Source of the DNA: Octopus sinensis
Taxonomy: Eukaryota
Assembly: GCF_006345805.1 (NCBI RefSeq)
Contig: NC_043000.1
Coordinates: 132,804,001 to 132,868,000, forward strand
Direction of reading: 5' to 3'
DNA: 64,000 nt
In this document: in pieces, positions 1-64,000 of the stretch
How the letters are laid out: each line of letters opens with the position of its first letter
Numbering within the stretch: the first letter of the stretch is position 1
Notes under the pieces: model-generated
Told to the model about the DNA's origin: nothing
What the model saw: the letters and a program-made list of their open reading frames with translations, nothing else
The model's database searches: none
Position numbers and translations under genes: made by a program

Positions 1-90
1 AACCACTTTTCAGAGTTTACAGGGTGCTTTTTATATGGCAGTGGCACTAGTATAAAGATGAGATTTATAAATTATGGAAAAAGTATTCAA

Positions 91-759
91 TCTCTTTTAC
101 TTGTTTGTCATGTGACTGCAGCCATGCTGGAGCACTGCCTTTAGTCGAGCAAATCGACCCTGGGACTTATTCTTTGTAAGCCTAGTACTTATTCTATCGG
201 TCTCTTTTGCTGAACCACTAAGTAACAGGGACGTAAACACATCAGCATTGGTTGTCAAGTGATGTTGGGGGGACAAACACAGACACACAAATATATACAC
301 ACACATAAATATATATATATACATATATGGAGGCGCAATGGCCTAGTGGTTAGGGCAGCGGACTCGCGGTCGCAGGATCGCGGTTTCGATCCCCAGACCG
401 GGCGTTGTGAGTGTTTATTGAGCGAAAACACCTAAAAGCTCCACGAGGCTCCGGCAGGGGGTGGTGATCCCTGCTGTACTCTTTCACCACTCTTTCTTCT
501 GTTGGCCTGCTCGCTTAGCCAGCGGGATGGCGTCATTCGAAGGCTAAAACAATGTGAACGCATTGTGACCAGCGATGTGTAACAACATCTGATGGTCTGG
601 TCGATCACGTGATATATATATATATATGACAGGCTTCTTTCAGTTTCCGTCTACCAAATCCACTCATAAGACATTTGCCCAAGGTGCCACACAGTGGGAC
701 TGAACCCGGAACCATGTGGTTGGTAAGCAAGCTACTTACCACATAGCCACTCCTGCGCC
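91..759 (-). mobile_element. SINE family A (tRNA-type head GGCGCAGGAGTGGCTGTGTGGTAAG, ~390 bp), split by a family-B SINE inserted in its (TA)n
   Basis: Matches the other family-A copies in the window; tail ...GAAACAAGTAAAAGAG; interrupted at 328-612. Confidence 0.85.
328..612 (+). mobile_element. SINE family B (tRNA-Arg-like head), tail type 1
   Basis: A box TGGCCTAGTGG, B-box-like GTTTCGATCCC; body shared with 26366-26751, 30944-31248 and 37062-37447. Confidence 0.85.
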
Positions 760-1599
760 TTTTTTAATTTACTTTTTTGTCTAGTTCAGAAAAAAACAAC
801 AAAAACTATTATTTGTTTCTCAACAACTTTAATTTTTACAACTTCTACAAAAATTTGACACAAAAATAATTTCTGCCTCCTCTTTTCATACAGATATCTG
901 AGGGTTGGGGGGAAAATGTTTTACTTCATCCTTCATTTTCTTAGTTTTTTTTCAGTCAACACATTTTTATTACCTGAGCAAGTTACTTGCTAAAATAAAC
1001 ATCAGCAGAGGGCAAATAAAATCATGGAATTGAAAGACAAACATTTTTTTTTCAGGGGGGGGGGAAATAAAGAAATTTGTTAATTAACGTGACTTGCTGT
1101 TGTTTTAGCACAGTTACATATCATGCTGCAAAGACATTTTGGTAAGAGCAGAAAAGCTACGAGAATTCACTTCAGGAAGTCTTTCCTTGCATTATTCTAC
1201 AAATGTTTCAAGGTGGGTGAGTGGGAAAATTCTCTAATTATTCCATCAACTAATTTTCTGTGAATATCATTTCATACACAAATAATTTAGCTAATTAAAA
1301 GTTTTGACAGTTTAATCTTTGTCTAAAAGAATTAGGCATTGATTTTCTTTCTTTTTTTTTTTTTTTGGAGGGTTTTTTTTGTTGTTTTATTTTCCAATTT
1401 CATCAGAGTTTAGGATACTTAACAGAAAATCAAGTTGAGAGAATGTTTTGTTTTCTTTGTATTTTATTTTTATTCTATTTTTGTTTATTTATCTATTTTT
1501 TATTTTCTGAGTTTGAAAAAAAAAAAGGAAGAAAAAAAAAGAAAAGAAAGAAAAGGAAGCATTGGCCAGTTTTGTCAACCTTTACACCTTGTTTCTCAG

Positions 1600-1712
1600 A
1601 CTCAGCAAACTACGGATGGTACAAGCAAGAATTTAGGACACTTTGTACTGGAATTGCTACCAGTTTAACGAAACTCCACCATTTGGAAAAATATAATTTG
1701 AACAAATCATAA
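1600..1712 (+). CDS. Candidate terminal coding exon of a gene entering from the left (unknown product)
   Basis: Pyrimidine tract ...CCTTGTTTCTCAG acceptor; open frame xSANYGWYKQEFRTLCTGIATSLTKLHHLEKYNLNKS*; AATAAA just after the stop; no homology recognised. Confidence 0.3.
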
Positions 1713-2969
1713 AAAATAAAGTGGAGTGAGCTGTCATAAACCAATATTGAAACACATAAGAAGACTGCAAATCAGTGTATTAGATTTCAACATTCAAAAT
1801 ATATAACTTAATACATGAATAAGCATTTAGAATCTATTGTTATTAAATTAATGGCATAGTCTGCTGTTGCTACGACAGTCTGAAAGTATTATCAATTGAT
1901 AATATTTTCATTTGGTTATCAGAATACATGTGTGCATGTGTTTGCATGGAACTTGCAATTAGCCCTTTTATTTTTTTCTGATATGGATATCATTCCTGGC
2001 TAGAGTTCTCAGATTTCAGTTACGCCATAATGCCTGTATATTTTTCCATTTTTCTCTTTTTTTTTTTGGCAGGGGAGGGGGTGGGGGCTTTAGCCAATAG
2101 CTTTGAGGGAGATGGACAATGATAAACTGACTCACCCATAATGAATTACTTGAAAAGAAAGCCTTTGGTGATGCTCTTATAACTGGTGGTGGGTTTATGG
2201 GACATCTTAAGATTTACACATTCACACGCAGACTTACATACACATACACATTCCTACATACATAGATATAAACACAGGTTTTATGTAAGAAATGCGTGTT
2301 TTGTGTTAATGCACATTATGTACAGAAAAACACAAGAAGCAAAAAAAAAAAAATTATTAAAGGCATATACATTATGAGTATACATACATTTACCTAGAAA
2401 TATATTCTCTGCCATACTTTTACACAAAGCAAAAAATACAGATGTGCATTGGTGTCTGTGTGTGAATGGATGTGTTTGTTATAAATAGCCTCAATAGCTA
2501 GGAACATGTGTGTTGCAACAACTATTCATGATAATAAAAAGATAAATGCCATCACAAACTACAAAAGCTGTTACATTCAGTGTTGAGCTTTAAATCCTAC
2601 AGCAGTTTTGGTCAGATGTGAAATAAATCTTCAAGTGGATATGATGCTAGTATATTCCCAAAAGACAGGCTACTTATCTTTCCCAGACAGGTGAACCGAG
2701 AGTCCTCAGCTGCATATGAATGAATTGGTAATGAATACTTCATCTCTTCTTTCATTTACATATGCAAACACACACACACTTATATGAATTTATAATCTTT
2801 TTCCAAGCTCACATACAAAATTTTGCTAATCACAAAAAAATATTTGCTATTCTATTAAAATCTGTGTTATTAAAGGAAGGGTTTTTTATAAGCAAGTAAT
2901 CTAATTATAGCAGTTTTGTGTGTGTGTGTGTGTGTGTGCATGTGCCAGGTGATTTCAAATGTGTGTCCC

Positions 2970-4330
2970 AGTTGCCATATATGGAACTAATGAACCATTT
3001 TGATGTGGCAGCTGCAAGTAATTCAGGGTTCATGACTTTTAACATGTGTGATAATGAATGCAAACCATATAATCAGCAACTTAAGAGTGGTCGTGGAGAC
3101 TTTTGCTTTTGAAGACCTAATGTCATAGCTTTTGAAAATTAACAAATAACTTTTTTTCTAAATACCAGTTGATATGGCAGTCCTTTGAGACAATACTGTC
3201 TTAGTACTTATTTTACATATTTATTAATATTGTTATGATTTGGTCAGTGGTGGAAACTGTCAAAGTCAAATGTAGAATGGAGCATCACTGACAAACTACA
3301 CCTGCTTTGATGGTGAGGACAATGCAACTTAACTTCTTATAGGTTCCAGTTATCATGGTGAAAACAAACTTCAAGTGTTCCAGAGTATATGCCTTAAAAG
3401 ACACACAGACTCACCCCCAAAAGAGCAAAGTAGCTTTTTGAAGCCTTTTGATATTAAGTTTCTATTTAGCCTGAAATAAGAGCAACTTTGTCTTTGTCCA
3501 AAGCTCCTTGTGGATGATGTGGGTGACATATTGGCAGTAGGTGTTGAAGAACAAGCATCATGCCAATACATTCGCTGCATGGTTCAGGTGTATGCCAACA
3601 AATAACCAACTAATTGTAGCAAGATTTTCACCAATTTAAATTTCCATCCAAATCTGAATGGAATGATAAAACAAAACAAAAAGTTCCTAAAAACTGGTGT
3701 CAAAAGTCTTGGAGAGACTGACAAAAGTCAAGAAATGATCTTGGTCTTGCTCACGATGCTGTTTCTGTAATATTCTTTATTACAGAAACAACATTGGAAT
3801 TCTGTCAGAATTACTTTTGTGATGCCATGTAACAATCTCTGTAATATCATCTCACAATGGAGTTCTTTCCAGAACCAATTCAAGTGTATTGAGATTATGA
3901 TTGCTGAAAATCAGTTGTGATATTTTGGATATGCTATCATGATTCTTTGAAAGATCATGTTTAATCCATTACCCGACAGATGACAGCCAGCAGCATCAAC
4001 AGAAATACTTCTTCAAGGACCAACTTAGGTAGGAGATCTAATCCATTATTGGTTAAACACCATTCCTCCTAAGTTGTGAAAATAAAGTTAAACACTGTCT
4101 CAAAGAAATGCAGCATTCCAGTCCCAAACCTGCAAGCTGTTCCAGTTGACATAACGTCTAGTAGTAGTGATGTCAGCATGGTGCCAGTGGCAGCAAATTT
4201 GGAGAACAACCAGAAGGTAATTAAGATGAGACAGGGCTCCACACATTTAAATCCACCTCTATCAAGACTGCATACATATGTTCCACCTGCACTAACAGAG
4301 AGATGGTTGTGGTTTTGATAGTGATTGGGC
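2970..4330 (-). mobile_element. Degenerate RTE-clade LINE remnant (RT and C-terminal region, internally deleted)
   Basis: Frameshifted motifs ILTEFQCCF (cf. ILPESQCGF), LQKQHREQDQDHFLTFVSLSKTFDT (cf. LQEKCREQ..LY..FVDL.KAFD), TKLLLFQAK..FGGESV, LLAAATSKW. Confidence 0.7.
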
Positions 4331-5275
4331 TCAGTAGCCGGGAAAGAATACATAATAAAACATGGACAGTAGCAAAGTGTGTGTGTGTGTGTGCATATTG
4401 GTGCTGGTACCACAATATGTCCACACTAAGTCTTAGAAGTCAGCAATTGAAAGTTAAATCTAGCCAGCCTAGATATGTGAGAAACAAGTAACACATTACT
4501 ATATACAATGTGTAGAACTGAGAGCAGGAAGAGGTAAAAGCAATGATTACACACACATACAATGTTATGCAGTATAGAAGCTTGAAACATAAGTTATAGA
4601 GAGAGAGCCTTCAGTGTTCCATATACCATCATTAAAAAGAATTATAGAGAGAAAGCCTTCAATGTTTCATACATCATCATTAAAAAAACCTATCTGGGTT
4701 GATTTCCTTTAAATTCACTCATTCACTCAACAGTGATAAAACAGGTACCAGTAATATACTGGAGTATTTCCTTACAAAATGTAGTTTTGTATATAGAGAA
4801 TTAATGGTACAGACATAAATGTGCGTTTTTGTGTGTGAAAATGAGGAGGAGGGAAAAGTAGGAAGAGTTAGGGTCAGGGGTTAGGGCTCATGGCTGTTAG
4901 TTTATGTTTGTGATTGTACATATATAATGGCATCTGTAAATAAATTAGTGATTTATTTATAAATATAGCGTTTCATTCAAAAGCCTGTTACCTTTCTTCT
5001 GTTTCAAGGACAGGACCCCTTTCTTTCATTAAATACATTTATACAACTTAGACACCCACGGATATTTTCAAGCATGCATGAATATATACACAAATAAATA
5101 CACGTGACCACATATGCATACACAGGCACACATAGTTAGACAGATACATTCCTACACTTTGGTGCATACATCTAATGAAAGAAGTCCATAAACCTATAGA
5201 GGTGTATTACTATGTACATACATTCAGTAATATACATATACAATTTCATATATGAAATGAATAAACACATATTTT

Positions 5276-5482
5276 CTATTTCTTTACTACCCACAGAGAG
5301 GACAGACAAACAGATTAAGTTGATTATATCGACCCCAGTGTGTAACAGGTACTTATTTAATCGACCCCGAAAGGATGAAAGGCAAAGTCGACCTCGGCGG
5401 AATTTGAACTCAGAACGCAACGGCAGACGAAATACGGCTACGCATTTCGCCCGGCGTGCTAACGTTTCTGCCAGCTCACCGC
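5276..5482 (-). mobile_element. SINE family C (head GGCGGCGAGCTGGCAGAA), tail C1
   Basis: Core GCCTTTCATCCTTTCGGGGTCGATTAAATAAGTACC shared with more than 12 copies in the window. Confidence 0.85.
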
Positions 5483-7204
5483 TGAATAAACACATATTTT
5501 CAGACATACACACATGTACACATTATTATTCTTTAGATTTATTTATTTCACTAAGTCTAGTAAACAGAAGCAAACATCCTTTACAAAAATACTTGCTTTT
5601 GTTTCCAATCAAAAGTACTCATTAATGGGTGAATCAGAGCCGTAATTTCAGAGGAGAGATGAAATGGAGATTGTAACATTCTTACTTTTCCTAAAGGATA
5701 CTAAAGAAGTAAGCATAGCGAAGGGGATAACAAGTTTGCTTTACAACTACATGGTTCCTGTTTCAATCCCACTCTACAGCATGTTGGGCAAGAGTTTTTT
5801 TTTTTTTGTTTTTTTAAGCTGTATCCTCAGGTTGAACAGTACCTTGTGAGAAAAATTTGGGAGATGGAAACTGTGTGAAAACCTGCTCTGTGTGTGTGTG
5901 TGTGTGTGGGGGGTATCTCTTTATGTAAAAAAGATAGCCACTTAAAAAAAAGAGATTGGTAAAATAACTACCATCCTGGAATAATGATCAACTAAAATCC
6001 TTGAACCTGGAGCCAAGTCTTGAACACAAGTCTGGTGCTTTAAACCACTACGACTAAGCAAAATAAAAAAATTAAAGGTTTCCTTGATAAAATTAGTTAC
6101 CAACTTGAAATCTGACACACAGACAAAATTGTATATATATATATTTATATATATATATATATGATTGATTTTATGTCAAGTTATATATATGAAAACAATT
6201 TAACATTAAGCTGAAGAATTACTCAATACTTTTTAGTAGAATACATATTTATTGAACTCTTACAAAAAGAGGAGTGACAGTGACCTCAAAGTTTCACCCT
6301 GTCTACCCTCACCAGACAAGCAGGCTTAAACTTCAGTTATTGTTACGCCTCTTTTTATAAAAGTTCAATATATACATACATACATATATAATTATATATA
6401 TATATATCATCAGCATCAGCATCATCCTTTAACATCCATTTTCCATGATGGCATGGGTTGGATGGTTTGACCAGAGCTGGCAAGCTGCACGAGGTTCCAG
6501 CCTGATTTGGGTTGGTTTCTATAGCTTGATGCCCTTCCTAATGCCAACCACTTTACAGTGTGAGCAGGGTGCTTATATACATAAGATAAAAGACAGAGAC
6601 AGAGAAATGACTATAGAATGTTGCTTTACATTCATTTTCCATAGTATTAGAAATACATATATATATATATGTGTGTGTGTGTATATGAGAGAAAGAGAGA
6701 GATAAATATAGAATGGTGTTTTACATTCATTTTCCACACTATTAGATTTTTGTCTGACCAGTTGTTTGTTTCTACAGTTAAAACAGTCAACCGTGAAACA
6801 GCCAGTAGAACATAATGGAGTATAGAATTAAGTACCTTGATTAAGAGTAAATCAGATTTATTATTTCATTAATCTTCCAATCAAGCATGCAGTACTCCAG
6901 AACCTTCAACTCAAACATATATTTTATAAAGAATGCTAAAAATATTATCAGTAGTTAAAGAATGCTACATTTTAGCTGCTTTTAAAAAGAATATTTATAA
7001 CTTACTGGTGTGTGACCATCATCACAAAATGTTCCAAAGCAACAGTTTGAGTTAGAAGCAAAACATGTATCTTAGTTTTTCTTGACCATGTACTATTTTT
7101 AAGATGTTTGAGTTGTCTGTTATAGACAAAGGTTTTGAATGAACTCAACTGTTTTTGCATATTTTGATTGTTTTAAGCAAGTAAAAAAAAATCTATAAAA
7201 TAAT

Positions 7205-7625
7205 TCTTTCTAATTTTGGCACAAAGCCAGCAATTTTGAGAGGAGGGGCAAGTCAATTACACTATCCCGTAGTACTTGACAGGTACTTATTTTATCAACC
7301 TTTAACCCTTTTGTTACCAACCCGGCTGAAACCGGCTCTGGCTCTGAGTACAAATATCTTGTTATCATAAGTTTTGAATTAAAATCTTCCACCAAACCTT
7401 AGTCACAATTTATGTTCCTAACACTAGCTGAATGACAACTAAGTTATTTTACTAAGTTCTTTGTTATATATAAAGTAACTAAAAGAAACACAGAGCATCT
7501 CAAAATAAATACAGTAACAAAAGGGTCAAAGGATGAAAGATAGAGTTGAGCTTGGCAGAATTTGACCTTAGGATGTATAGAGCTGGAAGAAACACTGCTA
7601 AGCATCTTGTCCGGCATTGGTTTCA
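7205..7625 (-). mobile_element. Degenerate SINE family C (tail C2) carrying a piggyBac-type MITE
   Basis: C2 tail ...GCTGGCTTTGTGCCAAAATT; core interrupted at 7306-7525. Confidence 0.7.
7306..7525. mobile_element. piggyBac-type MITE
   Basis: TTAA|CCCTTTTGTTAC ... GTAACAAAAGGG|TCAA: 12-bp TIR with CCC/GGG ends and a TTAA-type target. Confidence 0.75.
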
Positions 7626-10025
7626 CCAGCTTTCTACTTTAATGTAACAACAATAATACCTTGTTGATTGTTAGATGCTAATTGATATATCACCTGTCTC
7701 TGTCTGCCTCACTATAATGTAGAATTTTGAATGTCTTTCTTTTTGAAAGTTTGCATTTTTGTATAGAGTTGATCAACTACTAGAACCATATTGTAGAAAT
7801 TAAGTTTTTTGTAAGTTATGATAGCAACTAATTTAAAAAAAAAAAAAATTAAATAGACAGTATCTTTGAGAAAAAGGAAACATAAGCATTAATATCTCCT
7901 ATTTTTTAAACCAATAACAAATGGTTATTCCTCAATGGCTGTCTCTGATAACAAAAAAAAAAAAAATGTGGGCAATTACATAAATTAATGACTTAAATTA
8001 ATTTCAATGAAACAGAAGGATTAATATTTAAAAAATTTTCTCCATATCTTGATTTATTTTAATCATAAAAATAAAAGTAAATCAACAAAAATAATCACCC
8101 AATGATATTTTTTTGCCAGGAAGGACTTCAAACTATGGACTTTGTTCTTTCTGTAATGTTACAATATAGAAGGAAAAATATAATGGGTTTAAGCTGTTAT
8201 GCCACCAATAATGTCTAAGAGTGCTACAAGTAGAGCCATCATAAAGCATGGGCATACTGGGTAGGTTACTTGGAGGCCTCACAGATCTAAGGGTCCAATG
8301 TTAAGCATATATATTGTGGTTTGCTCACACTCAATAAATAGTATAGACCAGGTTTCTGCTTTGCCTAAGGGCCTATAGACTTCAAAATTGACAGGATAAA
8401 AGTATACTTCTAAATGTTTTAAGAAAATATGGAGTTATGATACTAGAGACTATGATGTTTGACTTGAGAGGGTTATGGTCAGTGAGGGGAAGACTGAAAG
8501 ACTAGTCGAAAGTATATGCCGAAATTGAATCAAAGACCTTAATTAAAACAAGGCAAAGAAAACTAGAATAACACCAACAACTCCTATTTCTATTTACTGA
8601 AAATTTATCTGAACAAAGGAGTGGTGCTCCGTTTTATATCACACTTGCCACACAAACATACATTAAACACCTGATAACTTAGTATTTTTTTGAAACTCAG
8701 TAATATTGTTGCTTGTTTTGTACTTTTTTTTTATATGATTTATATACCAGATATGTATTAACTTTCTTCACCTGGTACTTCCAATAAATTAAAACATTAT
8801 GGTTTTAACATTTGGACTTTGGTGTGTATGTGTATGTATGTGGGGGGCGGGGGAAGAAAGAGAGAATTTTGAAGTGTGCGTGTATTAATGTTAAGGCTTA
8901 AAGTAGCATAACAACGATATCATTGTCTTGAGTAATTTGGTTGTACCGAAACAGGGATGAGCACCAAAACCCTACGAAAATAGGTATAAATCAAATTTTA
9001 AGGAGAAGATTTAAATTTGGGATTGGGGTTTGTGGAGGAGGACTAGGTTGACTTAGTAAAGTAATTTTGATTTGCTTTCCTGTATTTATTTGCTAAAATT
9101 CATTGATTGGTTCCATGCAAAAATTTTGCACCCAAGGAGTTTCTTTAAAGCAAAGCACATGACGTTTGTATAGACATATCTAATTTTCATTCACCGAGAT
9201 TTCAAGTGTATCCCATGGATTCTCACAGAATTATGTATGTACGTATGCATGCAAATATGTATTAATGTAAGTGTGCATAAGTATCTGTATATTGTAATAT
9301 GTTTATGTATGTTGGTATATTATTATATATATATATATACATCGATGTACTTATTTATTGAAGCATGTATGCATATAAATATGTATGCTTCAGAAGTGTG
9401 TATGTTTGTGTTTTTGTGTGAGTGTGTGCATGCAGAAATGCATGTGTATTCGTTCTTATATATATATATATATATCATGAAAATATCTTCCACATCATAT
9501 TTTTTTAGTATAAATCAATAGACTAACCAGAAAAGACATTTTCACACTTATCAAACGTATATCAAGGTTTTTAAAATTCATCATCATATTTGGTATTTCA
9601 CATGAATATTACTAAGTATATTTAGATATACTACTTAGATAAATCCTTTGTAGTAGTGTCAGTGTGGTTTAGCCGATGTATGTATGTATAGTGTATTGGT
9701 GTTGTGTCATGTATGCAGATAAATCCCATATATCATTTCAAAATATCTCATAGATCATATATATATCACATGTACTTAAGACATAATTGGTAAATCCCAT
9801 ACCTCATCAGGGATGTATCATTTACATCACATCACATAAATATATCTGTGAATACAAAGTAAATATTTTTCGAAATTAAAAAAAAATATGATTGTTCCTT
9901 GAGTGTTTTTGCACATTTATAAAAGTCTCTTTTATCTTCTTCCATTTGAATTTCCATTCCTCATCTATTCATCTTGTTTTTTTTTTTTTTTTAAATTTCT
10001 GTACTGTTTTGTTATTCGAAAGTAT

Positions 10026-11152
10026 TTAAGATCTGGAACACACAAGAGGTGGGGGCTGAACATATTCTGGTTTGAATTGTAAATAGTCCAAAAGTTTTTG
10101 AGGTAATGGCAGACGAGGAATCATCTCTGGAGAAAAGTATTGTAAAATTCTTGTACGGCAACGGTTCTGAAGGTTACCTTTGTTGGGAAGCTTGTAAACA
10201 TGGATATGATCTGTCGAAGAATCTGGCACATTAAGAACCAGGGCCATGCGATCACCACAGTTAGAAAAAACAGGCATAAAATTAACAGGACATGAATGCA
10301 GACCACATATAAATCTAATATACTGAATACAATATAGTGTTTGTGAAGTATCTCCGTCAAATACGTAAACAGCCATTGTAAGGGCATTATATTTGCGACT
10401 TTTTTTCTCACGACAAAAACAGCCACCTGTCATCATTATTGCAAATATCAGCAAGCCGTCTTTTGAGTACACCAGGTTTTTCAATTTCAGTCGCTGCATA
10501 TCACGGAAAACATCAATTTGTGTGTTGAATGACACGGTTTCCCAGATGTCTGTTCGAACTAGACTAAGTGAGTTATCTTCATCTCGTCTGAAGCTGGTTA
10601 CAGCAAGACGGAGGTTTCCAAATCTAGGATCAAATGCAAATAATGAGTGACTGTAAGGTAAACTAACTTCACTAATCAGCTGTTTGGTTTTAATGTTGTA
10701 AAGCTGAAAGACAGATGCGCTGTTGTCTCCACGGAGATTTGGAAATTTAATCAAACATGTTGAGTCGTCAGAACTCAGTTCACCCCATAAAGCTTCATTC
10801 ACAAATTCCACATTCTGTTTACCGAAATGTCCAAGAAATTTATTAATACTCAAATCTATGACTCCAAATTGAGTCATCATATTCTGTACAAGATGAAGGA
10901 TGACTAAGTTGTCATGGTAACATAATACACTTTTGACATGGAAATTTTGAATCGAAGACAACTGGGCAGGAATATGGTTGTACTCGAAATGTTCTGCCAT
11001 TTTGATAAATTTGCTTCTGCGTCGAAAACTGAAAAACGAGTTACTTTTGTTTATATCAATGATCCCTTGTCGACTTGTGCAGAAAGCGGGACTACAGTCC
11101 TTAAAAACCAAGCCATCACATGTTAGAAGGGAGTCACCAAAACCAGTGGCTT
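10026..11152 (-). CDS. SOCS-box protein, last coding exon (beta-rich, propeller-like body plus C-terminal SOCS box)
   Basis: Long non-repetitive ORF; C-terminus LPNKGNLQNRCRTRILQYFSPEMIPRLPLPQKLLDYLQF = BC box (LxxxCxxxI) plus LPLP cullin box; acceptor TCTATTTCAG|AA at 11152 (phase 1), so the ORF-track start at 11171 is probably intronic. Confidence 0.9.
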
Positions 11153-11354
11153 CTGAAATAGACATAAACATTAAACTTCCATTAATAACTTTAAATTATA
11201 TTTCAAAGGAAAACAAAAATTCATTATACAATAAAAAGAGAAACTGAAAAAATAAATGTTTCTTTCACATAATATGTAATGAAAAAACATATAATATGTG
11301 AAACACTATACAAAAGACATGCAATAATAATAATAATAATAATGATAAACCTTT

Positions 11355-11738
11355 CCACTATTGGCACAAGACCTGAAATTTTGTGGGAGGGGGCCTAGCT
11401 GATTACATTTGGCCCCAGTAATTGACTGGTACTTATTTCATTGACCCTGAAAAGATGAAAATCAAATCCAACCTTGACAGAATCTGAATTGAGAATGAAA
11501 AACCTATTTCTTTACTACCCACAAGAGGCTAAACACAGAGAGGACAAACAAGGACAGACAAACGGATTAAGTTGATTATATCGACCCCAGTGCATAACTG
11601 GTACTTATTTAATCGACCCCGAAAGGATGAAAGGCAAAGTTGACCTCGGCAGAATTTGAACTCAGAACGCAACGGCAGACGAAATACCACTAAGCATTTC
11701 ACCTGGCATGCTAATGGTTCTGCCAGTTTGCCACCTTA
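11355..11738 (-). mobile_element. Two tandem SINE family C copies (tails C2 and C1)
   Basis: Two cores in succession with different tails. Confidence 0.75.
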
Positions 11739-11884
11739 ATGATGATGGTGCTGGTATGAGTGATGATGATGATGATGATGATGAAGCTTGATAGTAGGTC
11801 TGCTCAATCAGTGCCTGACCTTGGGCTAAACAATAACAACAAACAAACAAACAAAACTGAATTACTACCACAAAGAAGCCTTCA

Positions 11885-12130
11885 ATCATTTCGTATTTGA
11901 AGTCTAGTATTCTCAGGTCTGATCAAACTCCCACCTACCAACTCTCCCTCAATCTACCATTTTTATGGGAGACTATCACCCTCAAATCTCATCTACTTTT
12001 TGCTTAATAAACTCTATTCTCTCACAATCACATGTTTAAACTTGTGTAGTCCTCTCTTCTGCACACATTTCATTAATCTCTTAGTAACCAACCTTTGTTT
12101 TACACAAACACACTCCAATGGTCCTGGCAG
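11885..12130 (-). mobile_element. Highly degenerate RTE LINE 3' fragment
   Basis: Minus-strand CVQKRGLHKFKHV... resembles VQERRLRWYGHV; many stops. Confidence 0.35.
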
Positions 12131-12427
12131 TGTCTAGTAGAGAGAGCCACTGTGGACTCAGTGAATGGTCAGTCTTTTAACTCACAGGAAGTGGCTTGAG
12201 TGCCAATAGATTTATAGTTACATAAGAGAGTGAGATAGTAAAACACTAACTCTCGTCATTAAGTTTGGGTGAACTGTAGTATATTGTGCTAATTAATATA
12301 AATTAATAAAAAAAAACAGGAGCCTTTATGTGGTTGCTTGATCTGCTAGAAATAGCAGCCAAATTTCCCAAAAATCATACCTAACCATCATGGGGTATGT
12401 AGAACAGCGGATAATGTAACCATATTA

Positions 12428-12816
12428 GGTGCAACGAGTGGCTGTGTGGTATGTAGCTTGCTTACCAACCACATGGTTCCGGGTTCAGTCCCACTGCGTG
12501 GCATCTTGGGCAAGTGTCTTCTACTAAAGCCTCAGGCCGACCAAAGCCTTGTGAGTGGATTTGGTAGAGGGAAACTGAAAGAAGCCTGTCGTATATATGT
12601 GTATATATATGTGTGTGTGTGTTTGTGTTTGTCCCCCCAACATTGCTTGACAACCGATGCTGGTGTGTTTACATCCCCGTAACTTAGCGGTTTGGCAAAA
12701 GAGACCGATAGAATAAGTACTAGGCTTATGAAGAATAAGTCCTGGGGTCGATTTGCTTGACTAAAGGTGGTGCTTCAGCATGGTCACAGTCAAATGACTG
12801 AAACAAGTAAAAGAGT
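12428..12816 (+). mobile_element. SINE family A
   Basis: Full-length head-to-tail match to the other copies. Confidence 0.9.
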
Positions 12817-13688
12817 GTATATACCCCACAAAAGACAGGATGGTTATGATCAAAATGCTTTTAATCATAGGTCAATAGCTATAATGACCAATGAAGGCAC
12901 ATCTATATGTTTCTGCAATCTGCTAGAAACAACCATCAAATCTTCCTCAAATCATATCCAACGAAAAATGTAAGTTTATATTGGCTTGTACACTATAATT
13001 TAACAAAGAAAGGCTGGTTATGGCTGGAATGTCTTTGATCATTCTGTGACTAACTTGACTTTCAAACGGCAACGGCAACATCTACAACTTAATTTACAAC
13101 TAAACATACCAGGTCATGTCAAGTTAAGAGATTTTTTTTTTCCAGAGACAGTATATTATGAGTATCATGATAGAGACCATTAAGCCTTAAGTTGATAAGC
13201 AGGCCTCTTATCAACACACACAGTTATCTGTGAGTCTCTTGAGATCAGTAATCTTCCAGTATATTAATTATATCATCATATCAGCTCTTATAACACTGAT
13301 TATCAAAATATTTCTCATTCACTATTTTCCTGTCACTTCAACCTACCCTGTTGCATTAGCAAAAAAAGTCAGGTCACAAAACAACTATAAGTGATTATAA
13401 TAAAAGTTTCAAAATGGTAATAAGAACAAACACAATAACCCTATAGGAATGCCTTTGGAATTCCTAATCTGCTCATCACACATCCACTGATACTATAGTA
13501 ACACATACTTCAAAGGAATCATTATCTTGGAATTTTAATTCTATGATATACATATAAGGAAGGTGTTTTCTGTTTTCCTGGAGACTGCTATCATGGCAGG
13601 GAGGGAGGGAGGGAGAGAGAGAGAGAGAGAGGGGTTCTGTGCTTAAAGGGAGAGAATCACTTCTAAGTTTTTTTCTCTTTAGTTTTAA

Positions 13689-13904
13689 CCCTTTAGCAAT
13701 CAGGTTACTCTGTCTAATGTAATGCTTATTCACATTGCTTTGAATTGATCATCCATTATCTCATAGCTTTGCGAATCGAACGACATGTCAGTTTATTTTT
13801 AAAATGACATTGTAGGGTAGGTTAGAGAGACTGGATCTGGTTAGTTTGAACATAAAACAGGTAGAATATTTTGGCAGGATATGGCCAGTTTGAATGCTTA
13901 AGAG
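13689..13904. mobile_element. piggyBac-type MITE (TTAACCCTTTAGCA family)
   Basis: TTAA|CCCTTTAGCA ... degenerate TGCTTAAGAG|CCAA; related copies at 18290-18420 and 30899-31446. Confidence 0.6.
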
Positions 13905-14065
13905 CCAACCAAGACAGAAAGTTTTTTTCCCTTTTTTTGGAGGGTGAAAAATGGCTGTGTACAGAAAGAGGATCAATGTTTTTTGTTATGACCTTTATAT
14001 TATAAACTGAATATGCTAAAACAAAATAACACTGAAAGGAACAATTTGACACTACATCTTTATAT

Positions 14066-14420
14066 AGGTGTAGGAGTGGCTGTGTGGTAAGTAGCTTGCT
14101 TATGAACCACATGGTTCCGGGTTCAGTCCCACTGCATGGCACCTTGGGCAAGTGTCTTTTACTATAGTGTCGAGCAGATCAAAGCCTTGTGAATGGATTT
14201 GGTAGACGGAAACTGAAAGAAGCCTGTCATATATATATATATGTATGTGTGTGTATATGTTTGTGTGTGTGTTTATCCCCGTAACTTAGCGGGTCAGCAA
14301 AAGAGTCCAATAGAATAAGTACTAGGTTTACAAAGAATAAGTCCTGGGGTTGATTTGTTTGACTAAAAGGTGGTGCTCCAGCATGGCCACAGTCACACGA
14401 CTGAAACAAGTAAAAGAGTA
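14066..14420 (+). mobile_element. SINE family A
   Basis: Head-to-tail match with a small internal deletion. Confidence 0.9.
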
Positions 14421-14958
14421 AATAAATATACTGCATCTTTAACCCTTTCATAACCACATTTCATATAAAATACATAACCGCTGTTTAAATTAATTTTGAA
14501 AATAATCAAGTATTTGGAGGGATTTAGTAAAACAAGTTTTGCATTATTAAGTTAGCGTTAGGCACAAAACAAAAAGACTGCTACATAAAATTTTCTGATG
14601 TAAGGTTTTAATTTAAATATGAGATTAAAATTTTGGTTTCAGGCAGGTTGGCATCAAAAGGGAATAAAATAGAAAAGAGAACAAAATATCTTGTCTGTTT
14701 TTTGGTTTGTTTGTTTATAAATTCGTTCATCTTGATTTCGTGGTTTGATCCTTGTGTGTTCGTTATGCAGACATGCATAATCTTTAATCAGTCATGCATC
14801 TTGTATGTAATTACATTCATATCATTCATTCACTGTGCTGTTATCCCTCTGGCTTTCTGCAGCTGCTTGATATATTTATTAGATTAAGTGTGTTTCTTAT
14901 AAGGAATTATTTTATCTCTAGGAACTCTCACAAATATATATATATATATATATATATA

Positions 14959-15140
14959 TTGATAGAAATGATAAGACAACAAAAGAATGAAAAAGACCTC
15001 GATATTATGTAAATAGAGGAATTTATCTGTAAATATAATATCCAATGGCCGGATAACTGAAGAGATGGTGGCATGGATTTCCGCCCCGACATCCGAAACT
15101 CGGAGTTTTATCATGGCTACCGAATAATTGTCACATATTT
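14959..15140. mobile_element. Penelope-like pseudo-LTR remnant, head-to-head inverted, embedded in (TA)n
   Basis: 14959-15032 is the reverse complement of 16515-16592; 15045-15140 is a direct copy of 16420-16510; contains a hammerhead fold. Confidence 0.7.
15052..15112 (+). ncRNA. Minimal type-I hammerhead ribozyme fold (HH1)
   Basis: GAUAA-CUGAAGA-GAUG..CAUC-C-GAA-ACUC(G)GAGU-U-UUAUC: stem I GAUAA/UUAUC, stem II GAUG/CAUC, self-complementary stem III, GUU cleavage triplet. Confidence 0.75.
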
Positions 15141-15152
15141 TATATATATATA

Positions 15153-15569
15153 CTCTTTACTCTTTTACTTGTTTCAGTCATTTGACTGCGGCCATGCTGG
15201 AGCACCGCCTTTAATCGAGCAACTCGACCCCGGGACTTATTCTTTTGTAAGCCCAGTACTTATTCTATCAGTCTCTTTTTGCCGAACCGCTAAGTGACGG
15301 GGACATAAACACACCAGCATCGGTTGTCAAGCAATGCTAGGGGGACAAACACAGACACACAAACATACACACAAACATACACACACATATATATATACAT
15401 ATATACGACAGGCTTCTTTCAGTTTCCGTCTACCAAATCCACTCACAAGGCTTTGGTCGGCCCGAGGCTATAGCAGAAGACACTTGCCCAAGATACCATG
15501 CAGTGGGACTGAACCCGGAAGCATGTGGTTGATAAGCAAGCTACTTACCACACAGCCACTCCTGCACCT
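15153..15569 (-). mobile_element. SINE family A
   Basis: Full-length, well-conserved reverse-strand copy. Confidence 0.9.
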
Positions 15570-15809
15570 ATATATATATATTTATAATAAAAAAAAAATG
15601 AAGAAAAAACACAAGAAAAAAACAACAATGTGATGACATGGTACATGCACAGTATTAATAGATTCTCAGGGAAGGAAAGAAAAGTAGTTTTACAGTTCAA
15701 GCATAGCACTTCTTCAGAAACAAGAGACAGAGGACAGACCAAGAGAAAACGAAGACAGAGGGGGAAAAAAAAATCACCAACGATCCACATGTAGTTACAT
15801 TTTGAAAAT

Positions 15810-15960
15810 GTATATATATATATATATACATACACACACACACATATATATATATATATAGATAGATAGATAGATAGATAGATAGACTGAAATATATAGA
15901 TTGATAGATAAATAGATATAGATATATATATATATATATATACATATATGTATGTGTGTG
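15810..15960. repeat. Compound (TA)n/(CA)n/(GATA)n microsatellite
   Basis: Seen directly. Confidence 0.95.
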
Positions 15961-16306
15961 TTATTATTTAAGACAGTTTGATTTGGTTCCACGTGACCAT
16001 AAAGTTTTGCAGGCTTTTTACTGAAAGGTAGCTCATTCAAGCTCAGATTACCGATTGTTGAAGATGGTTAGTGGAAAATGGGGTGCTATTGGTCAAGGTA
16101 GGTCACAAGTGAGATTGGTATTTCAATGACACCAGATGCATTAGAAGGGAGGATTAGACCACATAGCTGGACAGGTAGCTGGTGGCACCTTGGTGTCTGG
16201 CAGGCCTTTGAAGGAGCTTGGTAGCCAATAGAAGTTAGACTGTTAAGAGGGTGTGTGTATATATATATATATATATCTGTAAATGTGACAATTATTCGGT
16301 AGCCAT

Positions 16307-16359
16307 GATAAAACTCCAAGTTTCGGATGTTAGGGTGGAAATCCATCTCATCAGTTATC
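16307..16359 (-). ncRNA. Minimal type-I hammerhead ribozyme fold (HH2), sense to the SOCS-gene pre-mRNA
   Basis: GAUAA-CUGAUGA-GAUG(14-nt loop)CAUC-C-GAA-ACUU(G)GAGU-U-UUAUC. Confidence 0.75.
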
Positions 16360-16425
16360 CGGCCATCGGAAAAAATGTTATGAAAATGACCCTTTTCATT
16401 TTCATAGCATTTTTTCCGATGGCCA

Positions 16426-16486
16426 GATAACTGAAGAGATGGCGGTGTGGATTTCCACCCTGACAACCGAAACTCAGAGTTTTATC
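16426..16486 (+). ncRNA. Minimal type-I hammerhead ribozyme fold (HH3)
   Basis: GAUAA-CUGAAGA-GAUG..CAAC-C-GAA-ACUC(A)GAGU-U-UUAUC; one stem II mismatch. Confidence 0.65.
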
Positions 16487-16646
16487 CTGGCTACTGAATA
16501 ATTGTCACATATTACAGTTACAGATAAATTCCTCTATTTGCATAATATCGAGGTCTTTTCATTCTTTTATTGTCTTACCATTTCTATCAATATATTACAT
16601 ATATACATACATACATGTATATATATATATATATAAGATGTATGAG

Positions 16647-17500
16647 TGCATGTATATATTGTGTTAAACAGATTTCGGGGGCGGGGGGATCAAGAAGTTT
16701 ATTGAATTGAACAGCAACTTCCTTTTCTATTAAGAATGTGGTCAGCTGTGTATATATATTGTGTTAAATGCATTTTAAGGCTGGTCAACAATTTTATTGA
16801 AAGGGCTTGGAAGGAATAATATTTTCTTCTTTGTGCTGTGTGTGTGTGTTTCGTTTTTTGGGAATATTTTGTTTTGTCTTTTGGGAATTTGTTGTTTTAT
16901 TGGCAGCAATAAAATGCTGTTTTTGCCGAGCAGAAACGCTCTTTGGATAAGTATGTTCTTCAGTTCATCCAGTTTTTTCATGCTGAGATGGACCTGATAC
17001 TATTGTACATATTCACTTAGTCTTTTCGGTGACATGATGTGAACAAAAGATACTGCTTGGAGTCAGTGGGTTTATAGAATATGTCCATTTCTATTTTCTC
17101 AACCTAAGCAACAACATCCAATTCACAATGGATTTTAACCCCAAGGAACTTGCCTTTCTAGATATCTTAGTTGTAAACACAGATGGAAAAGAATTTTACT
17201 ATTCATTTCAATAAAAAAAACACACATACAAAACAACATATTCTCAAAAAACAAAGTGCGCGCGTGCACACACACACACACACACATACACACAGATGCA
17301 CACCACAAAGCAAAGAGAAAATAATTCCTTCCAAACCCTTTCAATAAAATTGCTGACCAGCCTTTAAATCCATTTAACACAATATATACACACAACTGAC
17401 CATATTCTCAATAAGAAAGGAACTTGCCAATCAATTATAATAAAATTCTTGACCCCCCAATGATGCAAGTATATATTTAACACAATATATACATGCAGCT
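16647..17500. mobile_element. Head-to-head pair of Penelope-like element ORF fragments (RT C-terminus/thumb)
   Basis: Plus 17095-17214 reads FLNLSNNIQFTMDFNPKELAFLDILVV; minus 17086-16900 reads DIFYKPTDSKQYLLFTSCH...LDELKNILIQR; flanking ~220-bp arms (16647-16880 vs 17240-17495) are diverged inverted repeats. Confidence 0.8.
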
Positions 17501-17643
17501 GACCATTTTCTGAATAAAAAAGAAAGATAAAATGTTTTGACACAAAAAAATTCCTTTCACAAAACAATACATACACAGCACAGAGCTGGCCATATCCTGA
17601 ACATAAATTTGCTATTCAAATCAAAAGAATTCTTTTCAATATA

Positions 17644-18033
17644 GGCGTAGGAGTGGCTGTGTGGTAAGTAGCTTGCTTAACAACCACATAGTTCTAGGTT
17701 CAGTCCCATTGCGTGGCACCTTGGGCAAGTGTCTTCTACTGTAACCTCAGGCCGACCAAAGCCTTGTGAGTGGATTTGGCTGATGGAAACTGAAAGAAGC
17801 TCGTTGTGTATGTGTATATATATGTGTGTGTGTGTCTGTGTTTGTCCCCCCCCCCAACATCGCTTGACAACCAATGGTGGTGTGTTTACATTCCCGTAAT
17901 TTAGTGGTTCGGCAAAAGAGACTGATAGAATAAGTACTAGGCTTACAAAGAATAAGTCCTGGGGTCAATTTGCTCGACTAAAGGCGGTGCTCCAGCATGG
18001 CCACAGTCAAATGACTGAAACAAGTAAAAGAGT
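17644..18033 (+). mobile_element. SINE family A
   Basis: Full-length match. Confidence 0.9.
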
Positions 18034-19843
18034 GATTCAATAGAATTCCTCACACTTGACTCCTAGACCCCCATTCCAGTACCCTACATAGATAACATAT
18101 ATAAGAAGAGACTCTAAGATGAAATTTCACTCATGTTCTGAACTATGCACAAAATATAACAATAAAATGTTCTTAATTTCTAATTTTTTCTTATTTACAA
18201 AATTTTTATATTGATATGATGGACATACACATGAAAATTGGTAATATTTTATAAAAGTCACTCAATGTAAGAAATATGCAAAAAATCTTTAACCATTTAG
18301 CATTTAAGACAGTCATCTCTGGTCCAAATGTTCTACCCTGTCTTATGTTCAAACCAGCCAGATCTGGCCTTTCACACCTACCCTACAATGACATTCTAAA
18401 AATAAACAATCACATTCAAGTGATGCTGTGGAAGGACTGTTAGGGTAATAATAATGGTACAAGAAACTTAGAAAAGAATCAACATGTAAGAGTTGCTTTA
18501 GATGTTGTCACAAATATTTAAGTGTGTAACAGCTGGTTCCTCCCAAATTTGTTAATGACACTTTAATGTGAAGTGTAAAATCTTCCCTGGTTTAGAGACA
18601 ACAGCTGTTCAGAGACGAAGTAGTTTCTGTTACAAAGTGAAGCCTTAACTTTGAGATGAAATTTTGATTCCTTGATAAATACAAGGCAACAATGAGATGT
18701 CATCAGTCATTGAGTTGTCTAGCAAATATGAAGACAACGGTGATAGTTCTAGTTTATGTGTTGTTGAGAAAAAAAGGAGTGTATGATAATGTAAGTGTAT
18801 TTCCAAGTGATATGTAGTAACTATTTTGATTTTGTTAAAGGATGTCATTGTTGTATACTAAATAGAAGATTTTTGTTAAAGGATGTCATTGCTGTATGCT
18901 CATTGGAAGATTTTTATAATTGCTGTATACTCATTGGAACATATGAGTATATGTGTAGAGTGTCTATCTAGACTGTAGTTGGATGAGAGATAAGTGCCAA
19001 AATGTTATCAAGGAGTCAAATGTGATATCATCTTCATAATGTTATGCTTGTTTAGCAATACTGGTTAAGTGATGTAGAGAAGGAGGAGTATGGGGAACAT
19101 AATAAAACTCTGGAAAAGAACAGAGATAATAGGATGTGTTGTAATAGGATAATAGGATGTGTTGACATACATGCAATGAAACGGTCTGAGAGGAAACTAT
19201 CAATCCTAGATAACAAAGACAAGTTGTTAACCTGACCTGTGATCAAAAACACTTCAACTATGACCATCTTTATTTTCAGGCTACTTCTTTTCTATGCATC
19301 TTTCAGTTTTCTTTGTCTTTTTTTTTAAAAGATGGCAAAGTATAATTTGAGAGAAATTTGTTGATGTATCTAGCAGGTCAAGCAACCATGCACAGGTTCC
19401 TTTCTTGGTTTAATGAGACATAGATGGGCAAGTTTATTGGGAGGTTCTTATGCTTGACAATGCTCCTTTAGGCAGAAGTTTACAAGAACAAAAAACAAGA
19501 CAAACGGTATTTGATGTAGGGTTGTAGAAATCATACAAATGGTCACTATAGTGTAAAATATGTGGCCTTTTGTGATGGCTGCAGCTACCATTTTTTGAGA
19601 TTATGGTATTTGGTCAAATGAATATGGTAATGAAGTACCTAATAATGGGTCTTGCAATTCAAACTTGCTGCTTATAATTCGATGTACATATGGATTATCA
19701 ACCTACCTCAATTCAAGCATAGATATTGGATTGATCCTCTAAATACCAGCCTTTAAAATCTTTGCAAGATTTATAAGACATTTATAATAACCCCACCATA
19801 CACACTCTGTGATTCTCTCTGTAAAATTTAAATTACTTGTTAC

Positions 19844-19991
19844 CTGCATGTCCACATTTCCACTGTTCTAGTGAGCACTGATGTAACAGCGCCCATGGCT
19901 GTGCTTGTTCTGCCATCCTCCTCATGTTCCCGACAACAGCACTGGCTCCCATCAAGTCATATCTACCAGCTTTGCTTTCATCAGCTCCCAT
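19844..19991 (-). CDS. SOCS-box protein, upstream coding exon (whole exon 20049-19844; likely start MGADESK at 19991)
   Basis: Strong acceptor TTTGTTTATTTCTTCTTTAG|A and donor CAG|GTAACA; the only fully open frame ends in phase 1, and G+AA gives GAA in frame with exon 11152; ATG context AGAATGG. Confidence 0.7.
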
Positions 19992-20557
19992 TCTGAGCTG
20001 ACCTCCACGTTGATGCTGTCGATGGCGATCACGGGCCCACTTCTCGCGTCTAAAGAAGAAATAAACAAAAAGAAACAAAATATAAAATCGTGAAATCATA
20101 ATCATTCTTTGCTAACAGTCTTATGAACATTATATAATAAATATATCTTAATGAAGGACATTAGCAATATGTCTAAAACAAAATAGCTGCAATTAAATGT
20201 TGGAATCAGGTGTTAGACTACTTTGATACTACATGTATGACACAGGAAATTATTTTCTTTTCAAAGCTTATTGTGTTGCCAGCCATCATTACTCCTAAAT
20301 AATGACCTAAGTTATATCAGTTTCAGATTTTGGCACAAAGCCAGCAGCTTCAAGGAAGAGGCCAAGTCGACCCCCACTACTCAGTTAATACTTATTTTAT
20401 TGATTCTGAAAGGATGAAAGGAAAAGTTGACCTTGGTGGCATTTGAACTCAGAACATAAGGACAGACAAAATGCTTAGCAGCATTTTGTCCAGCATGTCA
20501 ACAATTCTGTTGCCTTCTTAGTTATATTATTATATTAGTTATATTATTATATATAGA

Positions 20558-21030
20558 AGGTGGCGAGCTGGCAGAAATGTTAGCATGCCTGGCGAAATGC
20601 TCAGAGGTGTTTTGTCTGCCGAAGGCGGCAAGCTGGGAGAAACATTAGCACACCAGGGGAAATGCTTAGCGGTATTTCGTCTGCCGCTACGTTCTGAGTT
20701 CAAATTCCGCTGAGGTTGACTTTGCCTTTCATCCTTTCGGGGTTGATTAAATAAGTACCAGTTACGCACTGGAGTCGATCTAATTGACTTAATCCATTTG
20801 TCTGTCCTTGTTTGTCCCCTCTGTGTGTAGCCCCTTGTGGGCATTAAAAGAAATAAGTATTTCATCTGCCGTTACGTTCTGAGTTCAAATTCCGCTGAGG
20901 TCGACTTTGCCTTTCATCCTTTCAGGGTCAATAAATTAAGTACCAGCTACGCACTGGGGTTGATGTAATCGACTGGCCCCCTCCCCCAAAATTTTGTGCC
21001 TTGTGCCTAGAGTAGAAAAGATTATTATAT
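20558..21030 (+). mobile_element. Nested SINE family C: a C1 copy inserted into a C2 copy
   Basis: Head restarts at ~20624; after the C1 tail the host resumes at 20858; degenerate ~15-bp duplication GTGTTTTGTCTGCCG/GTATTTCATCTGCCG. Confidence 0.75.
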
Positions 21031-22263
21031 TCAAGTGGATAGGTAGCTGGGAATGTAACATACAACTAGTCTTTTTACAACTGTAGTTTGCAACCTTATG
21101 AAGCCGAGTTCAAATTCTGATGAGGTAAATTTTGTTTTTTTATTCCTTTAAGGTTTATAAAATTAGTACTCAGGTTAGTCCAACTGATTTCATTGTAGCT
21201 ACTCTTATAAAAGTGCCTGTTGTTTCATCAAAGTAAATTCTTAGAGTGACAGAGAGATATCATGAGGTGATGATAAATAATATAAAGGATATTAGCAATT
21301 TGGAAGTTGTTGGGTCATGAGAGAGATAATTTACATTGGCAAGGCACATGATGTATGCTGGAAGAAGGTCCAAAACCCGGTAATAAAAATTACCATGCAG
21401 TGGATACAACAAGGATTTTAGAAAAGTTAGGTCAAAACTGAAATTATACATGATTCAAAGATGCAATGAATGAGAAGATGTGCAGCAGACACATCCAACC
21501 GATTCCAATACAAAAGTGAAGAACAGAAATGGATGATGATGGTGATAGTTATTACAATGATGACCAGGATGATGGTGAGGGATAGGGTAGGGATGGTCTG
21601 ATGGAGGAAGAAGTGAAGGAGGTGATAATTATCTTAATCGTTAACACCCATTTCCTCAATTTCCATTTCCATCATTCTCCAAATAGTGCTCTGTTTTTCA
21701 AGCAAACAAAGGATCTTTGAGGCCAATTTGCCTAACTTTGTAGCATAGCAACGAAGTCTCTCTTCAAACAATTTCCAACTGTTTATTCTTCACAACAGCT
21801 GAAAATACACTAGCAGTGAATTGGGTGGGATATCCAAAAAACATCAATTTACTTCTTTGTTTCTAGTTTACAAAAACAAAACAAAAACCAAAAAATAAAT
21901 GCTTCCTAAGCACAATAGCCTCTGCTTAACTCTGGTTTTATGCTGTATAATAAATGAGACATAAATCTCTCCTGGATAGAATGCTAGTCATCAATGTATA
22001 TTTACCTACCCCTGAACTGTGACAAAAATGTAAAATAAACTATTCTGTCCCCAAACAGAACAATGCAATATCAGCAACAGATTTGAACTCAGTACCTAAG
22101 ATTATGGAATCCAATGTCTTACCTACTCAACCATCTCACCACTGCTACCCCTCCTATTCAATTTTGTATGTTTCCAAGGGGTTATTTCCTGTTAAAAACA
22201 TACACCCATACATTTATCAAATATATTTTTCATACTCTGCAAGAAGTAAACAAGTCACAAATA

Positions 22264-22784
22264 TCGTAAATCCTCGAGTATAATCCGCATTTTCCCCCCA
22301 AAATTTAAAGGTCAAAATCCCTAGTGCGTACTATATACAAGGTTAAAAATGAAAATTATTTTCTAAGCAATGTCCGAGTCACGATTTGCTGTCCGGCAAT
22401 GTTTATTCAGACGCATTTTGTGATGTCGGGCGCGAAAATACCTTAGGGTAAGCCTGAAAGCAATGAAATCATAAAAGAATCATCCATAACTTGCAGTGAG
22501 CAACATTTATTAAACGTTATTACTGTTATTACTATTATTTCTTTATTTTCTGCAAACAAAATGCACAAAAAAGCTACACGTTTGCATTATGTTATATATA
22601 CAATAATAATAAAAGACGTTACCGCATACAATTTTACAAACCAAGGATGTTATATAGACCTCCTTGACTCAAGTTAGAGAAGGGGTGCGTATTATACATA
22701 AGGTTTAGGTTTTTCAGAGATACAGTCCCCTAAAAATCCCCTGCGTATTATACTCAAGGGTGGACTATACTTGAGGATTCACGG
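22264..22784. mobile_element. Tc1/pogo-type MITE (~520 bp)
   Basis: TA|TCGTAAATCCTCGAGTATAATCCGCA ... TGGACTATACTTGAGGATTCACGG|TA terminal inverted repeats. Confidence 0.8.
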
Positions 22785-24274
22785 TATATACCAAGAGAAA
22801 ATTAAATAAATATTGGGTGGTAGACTTAACTTTAACCCTTCACCCAGTTTAACATCACTACCCACCTAGCTCCATGAGTGTCTTTAGATAAGTCTACCCT
22901 TTACAAGTATTTAACTCAGGTCTTTGATTTAAGGATTCCTTCTGCCCTCCCTCCCACTAGTTTCAAAGATCCAATCAAGGATCACAGGCCTTGCCTTTAA
23001 ATAGATTTTAAAAAATGTTCTTGTATTTTGTCATTTGATAGCAACCAATAGGTTTATAGCTGAATGATGTAAAAGTCAACATAGAGGAAATATTCAGTTG
23101 CTGTTTACACCCAAGCCAGTTCTGATTGAGCAGAATTGAAGACATTCCAGCAATGACTCTCTTCCTTATTTTCCTTTTTGAGTGTTGTGGGCAGGAGAAG
23201 TGCTCTTGTGAATTACAACGGGGAACGCATTAGAGCTGGTGTTAAAAGAAAGAGTACCTTGTCTATTCTGCCAAGTGGCTGGTGAACAGGACTTTTTCAG
23301 CCTTGCCAAAAGGAAACCAACTTGTATGGTGCTGGTGCCACTAAAGAACACCACCAAGTACATTGTAAAGAGGTTGGCATTAGGAAGAGAGTTATTACGG
23401 CCATAGAAACCATAGCAAAACTAGGACATTAGAGTGAGACACAGTTCGCTAACCTGTTGAATCCTGTTCAACTGTCTAATCCATGCTAACAGGAAAAGAA
23501 AACATAAAACGACAATGATGATGACAATAACTATATTGTCTAATGTGTTCTTTATTTTTTAATAGCTGAATGAGATTTGCAGTGATTGGTGGTGCTAATT
23601 CTATATCATTGAACTCATCTATATACTTGTAACAAAGGTGGGATGACCACAGCTATAGAAACAATCAAATGATTTTCTTTTTTGCTTTTTTTTTTGTTTC
23701 CATATGCTACTTCTTTACCATTGACTTATTTGTGCAAAGCTGACTGACAAGATGATGTAATAATAACCACAACACACTCTCAAATGATAGCTCACTACCC
23801 TCTGTCTCTCTTCTAACATTACTAAAACACATACTCACTCCGCTGTACTTTTCAAAATAATTAAAATAATATTAGTCATTAAACTAATGTTATCTTTTCT
23901 TCACTAAATAAATATTTTTAATTAGATATTTTATGCATACTTCATTAAGTATGTCAACACTAACTTAATTAAAACAGTTTCTGTTCTGCTAAATGTTTAA
24001 ATTTAATGCTGCCACTCCTTCTCAGACCTTTGCCTCACTTATTTTCTTTTTTTTCATCATCTCTCAGAGTTGCATCTGCATGGATTCCTAAACTCTCCAT
24101 CCGGTAACCTGCAACTATTCAAAACTTAACATCAGATATCTCAATATAGGAAGATCTAAAAAATACCAGTCCTCCTTAAATGTTATATATTCTCTGAGAT
24201 GCAGCTGATGCTGTTTAACTTCAGGTTTGCCATTATAAAGTAGATCTATGAGCAAAGATTTTCCAGCTATGCCC

Positions 24275-25080
24275 ATGGCTGTGTGGTAAGTAGCTTGCTT
24301 ACCAACCACATGGTTCTGGGTTCTCATCCCATTGTGCGGCACCTTGGGCAAGTGTCTTCTACTATAGTCTTGGGCTGACCAAAACCTTGTAAGTGGATCT
24401 GGTAGACAGAAACTGAAAGAAGCCTGTTGAGGCAAGTGAAAATCAAAATCGATCAACATGAATGGAAATTGTAGCTGTGATACCAGTGCTGGTGGCACAT
24501 AAGAGAACCATCCGAATGTGGCCGTTGCCAGTGCCGCCCTGACTGGCTTCCATGCTGGTGGCACGTAAAAAGCACCATTCGATCGTGACCGTTGCCAGCC
24601 TCCCCTTGCCTCCGTGCCGGTGGCACGTAAAAAGCACCATCCGACTGGCCGTTTGCCAGCCTCGCCTGGCACCTGTGCCGGTGGTACGTAAAAAGCACCC
24701 GCTACACTCATGGAGTTGTTGGCGTTAGGAAGGGCATCCAGCCGTAGAAACATTGCCAGATCAGACTGGGCCTGGTGCAGCCTCCTGGCTTCCCAGACCC
24801 CAGTTGCACCGTCCAACCCATGCCAGCATGGAAAGCGGACGCTAAACGGTGATGATGATGATGATGATATATATATATATATCTGTGTATATATTTGTGT
24901 CTGTGTTTGTCCCCCCCCCCCCACCATTGCTCGACAACCGATGTCGGTGTGTTTAAATCCCCCATAACTTAGCAGTTCAGCAAAAGTGACCAATAAAATA
25001 AATACTAGGCTTTCAAAGAATAAGTCCTGAGGTTGATCTGTTTGACTAAAAGCGGTGCTCAAATGACTGAAACAAATAAA
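24275..25080 (+). mobile_element. SINE family A interrupted by a family-D element (24427-24868)
   Basis: A head 24275-24426; D body ending in a (GAT)n tail; A resumes at ~24870. Confidence 0.85.
24427..24868 (+). mobile_element. Repeat family D (SINE-like; ~65-bp internal tandem units; 3' ...GGAAAGCGGACGCTAAAC(GAT)n, RTE-type tail)
   Basis: Same 3' ~190 bp as about 10 other copies, with a variable number of upstream units. Confidence 0.8.
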
Positions 25081-25457
25081 AAATAGAAAATAATTGGTTT
25101 CAAATTTTGGCACAAGGCCAATAATTTTGGGGGAGGGTGTAAGTCAATTATATTCACTCCAGTGTTCATCTGATGTTTATTTTACTGATCCCAAAAGAAT
25201 GAAAGACAAAATCAACTATTGCAGAATTTGGCAGAAATACTGCTAAGCATTCTGTCTGGTGTGCTAATGATTCTGCCAGCTTACCAATAATAATCAGTGG
25301 CAGAAAAGCAAATTAAGCAAAAAGAAAGAAACACTTTCACAGGCAAGAGCAAAAGTTTTTTTGAAGAACTATAGATTTCCATCAAAACTTGGGGTTCAAC
25401 AAAATTTTGAGCAAAAAAGTTAAATGGAGTGAAATTATGGTTTTTTAAAAAATTATA

Positions 25458-25860
25458 GGCGCTGGAGTGGCTGTGTGGTAAGTAGCTTGCTTAACGAACC
25501 ACATGGTTCCGGGTTCAGTACCACTGTGTGGCACCTTGGGCAAGTGTCTTCTACTATAGCCTCGGGCCGACCAAAGCCTTGTGAGTGGATTTGGTAGACA
25601 GAAACTGAAAGAAGCCTGTCGTATATATATATGTATGTGTGTGTATATGTTGTGTATCTGTGTTTGTCCCCACCCCACCCAACATCGCTTGACAACCAAT
25701 GCTGGTGTATTTAGGTCCCTGTAACCTAGCGGTTCAGCAAAAGAGACCAATAGAATAAGTACTAGGCTTACAAAGAATAAGTTCTGGGGTCGATTTGATT
25801 TGACTAAAGGCGGTGCTCCAGCATGGCCACAGTCAAATGACTGAAAACAAGTAAAAGAGT
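25458..25860 (+). mobile_element. SINE family A
   Basis: Full-length match; a more degenerate copy follows at ~25917-26307. Confidence 0.9.
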
Positions 25861-26365
25861 AATTATTTATGATGCTTTATACTCGCGTTAATGAGTAAAA
25901 AAATAAATTTTATTGCCATGGTTGTGTGATTAAGAAGCTTGCTTTGCGACCACATGGTTTCAGGTTCAGTCCCATTCCATGTCAACTTGGGCAAGTGTCT
26001 TCTACTAGAGCCCTGGGCTGATTGATGCCTTGCAAGTGAATTTGGTAGACAAACTGTGTGGAAACCCTTATACATACATATATATATATATACATATGTG
26101 TGTGTGTGTGAGCACGTGCATGTGTGTCTTTGTGTTTGTCCCCACCCCACTGCTTGACATCTGGTGTTGGTTTGTTTACAACCCCATAAATTAGTAGTTC
26201 AGCAAGAGACTAAAAAGTAGTTACTGGGGTCACTTTGTTTGACTAAATATCTCAGAGTAGTGCCCCAGCTTGGCCACAGTCTAGTGACTGAAACAAGTAA
26301 AAGAATAAAAGATTTGTCAAGCATTAAGTGTTTACATCTTCACCAAAGTTCCGGAACATCTTTAT

Positions 26366-26751
26366 GGATGGAAGCACTCCGTCGGTTACGACGACGAGGG
26401 TTCCGGTTGATCCGATCAACGGAACAGCCTGCTCGTGAAATTAATGTGTAAGTGGCTGAGCACTCCACAGACACGTGTACCCTTAACGCAGTTCTCGGGG
26501 ATATTCAGCGTGACACTGAGAGTGACAAGGCCGGCCCTTTGAAGTACAGGTACAACAGAAACAGGAAGTAAGAGTGAGAGAAAGTTGTGGTGAAAGAGTA
26601 CAGCAGGGATCACCACCATCCCTGCCGGAGCCTCGTGGAGCTTTAGGTGTTTTTGCTCAATAAACACTCACAATGCCCGGTCTGGGAATCGAAACCGCGA
26701 TCCTACGACCGCGAGTCCGCCGCCCTAACCACTGGGCCATTGCGCCTCCAC
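26366..26751 (-). mobile_element. SINE family B, tail type 2
   Basis: tRNA-like head at 26751-26680; perfect 11-bp TSD AACATCTTTAT at 26355-26365 and 26752-26762. Confidence 0.9.
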
Positions 26752-27384
26752 AACATCTTTATAGCTTCCATGATGTAGAAAAGCTTCAAGACCTTTGACT
26801 TAGTATGCTACAATCAAATTTTCTCACATAATAATAAACCAAAATGATACAGACACTGGAAATAAGTACAAATCTCATGAGGTTTTGTCAATGTTTTGTG
26901 AAAACATTAATTAACTCAAGATATCCATTTAAATTCTCATTAAATCTTGAACTTCAAACATGTATTTCTAAAACAATATCTTAATTTAACTCTAGAGAGA
27001 TCTTTAAAATATTGACTTTTTGCTCAAAGAAGACTTCATAATTAATCAAAGTTAATAATTCCAATAACGTTTACTTTCAGCAAGGGACAAGGCTTTTGTT
27101 TTTGTTTTATAGAAAAGTGTGTAAACAACTGATTACACCCAAGTGGATTGATCTTACTCTGAGTTTTCTATCAATTTATAACACTAATGAAATGATTCAT
27201 TGCATAGCAGTAAAAACATTTCAATTCACTAATGAATCAAAACATGTTTAAAGTGGGTTTGTGTTATTGGACTTGTGGGATTACAAATTTTTACCTGTCA
27301 CAATGATTTTGCACACACAAAATATAGACAGATGTATAGCTGTAATATGTGCAGGTGTGACTGAAAGAGGTGCAGGTGTGGCTG

Positions 27385-27783
27385 TAATAGGCACAGGTGT
27401 TGTTGTGGTTAAGAATTTCGCTTCCAAACCATACGATTTGGGGTTCAGTCCAACTGTATGGCACTTTAGGCAAGTGTCTTCTACTATAGCCCTGGATCAA
27501 GCAAAGCCTGTTGAGTGGATTTGGTAGGCAGAAACTGAAAGAATCTTGTTGCATGAGTGTGTGTGGCAGAAATGTTAGCACGCCGGGTGAAATGAGTAGC
27601 CGTATTTCATCTGCCGTTACGTTCTGAGTTCAAATTCCGCCGAGGTCAACTTTGCCTTTCATCCTTTCAGGGTTGATAAACTAAGTACCAGTTATGCACT
27701 GGGGTCGATATAATCGACTTAATCCATTTGTCTGTCCTTGTTTGTCTTCTCTGTGTTTAGCCCCTTGTGGGTAGTAAAGAAAT
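27385..27783 (+). mobile_element. Partial SINE A followed by SINE C (27565-27783)
   Basis: Sequence similarity to both families. Confidence 0.75.
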
Positions 27784-28734
27784 ATATGTGTGTATGTGTG
27801 TGTGTGTGTGTGTGTCTTGATGGATGGATGGATATGATTGTGTCTCTTGATCTTGACATGGCATGATTGTTATAAATGTCACTCGTTTCCAATATTCTGC
27901 AGAAACATGTCTGGACATTGAAAAAGCCTGCCCCAGAAAACTTTGTTCAACCCATGCAAACATAGAAAAGAGGACATTAAAGAAACAACAAAAAAAAAAA
28001 ACCGAACAAAACAAAAATATGACTGATTTCATCAAGTTAATAGAAACACATGTGACATATAGTGTGTTGGGAAGCTGTATAAAAGACAAAATAAAATAGA
28101 CAAGATAAAATGCACAAGGAAACACACACACACACACACACACACACGTACACAAAAGGAATTGAAAGGAAATAAATAAACTGAGTTTTAACTATGATGT
28201 ATAATTGCCAGCCAAACATTTTGTGCAGTAACTTAAGAATGGTAGAATCAAGGCTATGATTCCATCTACATGAGAAAGAATGTTTGCATCTGAAATTAGA
28301 GGAAACACGGGGGTGTTTATTTCAACCCAGCAGGGGATGGTGACTGCAGTAATTGATTCCGGAAATTAACTACCAATTTAAATGTGTGAACAGAATAGAA
28401 GGATAGATGAAGTTGTGAGAAACAAATGAAGCTTGGCATTATGTCAGTGGTAACAATATAATAACCATATTACAAAGTAACTATCATATTCATTAGATTC
28501 TGTGAAGGGAAAGACAGACTGAATTTAATGCTCAAAGGTTAAATAGTCACACTAACAATAGGCAGGTCAATACGGTGGAAACAAAGAAAAAAAAAAAAAA
28601 TTCACTGTTGAGTATCAGAGAAATGTATTTTACACCCCGTCTCATTTAAATTTTATTTTCTAATATTATTTCAGTCTTTTAAATTGCTGATCAAAAATGA
28701 AACTTTTTTTTTAATCACCATTTTTTACTCTACA

Positions 28735-28860
28735 TCACCACCATCATCATTCTCATTGCCATTACCACTACTACTACTGTTATCCTCCTCCTCCTCCTCC
28801 TCCTCATCATCACCACCACCACCACCACCATCACCATCACCATCATTATTATTATTATTT
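28735..28860. repeat. Compound trinucleotide microsatellite (CAT/CTA/CCT/CAC/TAT)
   Basis: Seen directly. Confidence 0.9.
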
Positions 28861-29309
28861 TATATTTGCTTTTTCAGGTTTCCTGAAGAAGTGCATTATG
28901 ACTGGGTGCTCTTGCTGTCATCAACACCTTTAGTTGCCTTTATGGTATACAGTGTACCTATTCTAAAAATGGGATACACATGGTCAGTACAAGGTACTAT
29001 TTCTGCTGGTCAGAAAGGCATTTAACCATTACACCTTTCTAAGGTGGCAAACAGAATCATTAGAGTGTCAGTAAAAAAAAATCCTTTGCAACATTTGTTC
29101 TGATTCTTAATGTTCTGAGTTCAAATGCTAGCAAGATTACTTTGCCTTTCATTTTTTTAGGGTTGATTAAAACAAGCACCAGTTGGGGTCCATGTAACAG
29201 ACTTAGCCCCTCTCCAAAAGCTGCTGACCTTGTGCTAAAATTTGAAACCATTTTAACAATTTTATAATAAGATGTGATTTTGCAAAACACAACTTTCCCG
29301 GTTTCTATA

Positions 29310-29447
29310 GCGTATGTGTTCCCAAGCTGGATGGGACGCCAGTCCATCGCAGCATTACTCATTTTTGCCAGCTGAGTGGATTGGAGCAACATGAAATGAA
29401 GTGTTTTGCTCAAGAACACAACGCATTGCCCGGTCCAGGAATCGAAA
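29310..29447 (-). mobile_element. SINE fragment with a GTGTTCTTGAGCAAAACACTT core
   Basis: Resembles conserved-core (V/CORE-type) SINE domains; truncated. Confidence 0.5.
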
Positions 29448-29448
29448 T

Positions 29449-29469
<21 letters not shown>

Positions 29470-29482
<13 letters not shown>

Positions 29483-29710
29483 ATAAATATTAGGGAATAA
29501 ATCCAAACTTACAGGGAAAAATCAGATTTAGGATTGAATCCAATTTTATAGTAAAATATTATATTATATTAAATTAGAAATAAAACCACTATTAGGCAAA
29601 TCATACAATGAAAAAATTAAGCCAATACATAAGATTATTTAATTTATATTATTTAAATATATAACAAAATTATAAAAAAAAAAATATTAATATAACACTA
29701 CGATCGTTTC
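29470..29710 (-). mobile_element. AT-rich PLE-like pseudo-LTR remnant in (TA)n, starting with the 3' half of a hammerhead core
   Basis: Minus strand begins GAAACGAUCGUA (GAA plus the 8-nt palindrome ACGAUCGU plus A); (TA)n on both sides. Confidence 0.45.
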
Positions 29711-30391
29711 ATATATATATACAAATGAATGGACAAACTAAAGCAGAGCACTCAACACATTTACTGGAAGTTACATGTATGGATCAGAACAGTTTGATTC
29801 AAATTCCATGCTACTTAAAGTTTCAAAGCTTTGAAACTTTAAATAGCATGAAATTTGGATCAAGCTGTTCTGATCCACTGCCCTGCCATGCACACACAGT
29901 GCAGGCTTGGTTGTGTGGTTAAGAAGTTCGTTTCCAATGTACATAGCATCAAGTTCAGCCCTACAGAGTAACACCTTCAGTAAATGCCTTTTACTATAAC
30001 GGATTTGGTAGATGGAAACTGAAAGAAGCCTCTGTGTGTGTGTGCATGCATATGTATCTCCTTGTCTTGACATTGTAAGTAAGCATCACTACCATACAAG
30101 TGATGTCATTCATTTCTAGCCTTCCAATCAAACATATCCAGCCAAGGGAAAATATCATTTTACTTGGAAACAGAAGAGAGTTGGTGAGAGAAAGAGTATA
30201 GAAAATAGAAAATTTATCTCAACAAATTCTATCTGAGCCATGCAAGCATGAAAAAGGAAAACATTAAAACAATGCTGGCAAGAGTAATGATGACAGCAAG
30301 GTTACAGTTGTTGTTTAGCCCTGGCTTAGCTCTGGTCAAACAGACCTATGGTTGAAAGCAATTCAAAAGTGACACTTTCATGATTTGTCCA

Positions 30392-30708
30392 TACATCATC
30401 ATCATCATTTAACGTCCGTTTTCCATGCTAGCATGGGTTGGATGGTTCGACCGGGGTCTGGGAAGCCAGGAGGCTGCACCAGGCTCCAGTCTCATCTGGC
30501 AATGTTTCTACAGCTGGATGCCCTTCCTAACGCCAACCACTCTGTGAGTGTAGTGGGTGCTTTTTATGTGCCACCGGTACAGGTGCCAGGGGAGGCTGGC
30601 AACATCCACGATCGGTTGGTGCTTTTTATGTGCCACCGGTATGGAAGCCAGTCAAGGTGGCGCTGGCATCGGCCATGTTCGGATGGTGCTTTTTACATGC
30701 CACCGGAG
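30392..30708 (-). mobile_element. Repeat family D
   Basis: (CAT)n-TTTAACGTCCG start on the plus strand, conserved body. Confidence 0.85.
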
Positions 30709-30898
30709 GATACATATGACTACATCATCAAATGTAGCTTTTCTTTTAATAAAATAGATAGCATGTGATTTGAGGAAAATTTGACTGCTGATTTTAGGAG
30801 ATCAAGAAACATTGTAGAGCTGCACTCATTGACTTAACATGGTACTAGCTGTGGTGATAGTCAGGTTGATTCATAAGTTGTCCTTTCAAGTGACTTAG

Positions 30899-31446
30899 CC
30901 CTTTACCACTTAAACCAACCATATCTGGCCCAAGTATTCTATGTGGAGGCATATGGCCTAGTGGTTAGAGCAGCGGACTCGCGGTCAAGGGATCGCAGGT
31001 TCGAATCTTAGACTGGGCAATGTGTGTATTTATGAGCGAAACACCTAAGTTCCACGCGACTCCGGCAGAAGGTAATGGCAAACTTCTGCTGACTCTTTTG
31101 CCTAAACTTTCTCTCACTCTTTCCTCCTGCATCTAGGAGCTCACCTGCGATAGACCGGTGTCCCATTCAGGTGGGGAACCTATATGCCAAGGGAACCGGG
31201 AAACCGGCCCTTATGAGCCAGGCGTGGCTCGAGAAGGAACAACAACAAATATTCTACCCATTTTATGTTCAAACTAGCCAAATCCAGCCTCTCCTCAACC
31301 CTGTAATAATATTTTTAAATGAGATGACCATTTAAAAATAAATGATCACATCATTGAAATCTCAAAGCTACAAGATGTGTGATAAATTCAAAACAACGTG
31401 AATGAATAATCATTACATGTAACAGAACAATCTGAATGTTAACAGG
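30899..31446. mobile_element. piggyBac-type MITE interrupted by SINE B
   Basis: Degenerate TTAG|CCCTTTA ... CAGG|TTAA ends; similar to 13689-13904. Confidence 0.55.
30944..31248 (+). mobile_element. SINE family B, tail type 3 ending (AAC)n
   Basis: tRNA-like head; near-perfect TSD AAGTATTCTA/AAATATTCTA. Confidence 0.85.
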
Positions 31447-31930
31447 TTAAATCAACAGCTTGCTTTAAAACTGTTCCATCTTACAAATGAACATCGAATA
31501 AATGAAATCCACAAACTAAAGTTACATGATTTGTCCTTAATAATGTGTGATAGTGAATTAGTTATATTGTAATGGAATTGTTAACTAATGAGCATGTTTC
31601 ATCACTATGTTTAATGATGACTCCCCAATAATAACTGCTATTATCACAATTATTAATCAGACCAAAGGAATAAATAGATAAAGAAGGCAGTAAGATCCAA
31701 GAAATCTAATGATTGTCTGCACTGGTAATTAGAGAGCACAAATAGTTCAAAAGTGGAACAAATTAGTATGCTATGAAGAAGAGGGAAATTCTAATGTTTT
31801 GGGTAGAAATATTTCTCAGCGAATGATGTTATCTGATGAACTAAATTAATAAAAATAGAGTGAGTGTCACAGAGGGGTACAGTATGTTATGAGAAGAACT
31901 GTGCCAAACAGATGTAATATTAAATAAGAA

Positions 31931-32310
31931 CTAGCAATATTGCCCGGCGTTGCTCGGGTTTGTTTTCTTTTCGACCCTTTAGAATTGGAATTTTTGAAAT
32001 TTTGCATTATGTAGCTTTAAGTGAACATTTTTCTGGTTGAAATACACCGAAAATTGATGACACAGCAGTCAAAAAATCGTAAAAAATAGGGATTTTCATA
32101 GAAAAAAAAGCAACTTTTTGATGTAAATAATTTTTGGTGTTAACATGGTCCGATTTGAACTTTTTCTTCTATGGAAGGAAGAGCAAGCCTTCTTCTATCA
32201 TACTCTCAATTTTGGTCAACTTGTGTCACAGGGTCTCGGAGGAGATAGTATTAGTTGAAGGCTACCAAACCTGCCATACACAGACAACTTCAGCTTTATA
32301 TATATATAGA
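31931..32310 (-). mobile_element. Non-autonomous Helitron (380 bp)
   Basis: Minus strand A|TC start, subterminal hairpin CCCG-AGCAACGC-CGGG, CTAG|T end; second copy at 41909-42314. Confidence 0.85.
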
Positions 32311-33107
32311 TAGATATACTATAGATTTCAAGAAATGAAGAGTCAAAGAATTTTTAGTGATACTAAAGGAAATATACATTCTTGAAGTAAAGTCTGGGAG
32401 AATGTTGATTTGAAAGATATGCTGTCAACTGAATGAACTTTATGATTATTATACAGTGAAAGTCGATAGAACTTTAACATGATGACATACATTACAATAG
32501 AATGAATAAATGTTTATGTCTTATTGTTACTGTGTTTTGATTTGGGAAAACATCTAAAACTGCTGTCATAAGATTTTTTAAATGTATATTTTTAAAACTT
32601 TTTAAATTCTCTTTAGCTGAGTTGGAATAAAGAAAGACAAAAGATTTCTGAAATGTCAATGCTGTCTTCAAATAGGACATAGATTATTAACCAAAATAAA
32701 AATCTCACTTGAACTGAATGATCAAGTGGTAAAATCAATCAATATAATATTGATCTGAACAATGTTATGTTGATATGGTATATTAATATAACGAGAAAAA
32801 AAAAAAAAAGAAGAAAGAAACATTGTAAGATAGTAGAATATTTTTATGCAAAAGAAAATTTGACTCCACTTTAAATTCTATAAGAATTCTGTAAAGCAAT
32901 AAAATATTCAAGTGACTTCAGGCTAAATGAATTTAACGTCTTGACAGTCATAATCTCTCTCTCTCTTGTATATGCATGTTTTTGTTTCAATTTTGAAATT
33001 TCTCACTAATAGAGAAAGAGCCAGCTTCTAACTCAGAAACAAGGCTCTTTCATTTGAATTTAGACATCAACTAGATAGTCATATACATATCTGCATATGT
33101 ATGTACA

Positions 33108-33520
33108 AGGGCACCGTTCGAGTATGATCGTTACCAGCATCACCTTACTGGCACAATGTGCTTGTAGGGTGCCAAGAGCACCATCCGAGCGTGATTGTTG
33201 CCAGAGCAGCCAACTGGCTTCCGTACCCGTGACACGTAAAAGGGCACCATTCGAGCGTGAGCGTTACCAAGTCGCTTCACTGGCACGTGTAAAAAGATTC
33301 GAGCAAGGTCATTGCCAGTACCGCCGGACTGGCCCCCGTGCCGGTGGCACGTAAAATGCACCCACTACACTCTTGGAATGGTTGGTGTTAGGAAGGGCAT
33401 CCAGCTGTAGAAACTCTGCCAGATCAAGATTGGAGCCTGGTGCAGCCATCTGGTTCACCAGCCCTCAGTCAAAACCGTCCAACCCATGCTAGCATGGAAA
33501 GCGGACGCTAAACGATGATG
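33108..33520 (+). mobile_element. Repeat family D
   Basis: Tandem units plus the conserved 3' end and (GAT)n. Confidence 0.85.
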
Positions 33521-34019
33521 ATATTCGCGTACATCATTGCTTGTGTGGATCTGCATGTTTTGACTTATGGATGTGTACATGTACACATTTGTATGTCTAC
33601 ATGTCACTCTAAGACATTTCTTTGAGACAAGATATTACACCAAGTGCTGTTTCACATTTGTATACATATTATAATGTGCATACAAAAGCGAAACAGCACG
33701 AGCTCTAATATCTTATCTCAGATAAAAATACTGGTGTTTATTTTGGGCCGTTTCAAGTGAATACATTAATTTAATACTAGCCTGGATAATTTTCATACAA
33801 ATCAGTAAATGTTTTGTTTACAAATTTCTATCTCATCTCAGAATAATTATTTTGGGGTTTAGCTCAGAATGTGCAGGTTATTCCTCACTGAAGAGGTCAA
33901 ATCAAGTTGAAACACTATGTCTGGTGAGCCATGAGCCACTGACACTCTGAACAAATCCCTAAGCTTTTAACACACAAGTCCCTTTGAGATGAAATATTAC
34001 AGCTAGGGTCATTCGACAT

Positions 34020-34742
34020 TTGTATACACATTTATAAATGTTATATACACATATAGATTTATTTTAAGTCTATATGTGCACATATCACCCTACTACATAT
34101 TTCACATGTTTTCACAGTTTCATTACCAGCTTGTAATTGTAATTTTGTAAATAGCTGAATCCCTTCCGGTTTTGTATAACCCAGCTTCTTAAGAGTGGTG
34201 CTGAAACAGTTAAATACATATCCCAGTGCCACAATAATTATAGGTATAAATCTAAAGTTATAGTCAGGGTGGAATAACTGCAAACATCTCGTTAGTTTTG
34301 CATCATATTGCTTTTCTTCTTTTTCCTTTAATATCATATTAGTGTCAGCTGAACTTTTACTGACTTCTATTTCTGTGCACACAATCTTTCTCCATTCCAG
34401 ACCATTATGCCTGACCTGTTATGCTTACACTTTACAGAGGTTTTGACAAGAACACACTCCATCAATATTCTTTCACATTATGGATGAGTATATCTTCAAG
34501 ATCACTGTAAGTTCTTATACTTTTATTTTCAGGACTACCCTTTCTACATATTGCATTATTTTGGTCATGACACCATGCTTCATAGGTGAGTAGTATTGTG
34601 ATGACATTTTTAGTCAGCTGCTTATGATGTGAGTGACATATTTGACATTAATTCTAAAGAATCTGCATCAATTGTTACATCTAGTATTTGACTTACATCC
34701 CTATTCCTTCTGTGCATTTGGCATTTTGTTATTTCCCTTTCC
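34020..34742 (-). mobile_element. R2/R4-superfamily (Dong/R4-like) non-LTR retrotransposon 3' remnant with CCHC region and restriction-like endonuclease
   Basis: Frameshifted CNNxCRFFRINVKYVTHIISS..MSSQYY.PMKH, KEY.WSV..KTSVKCKHNRSGIMVW, then ORF 34382-34059 IEVS..AD.N...KE.EKQY...FIPIIIVALG. Confidence 0.8.
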
Positions 34743-34746
34743 TGTA

Positions 34747-34880
34747 TTATTGGGTTGTCCGGAAAGTTCGCGCCACTTTTTAAAGGAAAGAAAAAGGTCA
34801 ATAAGTACTTGCCATTACATTTTTAATCAACCGAATATGAACCATTTTGTTGCACAATTCATCTCCATCTTTCCTTTAAC
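34747..34880 (+). mobile_element. Mariner-type 5' terminal fragment
   Basis: TA-TTGGGTTGTCCGGAAAGTTCG terminus; no matching 3' TIR found. Confidence 0.5.
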
Positions 34881-34899
34881 TTGAATTTTATCTATAAAT

Positions 34900-35230
34900 A
34901 TAGGCACAGGCTATATAGGCTGTGTGGTAAGAAGCTTGCTTCCAAACCACATGGTTCCAGGTTCAGTCCCACTGCATGGCACCTTGTGCAAGTGTCTTCT
35001 ACTATAGCTTCATATATATATATATATATATGCATTTGTTACCCTACCATCGATTGATAACCGATGTTGGAGTGTTTATGTTCTCGTAACTTAGTGGTTC
35101 AGCATAAGAGACTTATAGAATAAGTACTAAGCTTACAAAGAATAAGTCCTGGGGTTGATTTGTTTGACTAAAGGTGGTGCTCCAGCATGGCCACAGCCAA
35201 ATGACTGAAACAAATAAGGAATAAAGGAAT
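34900..35230 (+). mobile_element. SINE family A (internally deleted)
   Basis: Head and tail match. Confidence 0.8.
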
Positions 35231-35344
35231 ACCACTTAACACAAACAAATGTCAACAGAGATTGCGGGAAGGGAAAGAAGTGTTCAGGAGGATGCGGGGA
35301 CAGATGGTAAATGAAAAAGAAAAAACAAAAGAAACCAATGAGAT

Positions 35345-35375
<31 letters not shown>

Positions 35376-35927
35376 CAAAAACCCAACAAAATGGATTCAC
35401 AGTCCTAAATTCAACATTACACTGAAGAAGTCCAGTTTAGACTGGAATATGTTATGATTTTTCAGTTGAATTTTAATTATTTTTTCTACGAAAAAGGGAA
35501 TAGGTTTGTTCTCACCCTCACTAAAATAAAGCAGCTGGACCAATGAAAACTAGTGTACATTATTTTTGGTAGGTTTACTGAAGGGTTCTGGTAATCACTA
35601 CAAATATTCTCTTATGAAGGAAATGGCTAGGCAGATGCTATTAATCAAGTATATATCTCCATCTCCACCTTAATAGATACAAACACATGGGATTTTGGCT
35701 GCAATCTAGAGCTAAGAGAAAAAGTTTGAACAGTAAAAAAAATTCTCTTATAAATGTCTGTGTTTTTGCAAGTGCATTCAAGCACACACACACACACACA
35801 AACATAGACACACACATATGCATACGCACCTACACACAAATGAAAAAAATTAACAGGTAGAATATCAGACACAGAATACTATCATGTAAATTTAAGTTAT
35901 GTCATGACACAGACATATGCACATAAA

Positions 35928-35965
<38 letters not shown>

Positions 35966-35981
35966 TGCATACATCTATAAA

Positions 35982-36222
35982 TGAAATACCTATTTCTTTA
36001 CTACCCACAAGGGGCTAAACACAGAGAGGACAAACAAGGACAGACAAACAGGTTAAGTCGATTAGATCGACCCCAGTGCGTAACTGGTACTTATTTAATC
36101 GACCCCAAAAGGATGAAAGGCAAAGTCGACCTCGGCGGAATTTGCGCTCAGAACGTAATGGCAGACGAAATACTGCTAAGCATTTCGCCTGGCCTGCTAA
36201 CGTTTCTGCCAGCTCGCTGCCT
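35982..36222 (-). mobile_element. SINE family C (C1)
   Basis: Full-length match. Confidence 0.9.
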
Positions 36223-36316
36223 TATAAATTTCTATAAATGAAATACCATGTGAAAGAAATGGAATGGAAGGTCAGGGTATCATGATGAAAGGTGAGAATT
36301 TGATTGGTCAGGGTGG

Positions 36317-36319
<3 letters not shown>

Positions 36320-36365
<46 letters not shown>
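36320..36365. repeat. (GA)n microsatellite
   Basis: Seen directly. Confidence 0.95.
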
Positions 36366-36369
<4 letters not shown>

Positions 36370-37061
36370 AGGCTAGAATAGCTAAGAAAGAAACATGATA
36401 GATAAAAATAGATTTAATTTGATGAAGAAGACGAATACTTCATTAATGTATAAGATATTTTTCATCCCCAAATGCATCTAAAAATTCATTGCATCATATA
36501 ATCATATAATATGCCAGATCTACTTGAGGCTAATGAGTATATATAAGCTGCCTGACAACCAACTGAATGGTCAATGGTTTATATCCTATTACAGGCAAAG
36601 CATAGTAATCTTGATCAAAGATCTTAATCTCAATGATATCAATTCACTCCTATATAAATAGATACAATGTGTAAGTACAGTTCATAATGTATGAGAAGTG
36701 TTTATCATTTTGTCATTGAATTCAGATCATCCATCTGATTATCAGCTGTGTGTATGTGTGTTAGTCAGTATGAAAGAAGTTCATTCCATGTTAGACTTAT
36801 CCTACAACATACATCAATCGCCAAAAGATGAGCCAATGAGGGAGCCCCTATGTAGTCCCTCGACCTACAAGAAATAGCAGCTGTATACTCACAAATCACA
36901 GCCTATTATCTTGGCCCGAAGCTATAGTATATGGATAATGTGGTACTGGGTTCCCCAGGCCTAGGAAAAATACAAGATGGTTATGACTGGAATGTCTTGG
37001 ATCATAGATCTGCTCAATGAGGGCTGACCCAGGTTAACAACAACAACAACAACAGCAGCAG

Positions 37062-37447
37062 TGGAGGTGCAATGGACCAATGGTTAGGGCAGTGGACTCG
37101 CAGTCGGAGGATCGCAGTTTCGATTCCCAGACTGGGCGTTGTGTGTGTTTATTGAGCGAAAACACCTAAAGCTCCACGAGGCTCCGGCAGGGGGTGGTGG
37201 CGACCCCTGTTGTACTCTTTCGCCCCAACTTTCTCTCACTCTTTCTTCCTGTTTCTTGTCCCCGACTTCCTATGCTGCTGCTGAGCCTGGATGCACATTC
37301 ATCCATCCGTCGATGCTCTCGGTGTCGGGGGTTGACCTGCTTTCTCTTCTGCGGGTCTTATGAATACCAAAGGACCACGTTTCGGACTTCTCCCATCTTG
37401 CGAGCTCTGGGACGAAGGCCGTTCACTCAACAGCAACAACAGCAACC
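37062..37447 (+). mobile_element. SINE family B, tail type 4, within (AAC/CAG)n
   Basis: Same head and body as 328-612 but an unrelated 3' ~200 bp. Confidence 0.85.
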
Positions 37448-37542
37448 AAATGAAGATCTTACATTACTACAAGAGATATGATGCATCAGTTCATTCACTA
37501 CAACAAACACAGTTGAAAAATGCTTTTCTTTTTCATCTACTT

Positions 37543-37874
37543 TAGTGTTTCTCAACCATTTCTTTTATCTATGGACCCCTTTAACTCCTATTTTATTTGA
37601 ATGGACCCTCATAACTATTTAATGTTTAAAACATTCTATTATATTTTTATAACTAAATGACACGCAAATTCGTGAAGTGTTCCATATTTTTCTAATAATA
37701 GGTGCAGGAGTGGCTGTGTGGTAAGTAGCTTGCTTAACGAACCACATGGTTCCGGGTTCAGTCCCACTGCATGGCACCTTGGGCAAGTGTCTTCTACTAT
37801 AGCCTCGGGCCGACCAAATCCTTGTGAGTGGATTTGGTAGACGGAAACTGAAAGAAGTCCGTCATATATCTATA

Positions 37875-37911
<37 letters not shown>

Positions 37912-38260
37912 TGTGTGTCTGTGTTTGTCCCCCCAACATCACTTGACAACTGATGCTGGTGTGTTTACATCCCCGTAACCTAGCGGTTCAGCAAAAGAGA
38001 CCAATAGAATAAGTACTAGGCTTACAAAGAATAAGTCCTGGGGTCGATTAGCTCGACTAAAGGTGGTGCTCCAGCATGACGACCGCAGTCAAATGAGTGA
38101 AACAAGTAAAAGAGTAAATATCATTAGGAATTTTTTAAAGAATTGTTAAAATACTTTGTGCATTGTAGAAGAGTAACCAATTTATGGAACATAAATTTTA
38201 AGAACAAAATCTTACATGGACCCCCCCAATGGTCATATAGACCTCAGTTGAGAACCAGTC
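37543..38260. mobile_element. hAT-type MITE with a SINE A inserted (37701-38117)
   Basis: TAGTGTTTCTCAAC ... GTTGAGAACCAGTC TIRs; 8-bp flanks ATCTACTT/ATCCACTC (6/8). Confidence 0.65.
37701..38117 (+). mobile_element. SINE family A
   Basis: Full-length match. Confidence 0.9.
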
Positions 38261-38585
38261 ATCCACTCTATAGATCAATATCAGTTGGCTGTAAATGATG
38301 ATGATCATCATCATCATTTAATGTCCATTTTTCATGCTGGCATGAAGTTGGCCAATTGGATAGGAGCTGGTAAGCTGCACCAGGCTCCAATTGTCTGTTT
38401 TGGTATGGTTTCTACAGCAACCACCTAATAGAGTGTATTGGCTATAGAGTGCACACACACACACACACTGGACTTCTTTCAGCTTCTGTCTACCAAACCT
38501 ACAAGACATTGGTCAGCTTGGGCCATAGTAGAAAACACTTGCCCAAGGTGCTAAGCAGGGGACTGAATCTCACTCCACCACCTCT

Positions 38586-38655
<70 letters not shown>

Positions 38656-38910
38656 GTTTGTATGATTGTATGATAGAGGGATATATATTATTCAAAGGAT
38701 TTCCAACTCTGTTTTTTATGTTTTGTTTATATTCTTTATAATATTAATGTAGAATATAGAATATATAGTATAAATAGTATATATAGTAAAATGAAATGAA
38801 GCATTGATTGTCCTAGTGAATAGATGAAATATTGAATATCAAATATTAAGGGACTAGTATACTTCCTTGCATTAAAGCAGTCTTCAAGGTCCCAGGTATA
38901 TATATATATA

Positions 38911-39113
38911 AACACACCAGAGTAAGCACATAAATGTGAAACAAGGTGGGAAAAAATAGTACTTGAATACCAGAGGTAGAGTAATATGCTTTATTACTAA
39001 AACTGCAAAAACATCACAAAATCATTACAAAAAACTGCTACTCTGATGAACAGGAATGTGAAATTCTGAGTAGCAGTTTTTTGTGATATTTTTGCACCTT
39101 TAATAATAAAGTA
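38911..39113. mobile_element. PLE-like pseudo-LTR remnant with a head-to-head inversion and a hammerhead-core motif
   Basis: Arms 38985-39043 and 39068-39113 are inverted; centre CUGAUGA-ACA(GGAA)UGU-GAAA; flanked by (TA)n and (CA)n. Confidence 0.55.
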
Positions 39114-39285
39114 CACACACACACACACATTCTTTTACTGGTTTCAGTAATAATTCCACTGCTACCATTTACTTAAATCAACCCTAGAACTTATTTCAAG
39201 TTCTGACACTTTTATTTTATTGGTTGCTTTTTATTAAGTAAACAAACTGACACTAGTTGTTAACGGTAGAGACAAACACATAACT

Positions 39286-39319
<34 letters not shown>

Positions 39320-39578
39320 CAAGCTTCAGCTTAAAGTTTTTGTCTACCTAATTCACCCACAGACCATGTGTGTGTGGGCGTATACGTTTGTGTAATAAAT
39401 CTAAGCCAATTTAAAACATCGTTATTTGTATAAGAAAATATAGAAGAATTTAAACGACTTCATTTTTTTCAATTTATTTTAGTAGTGGAACAATTTTTTC
39501 ATTGCAAAACTGCCAAAGGAAACAATTTTCTGTATTTCTATTCCACTTATATGACAAGATAAATATATTTATGCTAAT

Positions 39579-39709
39579 TCAAAGTTTGAATGTTCTAGAA
39601 ATAATTTCTTCAGTTACAGAATTTATGCTTTCCATCATGAATTCTTTGGGTGGACTTTTGTTCAGAGAAAAGTATGTTGGGCAATGAGATAACACATTCA
39701 GCCTCATAC
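39579..39709 (-). CDS. Candidate terminal coding exon of a second minus-strand gene
   Basis: Acceptor TTATTTATCAG|GT, phase 1; reads xMRLNVLSHCPTYFSLNKSPPKEFMMESINSVTEEIISRTFKL*; AATAAA ~100 nt downstream; in phase with exon 45414-45241. Confidence 0.35.
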
Positions 39710-39914
39710 CTGATAAATAATTTAAAGGTAAACAATATTTATTTACAATAGAAATCTATTGGTAAAATTGGTGAAAATAATTGTTTTATTCTTTCTCTCT
39801 CTCTCTGAATGTATGTAAAAGAGTGAAATGTACTAAAACTGCCCTAAGACAACTTGGTGGTACCAAACACACATATCACCAGTTTCAACAATTGATTCTA
39901 CATGTTCTGGCAGT

Positions 39915-40345
39915 GTGGCAGTGGGGTGGAGAAGCTTGATTTCCAATCATATGGTCTTAGGTTCAGTCCTTCAGCATAGCATCTTGGGCAAGTGTCTTCT
40001 ATCATAATACCAGGCAGACAAAAGCCTTGAGAGTGGATTTGGTAGATAGAAACTTGAGGTGGTGAGCTGGCAGAAACGTTAGCACGCCGGATGAAATGCT
40101 TAGCGGTATTTCGTCTGCCGTTACGTTCTGAGTTCAAATACCGCCGAGGTCGACTTTGCCTTTCATCCTTTCGGAGTCAACAAAATTAAATACCCGTTAT
40201 ACACTGGGGTCGATGTAGTCGACTTAATCCCTTTGTCTGTCCTTGTTTGTCCCCGCTATGTTTAGCCCCTTGTGGGCAATAAAGAAATAAGAAACTGAAA
40301 GAAGCCCAATGAGTGTGTGTGTGTGTGTATACCCTTGTCTAGACA
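39915..40345 (+). mobile_element. SINE A interrupted by SINE C (40038-40290)
   Basis: AGAAACT is duplicated at both junctions. Confidence 0.8.
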
Positions 40346-40544
40346 TTAAATGATAGTTGTAAATAAGCATCATTTATATAAGCAAGGGTGTTTGTTTCTA
40401 GCTCTTCATGAAAAACATGTCCAGCTATGGGAAAATATTATCTTGCAAGGAAACATGTGAGGGTTGGCAACAGCAAGGGCATCCAAATGTATGCAATCTA
40501 CCTCAACAATATCTGCCTGACTTGTGCAAGCATGGAAAATCATA

Positions 40545-40995
40545 ATGCTAGCATGGGTTGGATGGTTTTGACTGAGGACTGGCAAGCCAGTAGGCTGCAC
40601 CAGACTCCAGTCTGATCTGGCAAAGTTTCTACAGCTGGATGCCTTTCCTAATGCGAACCACCCCAGAGTGTAGTGGGTGCTTTTTATGTGCCACTGGAAC
40701 AGGAGCCAGTCAGGTGGAACTGGCATCAACCACATTCGGATGGTGCTTTTTAACATGCCACCAGCATGGGAACCAGTTAGGGGGCACTGGTATTGACCAT
40801 GTTTGGATGGTGCTTTTTACATGCCACTGGCATGGGAGCCAGTCAGGCGGCACTGGCATCAACCATGTTCGGATGGTGCTTTTAACATGCCACCAGCATG
40901 GGAGCCATTTAGGGGCACTGGTATTGACCATGTTTGGATGGTGCTTTTTAACATGCCACCAGCATGGGGAGCCAGTCAGGCAACACTGGCATCAA
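40545..40995 (-). mobile_element. Repeat family D with five 65-67-bp tandem units (40676-40995)
   Basis: Units start GGTGCTTTT at 40676, 40742, 40809, 40875 and 40940. Confidence 0.85.
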
Positions 40996-41908
40996 ATATC
41001 GGCAAATGTAGATATTAAATGCTGCTGCAGATCTCTGCGAGTGTATGTGCATATATTATCTCTTTATATTTTCATACAAAAAACTGTAACCATATCTAAT
41101 ATGCTTATTACTGAAGTGCAAAGAGTCTGGCCGCAAAGGTTTGTGTATTAATAACTAGAATTTTTAATCCATACCTACAGTTCGTAATATTTGTATTATA
41201 GATAAAATGTGACTATTGTTGGAAGATAGGTACAAAAGAAAGAAAACGGTAAATATCATCCGTCTGCTTTGCTGAAATTAAATACAAAAGCTGAAAGGAT
41301 TTTTTTTCCTCACAGTTTTTTAAGCAGTAGTGGTAAAAATGGTGCTTGCAATAATTTATCAATGAAAAACAGGGAAGCCTGTTTTTATTCAGGAAAGCTG
41401 GGACAAGAAATATATAGAATAGGCTGAGACATTATAATGGCAGGTTGAAATTTATCACTTAAGACTATGTATTCAGTAATCTAGCCCCTTAATTTCATAG
41501 ATATTCTGTGATATTTTATGGTGCACCTGAGCACTGTATACAATAATATCATTATTATTATTTATCTTATAAACTCTTAATATTTGAAGTAATTTCATTG
41601 CTGATGTTTAAATTATTAGCTTCTGTTTCACTTAGGATATATTTTTATATCCTTTTCAAATACAATATCAGTTTATTTTATTTTACCAGGCATGTGGTTA
41701 AGAGATTTTATTTCTCAATATGCAATTTACAACGTACATATACACTGTTCCCCAAAAATGGACAACTCCCAATTAGTACTGACTGAAGGAATTAGTTTCA
41801 AATGAGTACTGAAACCAAGTTCCTTCTGCATGGCTGACTTGAAGGATAAAACCATACTTTACACTAAATTCCATCTACTCTTCAACAGGAGTTCATTTTC
41901 TCATTAAA

Positions 41909-42314
41909 CTGGCAGTATCACCCGGCGTTGCTCGAGTTTGTTTCGACCCTTTAGAATTGGAATGTTTGAAAAGTAAAAATTTTGCATTATGTAGCTTGTT
42001 ATTCTCTTTAAGTGAACATTTTTCTGGTTGAAATACACCGAAAAATGGTGACACAGCAGTCAAAAAAAATCATTAAAAAATAGGGATTTTCATAGAAAAA
42101 AAAGCACCTTTTTAATGTAAATAATTTTTGGTGTTGACATGGTCTGATTTGAATTTTTTCTTCTACGGAAGGAAGAGCAAGCCTTCTTCTATCATACTCT
42201 CAATTTTGGTCAACTTGCACTGCAGGGTCTTGGAGGAGATAGTGTTAGTTGAAGGCTACCAAACCTGCCATACACAGACAACTTCAGCTTTATATATGTA
42301 TATATATATAGAGA
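41909..42314 (-). mobile_element. Non-autonomous Helitron, second copy
   Basis: High identity to 31931-32310; TC start, hairpin, CCAG end. Confidence 0.85.
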
Positions 42315-42889
42315 TTTGTAAACACTGAAGAGTTAATAAGAAATATCTGTCAAGTTATGAAATTTCTCCTAATTTGAAATATAAGATCTAAATATTTTCA
42401 TTTTAAATTATGAATGTCAAACAAGATAAACTCATGTCATTGTTGATCTAAGGTTTCTTAACAGTCATCAGTAAGGAACTAAATCTGATCTTATTTAAAC
42501 TGAAATTTAACATGAAAAGAAAAGAGAGAAAGAGACAGACAGACTTAAAAGGAGTTTTAATTTCTATAATGAAAAATAAATATAAGGAATAAATTGTTTC
42601 CGCATTGTGGATTGGTCTAAATAAAGGAGTGTTTATTAAAGATTAATAACATTTTTAATATTGTTTTAATAAAAAGATTAATTTCCTTTACGGTATAAAT
42701 TGTTTCTATTTGACATTTATTTTTAAGAAATGATTCCAATAAAATGACCAACAAAGTAATGCAGATGGACAAAATAATTACTAATAGAGAGTGGAGGAGG
42801 GTAACAGAAGAAAAGGATATGAAAAATGTTATTTGTTAAACCATAATAGAAAATATTAACAAAAAATCCAAAAGGGAATAGATTATCAA

Positions 42890-43287
42890 CAGGAGTGGCT
42901 GTGTCGTAAGTAGCTTGCTAACCAACCACATGGTTCCGGGTTCAGTCCCATTGTGTGGCACCTTGGGCAAGTGTCTTCTGCTATAGCCCTGGGCTGACCA
43001 ATGCCTTGTGAGTGGATTTGGTAGACGGAAACTGAAAGAAGCCTGTCGTATATATGTATATATATATATGTATGTTTGTGTGTCTGTGTTTGTCCCCCTA
43101 GCATTGCTTGACAACCGATGCTGGTGTGTTTACGTCCCTGTCACTTAGCGGTTCGGCAAAAAGAGACTGATAGAATAAATACTGGGCTTACAAAGAATAA
43201 GTCCCGGGGTCAATTTGCACAACTAAAGGCAGTGCTCCAGCATGGCCGCAGTCAAATGACTGAAACAAGTAAAAGAGTAAAGAGTAA
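42890..43287 (+). mobile_element. SINE family A
   Basis: Full-length match. Confidence 0.9.
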
Positions 43288-43361
43288 GAGTATATCAACT
43301 TTTTCCAATTCCTACAGCCAAATTTAGTAATGTGCTTTGAATAAGCTTAACAATATTTATT

Positions 43362-43575
43362 TCTTTATTGCCCACAAGGGGCTAAACATAGAGGGAACAA
43401 ACAAGGACAGACAAAGGGATTAAGACGATTACATCGATCCCAGTGCGTAACTGGTACTTATTTAATCGACCCCTGAAAGGATGAAAGGCAAAGTTGACCT
43501 CAGTGGAATTTGAACACAGAACTATCACTAAGCATTTTGCCCAGCATGCTAATGATTCTGCCAGCTCACTGCCCT
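43362..43575 (-). mobile_element. SINE family C (C1)
   Basis: Match to the family. Confidence 0.8.
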
Positions 43576-44199
43576 TTAGCTTAACAATATTGAGAAGGGA
43601 ATCATTTGTCATGGTATTTCATACTTTTCTATATTACAGCTGGGGAAATCATGTATTTCTTCTTCAGTAAGACACCTACTCCCGTCTCTTCACCACCTTT
43701 TCTACAATACTCTCACTTGTACTTGGTAATCTCACCAATGCCACAGAAAAAGCACTCAGTACATTCTGTAAAGTGGTTAGCATTAGGAAAGGCATCCAAC
43801 TGTGGAAAGCATGCCAAAACAGGTATTAGAGCTTGGTACGGTCCTCTGGCTTGTCAGTTCCGGTTAAAGCTGTCGAACTCATGCCAGCATGAAAAATGGA
43901 CATTAAACAATGATGGTGATGATGATGATGATGATGATGAAGATGTTGTTGGTGATGATGACAACTGTTTAGGCTTACACCCAAAACAAATTGGGAAAAA
44001 AAACAAAACACTATTACAAAATTTTAATGCTTGCTTTGTTTCTGTTTCAGAAAGAATTAAGTCTATAACCCCCAAAAGACTTCTTAGCATTTCCTGATTA
44101 ATACATAAAAATAAAGGACTTGAGGTTTCAAAGTTCTCCTAATGAATACCTAAATTATCAATATACAAAAAAAAAAATGCTTTCATAATTAAGGATATA

Positions 44200-44384
44200 T
44201 GAAGGGGTGCTGAAAAGTTCTTGGCCTTAAGGGTGTCCCGAAAGGCCTGGTTGGGGGTCCAACCTTCCAAGTTCTTTTATAGTGCTTAGAAAAACTGAAG
44301 GACCACTGCAATAAGTGTGTGAATCTGAGAGGGGTATATGTTGAATAAAATCACAATTAACTGATCCTCATCAGCGCTCCCTCG
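44200..44384 (+). mobile_element. Mariner-derived MITE
   Basis: TA|TGAAGGGGTGCTGAAAAGT ... TCAGCGCTCCCTCG|TA; retains a transposase-like C-terminus DHCNKCVNLRGVYVE*. Confidence 0.75.
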
Positions 44385-44447
44385 TATATCTGTAGAAAAA
44401 GGAAGACTAAATATAAGGTTAAGCTAATTCTGAAGTACAGTGAAAAT

Positions 44448-44645
44448 CTATCTATCTATCCGCTCAGTCGAAGTTGACTCTCGGTTACTTGATGTCCTCC
44501 AGTCAGTTCTATCCTGGGCCACTTCTTTCAGATTGGCTATGTCCATTCCGGTATCACTCTTGATGGTGTCAAGCCAGCGGGTTCTTGGTCGGCCTCTTCC
44601 TCTCTTGCCACTGACCATTCTGAGCATGATGTCCTTCTCCAGAGA
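44448..44645 (-). mobile_element. RTE (BovB-like) LINE 3' end with (GATA)n tail
   Basis: Open frame LEKDIMLRMVSGKRGRGRPRTRWLDTIKSDTGMDIANLKEVAQDRTDW. Confidence 0.85.
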
Positions 44646-45240
44646 TTTTATTCAGTGAAAATAATGGAAGAAACATCATCAGGACTGGTTGCCTTACTAA
44701 ACTGAAATGATCCCAGTTTCCAGTCTTTGCAACCAGGCATTTGTGGTGGTGAGACCAATGGAGAACAGAAAAAATTTTTTTGAGTATTTGCAGTGTGAAA
44801 TGGAAAGAAATCTAGTCAGAAAATATGGAGGTTTTAATAAAAATGTCATCTTGACTGTAGAGTTGTATGTAGGAGGATTTTGCGAAGTTATAAGAGACCC
44901 TCTTAGCAAGGGACCAGAAAGTTAAAACATCATTTGAAAGACTTTCAAATAACATTATTCTTAAAAGTATGCTTTGCTTTCTTGGTGGTTGTCTGGTAGT
45001 TATGATGATAATAGGTTAACATCATTCAGTTATATTGTAGATGAATTCTATAAGAATTATAACATAAATGCTAGACTAATTCAAATGTCTGCTAAGCATA
45101 TCACAATCAACCAAATTCTTACAAGGAAATGGAAGCTATATTTTAGTTGCTGGCCAATTACATGTTCTTTTGTTAAATATAGCTTCCTACTGAGGATTAG
45201 TTGGTGGTTGGAAATAAGTTTATTTTAATTAGGTTCCTAC

Positions 45241-45414
45241 TTGGTGTAATTTCAATGGTTTCTTGATCAGACAGAACAAAATCTTTTGTCTGTCTATTCA
45301 ATGGATTTGTAGCGAAAGGTTTAAAATAGCAGTATTGGGTCACTGTACTAAATGTGTGTTGACCTCCAAGATCTGCCAGATAGAGATTGGTAAATGACTG
45401 CTTTAGGACATAAA
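45241..45414 (-). CDS. Candidate internal coding exon (174 nt, phase 1-1), unknown protein
   Basis: Acceptor TTCTGATCTTTACAG, donor CAA|GTAGGA; open YVLKQSFTNLYLADLGGQHTFSTVTQYCYFKPFATNPLNRQTKDFVLSDQETIEITP in non-repetitive sequence. Confidence 0.5.
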
Positions 45415-45721
45415 CTGTAAAGATCAGAATATTTAATGACACCGGTAATTAATAAGAGAAAAGAACCACTAACTGAGAAAGACAGAAAGAGAGAATGGGG
45501 TGAATGGTGGGGGTCTAAGTAAAGTTGTAATTAAGCGGGTAGATTGATATTTAGCCAGATAGATAAATACACAAACAAAACATATATGGAGACGAAGCTA
45601 CCCAATGGACTAAGTTAAGAAAGTACACTTAATAATAAGATAATTATAGAAAATTTGATGGTGCTGGCATTGGCATTAATGCTTTATTCAGCTTAATATT
45701 TGCTAATAATTTTCATATTGA

Positions 45722-46115
45722 TGTAGGAATGGCTGTGTGGTAAGTAGCTTGCTTACCAACCACATGGTTCCGGGTTCAGTCCCACTGCATGGCACCTTGT
45801 GCAAGTGTCTTCTACTATAGCCTCAGGCCAACCAAAGCCTTATGAGTGGATTTGGTAGACGGAAACTGAAAGAAGCCCATTGTATATATGTATATATATA
45901 TGTGTGTGTGTATATGTTGTGTATCTGTGTTTGTCCCCCCAACAACGCTTGACAACCGATGCTGGTGGGTTTACGTCCCTGTAACTTAGCGGTTTGGCAA
46001 AAGAGACCAATAGAATAAGTACTAGGCTTACAAAGAATAAGTCCTGGGGTCGATTTGCTTGACTAAAGGTGGTGCTCCAGCATGACCACAGTCAAATGAC
46101 TGAAACAAGTAAAAG
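45722..46115 (+). mobile_element. SINE family A
   Basis: Full-length match. Confidence 0.9.
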
Positions 46116-46534
46116 CATATATCTGTTAATCTGTAAATACTTTTTTTTATATAAAAAAGAAATACAAATGATAAAAAACAGAAAGAGTATCATTCTATTA
46201 ACCCTAAGGGTTCACAGTTAATATCTCATAATTGTTACATAGCTAAATCATTTATCTTTCTATGGATCACTCCATCTGGTAGTAAATAGGGACCATAGGT
46301 TAGTGTACTGAACAGAAGTCAACAATAAGGGGTACTGAACTGAAATAGACAGATTTGTCTTATTAGGAGTTCAAACCCAAACTATGTTTATAATTTTTTT
46401 CTTTAAAGGAGGGACAGGTATCTGCTAGTATCTGCTGCTACCATCAACAAGGTTAGAACTTCCTTGTTCAACTACAAAGATGGCTACATATTGAACCAAG
46501 AATCAACATTGCAAAATGTTTGTAGAAATATATA

Positions 46535-46965
46535 TCATCATTGTTTAATGCCTGCTTTCCATGCTAGCATGGGTTGGACAATTTGACTGAGGACTGGCAA
46601 ACCAGATGGCTGCACCAGGCTCCAATCTTGATCTGGCAGAGTTTCTACAGCTGGATGCCCTTCCTAATACCAGCCACTCCGAGAGTGTAGTGGCTGCTTT
46701 TATGTGCCACCGGCACAGAGGCCAGTCAGGCGGTACTGGCAACGACCTCGCTCGAATGTTTTTTCACATGTCACCGGCACAAGTGCCAGTAAGGCGACAC
46801 TAGTAACTATCACGCTCGAATGGTGCCTTATACATGCCACCGGCACAGAAGCCAGTTAGCCGCTCTGGCAACGATCACGCTCGAATGGTGCTCTTAGCAC
46901 CCCACTAGCATGGGGCACAAGTGTCAGAAAGGTGACGCTGGTAACGATCATGCTTGAATGGTGCC
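46535..46965 (-). mobile_element. Repeat family D
   Basis: Conserved 3' end plus tandem units; related copies at 51385-51572, 52758-53120 and 59748-60022. Confidence 0.85.
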
Positions 46966-47963
46966 AGCCTCAAACATTCTTTTCTACCCCAGGTGAATGT
47001 TTAACTGTTTCAAAGGTCAGTAAAAAGCACCCTTCGCCCCCATGTTCCATCCACCCACCACCAGCACAAAAAAAAGAAGAAAAAAAAATTGCTTCCATCA
47101 AGTAATACTGAAACAAATCCCTTTCTGAATAGTGCTCTGTAAATACATGAATCTACAGAGGCAGATGGCATGGTGGTGGTGGTGGTCGTCGTCATTGTCG
47201 TCATCATTGTCATCATCATTTAATTCTGTTCCTCTAATTTGCTACATATACATCGTCCATTGTGATAGTGAAATCAATCCGGTCCGAGTTATACAGTACA
47301 AAAAAAAAAGGATAGATAGATGAAAGGAAAAAAGAAGAAGACCAGCGAATAATTAGATAACAACAAATGATAAACGAGGCCAAGTTGTACTGTCCTGTTT
47401 ACAATGTAATTAGTTTTACTAGATTTTACTGATTTATCATGGTAACGAAAGCAAACAATGACGATGAAATAAAATAACAAAAGTGATAAAATCAAGCAGG
47501 TTTACAGCCTAATTAAGAACCGAAATAAAGAACCGTGTAACAATATAACAGCAAATTAGAAACAGTCACAGCAACTTACAGCTAATAGACTGACATAGAG
47601 TCTGTTAGTTATATCAATTAATAAATAATCATGTGTAAACCTTGATCTTAACTGAGGATGGATAGGGTGTTGGTTGTTGAGAGATGTTTTTGCTGTTCAT
47701 ATCCCTGTCCCCAGTACAATGGTTACTATCTATATACCTTAAGCATTTCATTCATGCTAGCTTAGTTCATCTAACTGCAAAAATGTACCGAGAGCCAAAA
47801 GCTGCTTTCTGTAATAACCCATAGTATCTTTATAATGAATGATCTCTAATATTGCCATAAAGTCATAAATGTTTGTCTAACCCATGCTAGCATGGAATAG
47901 TAGACGTAGAAACAAATAATTTTATTCAACACTAACAATTTTACCAATCCATTACCCTTTAAT

Positions 47964-48007
47964 AATGATGATGATGATGATGATGATAATGATAATAATA
48001 ATAATAA

Positions 48008-48043
<36 letters not shown>

Positions 48044-48066
48044 TAATAATAATAATAATAATAATA
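47964..48066. repeat. (GAT)n/(AAT)n microsatellite
   Basis: Seen directly. Confidence 0.95.
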
Positions 48067-48335
48067 GTATTAATTTCTCCCGTAATTGCAGATTTTGCTC
48101 TCTACTGGAACGGCTCATGTACTGAGGAGAGCATTATCGCTGTGAAAACGAACATCCATTCATGAATTTATTTATTTATTAATTTTTTAAATACATATTT
48201 TACCTGTGAATTTGTGTATGTAATCTGGGAATGCATACAATGAGCTTCTCTGCCCTAGGTGTACGGAAAACACATGGCAAGAAACAGAAGAAAACTTGAA
48301 GAAAGAAGGAAAAAAAAAATTATAATAATAATTTA

Positions 48336-48884
48336 TTCCCTGATGCAGTACCAGGCAGTGACTCTCATGGCTTCTGATCTTAACTGATTGGAAGTGTTAT
48401 CATGTACATAGTTTTGTCTTGGTATAAAACATAGGCTACAGCAAATATTCTGCTCAGTACCACAGATTTGCTTGTCAGTTGTTTGACCTTAATCAGTTCA
48501 GCATGTCCCTTAGTGGCTGATGATATGTGCATCTCTGATCACGAGCAAAAGTAGTAGGGGGGCATCAAAGCCATGTGTTGAGAGTTTGGGATTTGAATAA
48601 TTCACCTCTGGAGACAGGGGTGTTTTATTCAACATCCTTAAACAACCCTTAATCAGGGCCCTTTTGAGCAGGATGGGCCACTCGACCTAAAGAAAATTCT
48701 AACTGGGCCTCACCTGCAAGGTCATGTGCTATTTATCTTGATATGAGATCACCATGTCACGCATATATGGTGGTGATGCACGTGCCTAGTGTACCCTTAC
48801 CAGATAGGTAGTCATGATGGGTATACTGGGTTTCATATATTTCACTTCAGTGTGACTTTGATGGCATGCACTGCTCTCTCACCC

Positions 48885-48888
<4 letters not shown>
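48336..48888. mobile_element. Unclassified ~0.55-kb interspersed repeat embedded in (AAT)n, copy 1
   Basis: High identity to 50466-50962; (AAT)n on both sides of each copy. Confidence 0.7.
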
Positions 48889-48911
<23 letters not shown>

Positions 48912-48916
<5 letters not shown>

Positions 48917-49280
48917 GAGCGCTCTGAGAATGCAAACCTCTACCAAGGCAACATCAAAGTCTTCTCAATGGTTAGCTGGAGATGATTTTTAAAATGAAAA
49001 TATCTGAAATAAACTCAACTGCTCTCAAAAATGAGAATACTAAAAATGAACCCAACTGTTCTCAAAAATTAAGTAAAAAAAAACAGAAAAATAATCCAGA
49101 ATAGTTGTCCGGCACCAGATCGATCCCAAAATCAAATCAGTTCCCGCCAGTCATGAGGCCAAACATCCCTGAAAGTTTCGTCTGAATCCATCCAGTGGTT
49201 CTTGAGATATCTTGTCCACGGAAAACAAACAAATACAACTAAAAACAATACCTCCGCCTTTGCTAAGGCAGAGGTAATAA
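48912..49280 (-). mobile_element. Helentron-associated (HINE/DINE-1-like) element, copy 1
   Basis: Minus-strand 5' palindrome ACCTCTGCC-TTAGCAAA-GGCGGAGGT, a subterminal repeat copy near the other end, 3' stem-loop, T-rich flanks. Confidence 0.65.
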
Positions 49281-49525
49281 TTTTTTCCATTATAGGCACA
49301 AGGTGTGAAATTTGAGGGAAGGGGCTCCTTGATTACAATGACCTCCAGTGTCCAGCTGGTACTTATTTCATTGCCACTGAAAGGATGAAAAGTAAAGTCA
49401 ACTTTAGCGCATTCTGAACTGAAAACATAAAGACAAACAAAATACCACTAAGTATTTTGTCCAGTATGCTAGAAATCCTGCCAGCTTTCTATCTTAATAA
49501 TAACAATAATAATAATACTAACAAC

Positions 49526-49897
49526 AACAAGAGCACAAGAGCACTGAGAGAGCGCAAACCTCCACCAAGGCAACACCAACATCCTCTCAACGATTAGCCA
49601 GAGATGATTTTTAAAATGAGAATATCTAAAATAAACTCAACTACTCTCACAGAATAATAAAACTGAACGCGACTGCTCTCAAAAATTAAGCAAAAAAAAC
49701 AGGAAAAATAATCCAGAATCCTTGTCCGGTACTGGATCGATCCCAGAGTCTAATCAGTTTGTGCCAGTCACAAGGCCAAACATCCTTGAAAGTTTCATTT
49801 GAATCCATCTAGCAGTTCTCGAGATATCTTGTCCATAGAAAACAAACAAACACAACTGAAAACAATACTGCCGCCTTCGCTAAAGTGGAAGTAATAA
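49526..49897 (-). mobile_element. Helentron-associated element, copy 2
   Basis: Similar to 48912-49280 with the same terminal structures. Confidence 0.65.
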
Positions 49898-50429
49898 TGA
49901 TTTCTTTATTAACCACAAGGGTTTACATTGAGAAAATCATTATGGACAGCATGGGACAAAACAAAGAATCTGTGTGTGTATGTGTGTGAGTGTGTGTTGT
50001 GAGGGTTTTGCATGTGAATAAGACTAACAACATTTAAAAAAAAATTGCTGTAGTGAAAAGAAAAAAAACAAACAATCCTGATAATTGACAGAGCATGTCC
50101 AGGTGACAACAGGATTGAAGAGAAAGAAGAAGACTAAGTGAATAACCATGATGAATTGAAGTGGGAAATACATGGGAAATGAAGAAAGTGGACGTGATAC
50201 CAATAGTGAGTGGTGCAGTTGGAAGTATCAGTACATAACTACCAACACACCTTAAAAAGAATGGAACTTATGTAAAGAAAGAACACCTACAAAAACCATC
50301 ATTGCTTGGAATTGCAAATGTTCTCTCCAGGGTTCTTGAAGTATTATCAGTAAACAAGTTTCACCTTTGCTTGCTGTGGACAAATGACACTTTCCATTAT
50401 ATACACAGCAAAATAAAGCTGAATTTTTT

Positions 50430-50465
<36 letters not shown>

Positions 50466-50962
50466 GCCCTGATGCAGTACCAGGCAGTGGCTCTCATGAC
50501 TTCTGATCTTAAACTGATTGGAAGTGTTATCATGTACATTGTTTTGCCTTGGTATAAAAGATGGGCTACAGCAAATATTCTGCTCAATACCACAGATTTG
50601 CTTGTCAGTTGTTTGACCGTAACCAGTTGACTATGTCCCATAGTGGCTGACGATATGTGCATCTTTGACCACGAGCAGAAGTAGTAGGGGAGCATCATAG
50701 CCATATGTTGAGAGGGATTCTTTGGGGATTGAATAATTCACCACTGGAAACATGGGTGTTTCGTTCAACATCCTTAAACAACCCTTATTCAGGGACCTTT
50801 TGAGTGGGATGGGTTACTCGACCAGAAGAAAATTCTAATTGGGCTCCACCTGCAAGGTCATGTGCCTAGTATACCCTTATCAGACGGGTAGTCATGATGG
50901 GTATACTGGGCTTCGTATATTTTACCCCAGTGTCATTTTGATGGCATGCTTTGCTCTCTCAC
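50466..50962. mobile_element. Unclassified (AAT)n-embedded repeat, copy 2 (~55-bp internal deletion)
   Basis: Alignment to 48336-48888. Confidence 0.7.
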
Positions 50963-50995
<33 letters not shown>

Positions 50996-52151
50996 TCTTT
51001 TATTAATAATAATATTACCAGGAAACCCCAAAATAGAAGAAATTTAAAAAATAGTGTTCATGGGAACTGCTTATATCCTATGAAAAATATTGTCTAAGTG
51101 ATTCTAAAAACATCTTAATCTATAAACATTATCAAAAGTACTTTTAAATGTAATGTTAGCAAACACCTTCTTCTGTCATCTTACCATTGTGATTACTTTT
51201 AAAACAATCTTTTAATCTTATGTTTTAACAGACATTCTTTAGAACAATACTCTGTGCAAAATCAAAAATATGCCACCCTAGTCACAATACCAACTTGAAC
51301 TTTTAACTTGTCTCTTGAGGTCTCTGGGTGAGGCTTAGAGTCAACTTGTACAAATACAAAGCAAAAGCCAAACATATGATCATGATCATCATCATCATCA
51401 TTTAGCGTCCGTTTTCCATGCTAGCATGGGTTGGACGGTTCAACTGGGGTCTGTGAAGCCGGAAGGCTTCATCAGGCCCAGTCAGATCTGGCAGTGCTTC
51501 TACGGCTGGATGCCCTTCCTAACGCCAACCACTCCGTGAGTGTAGTGGGTGCTTTTTACGTGCCACCCGCACAGATAATAATAATAGTAATGGTTTCAAA
51601 TTTTTACACAAAGCCAGCAATTTTGGGGAAGTGGATAAGTCAATTACATTAACCCCAGTGCATAACTGGTACTTATATTATTGACCCCCAAAAAGACGAA
51701 AAGCAAAGTCGACTTTGGTACAATAGCAACAATATCAATAATAAAGATAAATCTTACTAATTTTAGCACAAGGTCAGAAATTTTGAAGGAAGGGGACAAG
51801 TTGATTACATCACCCCCCCCTCTACTTGACAGGTACTTTATCAACCTCAGAGAGATTAAAGTTAAGCTGACTCTGGATGGATTTGAATTCAGAATGTCAA
51901 ACAACCACAAAAGATCCCACCAAGAATTTTGACCAGCATATCAATGATTCTGCCAGTTCGCCACTTCTATATTAATAAAAGTGAAATTCTGTCTATCTGG
52001 GACCCCTGAGACCTCAGTCTACATTTTCTCTACATAGATATATTATACGTTTTGGAATAGGGATGAACCTGGGACTGAAAATCTGCCCTTCATTTGGTTG
52101 TTGAACATCCAGTATTGAGATCAGATTTAAAAGCATTTGAGTTGCTATTTC

Positions 52152-52385
52152 TTATTTCTTTACTGCCCACAAAGGGCTAAACATAGAGGAGACAAACAAG
52201 GACAGACAAAGGGATTAAGTCGATTACATTGACCCCAGTGTGTAACTGGTACTTAATTGATTGACTCCGAAAGGATGAAAGGCAAAGTCGACCTCAGCAG
52301 AATTTGAACTCAGAACGTAACAGCAGACGAAATACCACTCAGCATTTCGCAGGGCACGCTAATGTTTTTACCAGCTTGCCGCCTT
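52152..52385 (-). mobile_element. SINE family C (C1)
   Basis: Match; degenerate C2 copies at 51595-51965. Confidence 0.85.
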
Positions 52386-53899
52386 GCTTTGGGTTGCTAT
52401 TTCTAGCAGCCAAAGCTTGGCTGATTCACACCATCTTGGTTGGCATTTATCAGATGATGTCAGAGATCAAGGGGGAGATAAATGACATTCATGTTGTTAA
52501 TTTTATGTCAGGGATAGGGACTTTGTGACAAATTGGCCAACAGTTGGAATTCAACAGTTGGAACAATAGAATGATTGCATTACAGAATTAATTCTCATCT
52601 GTCTTTAATCTCTGATCAAACACCACTGGGGCATATAGTCATTATAGATGTATTATAGTCATGCTATTTAGCTCTCTCTAGTTTTGAGTGACAGGCCCAA
52701 TTAGCCCTCCATAGGAGCTAGCTTAAAAGTCCTCAGAGAGTGTGGCTTTTAAGTTATCATCATCATTGTTTAACGTCCGCTTTCCATGCTAGCATGGATT
52801 GGACGATTTGACTGAGGACTGGCGAACCAAATGGCTGCACCAGGCTCCAATCTTAATCTGGCAGAGTTTCTACAGCTGGATGCCCTTCCTAACGCCATCC
52901 ACTTTGAGAGTGTAGTAGGTACTTTTACATGCCACCGGCACAGGGGCCAGTGAGGTGGTACTAGCAACAACCTCGCTTGAATCTTTTTACACATGCCATC
53001 GGCACAGGTGCCAGTAAGGCAACGCAGGTAATGATCCCGCTCGAATGGTGCCTTTTACGTGCCAGCGGCACAGAAGCCAGTTAGCCGCTCTGGCAACGAT
53101 CACGCCCAGATGGTGCTCTCCAATTCTGTACCACAGATAAGTGAATAGTAGTAGGAAGCAGGAAGGGCATCCAACTGTTGAAATTTTTTTCTCCTGCATA
53201 AAAACAATTGCAACTAGGCAAACTTAGGAAAAAAATGCATGTGAAAAAGTAACAATGTGTATGTGTAAGATGTGTGTGTGTGTATCAATGTTTTAGTAAC
53301 CATTTTTAAAAGGCAGAAAACTGTTGGGCGTGTCTGCAATATAGAATATCTCCATTCCTCTAAATCATGTATTATCTCATCTGAGCTATAATTAACAGAT
53401 AAGACTGTTTATAAAAACGAAATTAAACAATAATGCAGGTGTTGCTGTAGGTGTAGCTCTGCAGGTAAGTTTGTTTTACAACCATCTGGCTCAAGGTCTG
53501 ATCCCATTTAACAGTATTTTGATCAAGTCTTTTACCACAGCCTCAATTTTTATTAAAGCCTTGTTTATAAACACATGAACATTCAGGAGAAGGAAACTGT
53601 AAGGAAGCTCATTTCATGTGTATGTATACACACACACAGACACACACAAATATATATATATAGAGAGAGTGGTTGAATAAGATATCAAAATGAATTATAT
53701 ATATATTTGAATAATACTGTGTTTCTCCATCAGTTTTGCTGTTGTTCTTAAATTTACTTCAAAGTTATAATGCTAAATTAACTCACACACACATTAACAG
53801 GATATATATTCACAGATAGATATATTAACAGGATGTATATATGAACAAGTCGACTAATGTTAAGGTCAGCTATTCCTGTTTAGACAACACTGCTTCTAA

Positions 53900-54520
53900 C
53901 TTTGCACACTACAAATGAAGCTAACACTCATCTACACAATCTCCATCCAACACTGTCAAAACCTACCATACTCCACTGGCAGGTCTTGCCTCTTGAAAGC
54001 CATGGTCTTTAGAGCCACCCTCCCACCATCAGATGGTATTATGAAAGGCGGCAAGCTGGCAGAAATGTTGGCATGCTGGGGAAAATGCGTAGCTGTATTT
54101 CGTCTGCTGTTACATTCTGAGTTCAAATTCCACCAAGGTTGACTTTGCCTTTCATCCTTTCAGGGTCAATTAAATAAGTACCAGTTACGCACTGAGGTCG
54201 ATATAATCGACTTAATCCGTTTGTCTGTCCTTGTTTGTCCTCTCTGTGTTTAGCCCCTTGTGGGTAGTAAAGAAATAGGTATTATGAAATGCTATACAAG
54301 TATGGCAGCCACAACTTCACCTCTCAGCTCATCAGGACACTCTTGGCCACAACAACACCTTACACATCAAATGGAATAAACTCTACAGAGATCCACCTTA
54401 TTTGTCCAGAACTTATAACTGAAAACTTTGCTTTGAGAAAAGCAGCACATTCTCAGCCTGCAGTATTGATTAATAGAAAGACTGATATTTTGCATTGCTC
54501 TCATAAAAGATATGTCCTTT
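53900..54520 (+). mobile_element. Degenerate RTE-X-like LINE fragment split by SINE C
   Basis: LKAMVFRAT (cf. LK..LFRATVES) and WNKLYRDPPYLSRT (cf. LYG.LP..S..I). Confidence 0.4.
54047..54277 (+). mobile_element. SINE family C (C1)
   Basis: Perfect 12-bp TSD GGTATTATGAAA at 54035-54046 and 54278-54289. Confidence 0.9.
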
Positions 54521-56180
54521 TAATGTATTTCAAACCACTGACAATCCTGACATACCATGCTCATTGTCTGTACAGAGATTACCATCTCCACTAAACACCC
54601 TACTCTGATAAATAAATGACAGTCATCTGTTGTTGTAAAGTCATCACTAAATCCATGTGATGGCCATAACTGACCATCAGACAATAAAATGTATGTAATA
54701 CAAAAGCCATATCTTACCACCCCCAATCTGAAGTAGCGATGTCACTGACATAAATATAGATGTTGAGTGTTAGGTCTGTTGTTGCTGAGTTATCATGACC
54801 TGAACTGATAAAGAAGCTATTTTGTTATTTCTTCACTTTGCTTTTGAATATCTGAGGAGATAAGTCAACTTGTTACTCAATAAATACAACTCCAACATTA
54901 TGTGTTGAGTGCCACTTCCATTTGTTTGTCCATAGACACCCACATGCATGTCTTGCAAACAACTTGCACATGCAAGTGCTACCAGTCAAAAATTCCGCAT
55001 ATCAGAAGCTAGCAAGTGTATGGGGGTCATCAGGAGAAAATGTGCGCCGTTTCAGGGCCTACCTCTCGACGGCATCAATGAGCACCAGCGCCCCCTCACT
55101 GATATGAGTTGCTAAACGAGTCTCTCTGAAACACCTGACTCATGAAATACACATACATATATATGCATATATGTATGTGTATTTCACACATGTATATGTG
55201 TTTGTGTGTTGTTATCATCACCAGCTAAGAATTATCTTTCAAGCTGGTATCGACTGGATAGTTTGACAGCATCTGACAGGCTGGGAATTGCATCTTGCTC
55301 TTAATGTCTGCTTTGCATGGTTTCTATGGCTGGATGCTCTTCCTAACACCAACCACTTTACAGCGTGTACTGGATGCATTTTTTGTGACACCAGTACTAG
55401 TGAAGAATTGTTTACAACTTGCAAGACAGCGAATATAAAGGGGCTCCTTCAACTGAGGGAGAACAGAAGAGAGAAGAGGCAATGATTCTAAGCATGAAAA
55501 TGAGGGAAAGTAAAGCCAGGTAAGAAGAATAAAACCATGGATATGATAAGATGGTACAGGAGAAAGTAACAGAACAGCAGAATAGACACTGACTGGAGGA
55601 GGGAACAGGGGAAAGGGAAGGGATTAGTGTTAGAGAAAAGAAGTGGGCAGAATGGAAAAGTAACTTTCACTCTGTAAGGGATTGTGTGGGGAGGTTTAGG
55701 GTTATCAAATATTATAAAGGTGAGTATGAATAGAAGGTGTGAGGGAAAGAGCACAGGGAGAGAAAACTAGACTAGAATGGTGAAAAATCCCTAGAGAGTA
55801 ACTGAAGGAAAGAGAGGTGTAGGAGTTGCAGGAGTAGGCCAGAGAGAAAGGAAAAGGGAGAGAAGGTGAAGAGACGGAGAAGCTTTGATGAGAGGCAGTG
55901 AAGGAAAATGAGGCAGGAGGTAGGGATCTATAGGTGAGTGCAGTGGAAGGAATGCAAGAAAGTGATGCTGGATGGGGGCCATCAAAGTAGGGGGAAAGAA
56001 GAGCAGTGTGTAAATGCAGAGAAAGCATCCTAGATGGGGAAGCTGAGGAAAGAAGATGATGAAAAAGAGAAGAGTAGAAGGGAGCAATAGATGGATACAG
56101 CTTGAGCAATGAGGGAAATAAAGGCTCAAGAGGCATTGGCATAAAACATTGCAAGTACCTAAAGGTATTTATGTCATTGA

Positions 56181-56420
56181 ACGGCAGCGAGCTGGCAGAA
56201 TCGTTAGCACACCAGGCAAAATGCTTAGCGGTATTTCATCTGCCGCTACGTTCTGAGTTCAAATTCCGCTGCGGTCAACTTGGCCTTTCATCCTTTCGGG
56301 GTCGATTAAATAAGTACCAGTTATGCACTGGGGTTGATGTAATCGACTTAATCCATTTGTCTATCTCCTTGTTTGTCCCCTCTGTGTTTAGCTCCTTGTG
56401 GGTAGTAAAGAAATAGGTAT
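56181..56420 (+). mobile_element. SINE family C (C1); an oppositely oriented C2 copy lies at 56660-56845
   Basis: Match to the family. Confidence 0.85.
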
Positions 56421-57634
56421 TTATATTATTGAGAAGTAACCCTCCAAAAGGGACATAACTCACTGAATTCAAACATTCAATAAAATATGAGATTGGTGTA
56501 ATTGACTAAAATCCCTTGAAGGTGATGCTACAGCATGGCCTCAGTCCAAGTAATAAACTCTTTAATAGTAATTGAATAATTGAACTTAGGAACTCTGACT
56601 GATTAAGGAAACATACTAGCCCCTTGTGCTAATAATATTTTATCTGTAATATTGATTTCATATTTTTGCACAAGGCCAGCAATTTTGTGGAAGGGAGTAA
56701 GTCATTTACATCGACCCCAGTGCTCAACTGGTACTTATTTTATTAATCCCAAAACGATGAATGGTAAAGTCGACCTCAGCAGAATTTGAACTTAGAATGT
56801 AAAGACGGACGAAATGTCACTAAATATTTTGCTTGGTGAGCTGACAATTCTGCCAGCTCACCATTCCATTTTATCTGTAATATTGAAATTTAACCTTTCA
56901 TGAGTCAGATGTTTCATAGAGACTCGTTTAGCAACTTAGCTTATGCAGAGCTACTGGAGTACCACCAATACAGATTGGGGTATGAATGGCTTAATTTCAC
57001 AGCCCAAATACATATGGAGGCAAGTCTATATATTTATATATTTATGGCTTGTTTACTTCCTAAGTTGCCAATGTTAATAGCTGAAGTCCATTATTGCCAG
57101 CAGTTTGGCAAAGAGAAAAGAATGAATCATAATGAATTATTAAACAATGAGGAGAGTTGAAGGCTTAGTCCTCTTCCTCTTCTGCTGCAAAGGATCCCAT
57201 TAGCTTAATTTCACAAAAAAATGAAATATGTATGGATATGAATGTGTATATGCATTTCTGGGAGTGGTCTGCATGTTAGCATGTTTACCCAGCTAGCCTT
57301 AGCCAGAACTGCATGGTTCAGTTGCTATCTAGGAGTTCATGATCATTTTCTCTCTCTCTTGATTTGTTGATAACACACACACACACACACACTTTTTAAC
57401 ATTGCTTATATGGAGCAGTTCAATGACTAGTAAAATCAATAGAGCATCAGATAAAACATCTTGTGGTATTTGCTTACATCTCTTTATGATTTGAGTTCAA
57501 ATCCTACCCGGTTTGACTCTGTTTGCTACTCTTCCAAAGTCAATAAAATTAATACACAACCTACAGGTACCAGAGTCGATACATCTCAGCTATAGCCCTA
57601 AAGGTAAAAATTACATCTTATATTACTATACAGA

Positions 57635-58200
57635 CATTGCTGTGTGGTTAAGAAGCTCACTTTGCAACTGTCAAATTGCACTGCACAGCACATTGGACAA
57701 GTCTCTTCTATTATAGCCACAGACTGATCTATACCTTCTGAGGAAGTTTGGCAGATATACACTATGTGAAAGCCCATTGTGTGTGTGTGTGTGTGTGTGT
57801 GCATAACTTTGTATTTGTTCTCTTCATGACCACTCAGTAACTGGTGTTAGTTTGTTCATGTACCCATAACCTAGCAGTGTGCCAAAAGACACTGACAGAA
57901 TGAGTACCAGACTTTAATAAAAGTAAGTAGAGAGGTCAATTTGTTTGACTAAACTTTTCAAAAGGCAGTGTCCCATCAGGGCCTCAGTCCAATGACTGAA
58001 ACAAGTAAAAGAGAAAAGAAACATGTATAGGCACAGGCGTGGTTGTGGTAAGAAGCTCACTTCTCAACCACATGATTGTGGGTTCAGTCCCACAGTACAG
58101 CACCTTGGGCAAGTGTCTTCTCTTATAGCCTCAGGCCGACCAAAGCTTTATGGGTAAATTTGGTAGATGGAAACTGAAAGAAGCCTTTCATATATCTGTA
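57635..58200 (+). mobile_element. Two degenerate SINE family A copies
   Basis: Heads at ~57635 and ~58030. Confidence 0.7.
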
Positions 58201-58470
58201 TATATAAAAGAGAGATTCTGTCCATCTGTTTGTTTGTCCAGCAAAATGAAACTAAATGGTTCAGAGGAAGCTATTATGATCTTTATATATATATAAAATC
58301 AAAATTTTTTCACTTTCTTTCTCTGGCAAAATGAAAGTACCTGGTTCAGGAGAAGCTATTATGCTATTACCTAATTTGTCTGGGGTTAATTCATTCTATG
58401 AAAAAAAAACTCAAGGGGGTACCCCAGCATGGCCACAGTCTAATAACTAAAACAAGTAAAGGATAAAATA

Positions 58471-58835
58471 CAGTTCTACATTTAAGAGATGAGGAATTAT
58501 GTACGTTATTTACATTTGACAGATATTTGTCCTCATCTTGTTTGTTGTTAACACAATGTTTCAGCTGATATACCCTCCAGCCTTCATCAGGTGTCTTGGG
58601 GAAATTTTGAACCTGGGTTCTCATTCCTAAAGTACTTTTTGATGTTATTATTATTATTATTATATTATTATTATTATTCAGGTCACTGCCTGGAATCGAA
58701 CTTGGAATCTTGGGGTTAGTAGCCCGCACTCTTAACCACTACGCCATATGCCCATGATGAAGGCTGGAGGGTATATCAGCCGAAATGTTGCGTTAACAAC
58801 AAGATGAGGACAAATATCTGTCAAATATAAATAAT
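58471..58835 (-). mobile_element. tRNA-headed non-autonomous element with a hammerhead-bearing PLE-like tail and an inverted partial tail copy at its 5' end
   Basis: 15-bp TSD GTAAAGGATAAAATA (58456-58470, 58836-58850); tRNA-like head 58753-58680 (A box TGGCGTAGTGG, B box GTTCGATTCC); ~85-bp inverted arms 58502-58589 and 58755-58838. Confidence 0.8.
58550..58595 (-). ncRNA. Minimal type-I hammerhead fold (slightly decayed)
   Basis: GACAC-CUGAUGA-A-GGCUG(GAGGGUAUAU)CAGCU-GAAA-CA-UU-GUGUU; the inverted copy has CAGCC-GAAA-UG-UU, implying an ancestral ACGU palindrome. Confidence 0.65.
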
Positions 58836-59099
58836 GTAAAGGATAAAATAATAAAAATTATAAACCAAGTATACTAGTTTCAAAGAGGAAGTAAAACTGA
58901 GTCATATTTAGTGCTGAAAGCTTAAACTTTGGTTCTTGGCATTTGATTTTCCTCACTGAGGAAACATGTGATCAAAACTATCCCATGGTTCTTCTACCTC
59001 TGTCCCCATTTCATCAACTTTCATTTGAATCCTCAAATAAACCTGAATCCAGTCATCATTCCATCTTCTCTGCCCCACTATTTCTGGGAGGGTTGTGGG

Positions 59100-59380
59100 C
59101 AGGGCTGTGGAGTTGAAACAAAAAACTTCGACTCTGACTCCTCTACTATTGGCACCTCTGACTCCTCTCTATGTAGTTAAGTGACTGTGGTCTACATATA
59201 TCATAAAGTATATGCATACACTTGTACTTTGAGTAGGCCTATATGTTATAACTGGTTTATATTAAAGAACAAAGATATTGTGAGTCAGAGTCAGAGTTAA
59301 TACAGTTTTATTGACTCCGACTCCAGCTACCCCTTAATAGTTTCCGACTCTGACTCCATGACTCCAGTTCCACAGCCCTG
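59100..59380. mobile_element. hAT-type MITE (281 bp)
   Basis: TIR CAGGGCTGTGGA/TCCACAGCCCTG, perfect 8-bp TSD GTTGTGGG, subterminal GACTCY repeats. Confidence 0.9.
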
Positions 59381-59389
59381 GTTGTGGGA

Positions 59390-59720
59390 GTAGAGTTCTC
59401 GGGCATTTCTTCTACAGGGTCAGTCCTATCATAAGTAACCTTTGCTACATTTTCCAGCTGGATTTCTAAGTGTGACCAATGGAAACTATGCATATTATCC
59501 AACCATCTCATCCTTGGTCAACCCCTCGGTCAACCCCTCGGTCAACCCCTCGGTCAACCCCTCGGTCACCTACCAGTTGGTTCGTCTTGAAGAATCAGTC
59601 TTGTGAGTTAAAGTTATAAAGAGATATAAAGAAGAGAAAGGAACCGAGACTGTTTGACAGCCATGCCTTTCTCAAGAGCATTATTAACGACACAGTGAAG
59701 TGAAATGGCTGCAACTACAA
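59390..59720 (-). mobile_element. RTE LINE 3' remnant containing a 12-bp tandem repeat (59516-59570)
   Basis: LQDEPTGR*(PRG*)4-PRMRWLDN, a decayed RGRPR..RWLD motif. Confidence 0.6.
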
Positions 59721-59742
59721 ATGAAGGTTAGGTCATAGTAAT

Positions 59743-59775
<33 letters not shown>

Positions 59776-61324
59776 GTTTAACGTCCGTTCTCCATGCTAG
59801 CATGGGTTGGACGGTTCGACCGGGGATCTGGGAAGCCAGAAGGCTGCACCAGGCTCCAGTCTTATCTGGCAATGTTTCTACAGCTGGATGCCCTTCCTAA
59901 CGCCAACCACTCCGTGAGTGTAGTGGGTGCTTTTTATGTGCCACCTGCACAGGTGCCAGGCGAGGCTAGCAACGGCCACGGTCGGATTGGTGTATTTTAT
60001 GTGCCACCGGCACGGAAGCCAGTTGAGGTAAATTACGAGGTTCATTGTGGGTAAATTACTTAGTTTAGTAGAATATCATAACTTGTATTTGATGATGCCT
60101 TTTTTCATGTCAGTTTCTCTCTTCCCTTCTTTCTTTAACTATTTCTCTTTTCTAAATATCCCCCCCTCTCTCTCTCACATTCTATCTATCTTTCACTTAG
60201 CCTGTTATTACATAGAGTTTCTCTTGCTTTGCTTTCTACACAGATTTTTCCATACCATTTTCCTTTACAAACATTTTATTACATTGATCAGTTCCCTTCC
60301 TCCCTCTGTCTCTCTGTCTCTCTCTCTCTCTCTCTGATACACTCAGTATATTTTGTCTTTTTTTAATTCTTTCCTTTCCCCCATGTTCTCTCAGCTCTGT
60401 TCCATTCTCTCAACTCTCCAACCAGCCTTTACTTGTTTTCCTGTTCACCACACTCTTTCAAACTTTCTGAAAGAGCCCTGTGTCATCATGATAGAGAACT
60501 AATTATGCTTGCTACACTTATTGCTGTTATTGTAGTTGTTGCTGTTATTATTGTTGAAACTTTTTACTGTTAATGGTGAGAGCTATTGTTGTAGCGGAGG
60601 TTACTGTTTTATATGCATATGTATATACATATATGTATGTATATATATATATAATAATAATATATATATATATATATATACACAGACACATACATCTAGT
60701 GCACTAATTATCAATAAACCACACATTCTATACCACATTTGGTATAACAAAAGAACACAAAAAAAAAGAAGAAAATTAATGGCACAATTCTACATAATCA
60801 AAAAGGAAAAAGTACAGTGTAGTTTGAGGGATGAAAAGAAAAAAGAAAAAAAATAACAAACAAAACAAAGATAAAAGAACAATGAAATAACAATCTAAAT
60901 GCTCATAAAAGATATAAAGGTTTACTAGAATCCTGAATATGAATATAACACATTTGTTACATCGAGCCTACTTTGAAGGTAAGATATCAAACACCATATC
61001 TTTACCTGGCTAAACTTCTGTAAAGGCAGTCAATTGATAATATTGATTTTCTAATTAGGAGGTCAAATTTTGTAGAGAAACAGTATTCCATTTAGCCATT
61101 GGCAATCCACTGCTGGATGAAAGCCTCAACATGCTGTTGGTGGTTGGTTTATCTAAACTGGTTGTAGGTCCAGCTATCAGTACCTAGGTAGAATTTGAAA
61201 TCAGAAGGTGCAAAAGCATCTCGACTGACATCCTCAAATCCATTGTGCCAAACTGGCATTTTATTTACGACTCATGAAATAATGACGGGCAAAATTGACT
61301 ATTACAGGATTTGAACTCAGGTCA

Positions 61325-61700
61325 CATCATCATCATCATTGTTCGACCATGGTCGAGACAATGGAATTTACCATGCTACGCCAGACTTCACGGTCCATTA
61401 TGGCATTACGGAGGTCCTGTTGCTGGATGCCTGTATCCCTGGAGATTACATCAGGGTAGGAGAGTGTGCGCCCTCTGGCATTGCGAGTAGATGGCTTCCA
61501 GAGGAGGAGAGTAGAAATTACCTCTTTTTCAGCTCTACAACAATGTCCAGCAAACTGGACTCTCCTACCTTTCACAAGAGATGACACTGGTGGTAGTTTC
61601 CCATATACTTGCATTTTGGTTGGATGGCGCTTCCACAAGAGATTTTGAGCTCTCATAAGGAGGCGAGTGTGAGAGCTTGAATGAATATCACATTGCATTC
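61325..61700 (-). mobile_element. RTE-X-like LINE 3' end with (GAT)n tail
   Basis: ORF HTRLLMRAQNLLWKRHPTKMQVYGKLPPVSSLVKGRRVQFAGHC..LLLWKP..RGRTLSYPDVISRDTG..DREVW. Confidence 0.85.
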
Positions 61701-62004
61701 TATCAACTATTCTGATGATTCTGCCAAGGTGCCTATTCTGATAACAATGTATAAATTAGAGTCAGTTAAAATGATAGAAGTATATCATATTTAAAGAAAA
61801 TGAGGGCTCACCTACATGGTTGCTTTACCTGCTAGAAATAGCAACTAAATCTTCAAATTAAACCCTATAGCTTGACAAAGGAGAGACAGATTAAATAATG
61901 TAATTCCTAATGAACAAAGCCTGACAGAAGAACAGGATGGTCATGGTTGAAACAAGATGGAGCTTTGGTCATAGGTCTACTCAGCCACTCCTCTTCCACC
62001 ACAG

Positions 62005-62245
62005 GAATGTGTGTGTGTGTGTGTCTTTGTTACCCACCACTACTTGACAACTGATGTTGGTGTGTTTATGTCCCTTTAACTTAGCAGTTCAGCAAAAGAA
62101 ATTGATAGAATAAGTACCAGGCTTTAAAAAAAAAGAATTAAAATATGTACTGGGTTCAATTCATCTTTCTAAAAATCCTTCAAGGCACTGCCCCAGCGTG
62201 GCCACAGTCTAATGATTGAAACAAGAAAAAGATAAAAGATAAAAA
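62005..62245 (+). mobile_element. SINE family A, 3' half
   Basis: Match to the tail. Confidence 0.75.
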
Positions 62246-62630
62246 GAACATCCTCCTTTTTTATTTTTTGTTTTGTCTTATCCTTTAAAAGAGTTAATAA
62301 AAGAGCCATCAGTAATAATAAAATATATTGAAATTTCAATGAAAATCAACTATTCATGCTCACATTCAAACATTAGCTTTGTCAAATAAAATAATGATAT
62401 TTCATAGTATAATATGATGCTACAGAATTTAGAAGATATCACTCAAAAGTGATGCAAATATAATCAAATACTAAATACTTGCCATAGCTGTCATGACCGT
62501 TTTATCTTCTTCCAAAGCATAAGACAACAAGGAATATATCCAATGTGTAATTACTTCATTTTAAGAAAGTATAGTGTGATTAAATGGATATTTGGTTGCT
62601 ATTTCTAGCCAGTTGAGTGACTGCTTTGAG

Positions 62631-62778
62631 CAGTCATGGGCAAACTGCAACTTGCAGGTCTTTCTGAATAGTATGCCTAAATGAGAAATTACCTTAAATT
62701 ATTTTTGGCAGAACAACTCACCTAATGAGGAACCATGTTTCCTGAGACCCACTTCTTGAAAAAGGTTGCCTATGTCTG
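62631..62778. mobile_element. hAT-type MITE (148 bp)
   Basis: TIR CAGTCATGGGCAAACT vs CAGACATAGGCAACCT; 8-bp flanks GCTTTGAG/GCTTAGAG (7/8). Confidence 0.7.
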
Positions 62779-63654
62779 GCTTAGAGGTTCTCACATTGGC
62801 ACATTATCACAGATAATTAGTTCTGTTGGTTTCAAACAAAGAGATAAATAGGGATTTTGACATCCTTGTTTCTCAAGTGCACTAACAAAGTAACTCAGGT
62901 GCAATAGTTTCAACATGGGATCAAATATTGTCATAGCATAATACAATAGGACAACATGAAACTCTAGGAGCCAGAATTCAATATAATCTTTCAACAAAAA
63001 CTTGTTAAGTAAGCACCACCAGCAATACTATCTAAACAATGAAAAATATTCCAAAGACTAAACAGAAATTGATCCTTAAGTTGTTTGATTTGCTTATCTC
63101 TCTGCCATTTCCATCCGGTATCTCTTTCTCCCTCTGCCCCCACTCACTCTATCTATCAATCTCTCTTCCTATCAGTCTTTCTTCTTCTCCTGCAATTAAA
63201 ATGTATCTTCCATAAATGTTAATATTGGTGTTATATCAAGAAGACAAGAATGTAAGGTTTCTTCCAATAACAACACTCTAATTTATGATCCATGGTAGCA
63301 GACAATATCTCATCATTTGCAACAAAGATAAGCTTTCTAAAATGAAAGATAAGCAAATAAAGAAAATGGAAACCCTGTTATGATAAACATGCATTAAGAG
63401 CATATTTAGAAGCCCAGTTATAGCCAACCAGACTCAAGTTTAAATAATGTGAAACAATAACTTATCTGTCCATTATTATCTCATCTCCACCAACCCAACC
63501 CAACGCTACCGTATTTCAGCTGAGAAACTGATAAAGAAGGTGGCAGCGAGGAATTTATAAAGAAATTATATTTACGCTTTTAATGATTAATTACCAAAGG
63601 TAAATATAAACCAGGGAACCAAGATTTTGAATGTGCTTGATTTTGTTTCCATTT

Positions 63655-63900
63655 CAATATTTTCTGCATTTTGTTATTGATGATGATGATGATGATGAGG
63701 AGGAGGAGGGTGACGACGATGACATCAAAGACAATGTTGGTAGTTGTAATGATGATGATGGTGATGGTGCTGGTGGTAATGGTGTTGACAATGATAATGA
63801 TGGCAGTGCTGGCGGTAATGGTGTTGGCGATGATGATGATGGTGGTGGTGATGAAGCTGATGCTAAATAATGATGTTGCTCATTTTGTTATTGCTACTGT
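63655..63900. repeat. (GAT/GGT)n-rich low-complexity tract
   Basis: Seen directly. Confidence 0.85.
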
Positions 63901-64000
63901 AACGATGAAGAAACTGAAAATACCAAGCAGGATTCAAAAGCCTAATCAAGTTTAGTGTTGTTGCCATCATTGTTTGTCACTGTCTTACCCAATAGCATTA

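Follow-up and report, generated by a model that had tools for sequence, protein, structure and literature searches.

A spiralian family of SOCS-box proteins with a modelled propeller body and a conserved N-terminal myristoylation motif, seen from an octopus locus

The window (the whole 64,000-nucleotide stretch analysed) carries on its minus strand the 3′ part of Octopus bimaculoides LOC106883075, labelled "uncharacterized protein" in RefSeq. Within the window the gene is organized as two exons. The first, a 206-nt internal exon containing the conserved start codon (19844 to 20049), is flanked by an acceptor AG (20050-20051) and a donor GT (19843-19842), with minus-strand borders ...ttctttag/ACGC and GCAG/gtaaca. 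The second is the terminal coding exon (10026 to 11152), which is preceded by ...tatttcag/AAGCC, codes for residues 50 to 424, and terminates in a TAA at 10028-10026. They are joined in phase across an 8,691-nt GT-AG intron (11153 to 19843) that contains interspersed repeats and is in phase 1, dividing codon 50 (Glu) as G/AA. Exactly one of the three frames of the internal exon is open, and such a 68-codon open frame is by itself weak evidence at 37% GC, with an estimated chance of ~1% per frame. The CDS joined from ATG 19991 is 1275 nt and codes for a 424-aa product, exactly as predicted from the DNA alone, which matches RefSeq isoform X3 at every residue (P0094; XP_014789466, XP_014789473, and XP_014789479).

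Two further lines of evidence bear on the junction. A 3.2-kb mRNA-type contig from another cephalopod (L001) aligns to the window in exactly two blocks that meet at the predicted junction (406-610 with 20045-19844, and 608-1715 with 11155-10048), and the same exon split (...GHA/E-A-x-G-F...) is seen again at two loci in other spiralian genomes (L007 and L009), where the intron position is conserved. Together with the identity to X3, these settle the splice join. A plain open reading frame call (10026-11171; 381 aa, with an MFMSIS start inside the intron) does omit the N-terminal exon. The gene model is already in RefSeq and hence is not new, and this is an ordinary, correctly predicted protein-coding gene.

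The C-terminus codes for a SOCS box (residues 377-408; 10077 to 10172, minus strand), as the sequence-only reading had proposed, with modelled helices at residues 377-388 and 401-407. The BC box (L377-x3-C381-x3-I385) can be read directly as N-L377-Q-N-R-C381-R-T-R-I385, and the Cul5 box is L397-P398-L399-P400 followed by QKLLDYL. Among 30 orthologues, L377, C381, and P398 are near-invariant and I385, L397, L399, and P400 are invariant; the LPLP motif is also retained in paralogues. LPxP is the motif that selects Cul5. Against Pfam PF07525 the octopus protein scores 21.0 bits (E 4e-4), below the gathering cut-off of 23.5, but the profile is matched in 30/30 aligned orthologues (E ≤ 0.01; best E 2.2e-8), in nine of 10 paralogues at 26.7 to 43.7 bits, and in the precomputed annotation of many orthologues. 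Membership in the SOCS_box profile therefore holds at the family level and is borderline for the octopus sequence. A profile search of PDB sequences returns SOCS boxes only, including those of SOCS4 (2izv) and SOCS1 (6c5x). The subthreshold octopus score could be taken to mean that the box serves only to bind Elongin B/C, for stability or regulation, or recruits Cul2, with no Cul5 ligase and the body acting as a scaffold rather than as a degradation receptor. We consider this unlikely, as it would be difficult to account for the constancy of L397, P398, L399, and P400 across phyla and paralogues if no Cullin were contacted.

The body of the protein (residues 121-370; 10191 to 10940, minus strand) is all beta in an AlphaFold2 model built on 73 sequences (pLDDT 83.1 and pTM 0.84 overall; pLDDT 88-98 in the body), with four four-stranded sheets (121-162, 172-214, 221-259, and 271-329) and a partial fifth (343-370). 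Its top Foldseek matches in the PDB, at a probability of 1.0, are all beta-propellers (the DCAF1 WDR domain, Sec12, WDR91, YncE, Atg18, the clathrin N-terminal domain, and DDB1 BPB), and almost all of the top 50 are propeller domains or chains containing one. TM-scores are low (0.23-0.43), rmsd is 6-12 Å, and identity is 8-17%, so the likeness to DCAF1, Sec12, WDR91, and Atg18 (E of about 1e-7) is at the level of blades and not of overall geometry; DCAF1, moreover, docks Cul4 via DDB1 and not via a SOCS box. The body is thus confidently modelled as a WD-like beta-propeller of about 250 residues, apparently with five blades judging from the secondary-structure pattern only, and the propeller-like body that had been suggested from the letters is upheld by the fold check. 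Degenerate SPDG-like blade motifs are present (SSDDSTCLIK, FDPRFGNLRLAV, YSKDGLLIFA, and FSNCGDRMALV), and the body lacks a WD40 sequence signature: PF00400 is unmatched in the octopus protein (E ≤ 10), in the 30 orthologues (E ≤ 0.01), and in the 10 paralogues (E ≤ 0.001). Pfam searches likewise detect no SH2, ankyrin, SPRY, or Rab signature, consistent with the initial description, and no Pfam family covers the body.

Outside the propeller, a beta-strand at residues 35-40 (LLHQCS; 19872 to 19889, minus strand; pLDDT 88-95) may close the last blade in the model, and W33 and the LLHQC motif are near-invariant among orthologues. The conserved N-terminal module also includes a Cys cluster (C61, C69, and C74) and an invariant MAEHFEYNHIP segment. 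Conservation among the orthologues is highest at residues 88-117 (FFSFRRRSKFIKMAEHFEYNHIPAQLSSIQ; 10950 to 11039, minus strand), a segment that is nevertheless modelled at pLDDT < 50 and has invariant columns at F90, F92, R93, K97, K100, M101-Y107, P111, A112, and S115.

This architecture is shared with the WD40-SOCS proteins WSB1 and WSB2, which are also about 400-420 aa, with a propeller followed by a C-terminal SOCS box (BC box and Cul5 box) and a presumed role as Elongin B/C-Cul5-Rbx2 substrate receptors. The common plan at about 420 aa, the WD-like blades found by Foldseek, and the degenerate SPDG..LA motifs would all fit a fast-evolving WSB orthologue rather than a separate family. However, WD40 repeats are undetectable by Pfam at the cut-offs given, the PDB profile search yields nothing but SOCS boxes, the model suggests five blades and not seven, and the octopus protein adds the Cys cluster, the MAEHFEYNHIP segment, and a conserved Gly2 acylation motif. 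A separate bivalve transcript has been reported with human WSB1 as its best match (PMC10869415), a weak lead in the same direction. Named matches to the octopus family are all spiralian, and we regard WSB orthology as very improbable. The classical SOCS, ASB, and SPSB proteins have the same C-terminal SOCS box, but the octopus protein lacks their SH2, ankyrin, or SPRY domains.

Orthologues are present in Mollusca, Nemertea, Annelida, Brachiopoda, and Platyhelminthes, and a divergent tier of paralogues adds Rotifera; the family is old and common to at least six spiralian phyla, and the earlier suggestion that it might be restricted to molluscs is wrong. Octopus shares 50-64% identity with bivalve, nemertean, or brachiopod orthologues. 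The paralogue tier aligns with the orthologues over 364 columns (hhalign probability 100%, E 2.6e-55), which indicates true homology over the whole body. A profile search gave 257 matches in 1.84 billion representatives, and neither the 20 proteins identified by name among the best 150 of these 257 nor 109 named-database matches include a named non-spiralian protein. As far as named matches show, the family thus seems to be absent from the usual model animals, a possible reason why it is unstudied. A literature search found no paper on the LOC106883075 family, in keeping with its initial description as uncharacterized.

The start codon at 19991 begins the motif M-G-A-D-E-S-K-A (Gly2, Ser6, and Lys7; 19968 to 19991, minus strand), in which G-A-D-E-S-K matches the N-myristoylation pattern PROSITE PS00008, G-{EDRKHPFYW}-x(2)-[STAGCN]-{P}, with Ser/Thr at position 6. 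M-G is retained in all 50 orthologues that include the exon, and 38 of these begin exactly with MG-x-[DE]-E-S-[KR]; nearly all have Ser at position 6, and one has Asn. Among distant paralogues, which are only about 20% identical, 21/41 begin with MG, several of these reading MGC, and 19/41 fit the pattern at the N-terminus. Two other spiralian genomes have an in-frame stop 2-5 codons 5′ of the MG ATG, and the MG (or MMG in L007, where a second ATG in weak context is immediately upstream) must therefore be the start. Because the motif starts 38/50 orthologues and half of the distant paralogues begin MGxxx[S/T], N-myristoylation is a well-supported predicted trait of the family, and the conservation expected of MGxxxSK is found. 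MGC is a dual-acylation (myristoyl-plus-palmitoyl) pattern, and myristate alone gives weak and reversible membrane binding. The octopus orthologue has no second membrane signal beside Gly2, neither a Cys3 nor an adjacent polybasic stretch; the motif behind the proposal of a membrane-anchored protein is thus conserved, but "anchored" is overstated.

Whether Gly2 is N-terminal depends on the isoform. The frame stays open through all 19 codons that separate ATG 19991 from the acceptor (REKWARDRHRQHQRGGQLR; 19992 to 20049, minus strand), and this stretch is 5′ leader in X3 but coding in RefSeq isoforms X1 (451 aa) and X2 (449 aa), in which in-frame ATG exons outside the window add 25-27 residues; the gene spans 251 kb. 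Gly2 is terminal in X3 and internal in X1 and X2, so that only an X3-type octopus product would be acylated, and the assumption that no coding exon lies upstream in frame fails for X1, X2, and the cephalopod mRNAs. Each of the six long mRNA contigs read from another cephalopod (L001-L006) has ...MSCVAVMSGHGCEKWARDRHRQQQQQRGHPR-MGADESK in frame within its longest open reading frame, with a purine at -3 of the in-frame upstream ATGs. Argonauta and two other cephalopod sequences retain the peptide EKWARDRHR of the extension. Across four cephalopod sequences the extension varies in length only by multiples of three, and octopus X1 and the other cephalopod share an MSG start. The open upstream frame, X1 and X2, the six contigs, and the conserved EKWARDRHR suggest that the acylated form may be the minor one in the cephalopod lineage. 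Taken further, the main cephalopod product could be an N-terminally extended, X1-like protein initiated at an ATG far upstream; it would be a SOCS-box receptor that is soluble and not acylated, with MGADESK internal and the ancestral myristoylation lost or facultative.

Several observations weigh against such an extended main product. Three RefSeq protein accessions carry the 424-aa X3, every cephalopod sequence retains Met-Gly, and the strongest initiation context is that of ATG 19991 (cagaATGG; A at -3 and G at +4), whereas the upstream ATGs have T at +4. The L001 leader contains at least seven further upstream ATGs, making first-AUG logic unreliable. In addition, a 26-nt block within the extension (GAGAAGTGGGCCCGTGATCGCCATCG; 20020 to 20045, minus strand) is 100% identical to the other cephalopod's mRNA, including every third codon position, while identity across the CDS as a whole is 78%, falling to 50% at third positions, with a longest identical run of 21 nt. 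This points to a nucleotide-level rather than a purely coding constraint; RNA folding of the region gives no significant fold. On balance we regard an extended main product as a tentative, minority interpretation.

We favor the reading, with a probability of roughly 60%, that LOC106883075 codes for a substrate receptor of a Cullin-5 RING ubiquitin ligase, with X3 myristoylated at Gly2 and X1 and X2 non-acylated. The SOCS box is predicted to engage Elongin B/C and Cul5-Rbx2, and the putative role of the propeller is to bind substrate. In products initiated at ATG 19991 (X3), the initiator Met would be removed and Gly2 N-myristoylated, and the acylated protein may bring the ligase to a membrane or a lipid-binding partner; the far-upstream alternative first exons of cephalopods (X1 and X2), by adding 25-27 in-frame residues, would render the glycine internal and yield a non-acylated form. 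More speculatively, and with less confidence than in this core reading, a separate superfamily of lipid-anchored Cullin-5 receptors may have arisen within Spiralia, with an unusually small, five-bladed WD-like propeller, a conserved Cys/His-rich N-terminal and top-face module (possibly zinc-binding), N-terminal myristoylation, and some MGC paralogues, in which cephalopod first exons >200 kb upstream switch between acylated and non-acylated ligase.

SOCS-box proteins are classed by their substrate-binding domains: SH2, ankyrin, SPRY, WD40, Rab GTPase, and a few others. The octopus family, which is highly conserved and has expanded into paralogues, would add a further class, a new and lineage-restricted form of a known kind of protein. 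A functional parallel is offered by the Rab40 proteins, lipid-modified SOCS-box proteins that recruit Cul5 and place the ligase on membranes. Both combine a lipid signal with a Cul5-type SOCS box, acylation of the octopus protein being predicted, but Rab40 has a C-terminal prenyl lipid and a GTPase as its substrate-binding part, whereas the octopus protein has an N-terminal myristoylation motif and a propeller body. The retention of an acylation signal by a Cul5 receptor suggests that its ubiquitylation targets are associated with membranes. Flatworm orthologues, found among others in Schistosoma, Clonorchis, Opisthorchis, and Paragonimus, would represent ligase components specific to their lineage, to which the host has no close equivalent.

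Joining the minus-strand exons at 20049-19844 and 11152-10026 reproduces the 424-aa protein quoted in the sequence-only reading. The upstream exon (206 nt) has a single open reading frame and is bounded by an AG acceptor (ttctttag/ACGC) and a GT donor (GCAG/gtaaca), and the terminal coding exon follows the acceptor tatttcag/AAGCC at the end of a phase-1 intron of 8,691 nt. From the ATG at 19991 (A at -3, G at +4), the joined coding sequence is 1275 nt long and codes for 424 aa followed by TAA. The plain open reading frame (ORF) at 10026-11171 does lack the true N terminus, as had been proposed, with the first 49 codons missing and the MFMSIS... start derived from intron sequence. A protein search shows the 424-aa product to be 100% identical to Octopus bimaculoides LOC106883075, an 'uncharacterized protein', and the model is thus already present in RefSeq and is not a new gene model. 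The 90% identity cluster contains three RefSeq isoforms: X3 (424 aa; three accessions), which is the same model, and X1 (451 aa) and X2 (449 aa), in which MVAMSGFR and MSLLFK, respectively, precede REKWARD....

Transcript-type sequences have the same junction. Six mRNA-type contigs of another cephalopod (L001 to L006, from Logan assemblies; 2.7 to 3.2 kb) carry the coding sequence without interruption, and the protein is 90% identical. L001 aligns to the window in exactly two blocks (406-610 to 20045-19844, and 608-1715 to 11155-10048), which abut at the predicted splice junction. Two other spiralians show the two-exon plan in their genomic loci. In L007 the first coding exon (9005-9163; MGTEESK...EGHA) ends in a gt donor, with its body exon lying about 0.8 kb downstream (acceptor ...gacag/AAGCGGGAGGG); in L009 the first coding exon (5905-6066; MGGEESK...EGHA) is followed 3.9 kb downstream by a body exon with the acceptor ...taacag/AGGCC. 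Among 107 database 'proteins' of this family, 57 are single-exon ORF calls starting just ahead of a conserved AAGF, repeating the error of the plain ORF at 10026-11171. Exact-protein look-ups with P0001 (a related protein) and P0094 (the X3 record) returned no contigs. A 625-aa reverse-transcriptase ORF (Pfam RVT_1) is present at 4791-6668 in L007 and at 4792-6669 in a further locus, L008, about 2.3 kb upstream of the orthologue's first coding exon.

The only domain that Pfam finds in the octopus protein is a SOCS box, at 21.0 bits against a cut-off of 23.5, and the same domain is matched in all 30 aligned orthologues (best E value, 2.2e-8). Divergent paralogues, about 20% identical, give SOCS-box scores of 26.7 to 43.7 bits, again with no other Pfam domain. 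Read directly, the BC box is L377-x3-C381-x3-I385 and the Cul5 box is L397-P-L-P400, with residues that are invariant or nearly so among orthologues. In the PDB, a family profile aligns weakly to the SOCS4 and SOCS1 SOCS boxes and to nothing else. Even at E values up to 10, Pfam gave no match to SH2, ankyrin, SPRY, Rab, or WD40 in the octopus protein, and a weak TnpB_IS66 match (15 bits) was set aside as a chance hit.

Neither the protein nor the profile found a sequence match to the body in the PDB. AlphaFold2 with 30 orthologues reached a pLDDT of 64, with the N-terminal 115 residues below 50; with 73 sequences including the divergent paralogues it reached a pLDDT of 83.1 and a pTM of 0.84, the added paralogues having cured most of the poor confidence. 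The modelled N terminus comprises a helix (16-29), a strand (35-40), and a second helix (41-51), followed by a poorly defined stretch (52-120), four four-stranded sheets (121-162, 172-214, 221-259, and 271-329), a partial fifth sheet (343-370), and the two SOCS-box helices. From this secondary-structure pattern we infer a propeller that would close with five blades, the N-terminal strand completing the last one. At a probability of 1.0, Foldseek matches in the PDB are to propellers only (the DCAF1 WD40 domain, Sec12, WDR91, YncE, Atg18, the clathrin N-terminal domain, and DDB1 BPB), with low TM-scores of 0.23 to 0.43, a pattern that fits WD-like blades in a ring of other than seven blades. The blades contain degenerate 'SPDG..LA'-type motifs (ISPDGS.CLIK, FDPRF..R.A.T, YSKDG.LIFA, and FS.CG.RMA).

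Conservation is highest in residues 88-117 (FSFRRRSKF.KMAEHFEYNHIPAQLSS; window 10950-11039), a segment with many invariant residues that has a pLDDT below 50 in both AlphaFold2 models. This segment may depend on a partner or a metal, or may form a basic patch that binds membranes. Twelve Cys and His residues of this presumably cytosolic protein are invariant in the 30 orthologues (C61, C69, C74, H104, C127, H136, C294, C296, C332, H335, C337, and C348) and are partially retained in the paralogues. Their spacing (C-x7-C-x4-C and CxC...CxxHxC...C) suggests one or two zinc sites, and metal binding is a reasonable hypothesis. In the model, loops that follow strands b and d of blade 4 contain the CxC and CxxHxC groups; this is the top face in WD-type propellers.

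The family is broader than the possibly mollusc-restricted one envisaged from the octopus sequence. Orthologues with 40 to 69% identity are present in many molluscs (cephalopods, bivalves, gastropods, and a chiton), and also in nemerteans (Lineus and Tubulanus), annelids (Owenia and Capitella), the brachiopod Lingula, and flatworms (Schistosoma, Trichobilharzia, Clonorchis, Opisthorchis, Paragonimus, Calicophoron, and Macrostomum). A profile searched exhaustively against 1.84 billion representatives yielded 257 matches at E values of 1e-3 or below. The second-tier paralogues (400 to 450 aa) are homologous over their full length (hhalign probability, 100%; E value, 2.6e-55; 364 columns), and all named members are spiralian (Patella, Aplysia, Liolophura, Ridgeia, Lamellibrachia, Paralvinella, Tubulanus, Lingula, and the rotifers Didymodactylos and Seison). 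Restriction to Spiralia is our current reading, judged from the named minority of the matches. The flatworm orthologues (P0081 to P0093, P0109, P0112, and P0263 to P0266) are 530 to 855 aa long because of long serine-rich, low-complexity inserts within the propeller region. A published table of pairing-regulated transcripts (PMC3820750) lists Schistosoma mansoni Smp_173240, a candidate for the flatworm orthologue. The argonaut Argonauta hians (P0096 and P0097) and the whelk Babylonia areolata (P0007 and P0013) each have close copies at two separate loci, so the gene duplicated independently in some molluscs.

In all 50 orthologues whose sequence covers the first coding exon, Met-Gly is found at the aligned position, and it is the exact start in 38 of them; the terminus reads MG[ANGLV][DEQ]E[SN][KR] and matches the PROSITE myristoylation pattern. 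Twenty-one of 41 distant paralogues also begin with MG, several with MGC, and 19 match the pattern, and four further paralogues have M-G-C or M-G-G right behind a short extension that is probably mispredicted. By chance, an MG start is expected in only a few per cent of proteins; Gly2 is thus a conserved trait of the whole superfamily, for which N-myristoylation is the obvious explanation. The octopus orthologue has neither Cys3 nor a basic cluster adjoining Gly2 and would therefore require another signal, or a partner, to be anchored stably.

The competing possibility is an N-terminally extended product resembling X1, in which MGADESK would be internal. Upstream extensions occur in the other 12 of the 50 orthologues but are unrelated across lineages, and an in-frame stop precedes the conserved ATG by two to five codons in L007 and L009 (L007 has an extra ATG in weak context immediately 5' of it). 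The case for extension comes from cephalopods. The frame ahead of ATG 19991 is open in the window (REKWARDRHRQHQRGGQLR); the extra residues of X1 and X2 derive in part from the 19 open codons before this ATG in the same exon and otherwise from first exons outside the window. A regular-expression search of the window found neither upstream coding exon, and, as the X1 gene is 251 kb long in O. bimaculoides and 302 kb in the O. sinensis assembly, these exons are placed beyond coordinate 64000. The EKWARDRHR peptide is shared by Argonauta and two other cephalopod sequences, all length differences among cephalopod extensions are multiples of three, and 'MSG' is common near the extended start. In-frame upstream ATGs are present in all six mRNA contigs with a purine at -3 and T at +4, compared with A at -3 and G at +4 for the conserved MG start codon, and the L001 leader has at least seven further upstream ATGs. 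Just upstream of the ATG, 26 nt (GAGAAGTGGGCCCGTGATCGCCATCG; 20045-20020, minus strand) are 100% identical between octopus and the mRNA of the other cephalopod; the two coding sequences are 78% identical (50% at third positions), with a longest identical run of 21 nt, which suggests constraint at the nucleotide level. A start-site hairpin finds no support: as RNA, the conserved 5' leader folded no more stably than its shuffled versions (z, +0.8 to +0.95). For octopus, the 424-aa form that could be acylated and the extended forms that could not are both plausible.

The window contains neither tRNA genes nor Rfam families. At least 15 copies of a short interspersed repeat (about 128 nt) are scattered through the gene's introns, some in each orientation (77 to 90% identity; 12463-12589, 14105-14227, 15408-15534, 17678-17806, 25494-25619, 37737-37857, 42921-43046, 45754-45877, and 58065-58186, among others). 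A second interspersed repeat, of about 350 nt with internal tandem sub-units of about 61 to 66 nt, lies at 24486-24700, 30394-30706, 33174-33522, 40545-40991, 46534-46913, 52756-53119, and 59755-60028, and it accounts for long spurious ORFs reading ...GAFYVPPAQVPGEAG... (e.g., 24115-25113, 30385-30768, and 40639-41151).

Literature searches on the locus, the LOC106883075 protein, myristoylated SOCS-box receptors, and spiralian SOCS-box families found nothing relevant. Among known systems, WSB1/2 likewise combine a propeller with a SOCS box, but the WD40 sequence signature that would mark a WSB protein is absent from the octopus protein and nothing found places it in that group; the likeness to Rab40 is in lipidation, which for the octopus protein is predicted. 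We file the family as a putative new, lineage-restricted class within the SOCS-box proteins. A Cul5-type substrate receptor is the best-supported reading of the octopus protein: Elongin B/C and Cul5-Rbx2 would dock on the SOCS box, substrate would bind the propeller, and N-myristoylation of the X3-type product would target it peripherally to membranes.
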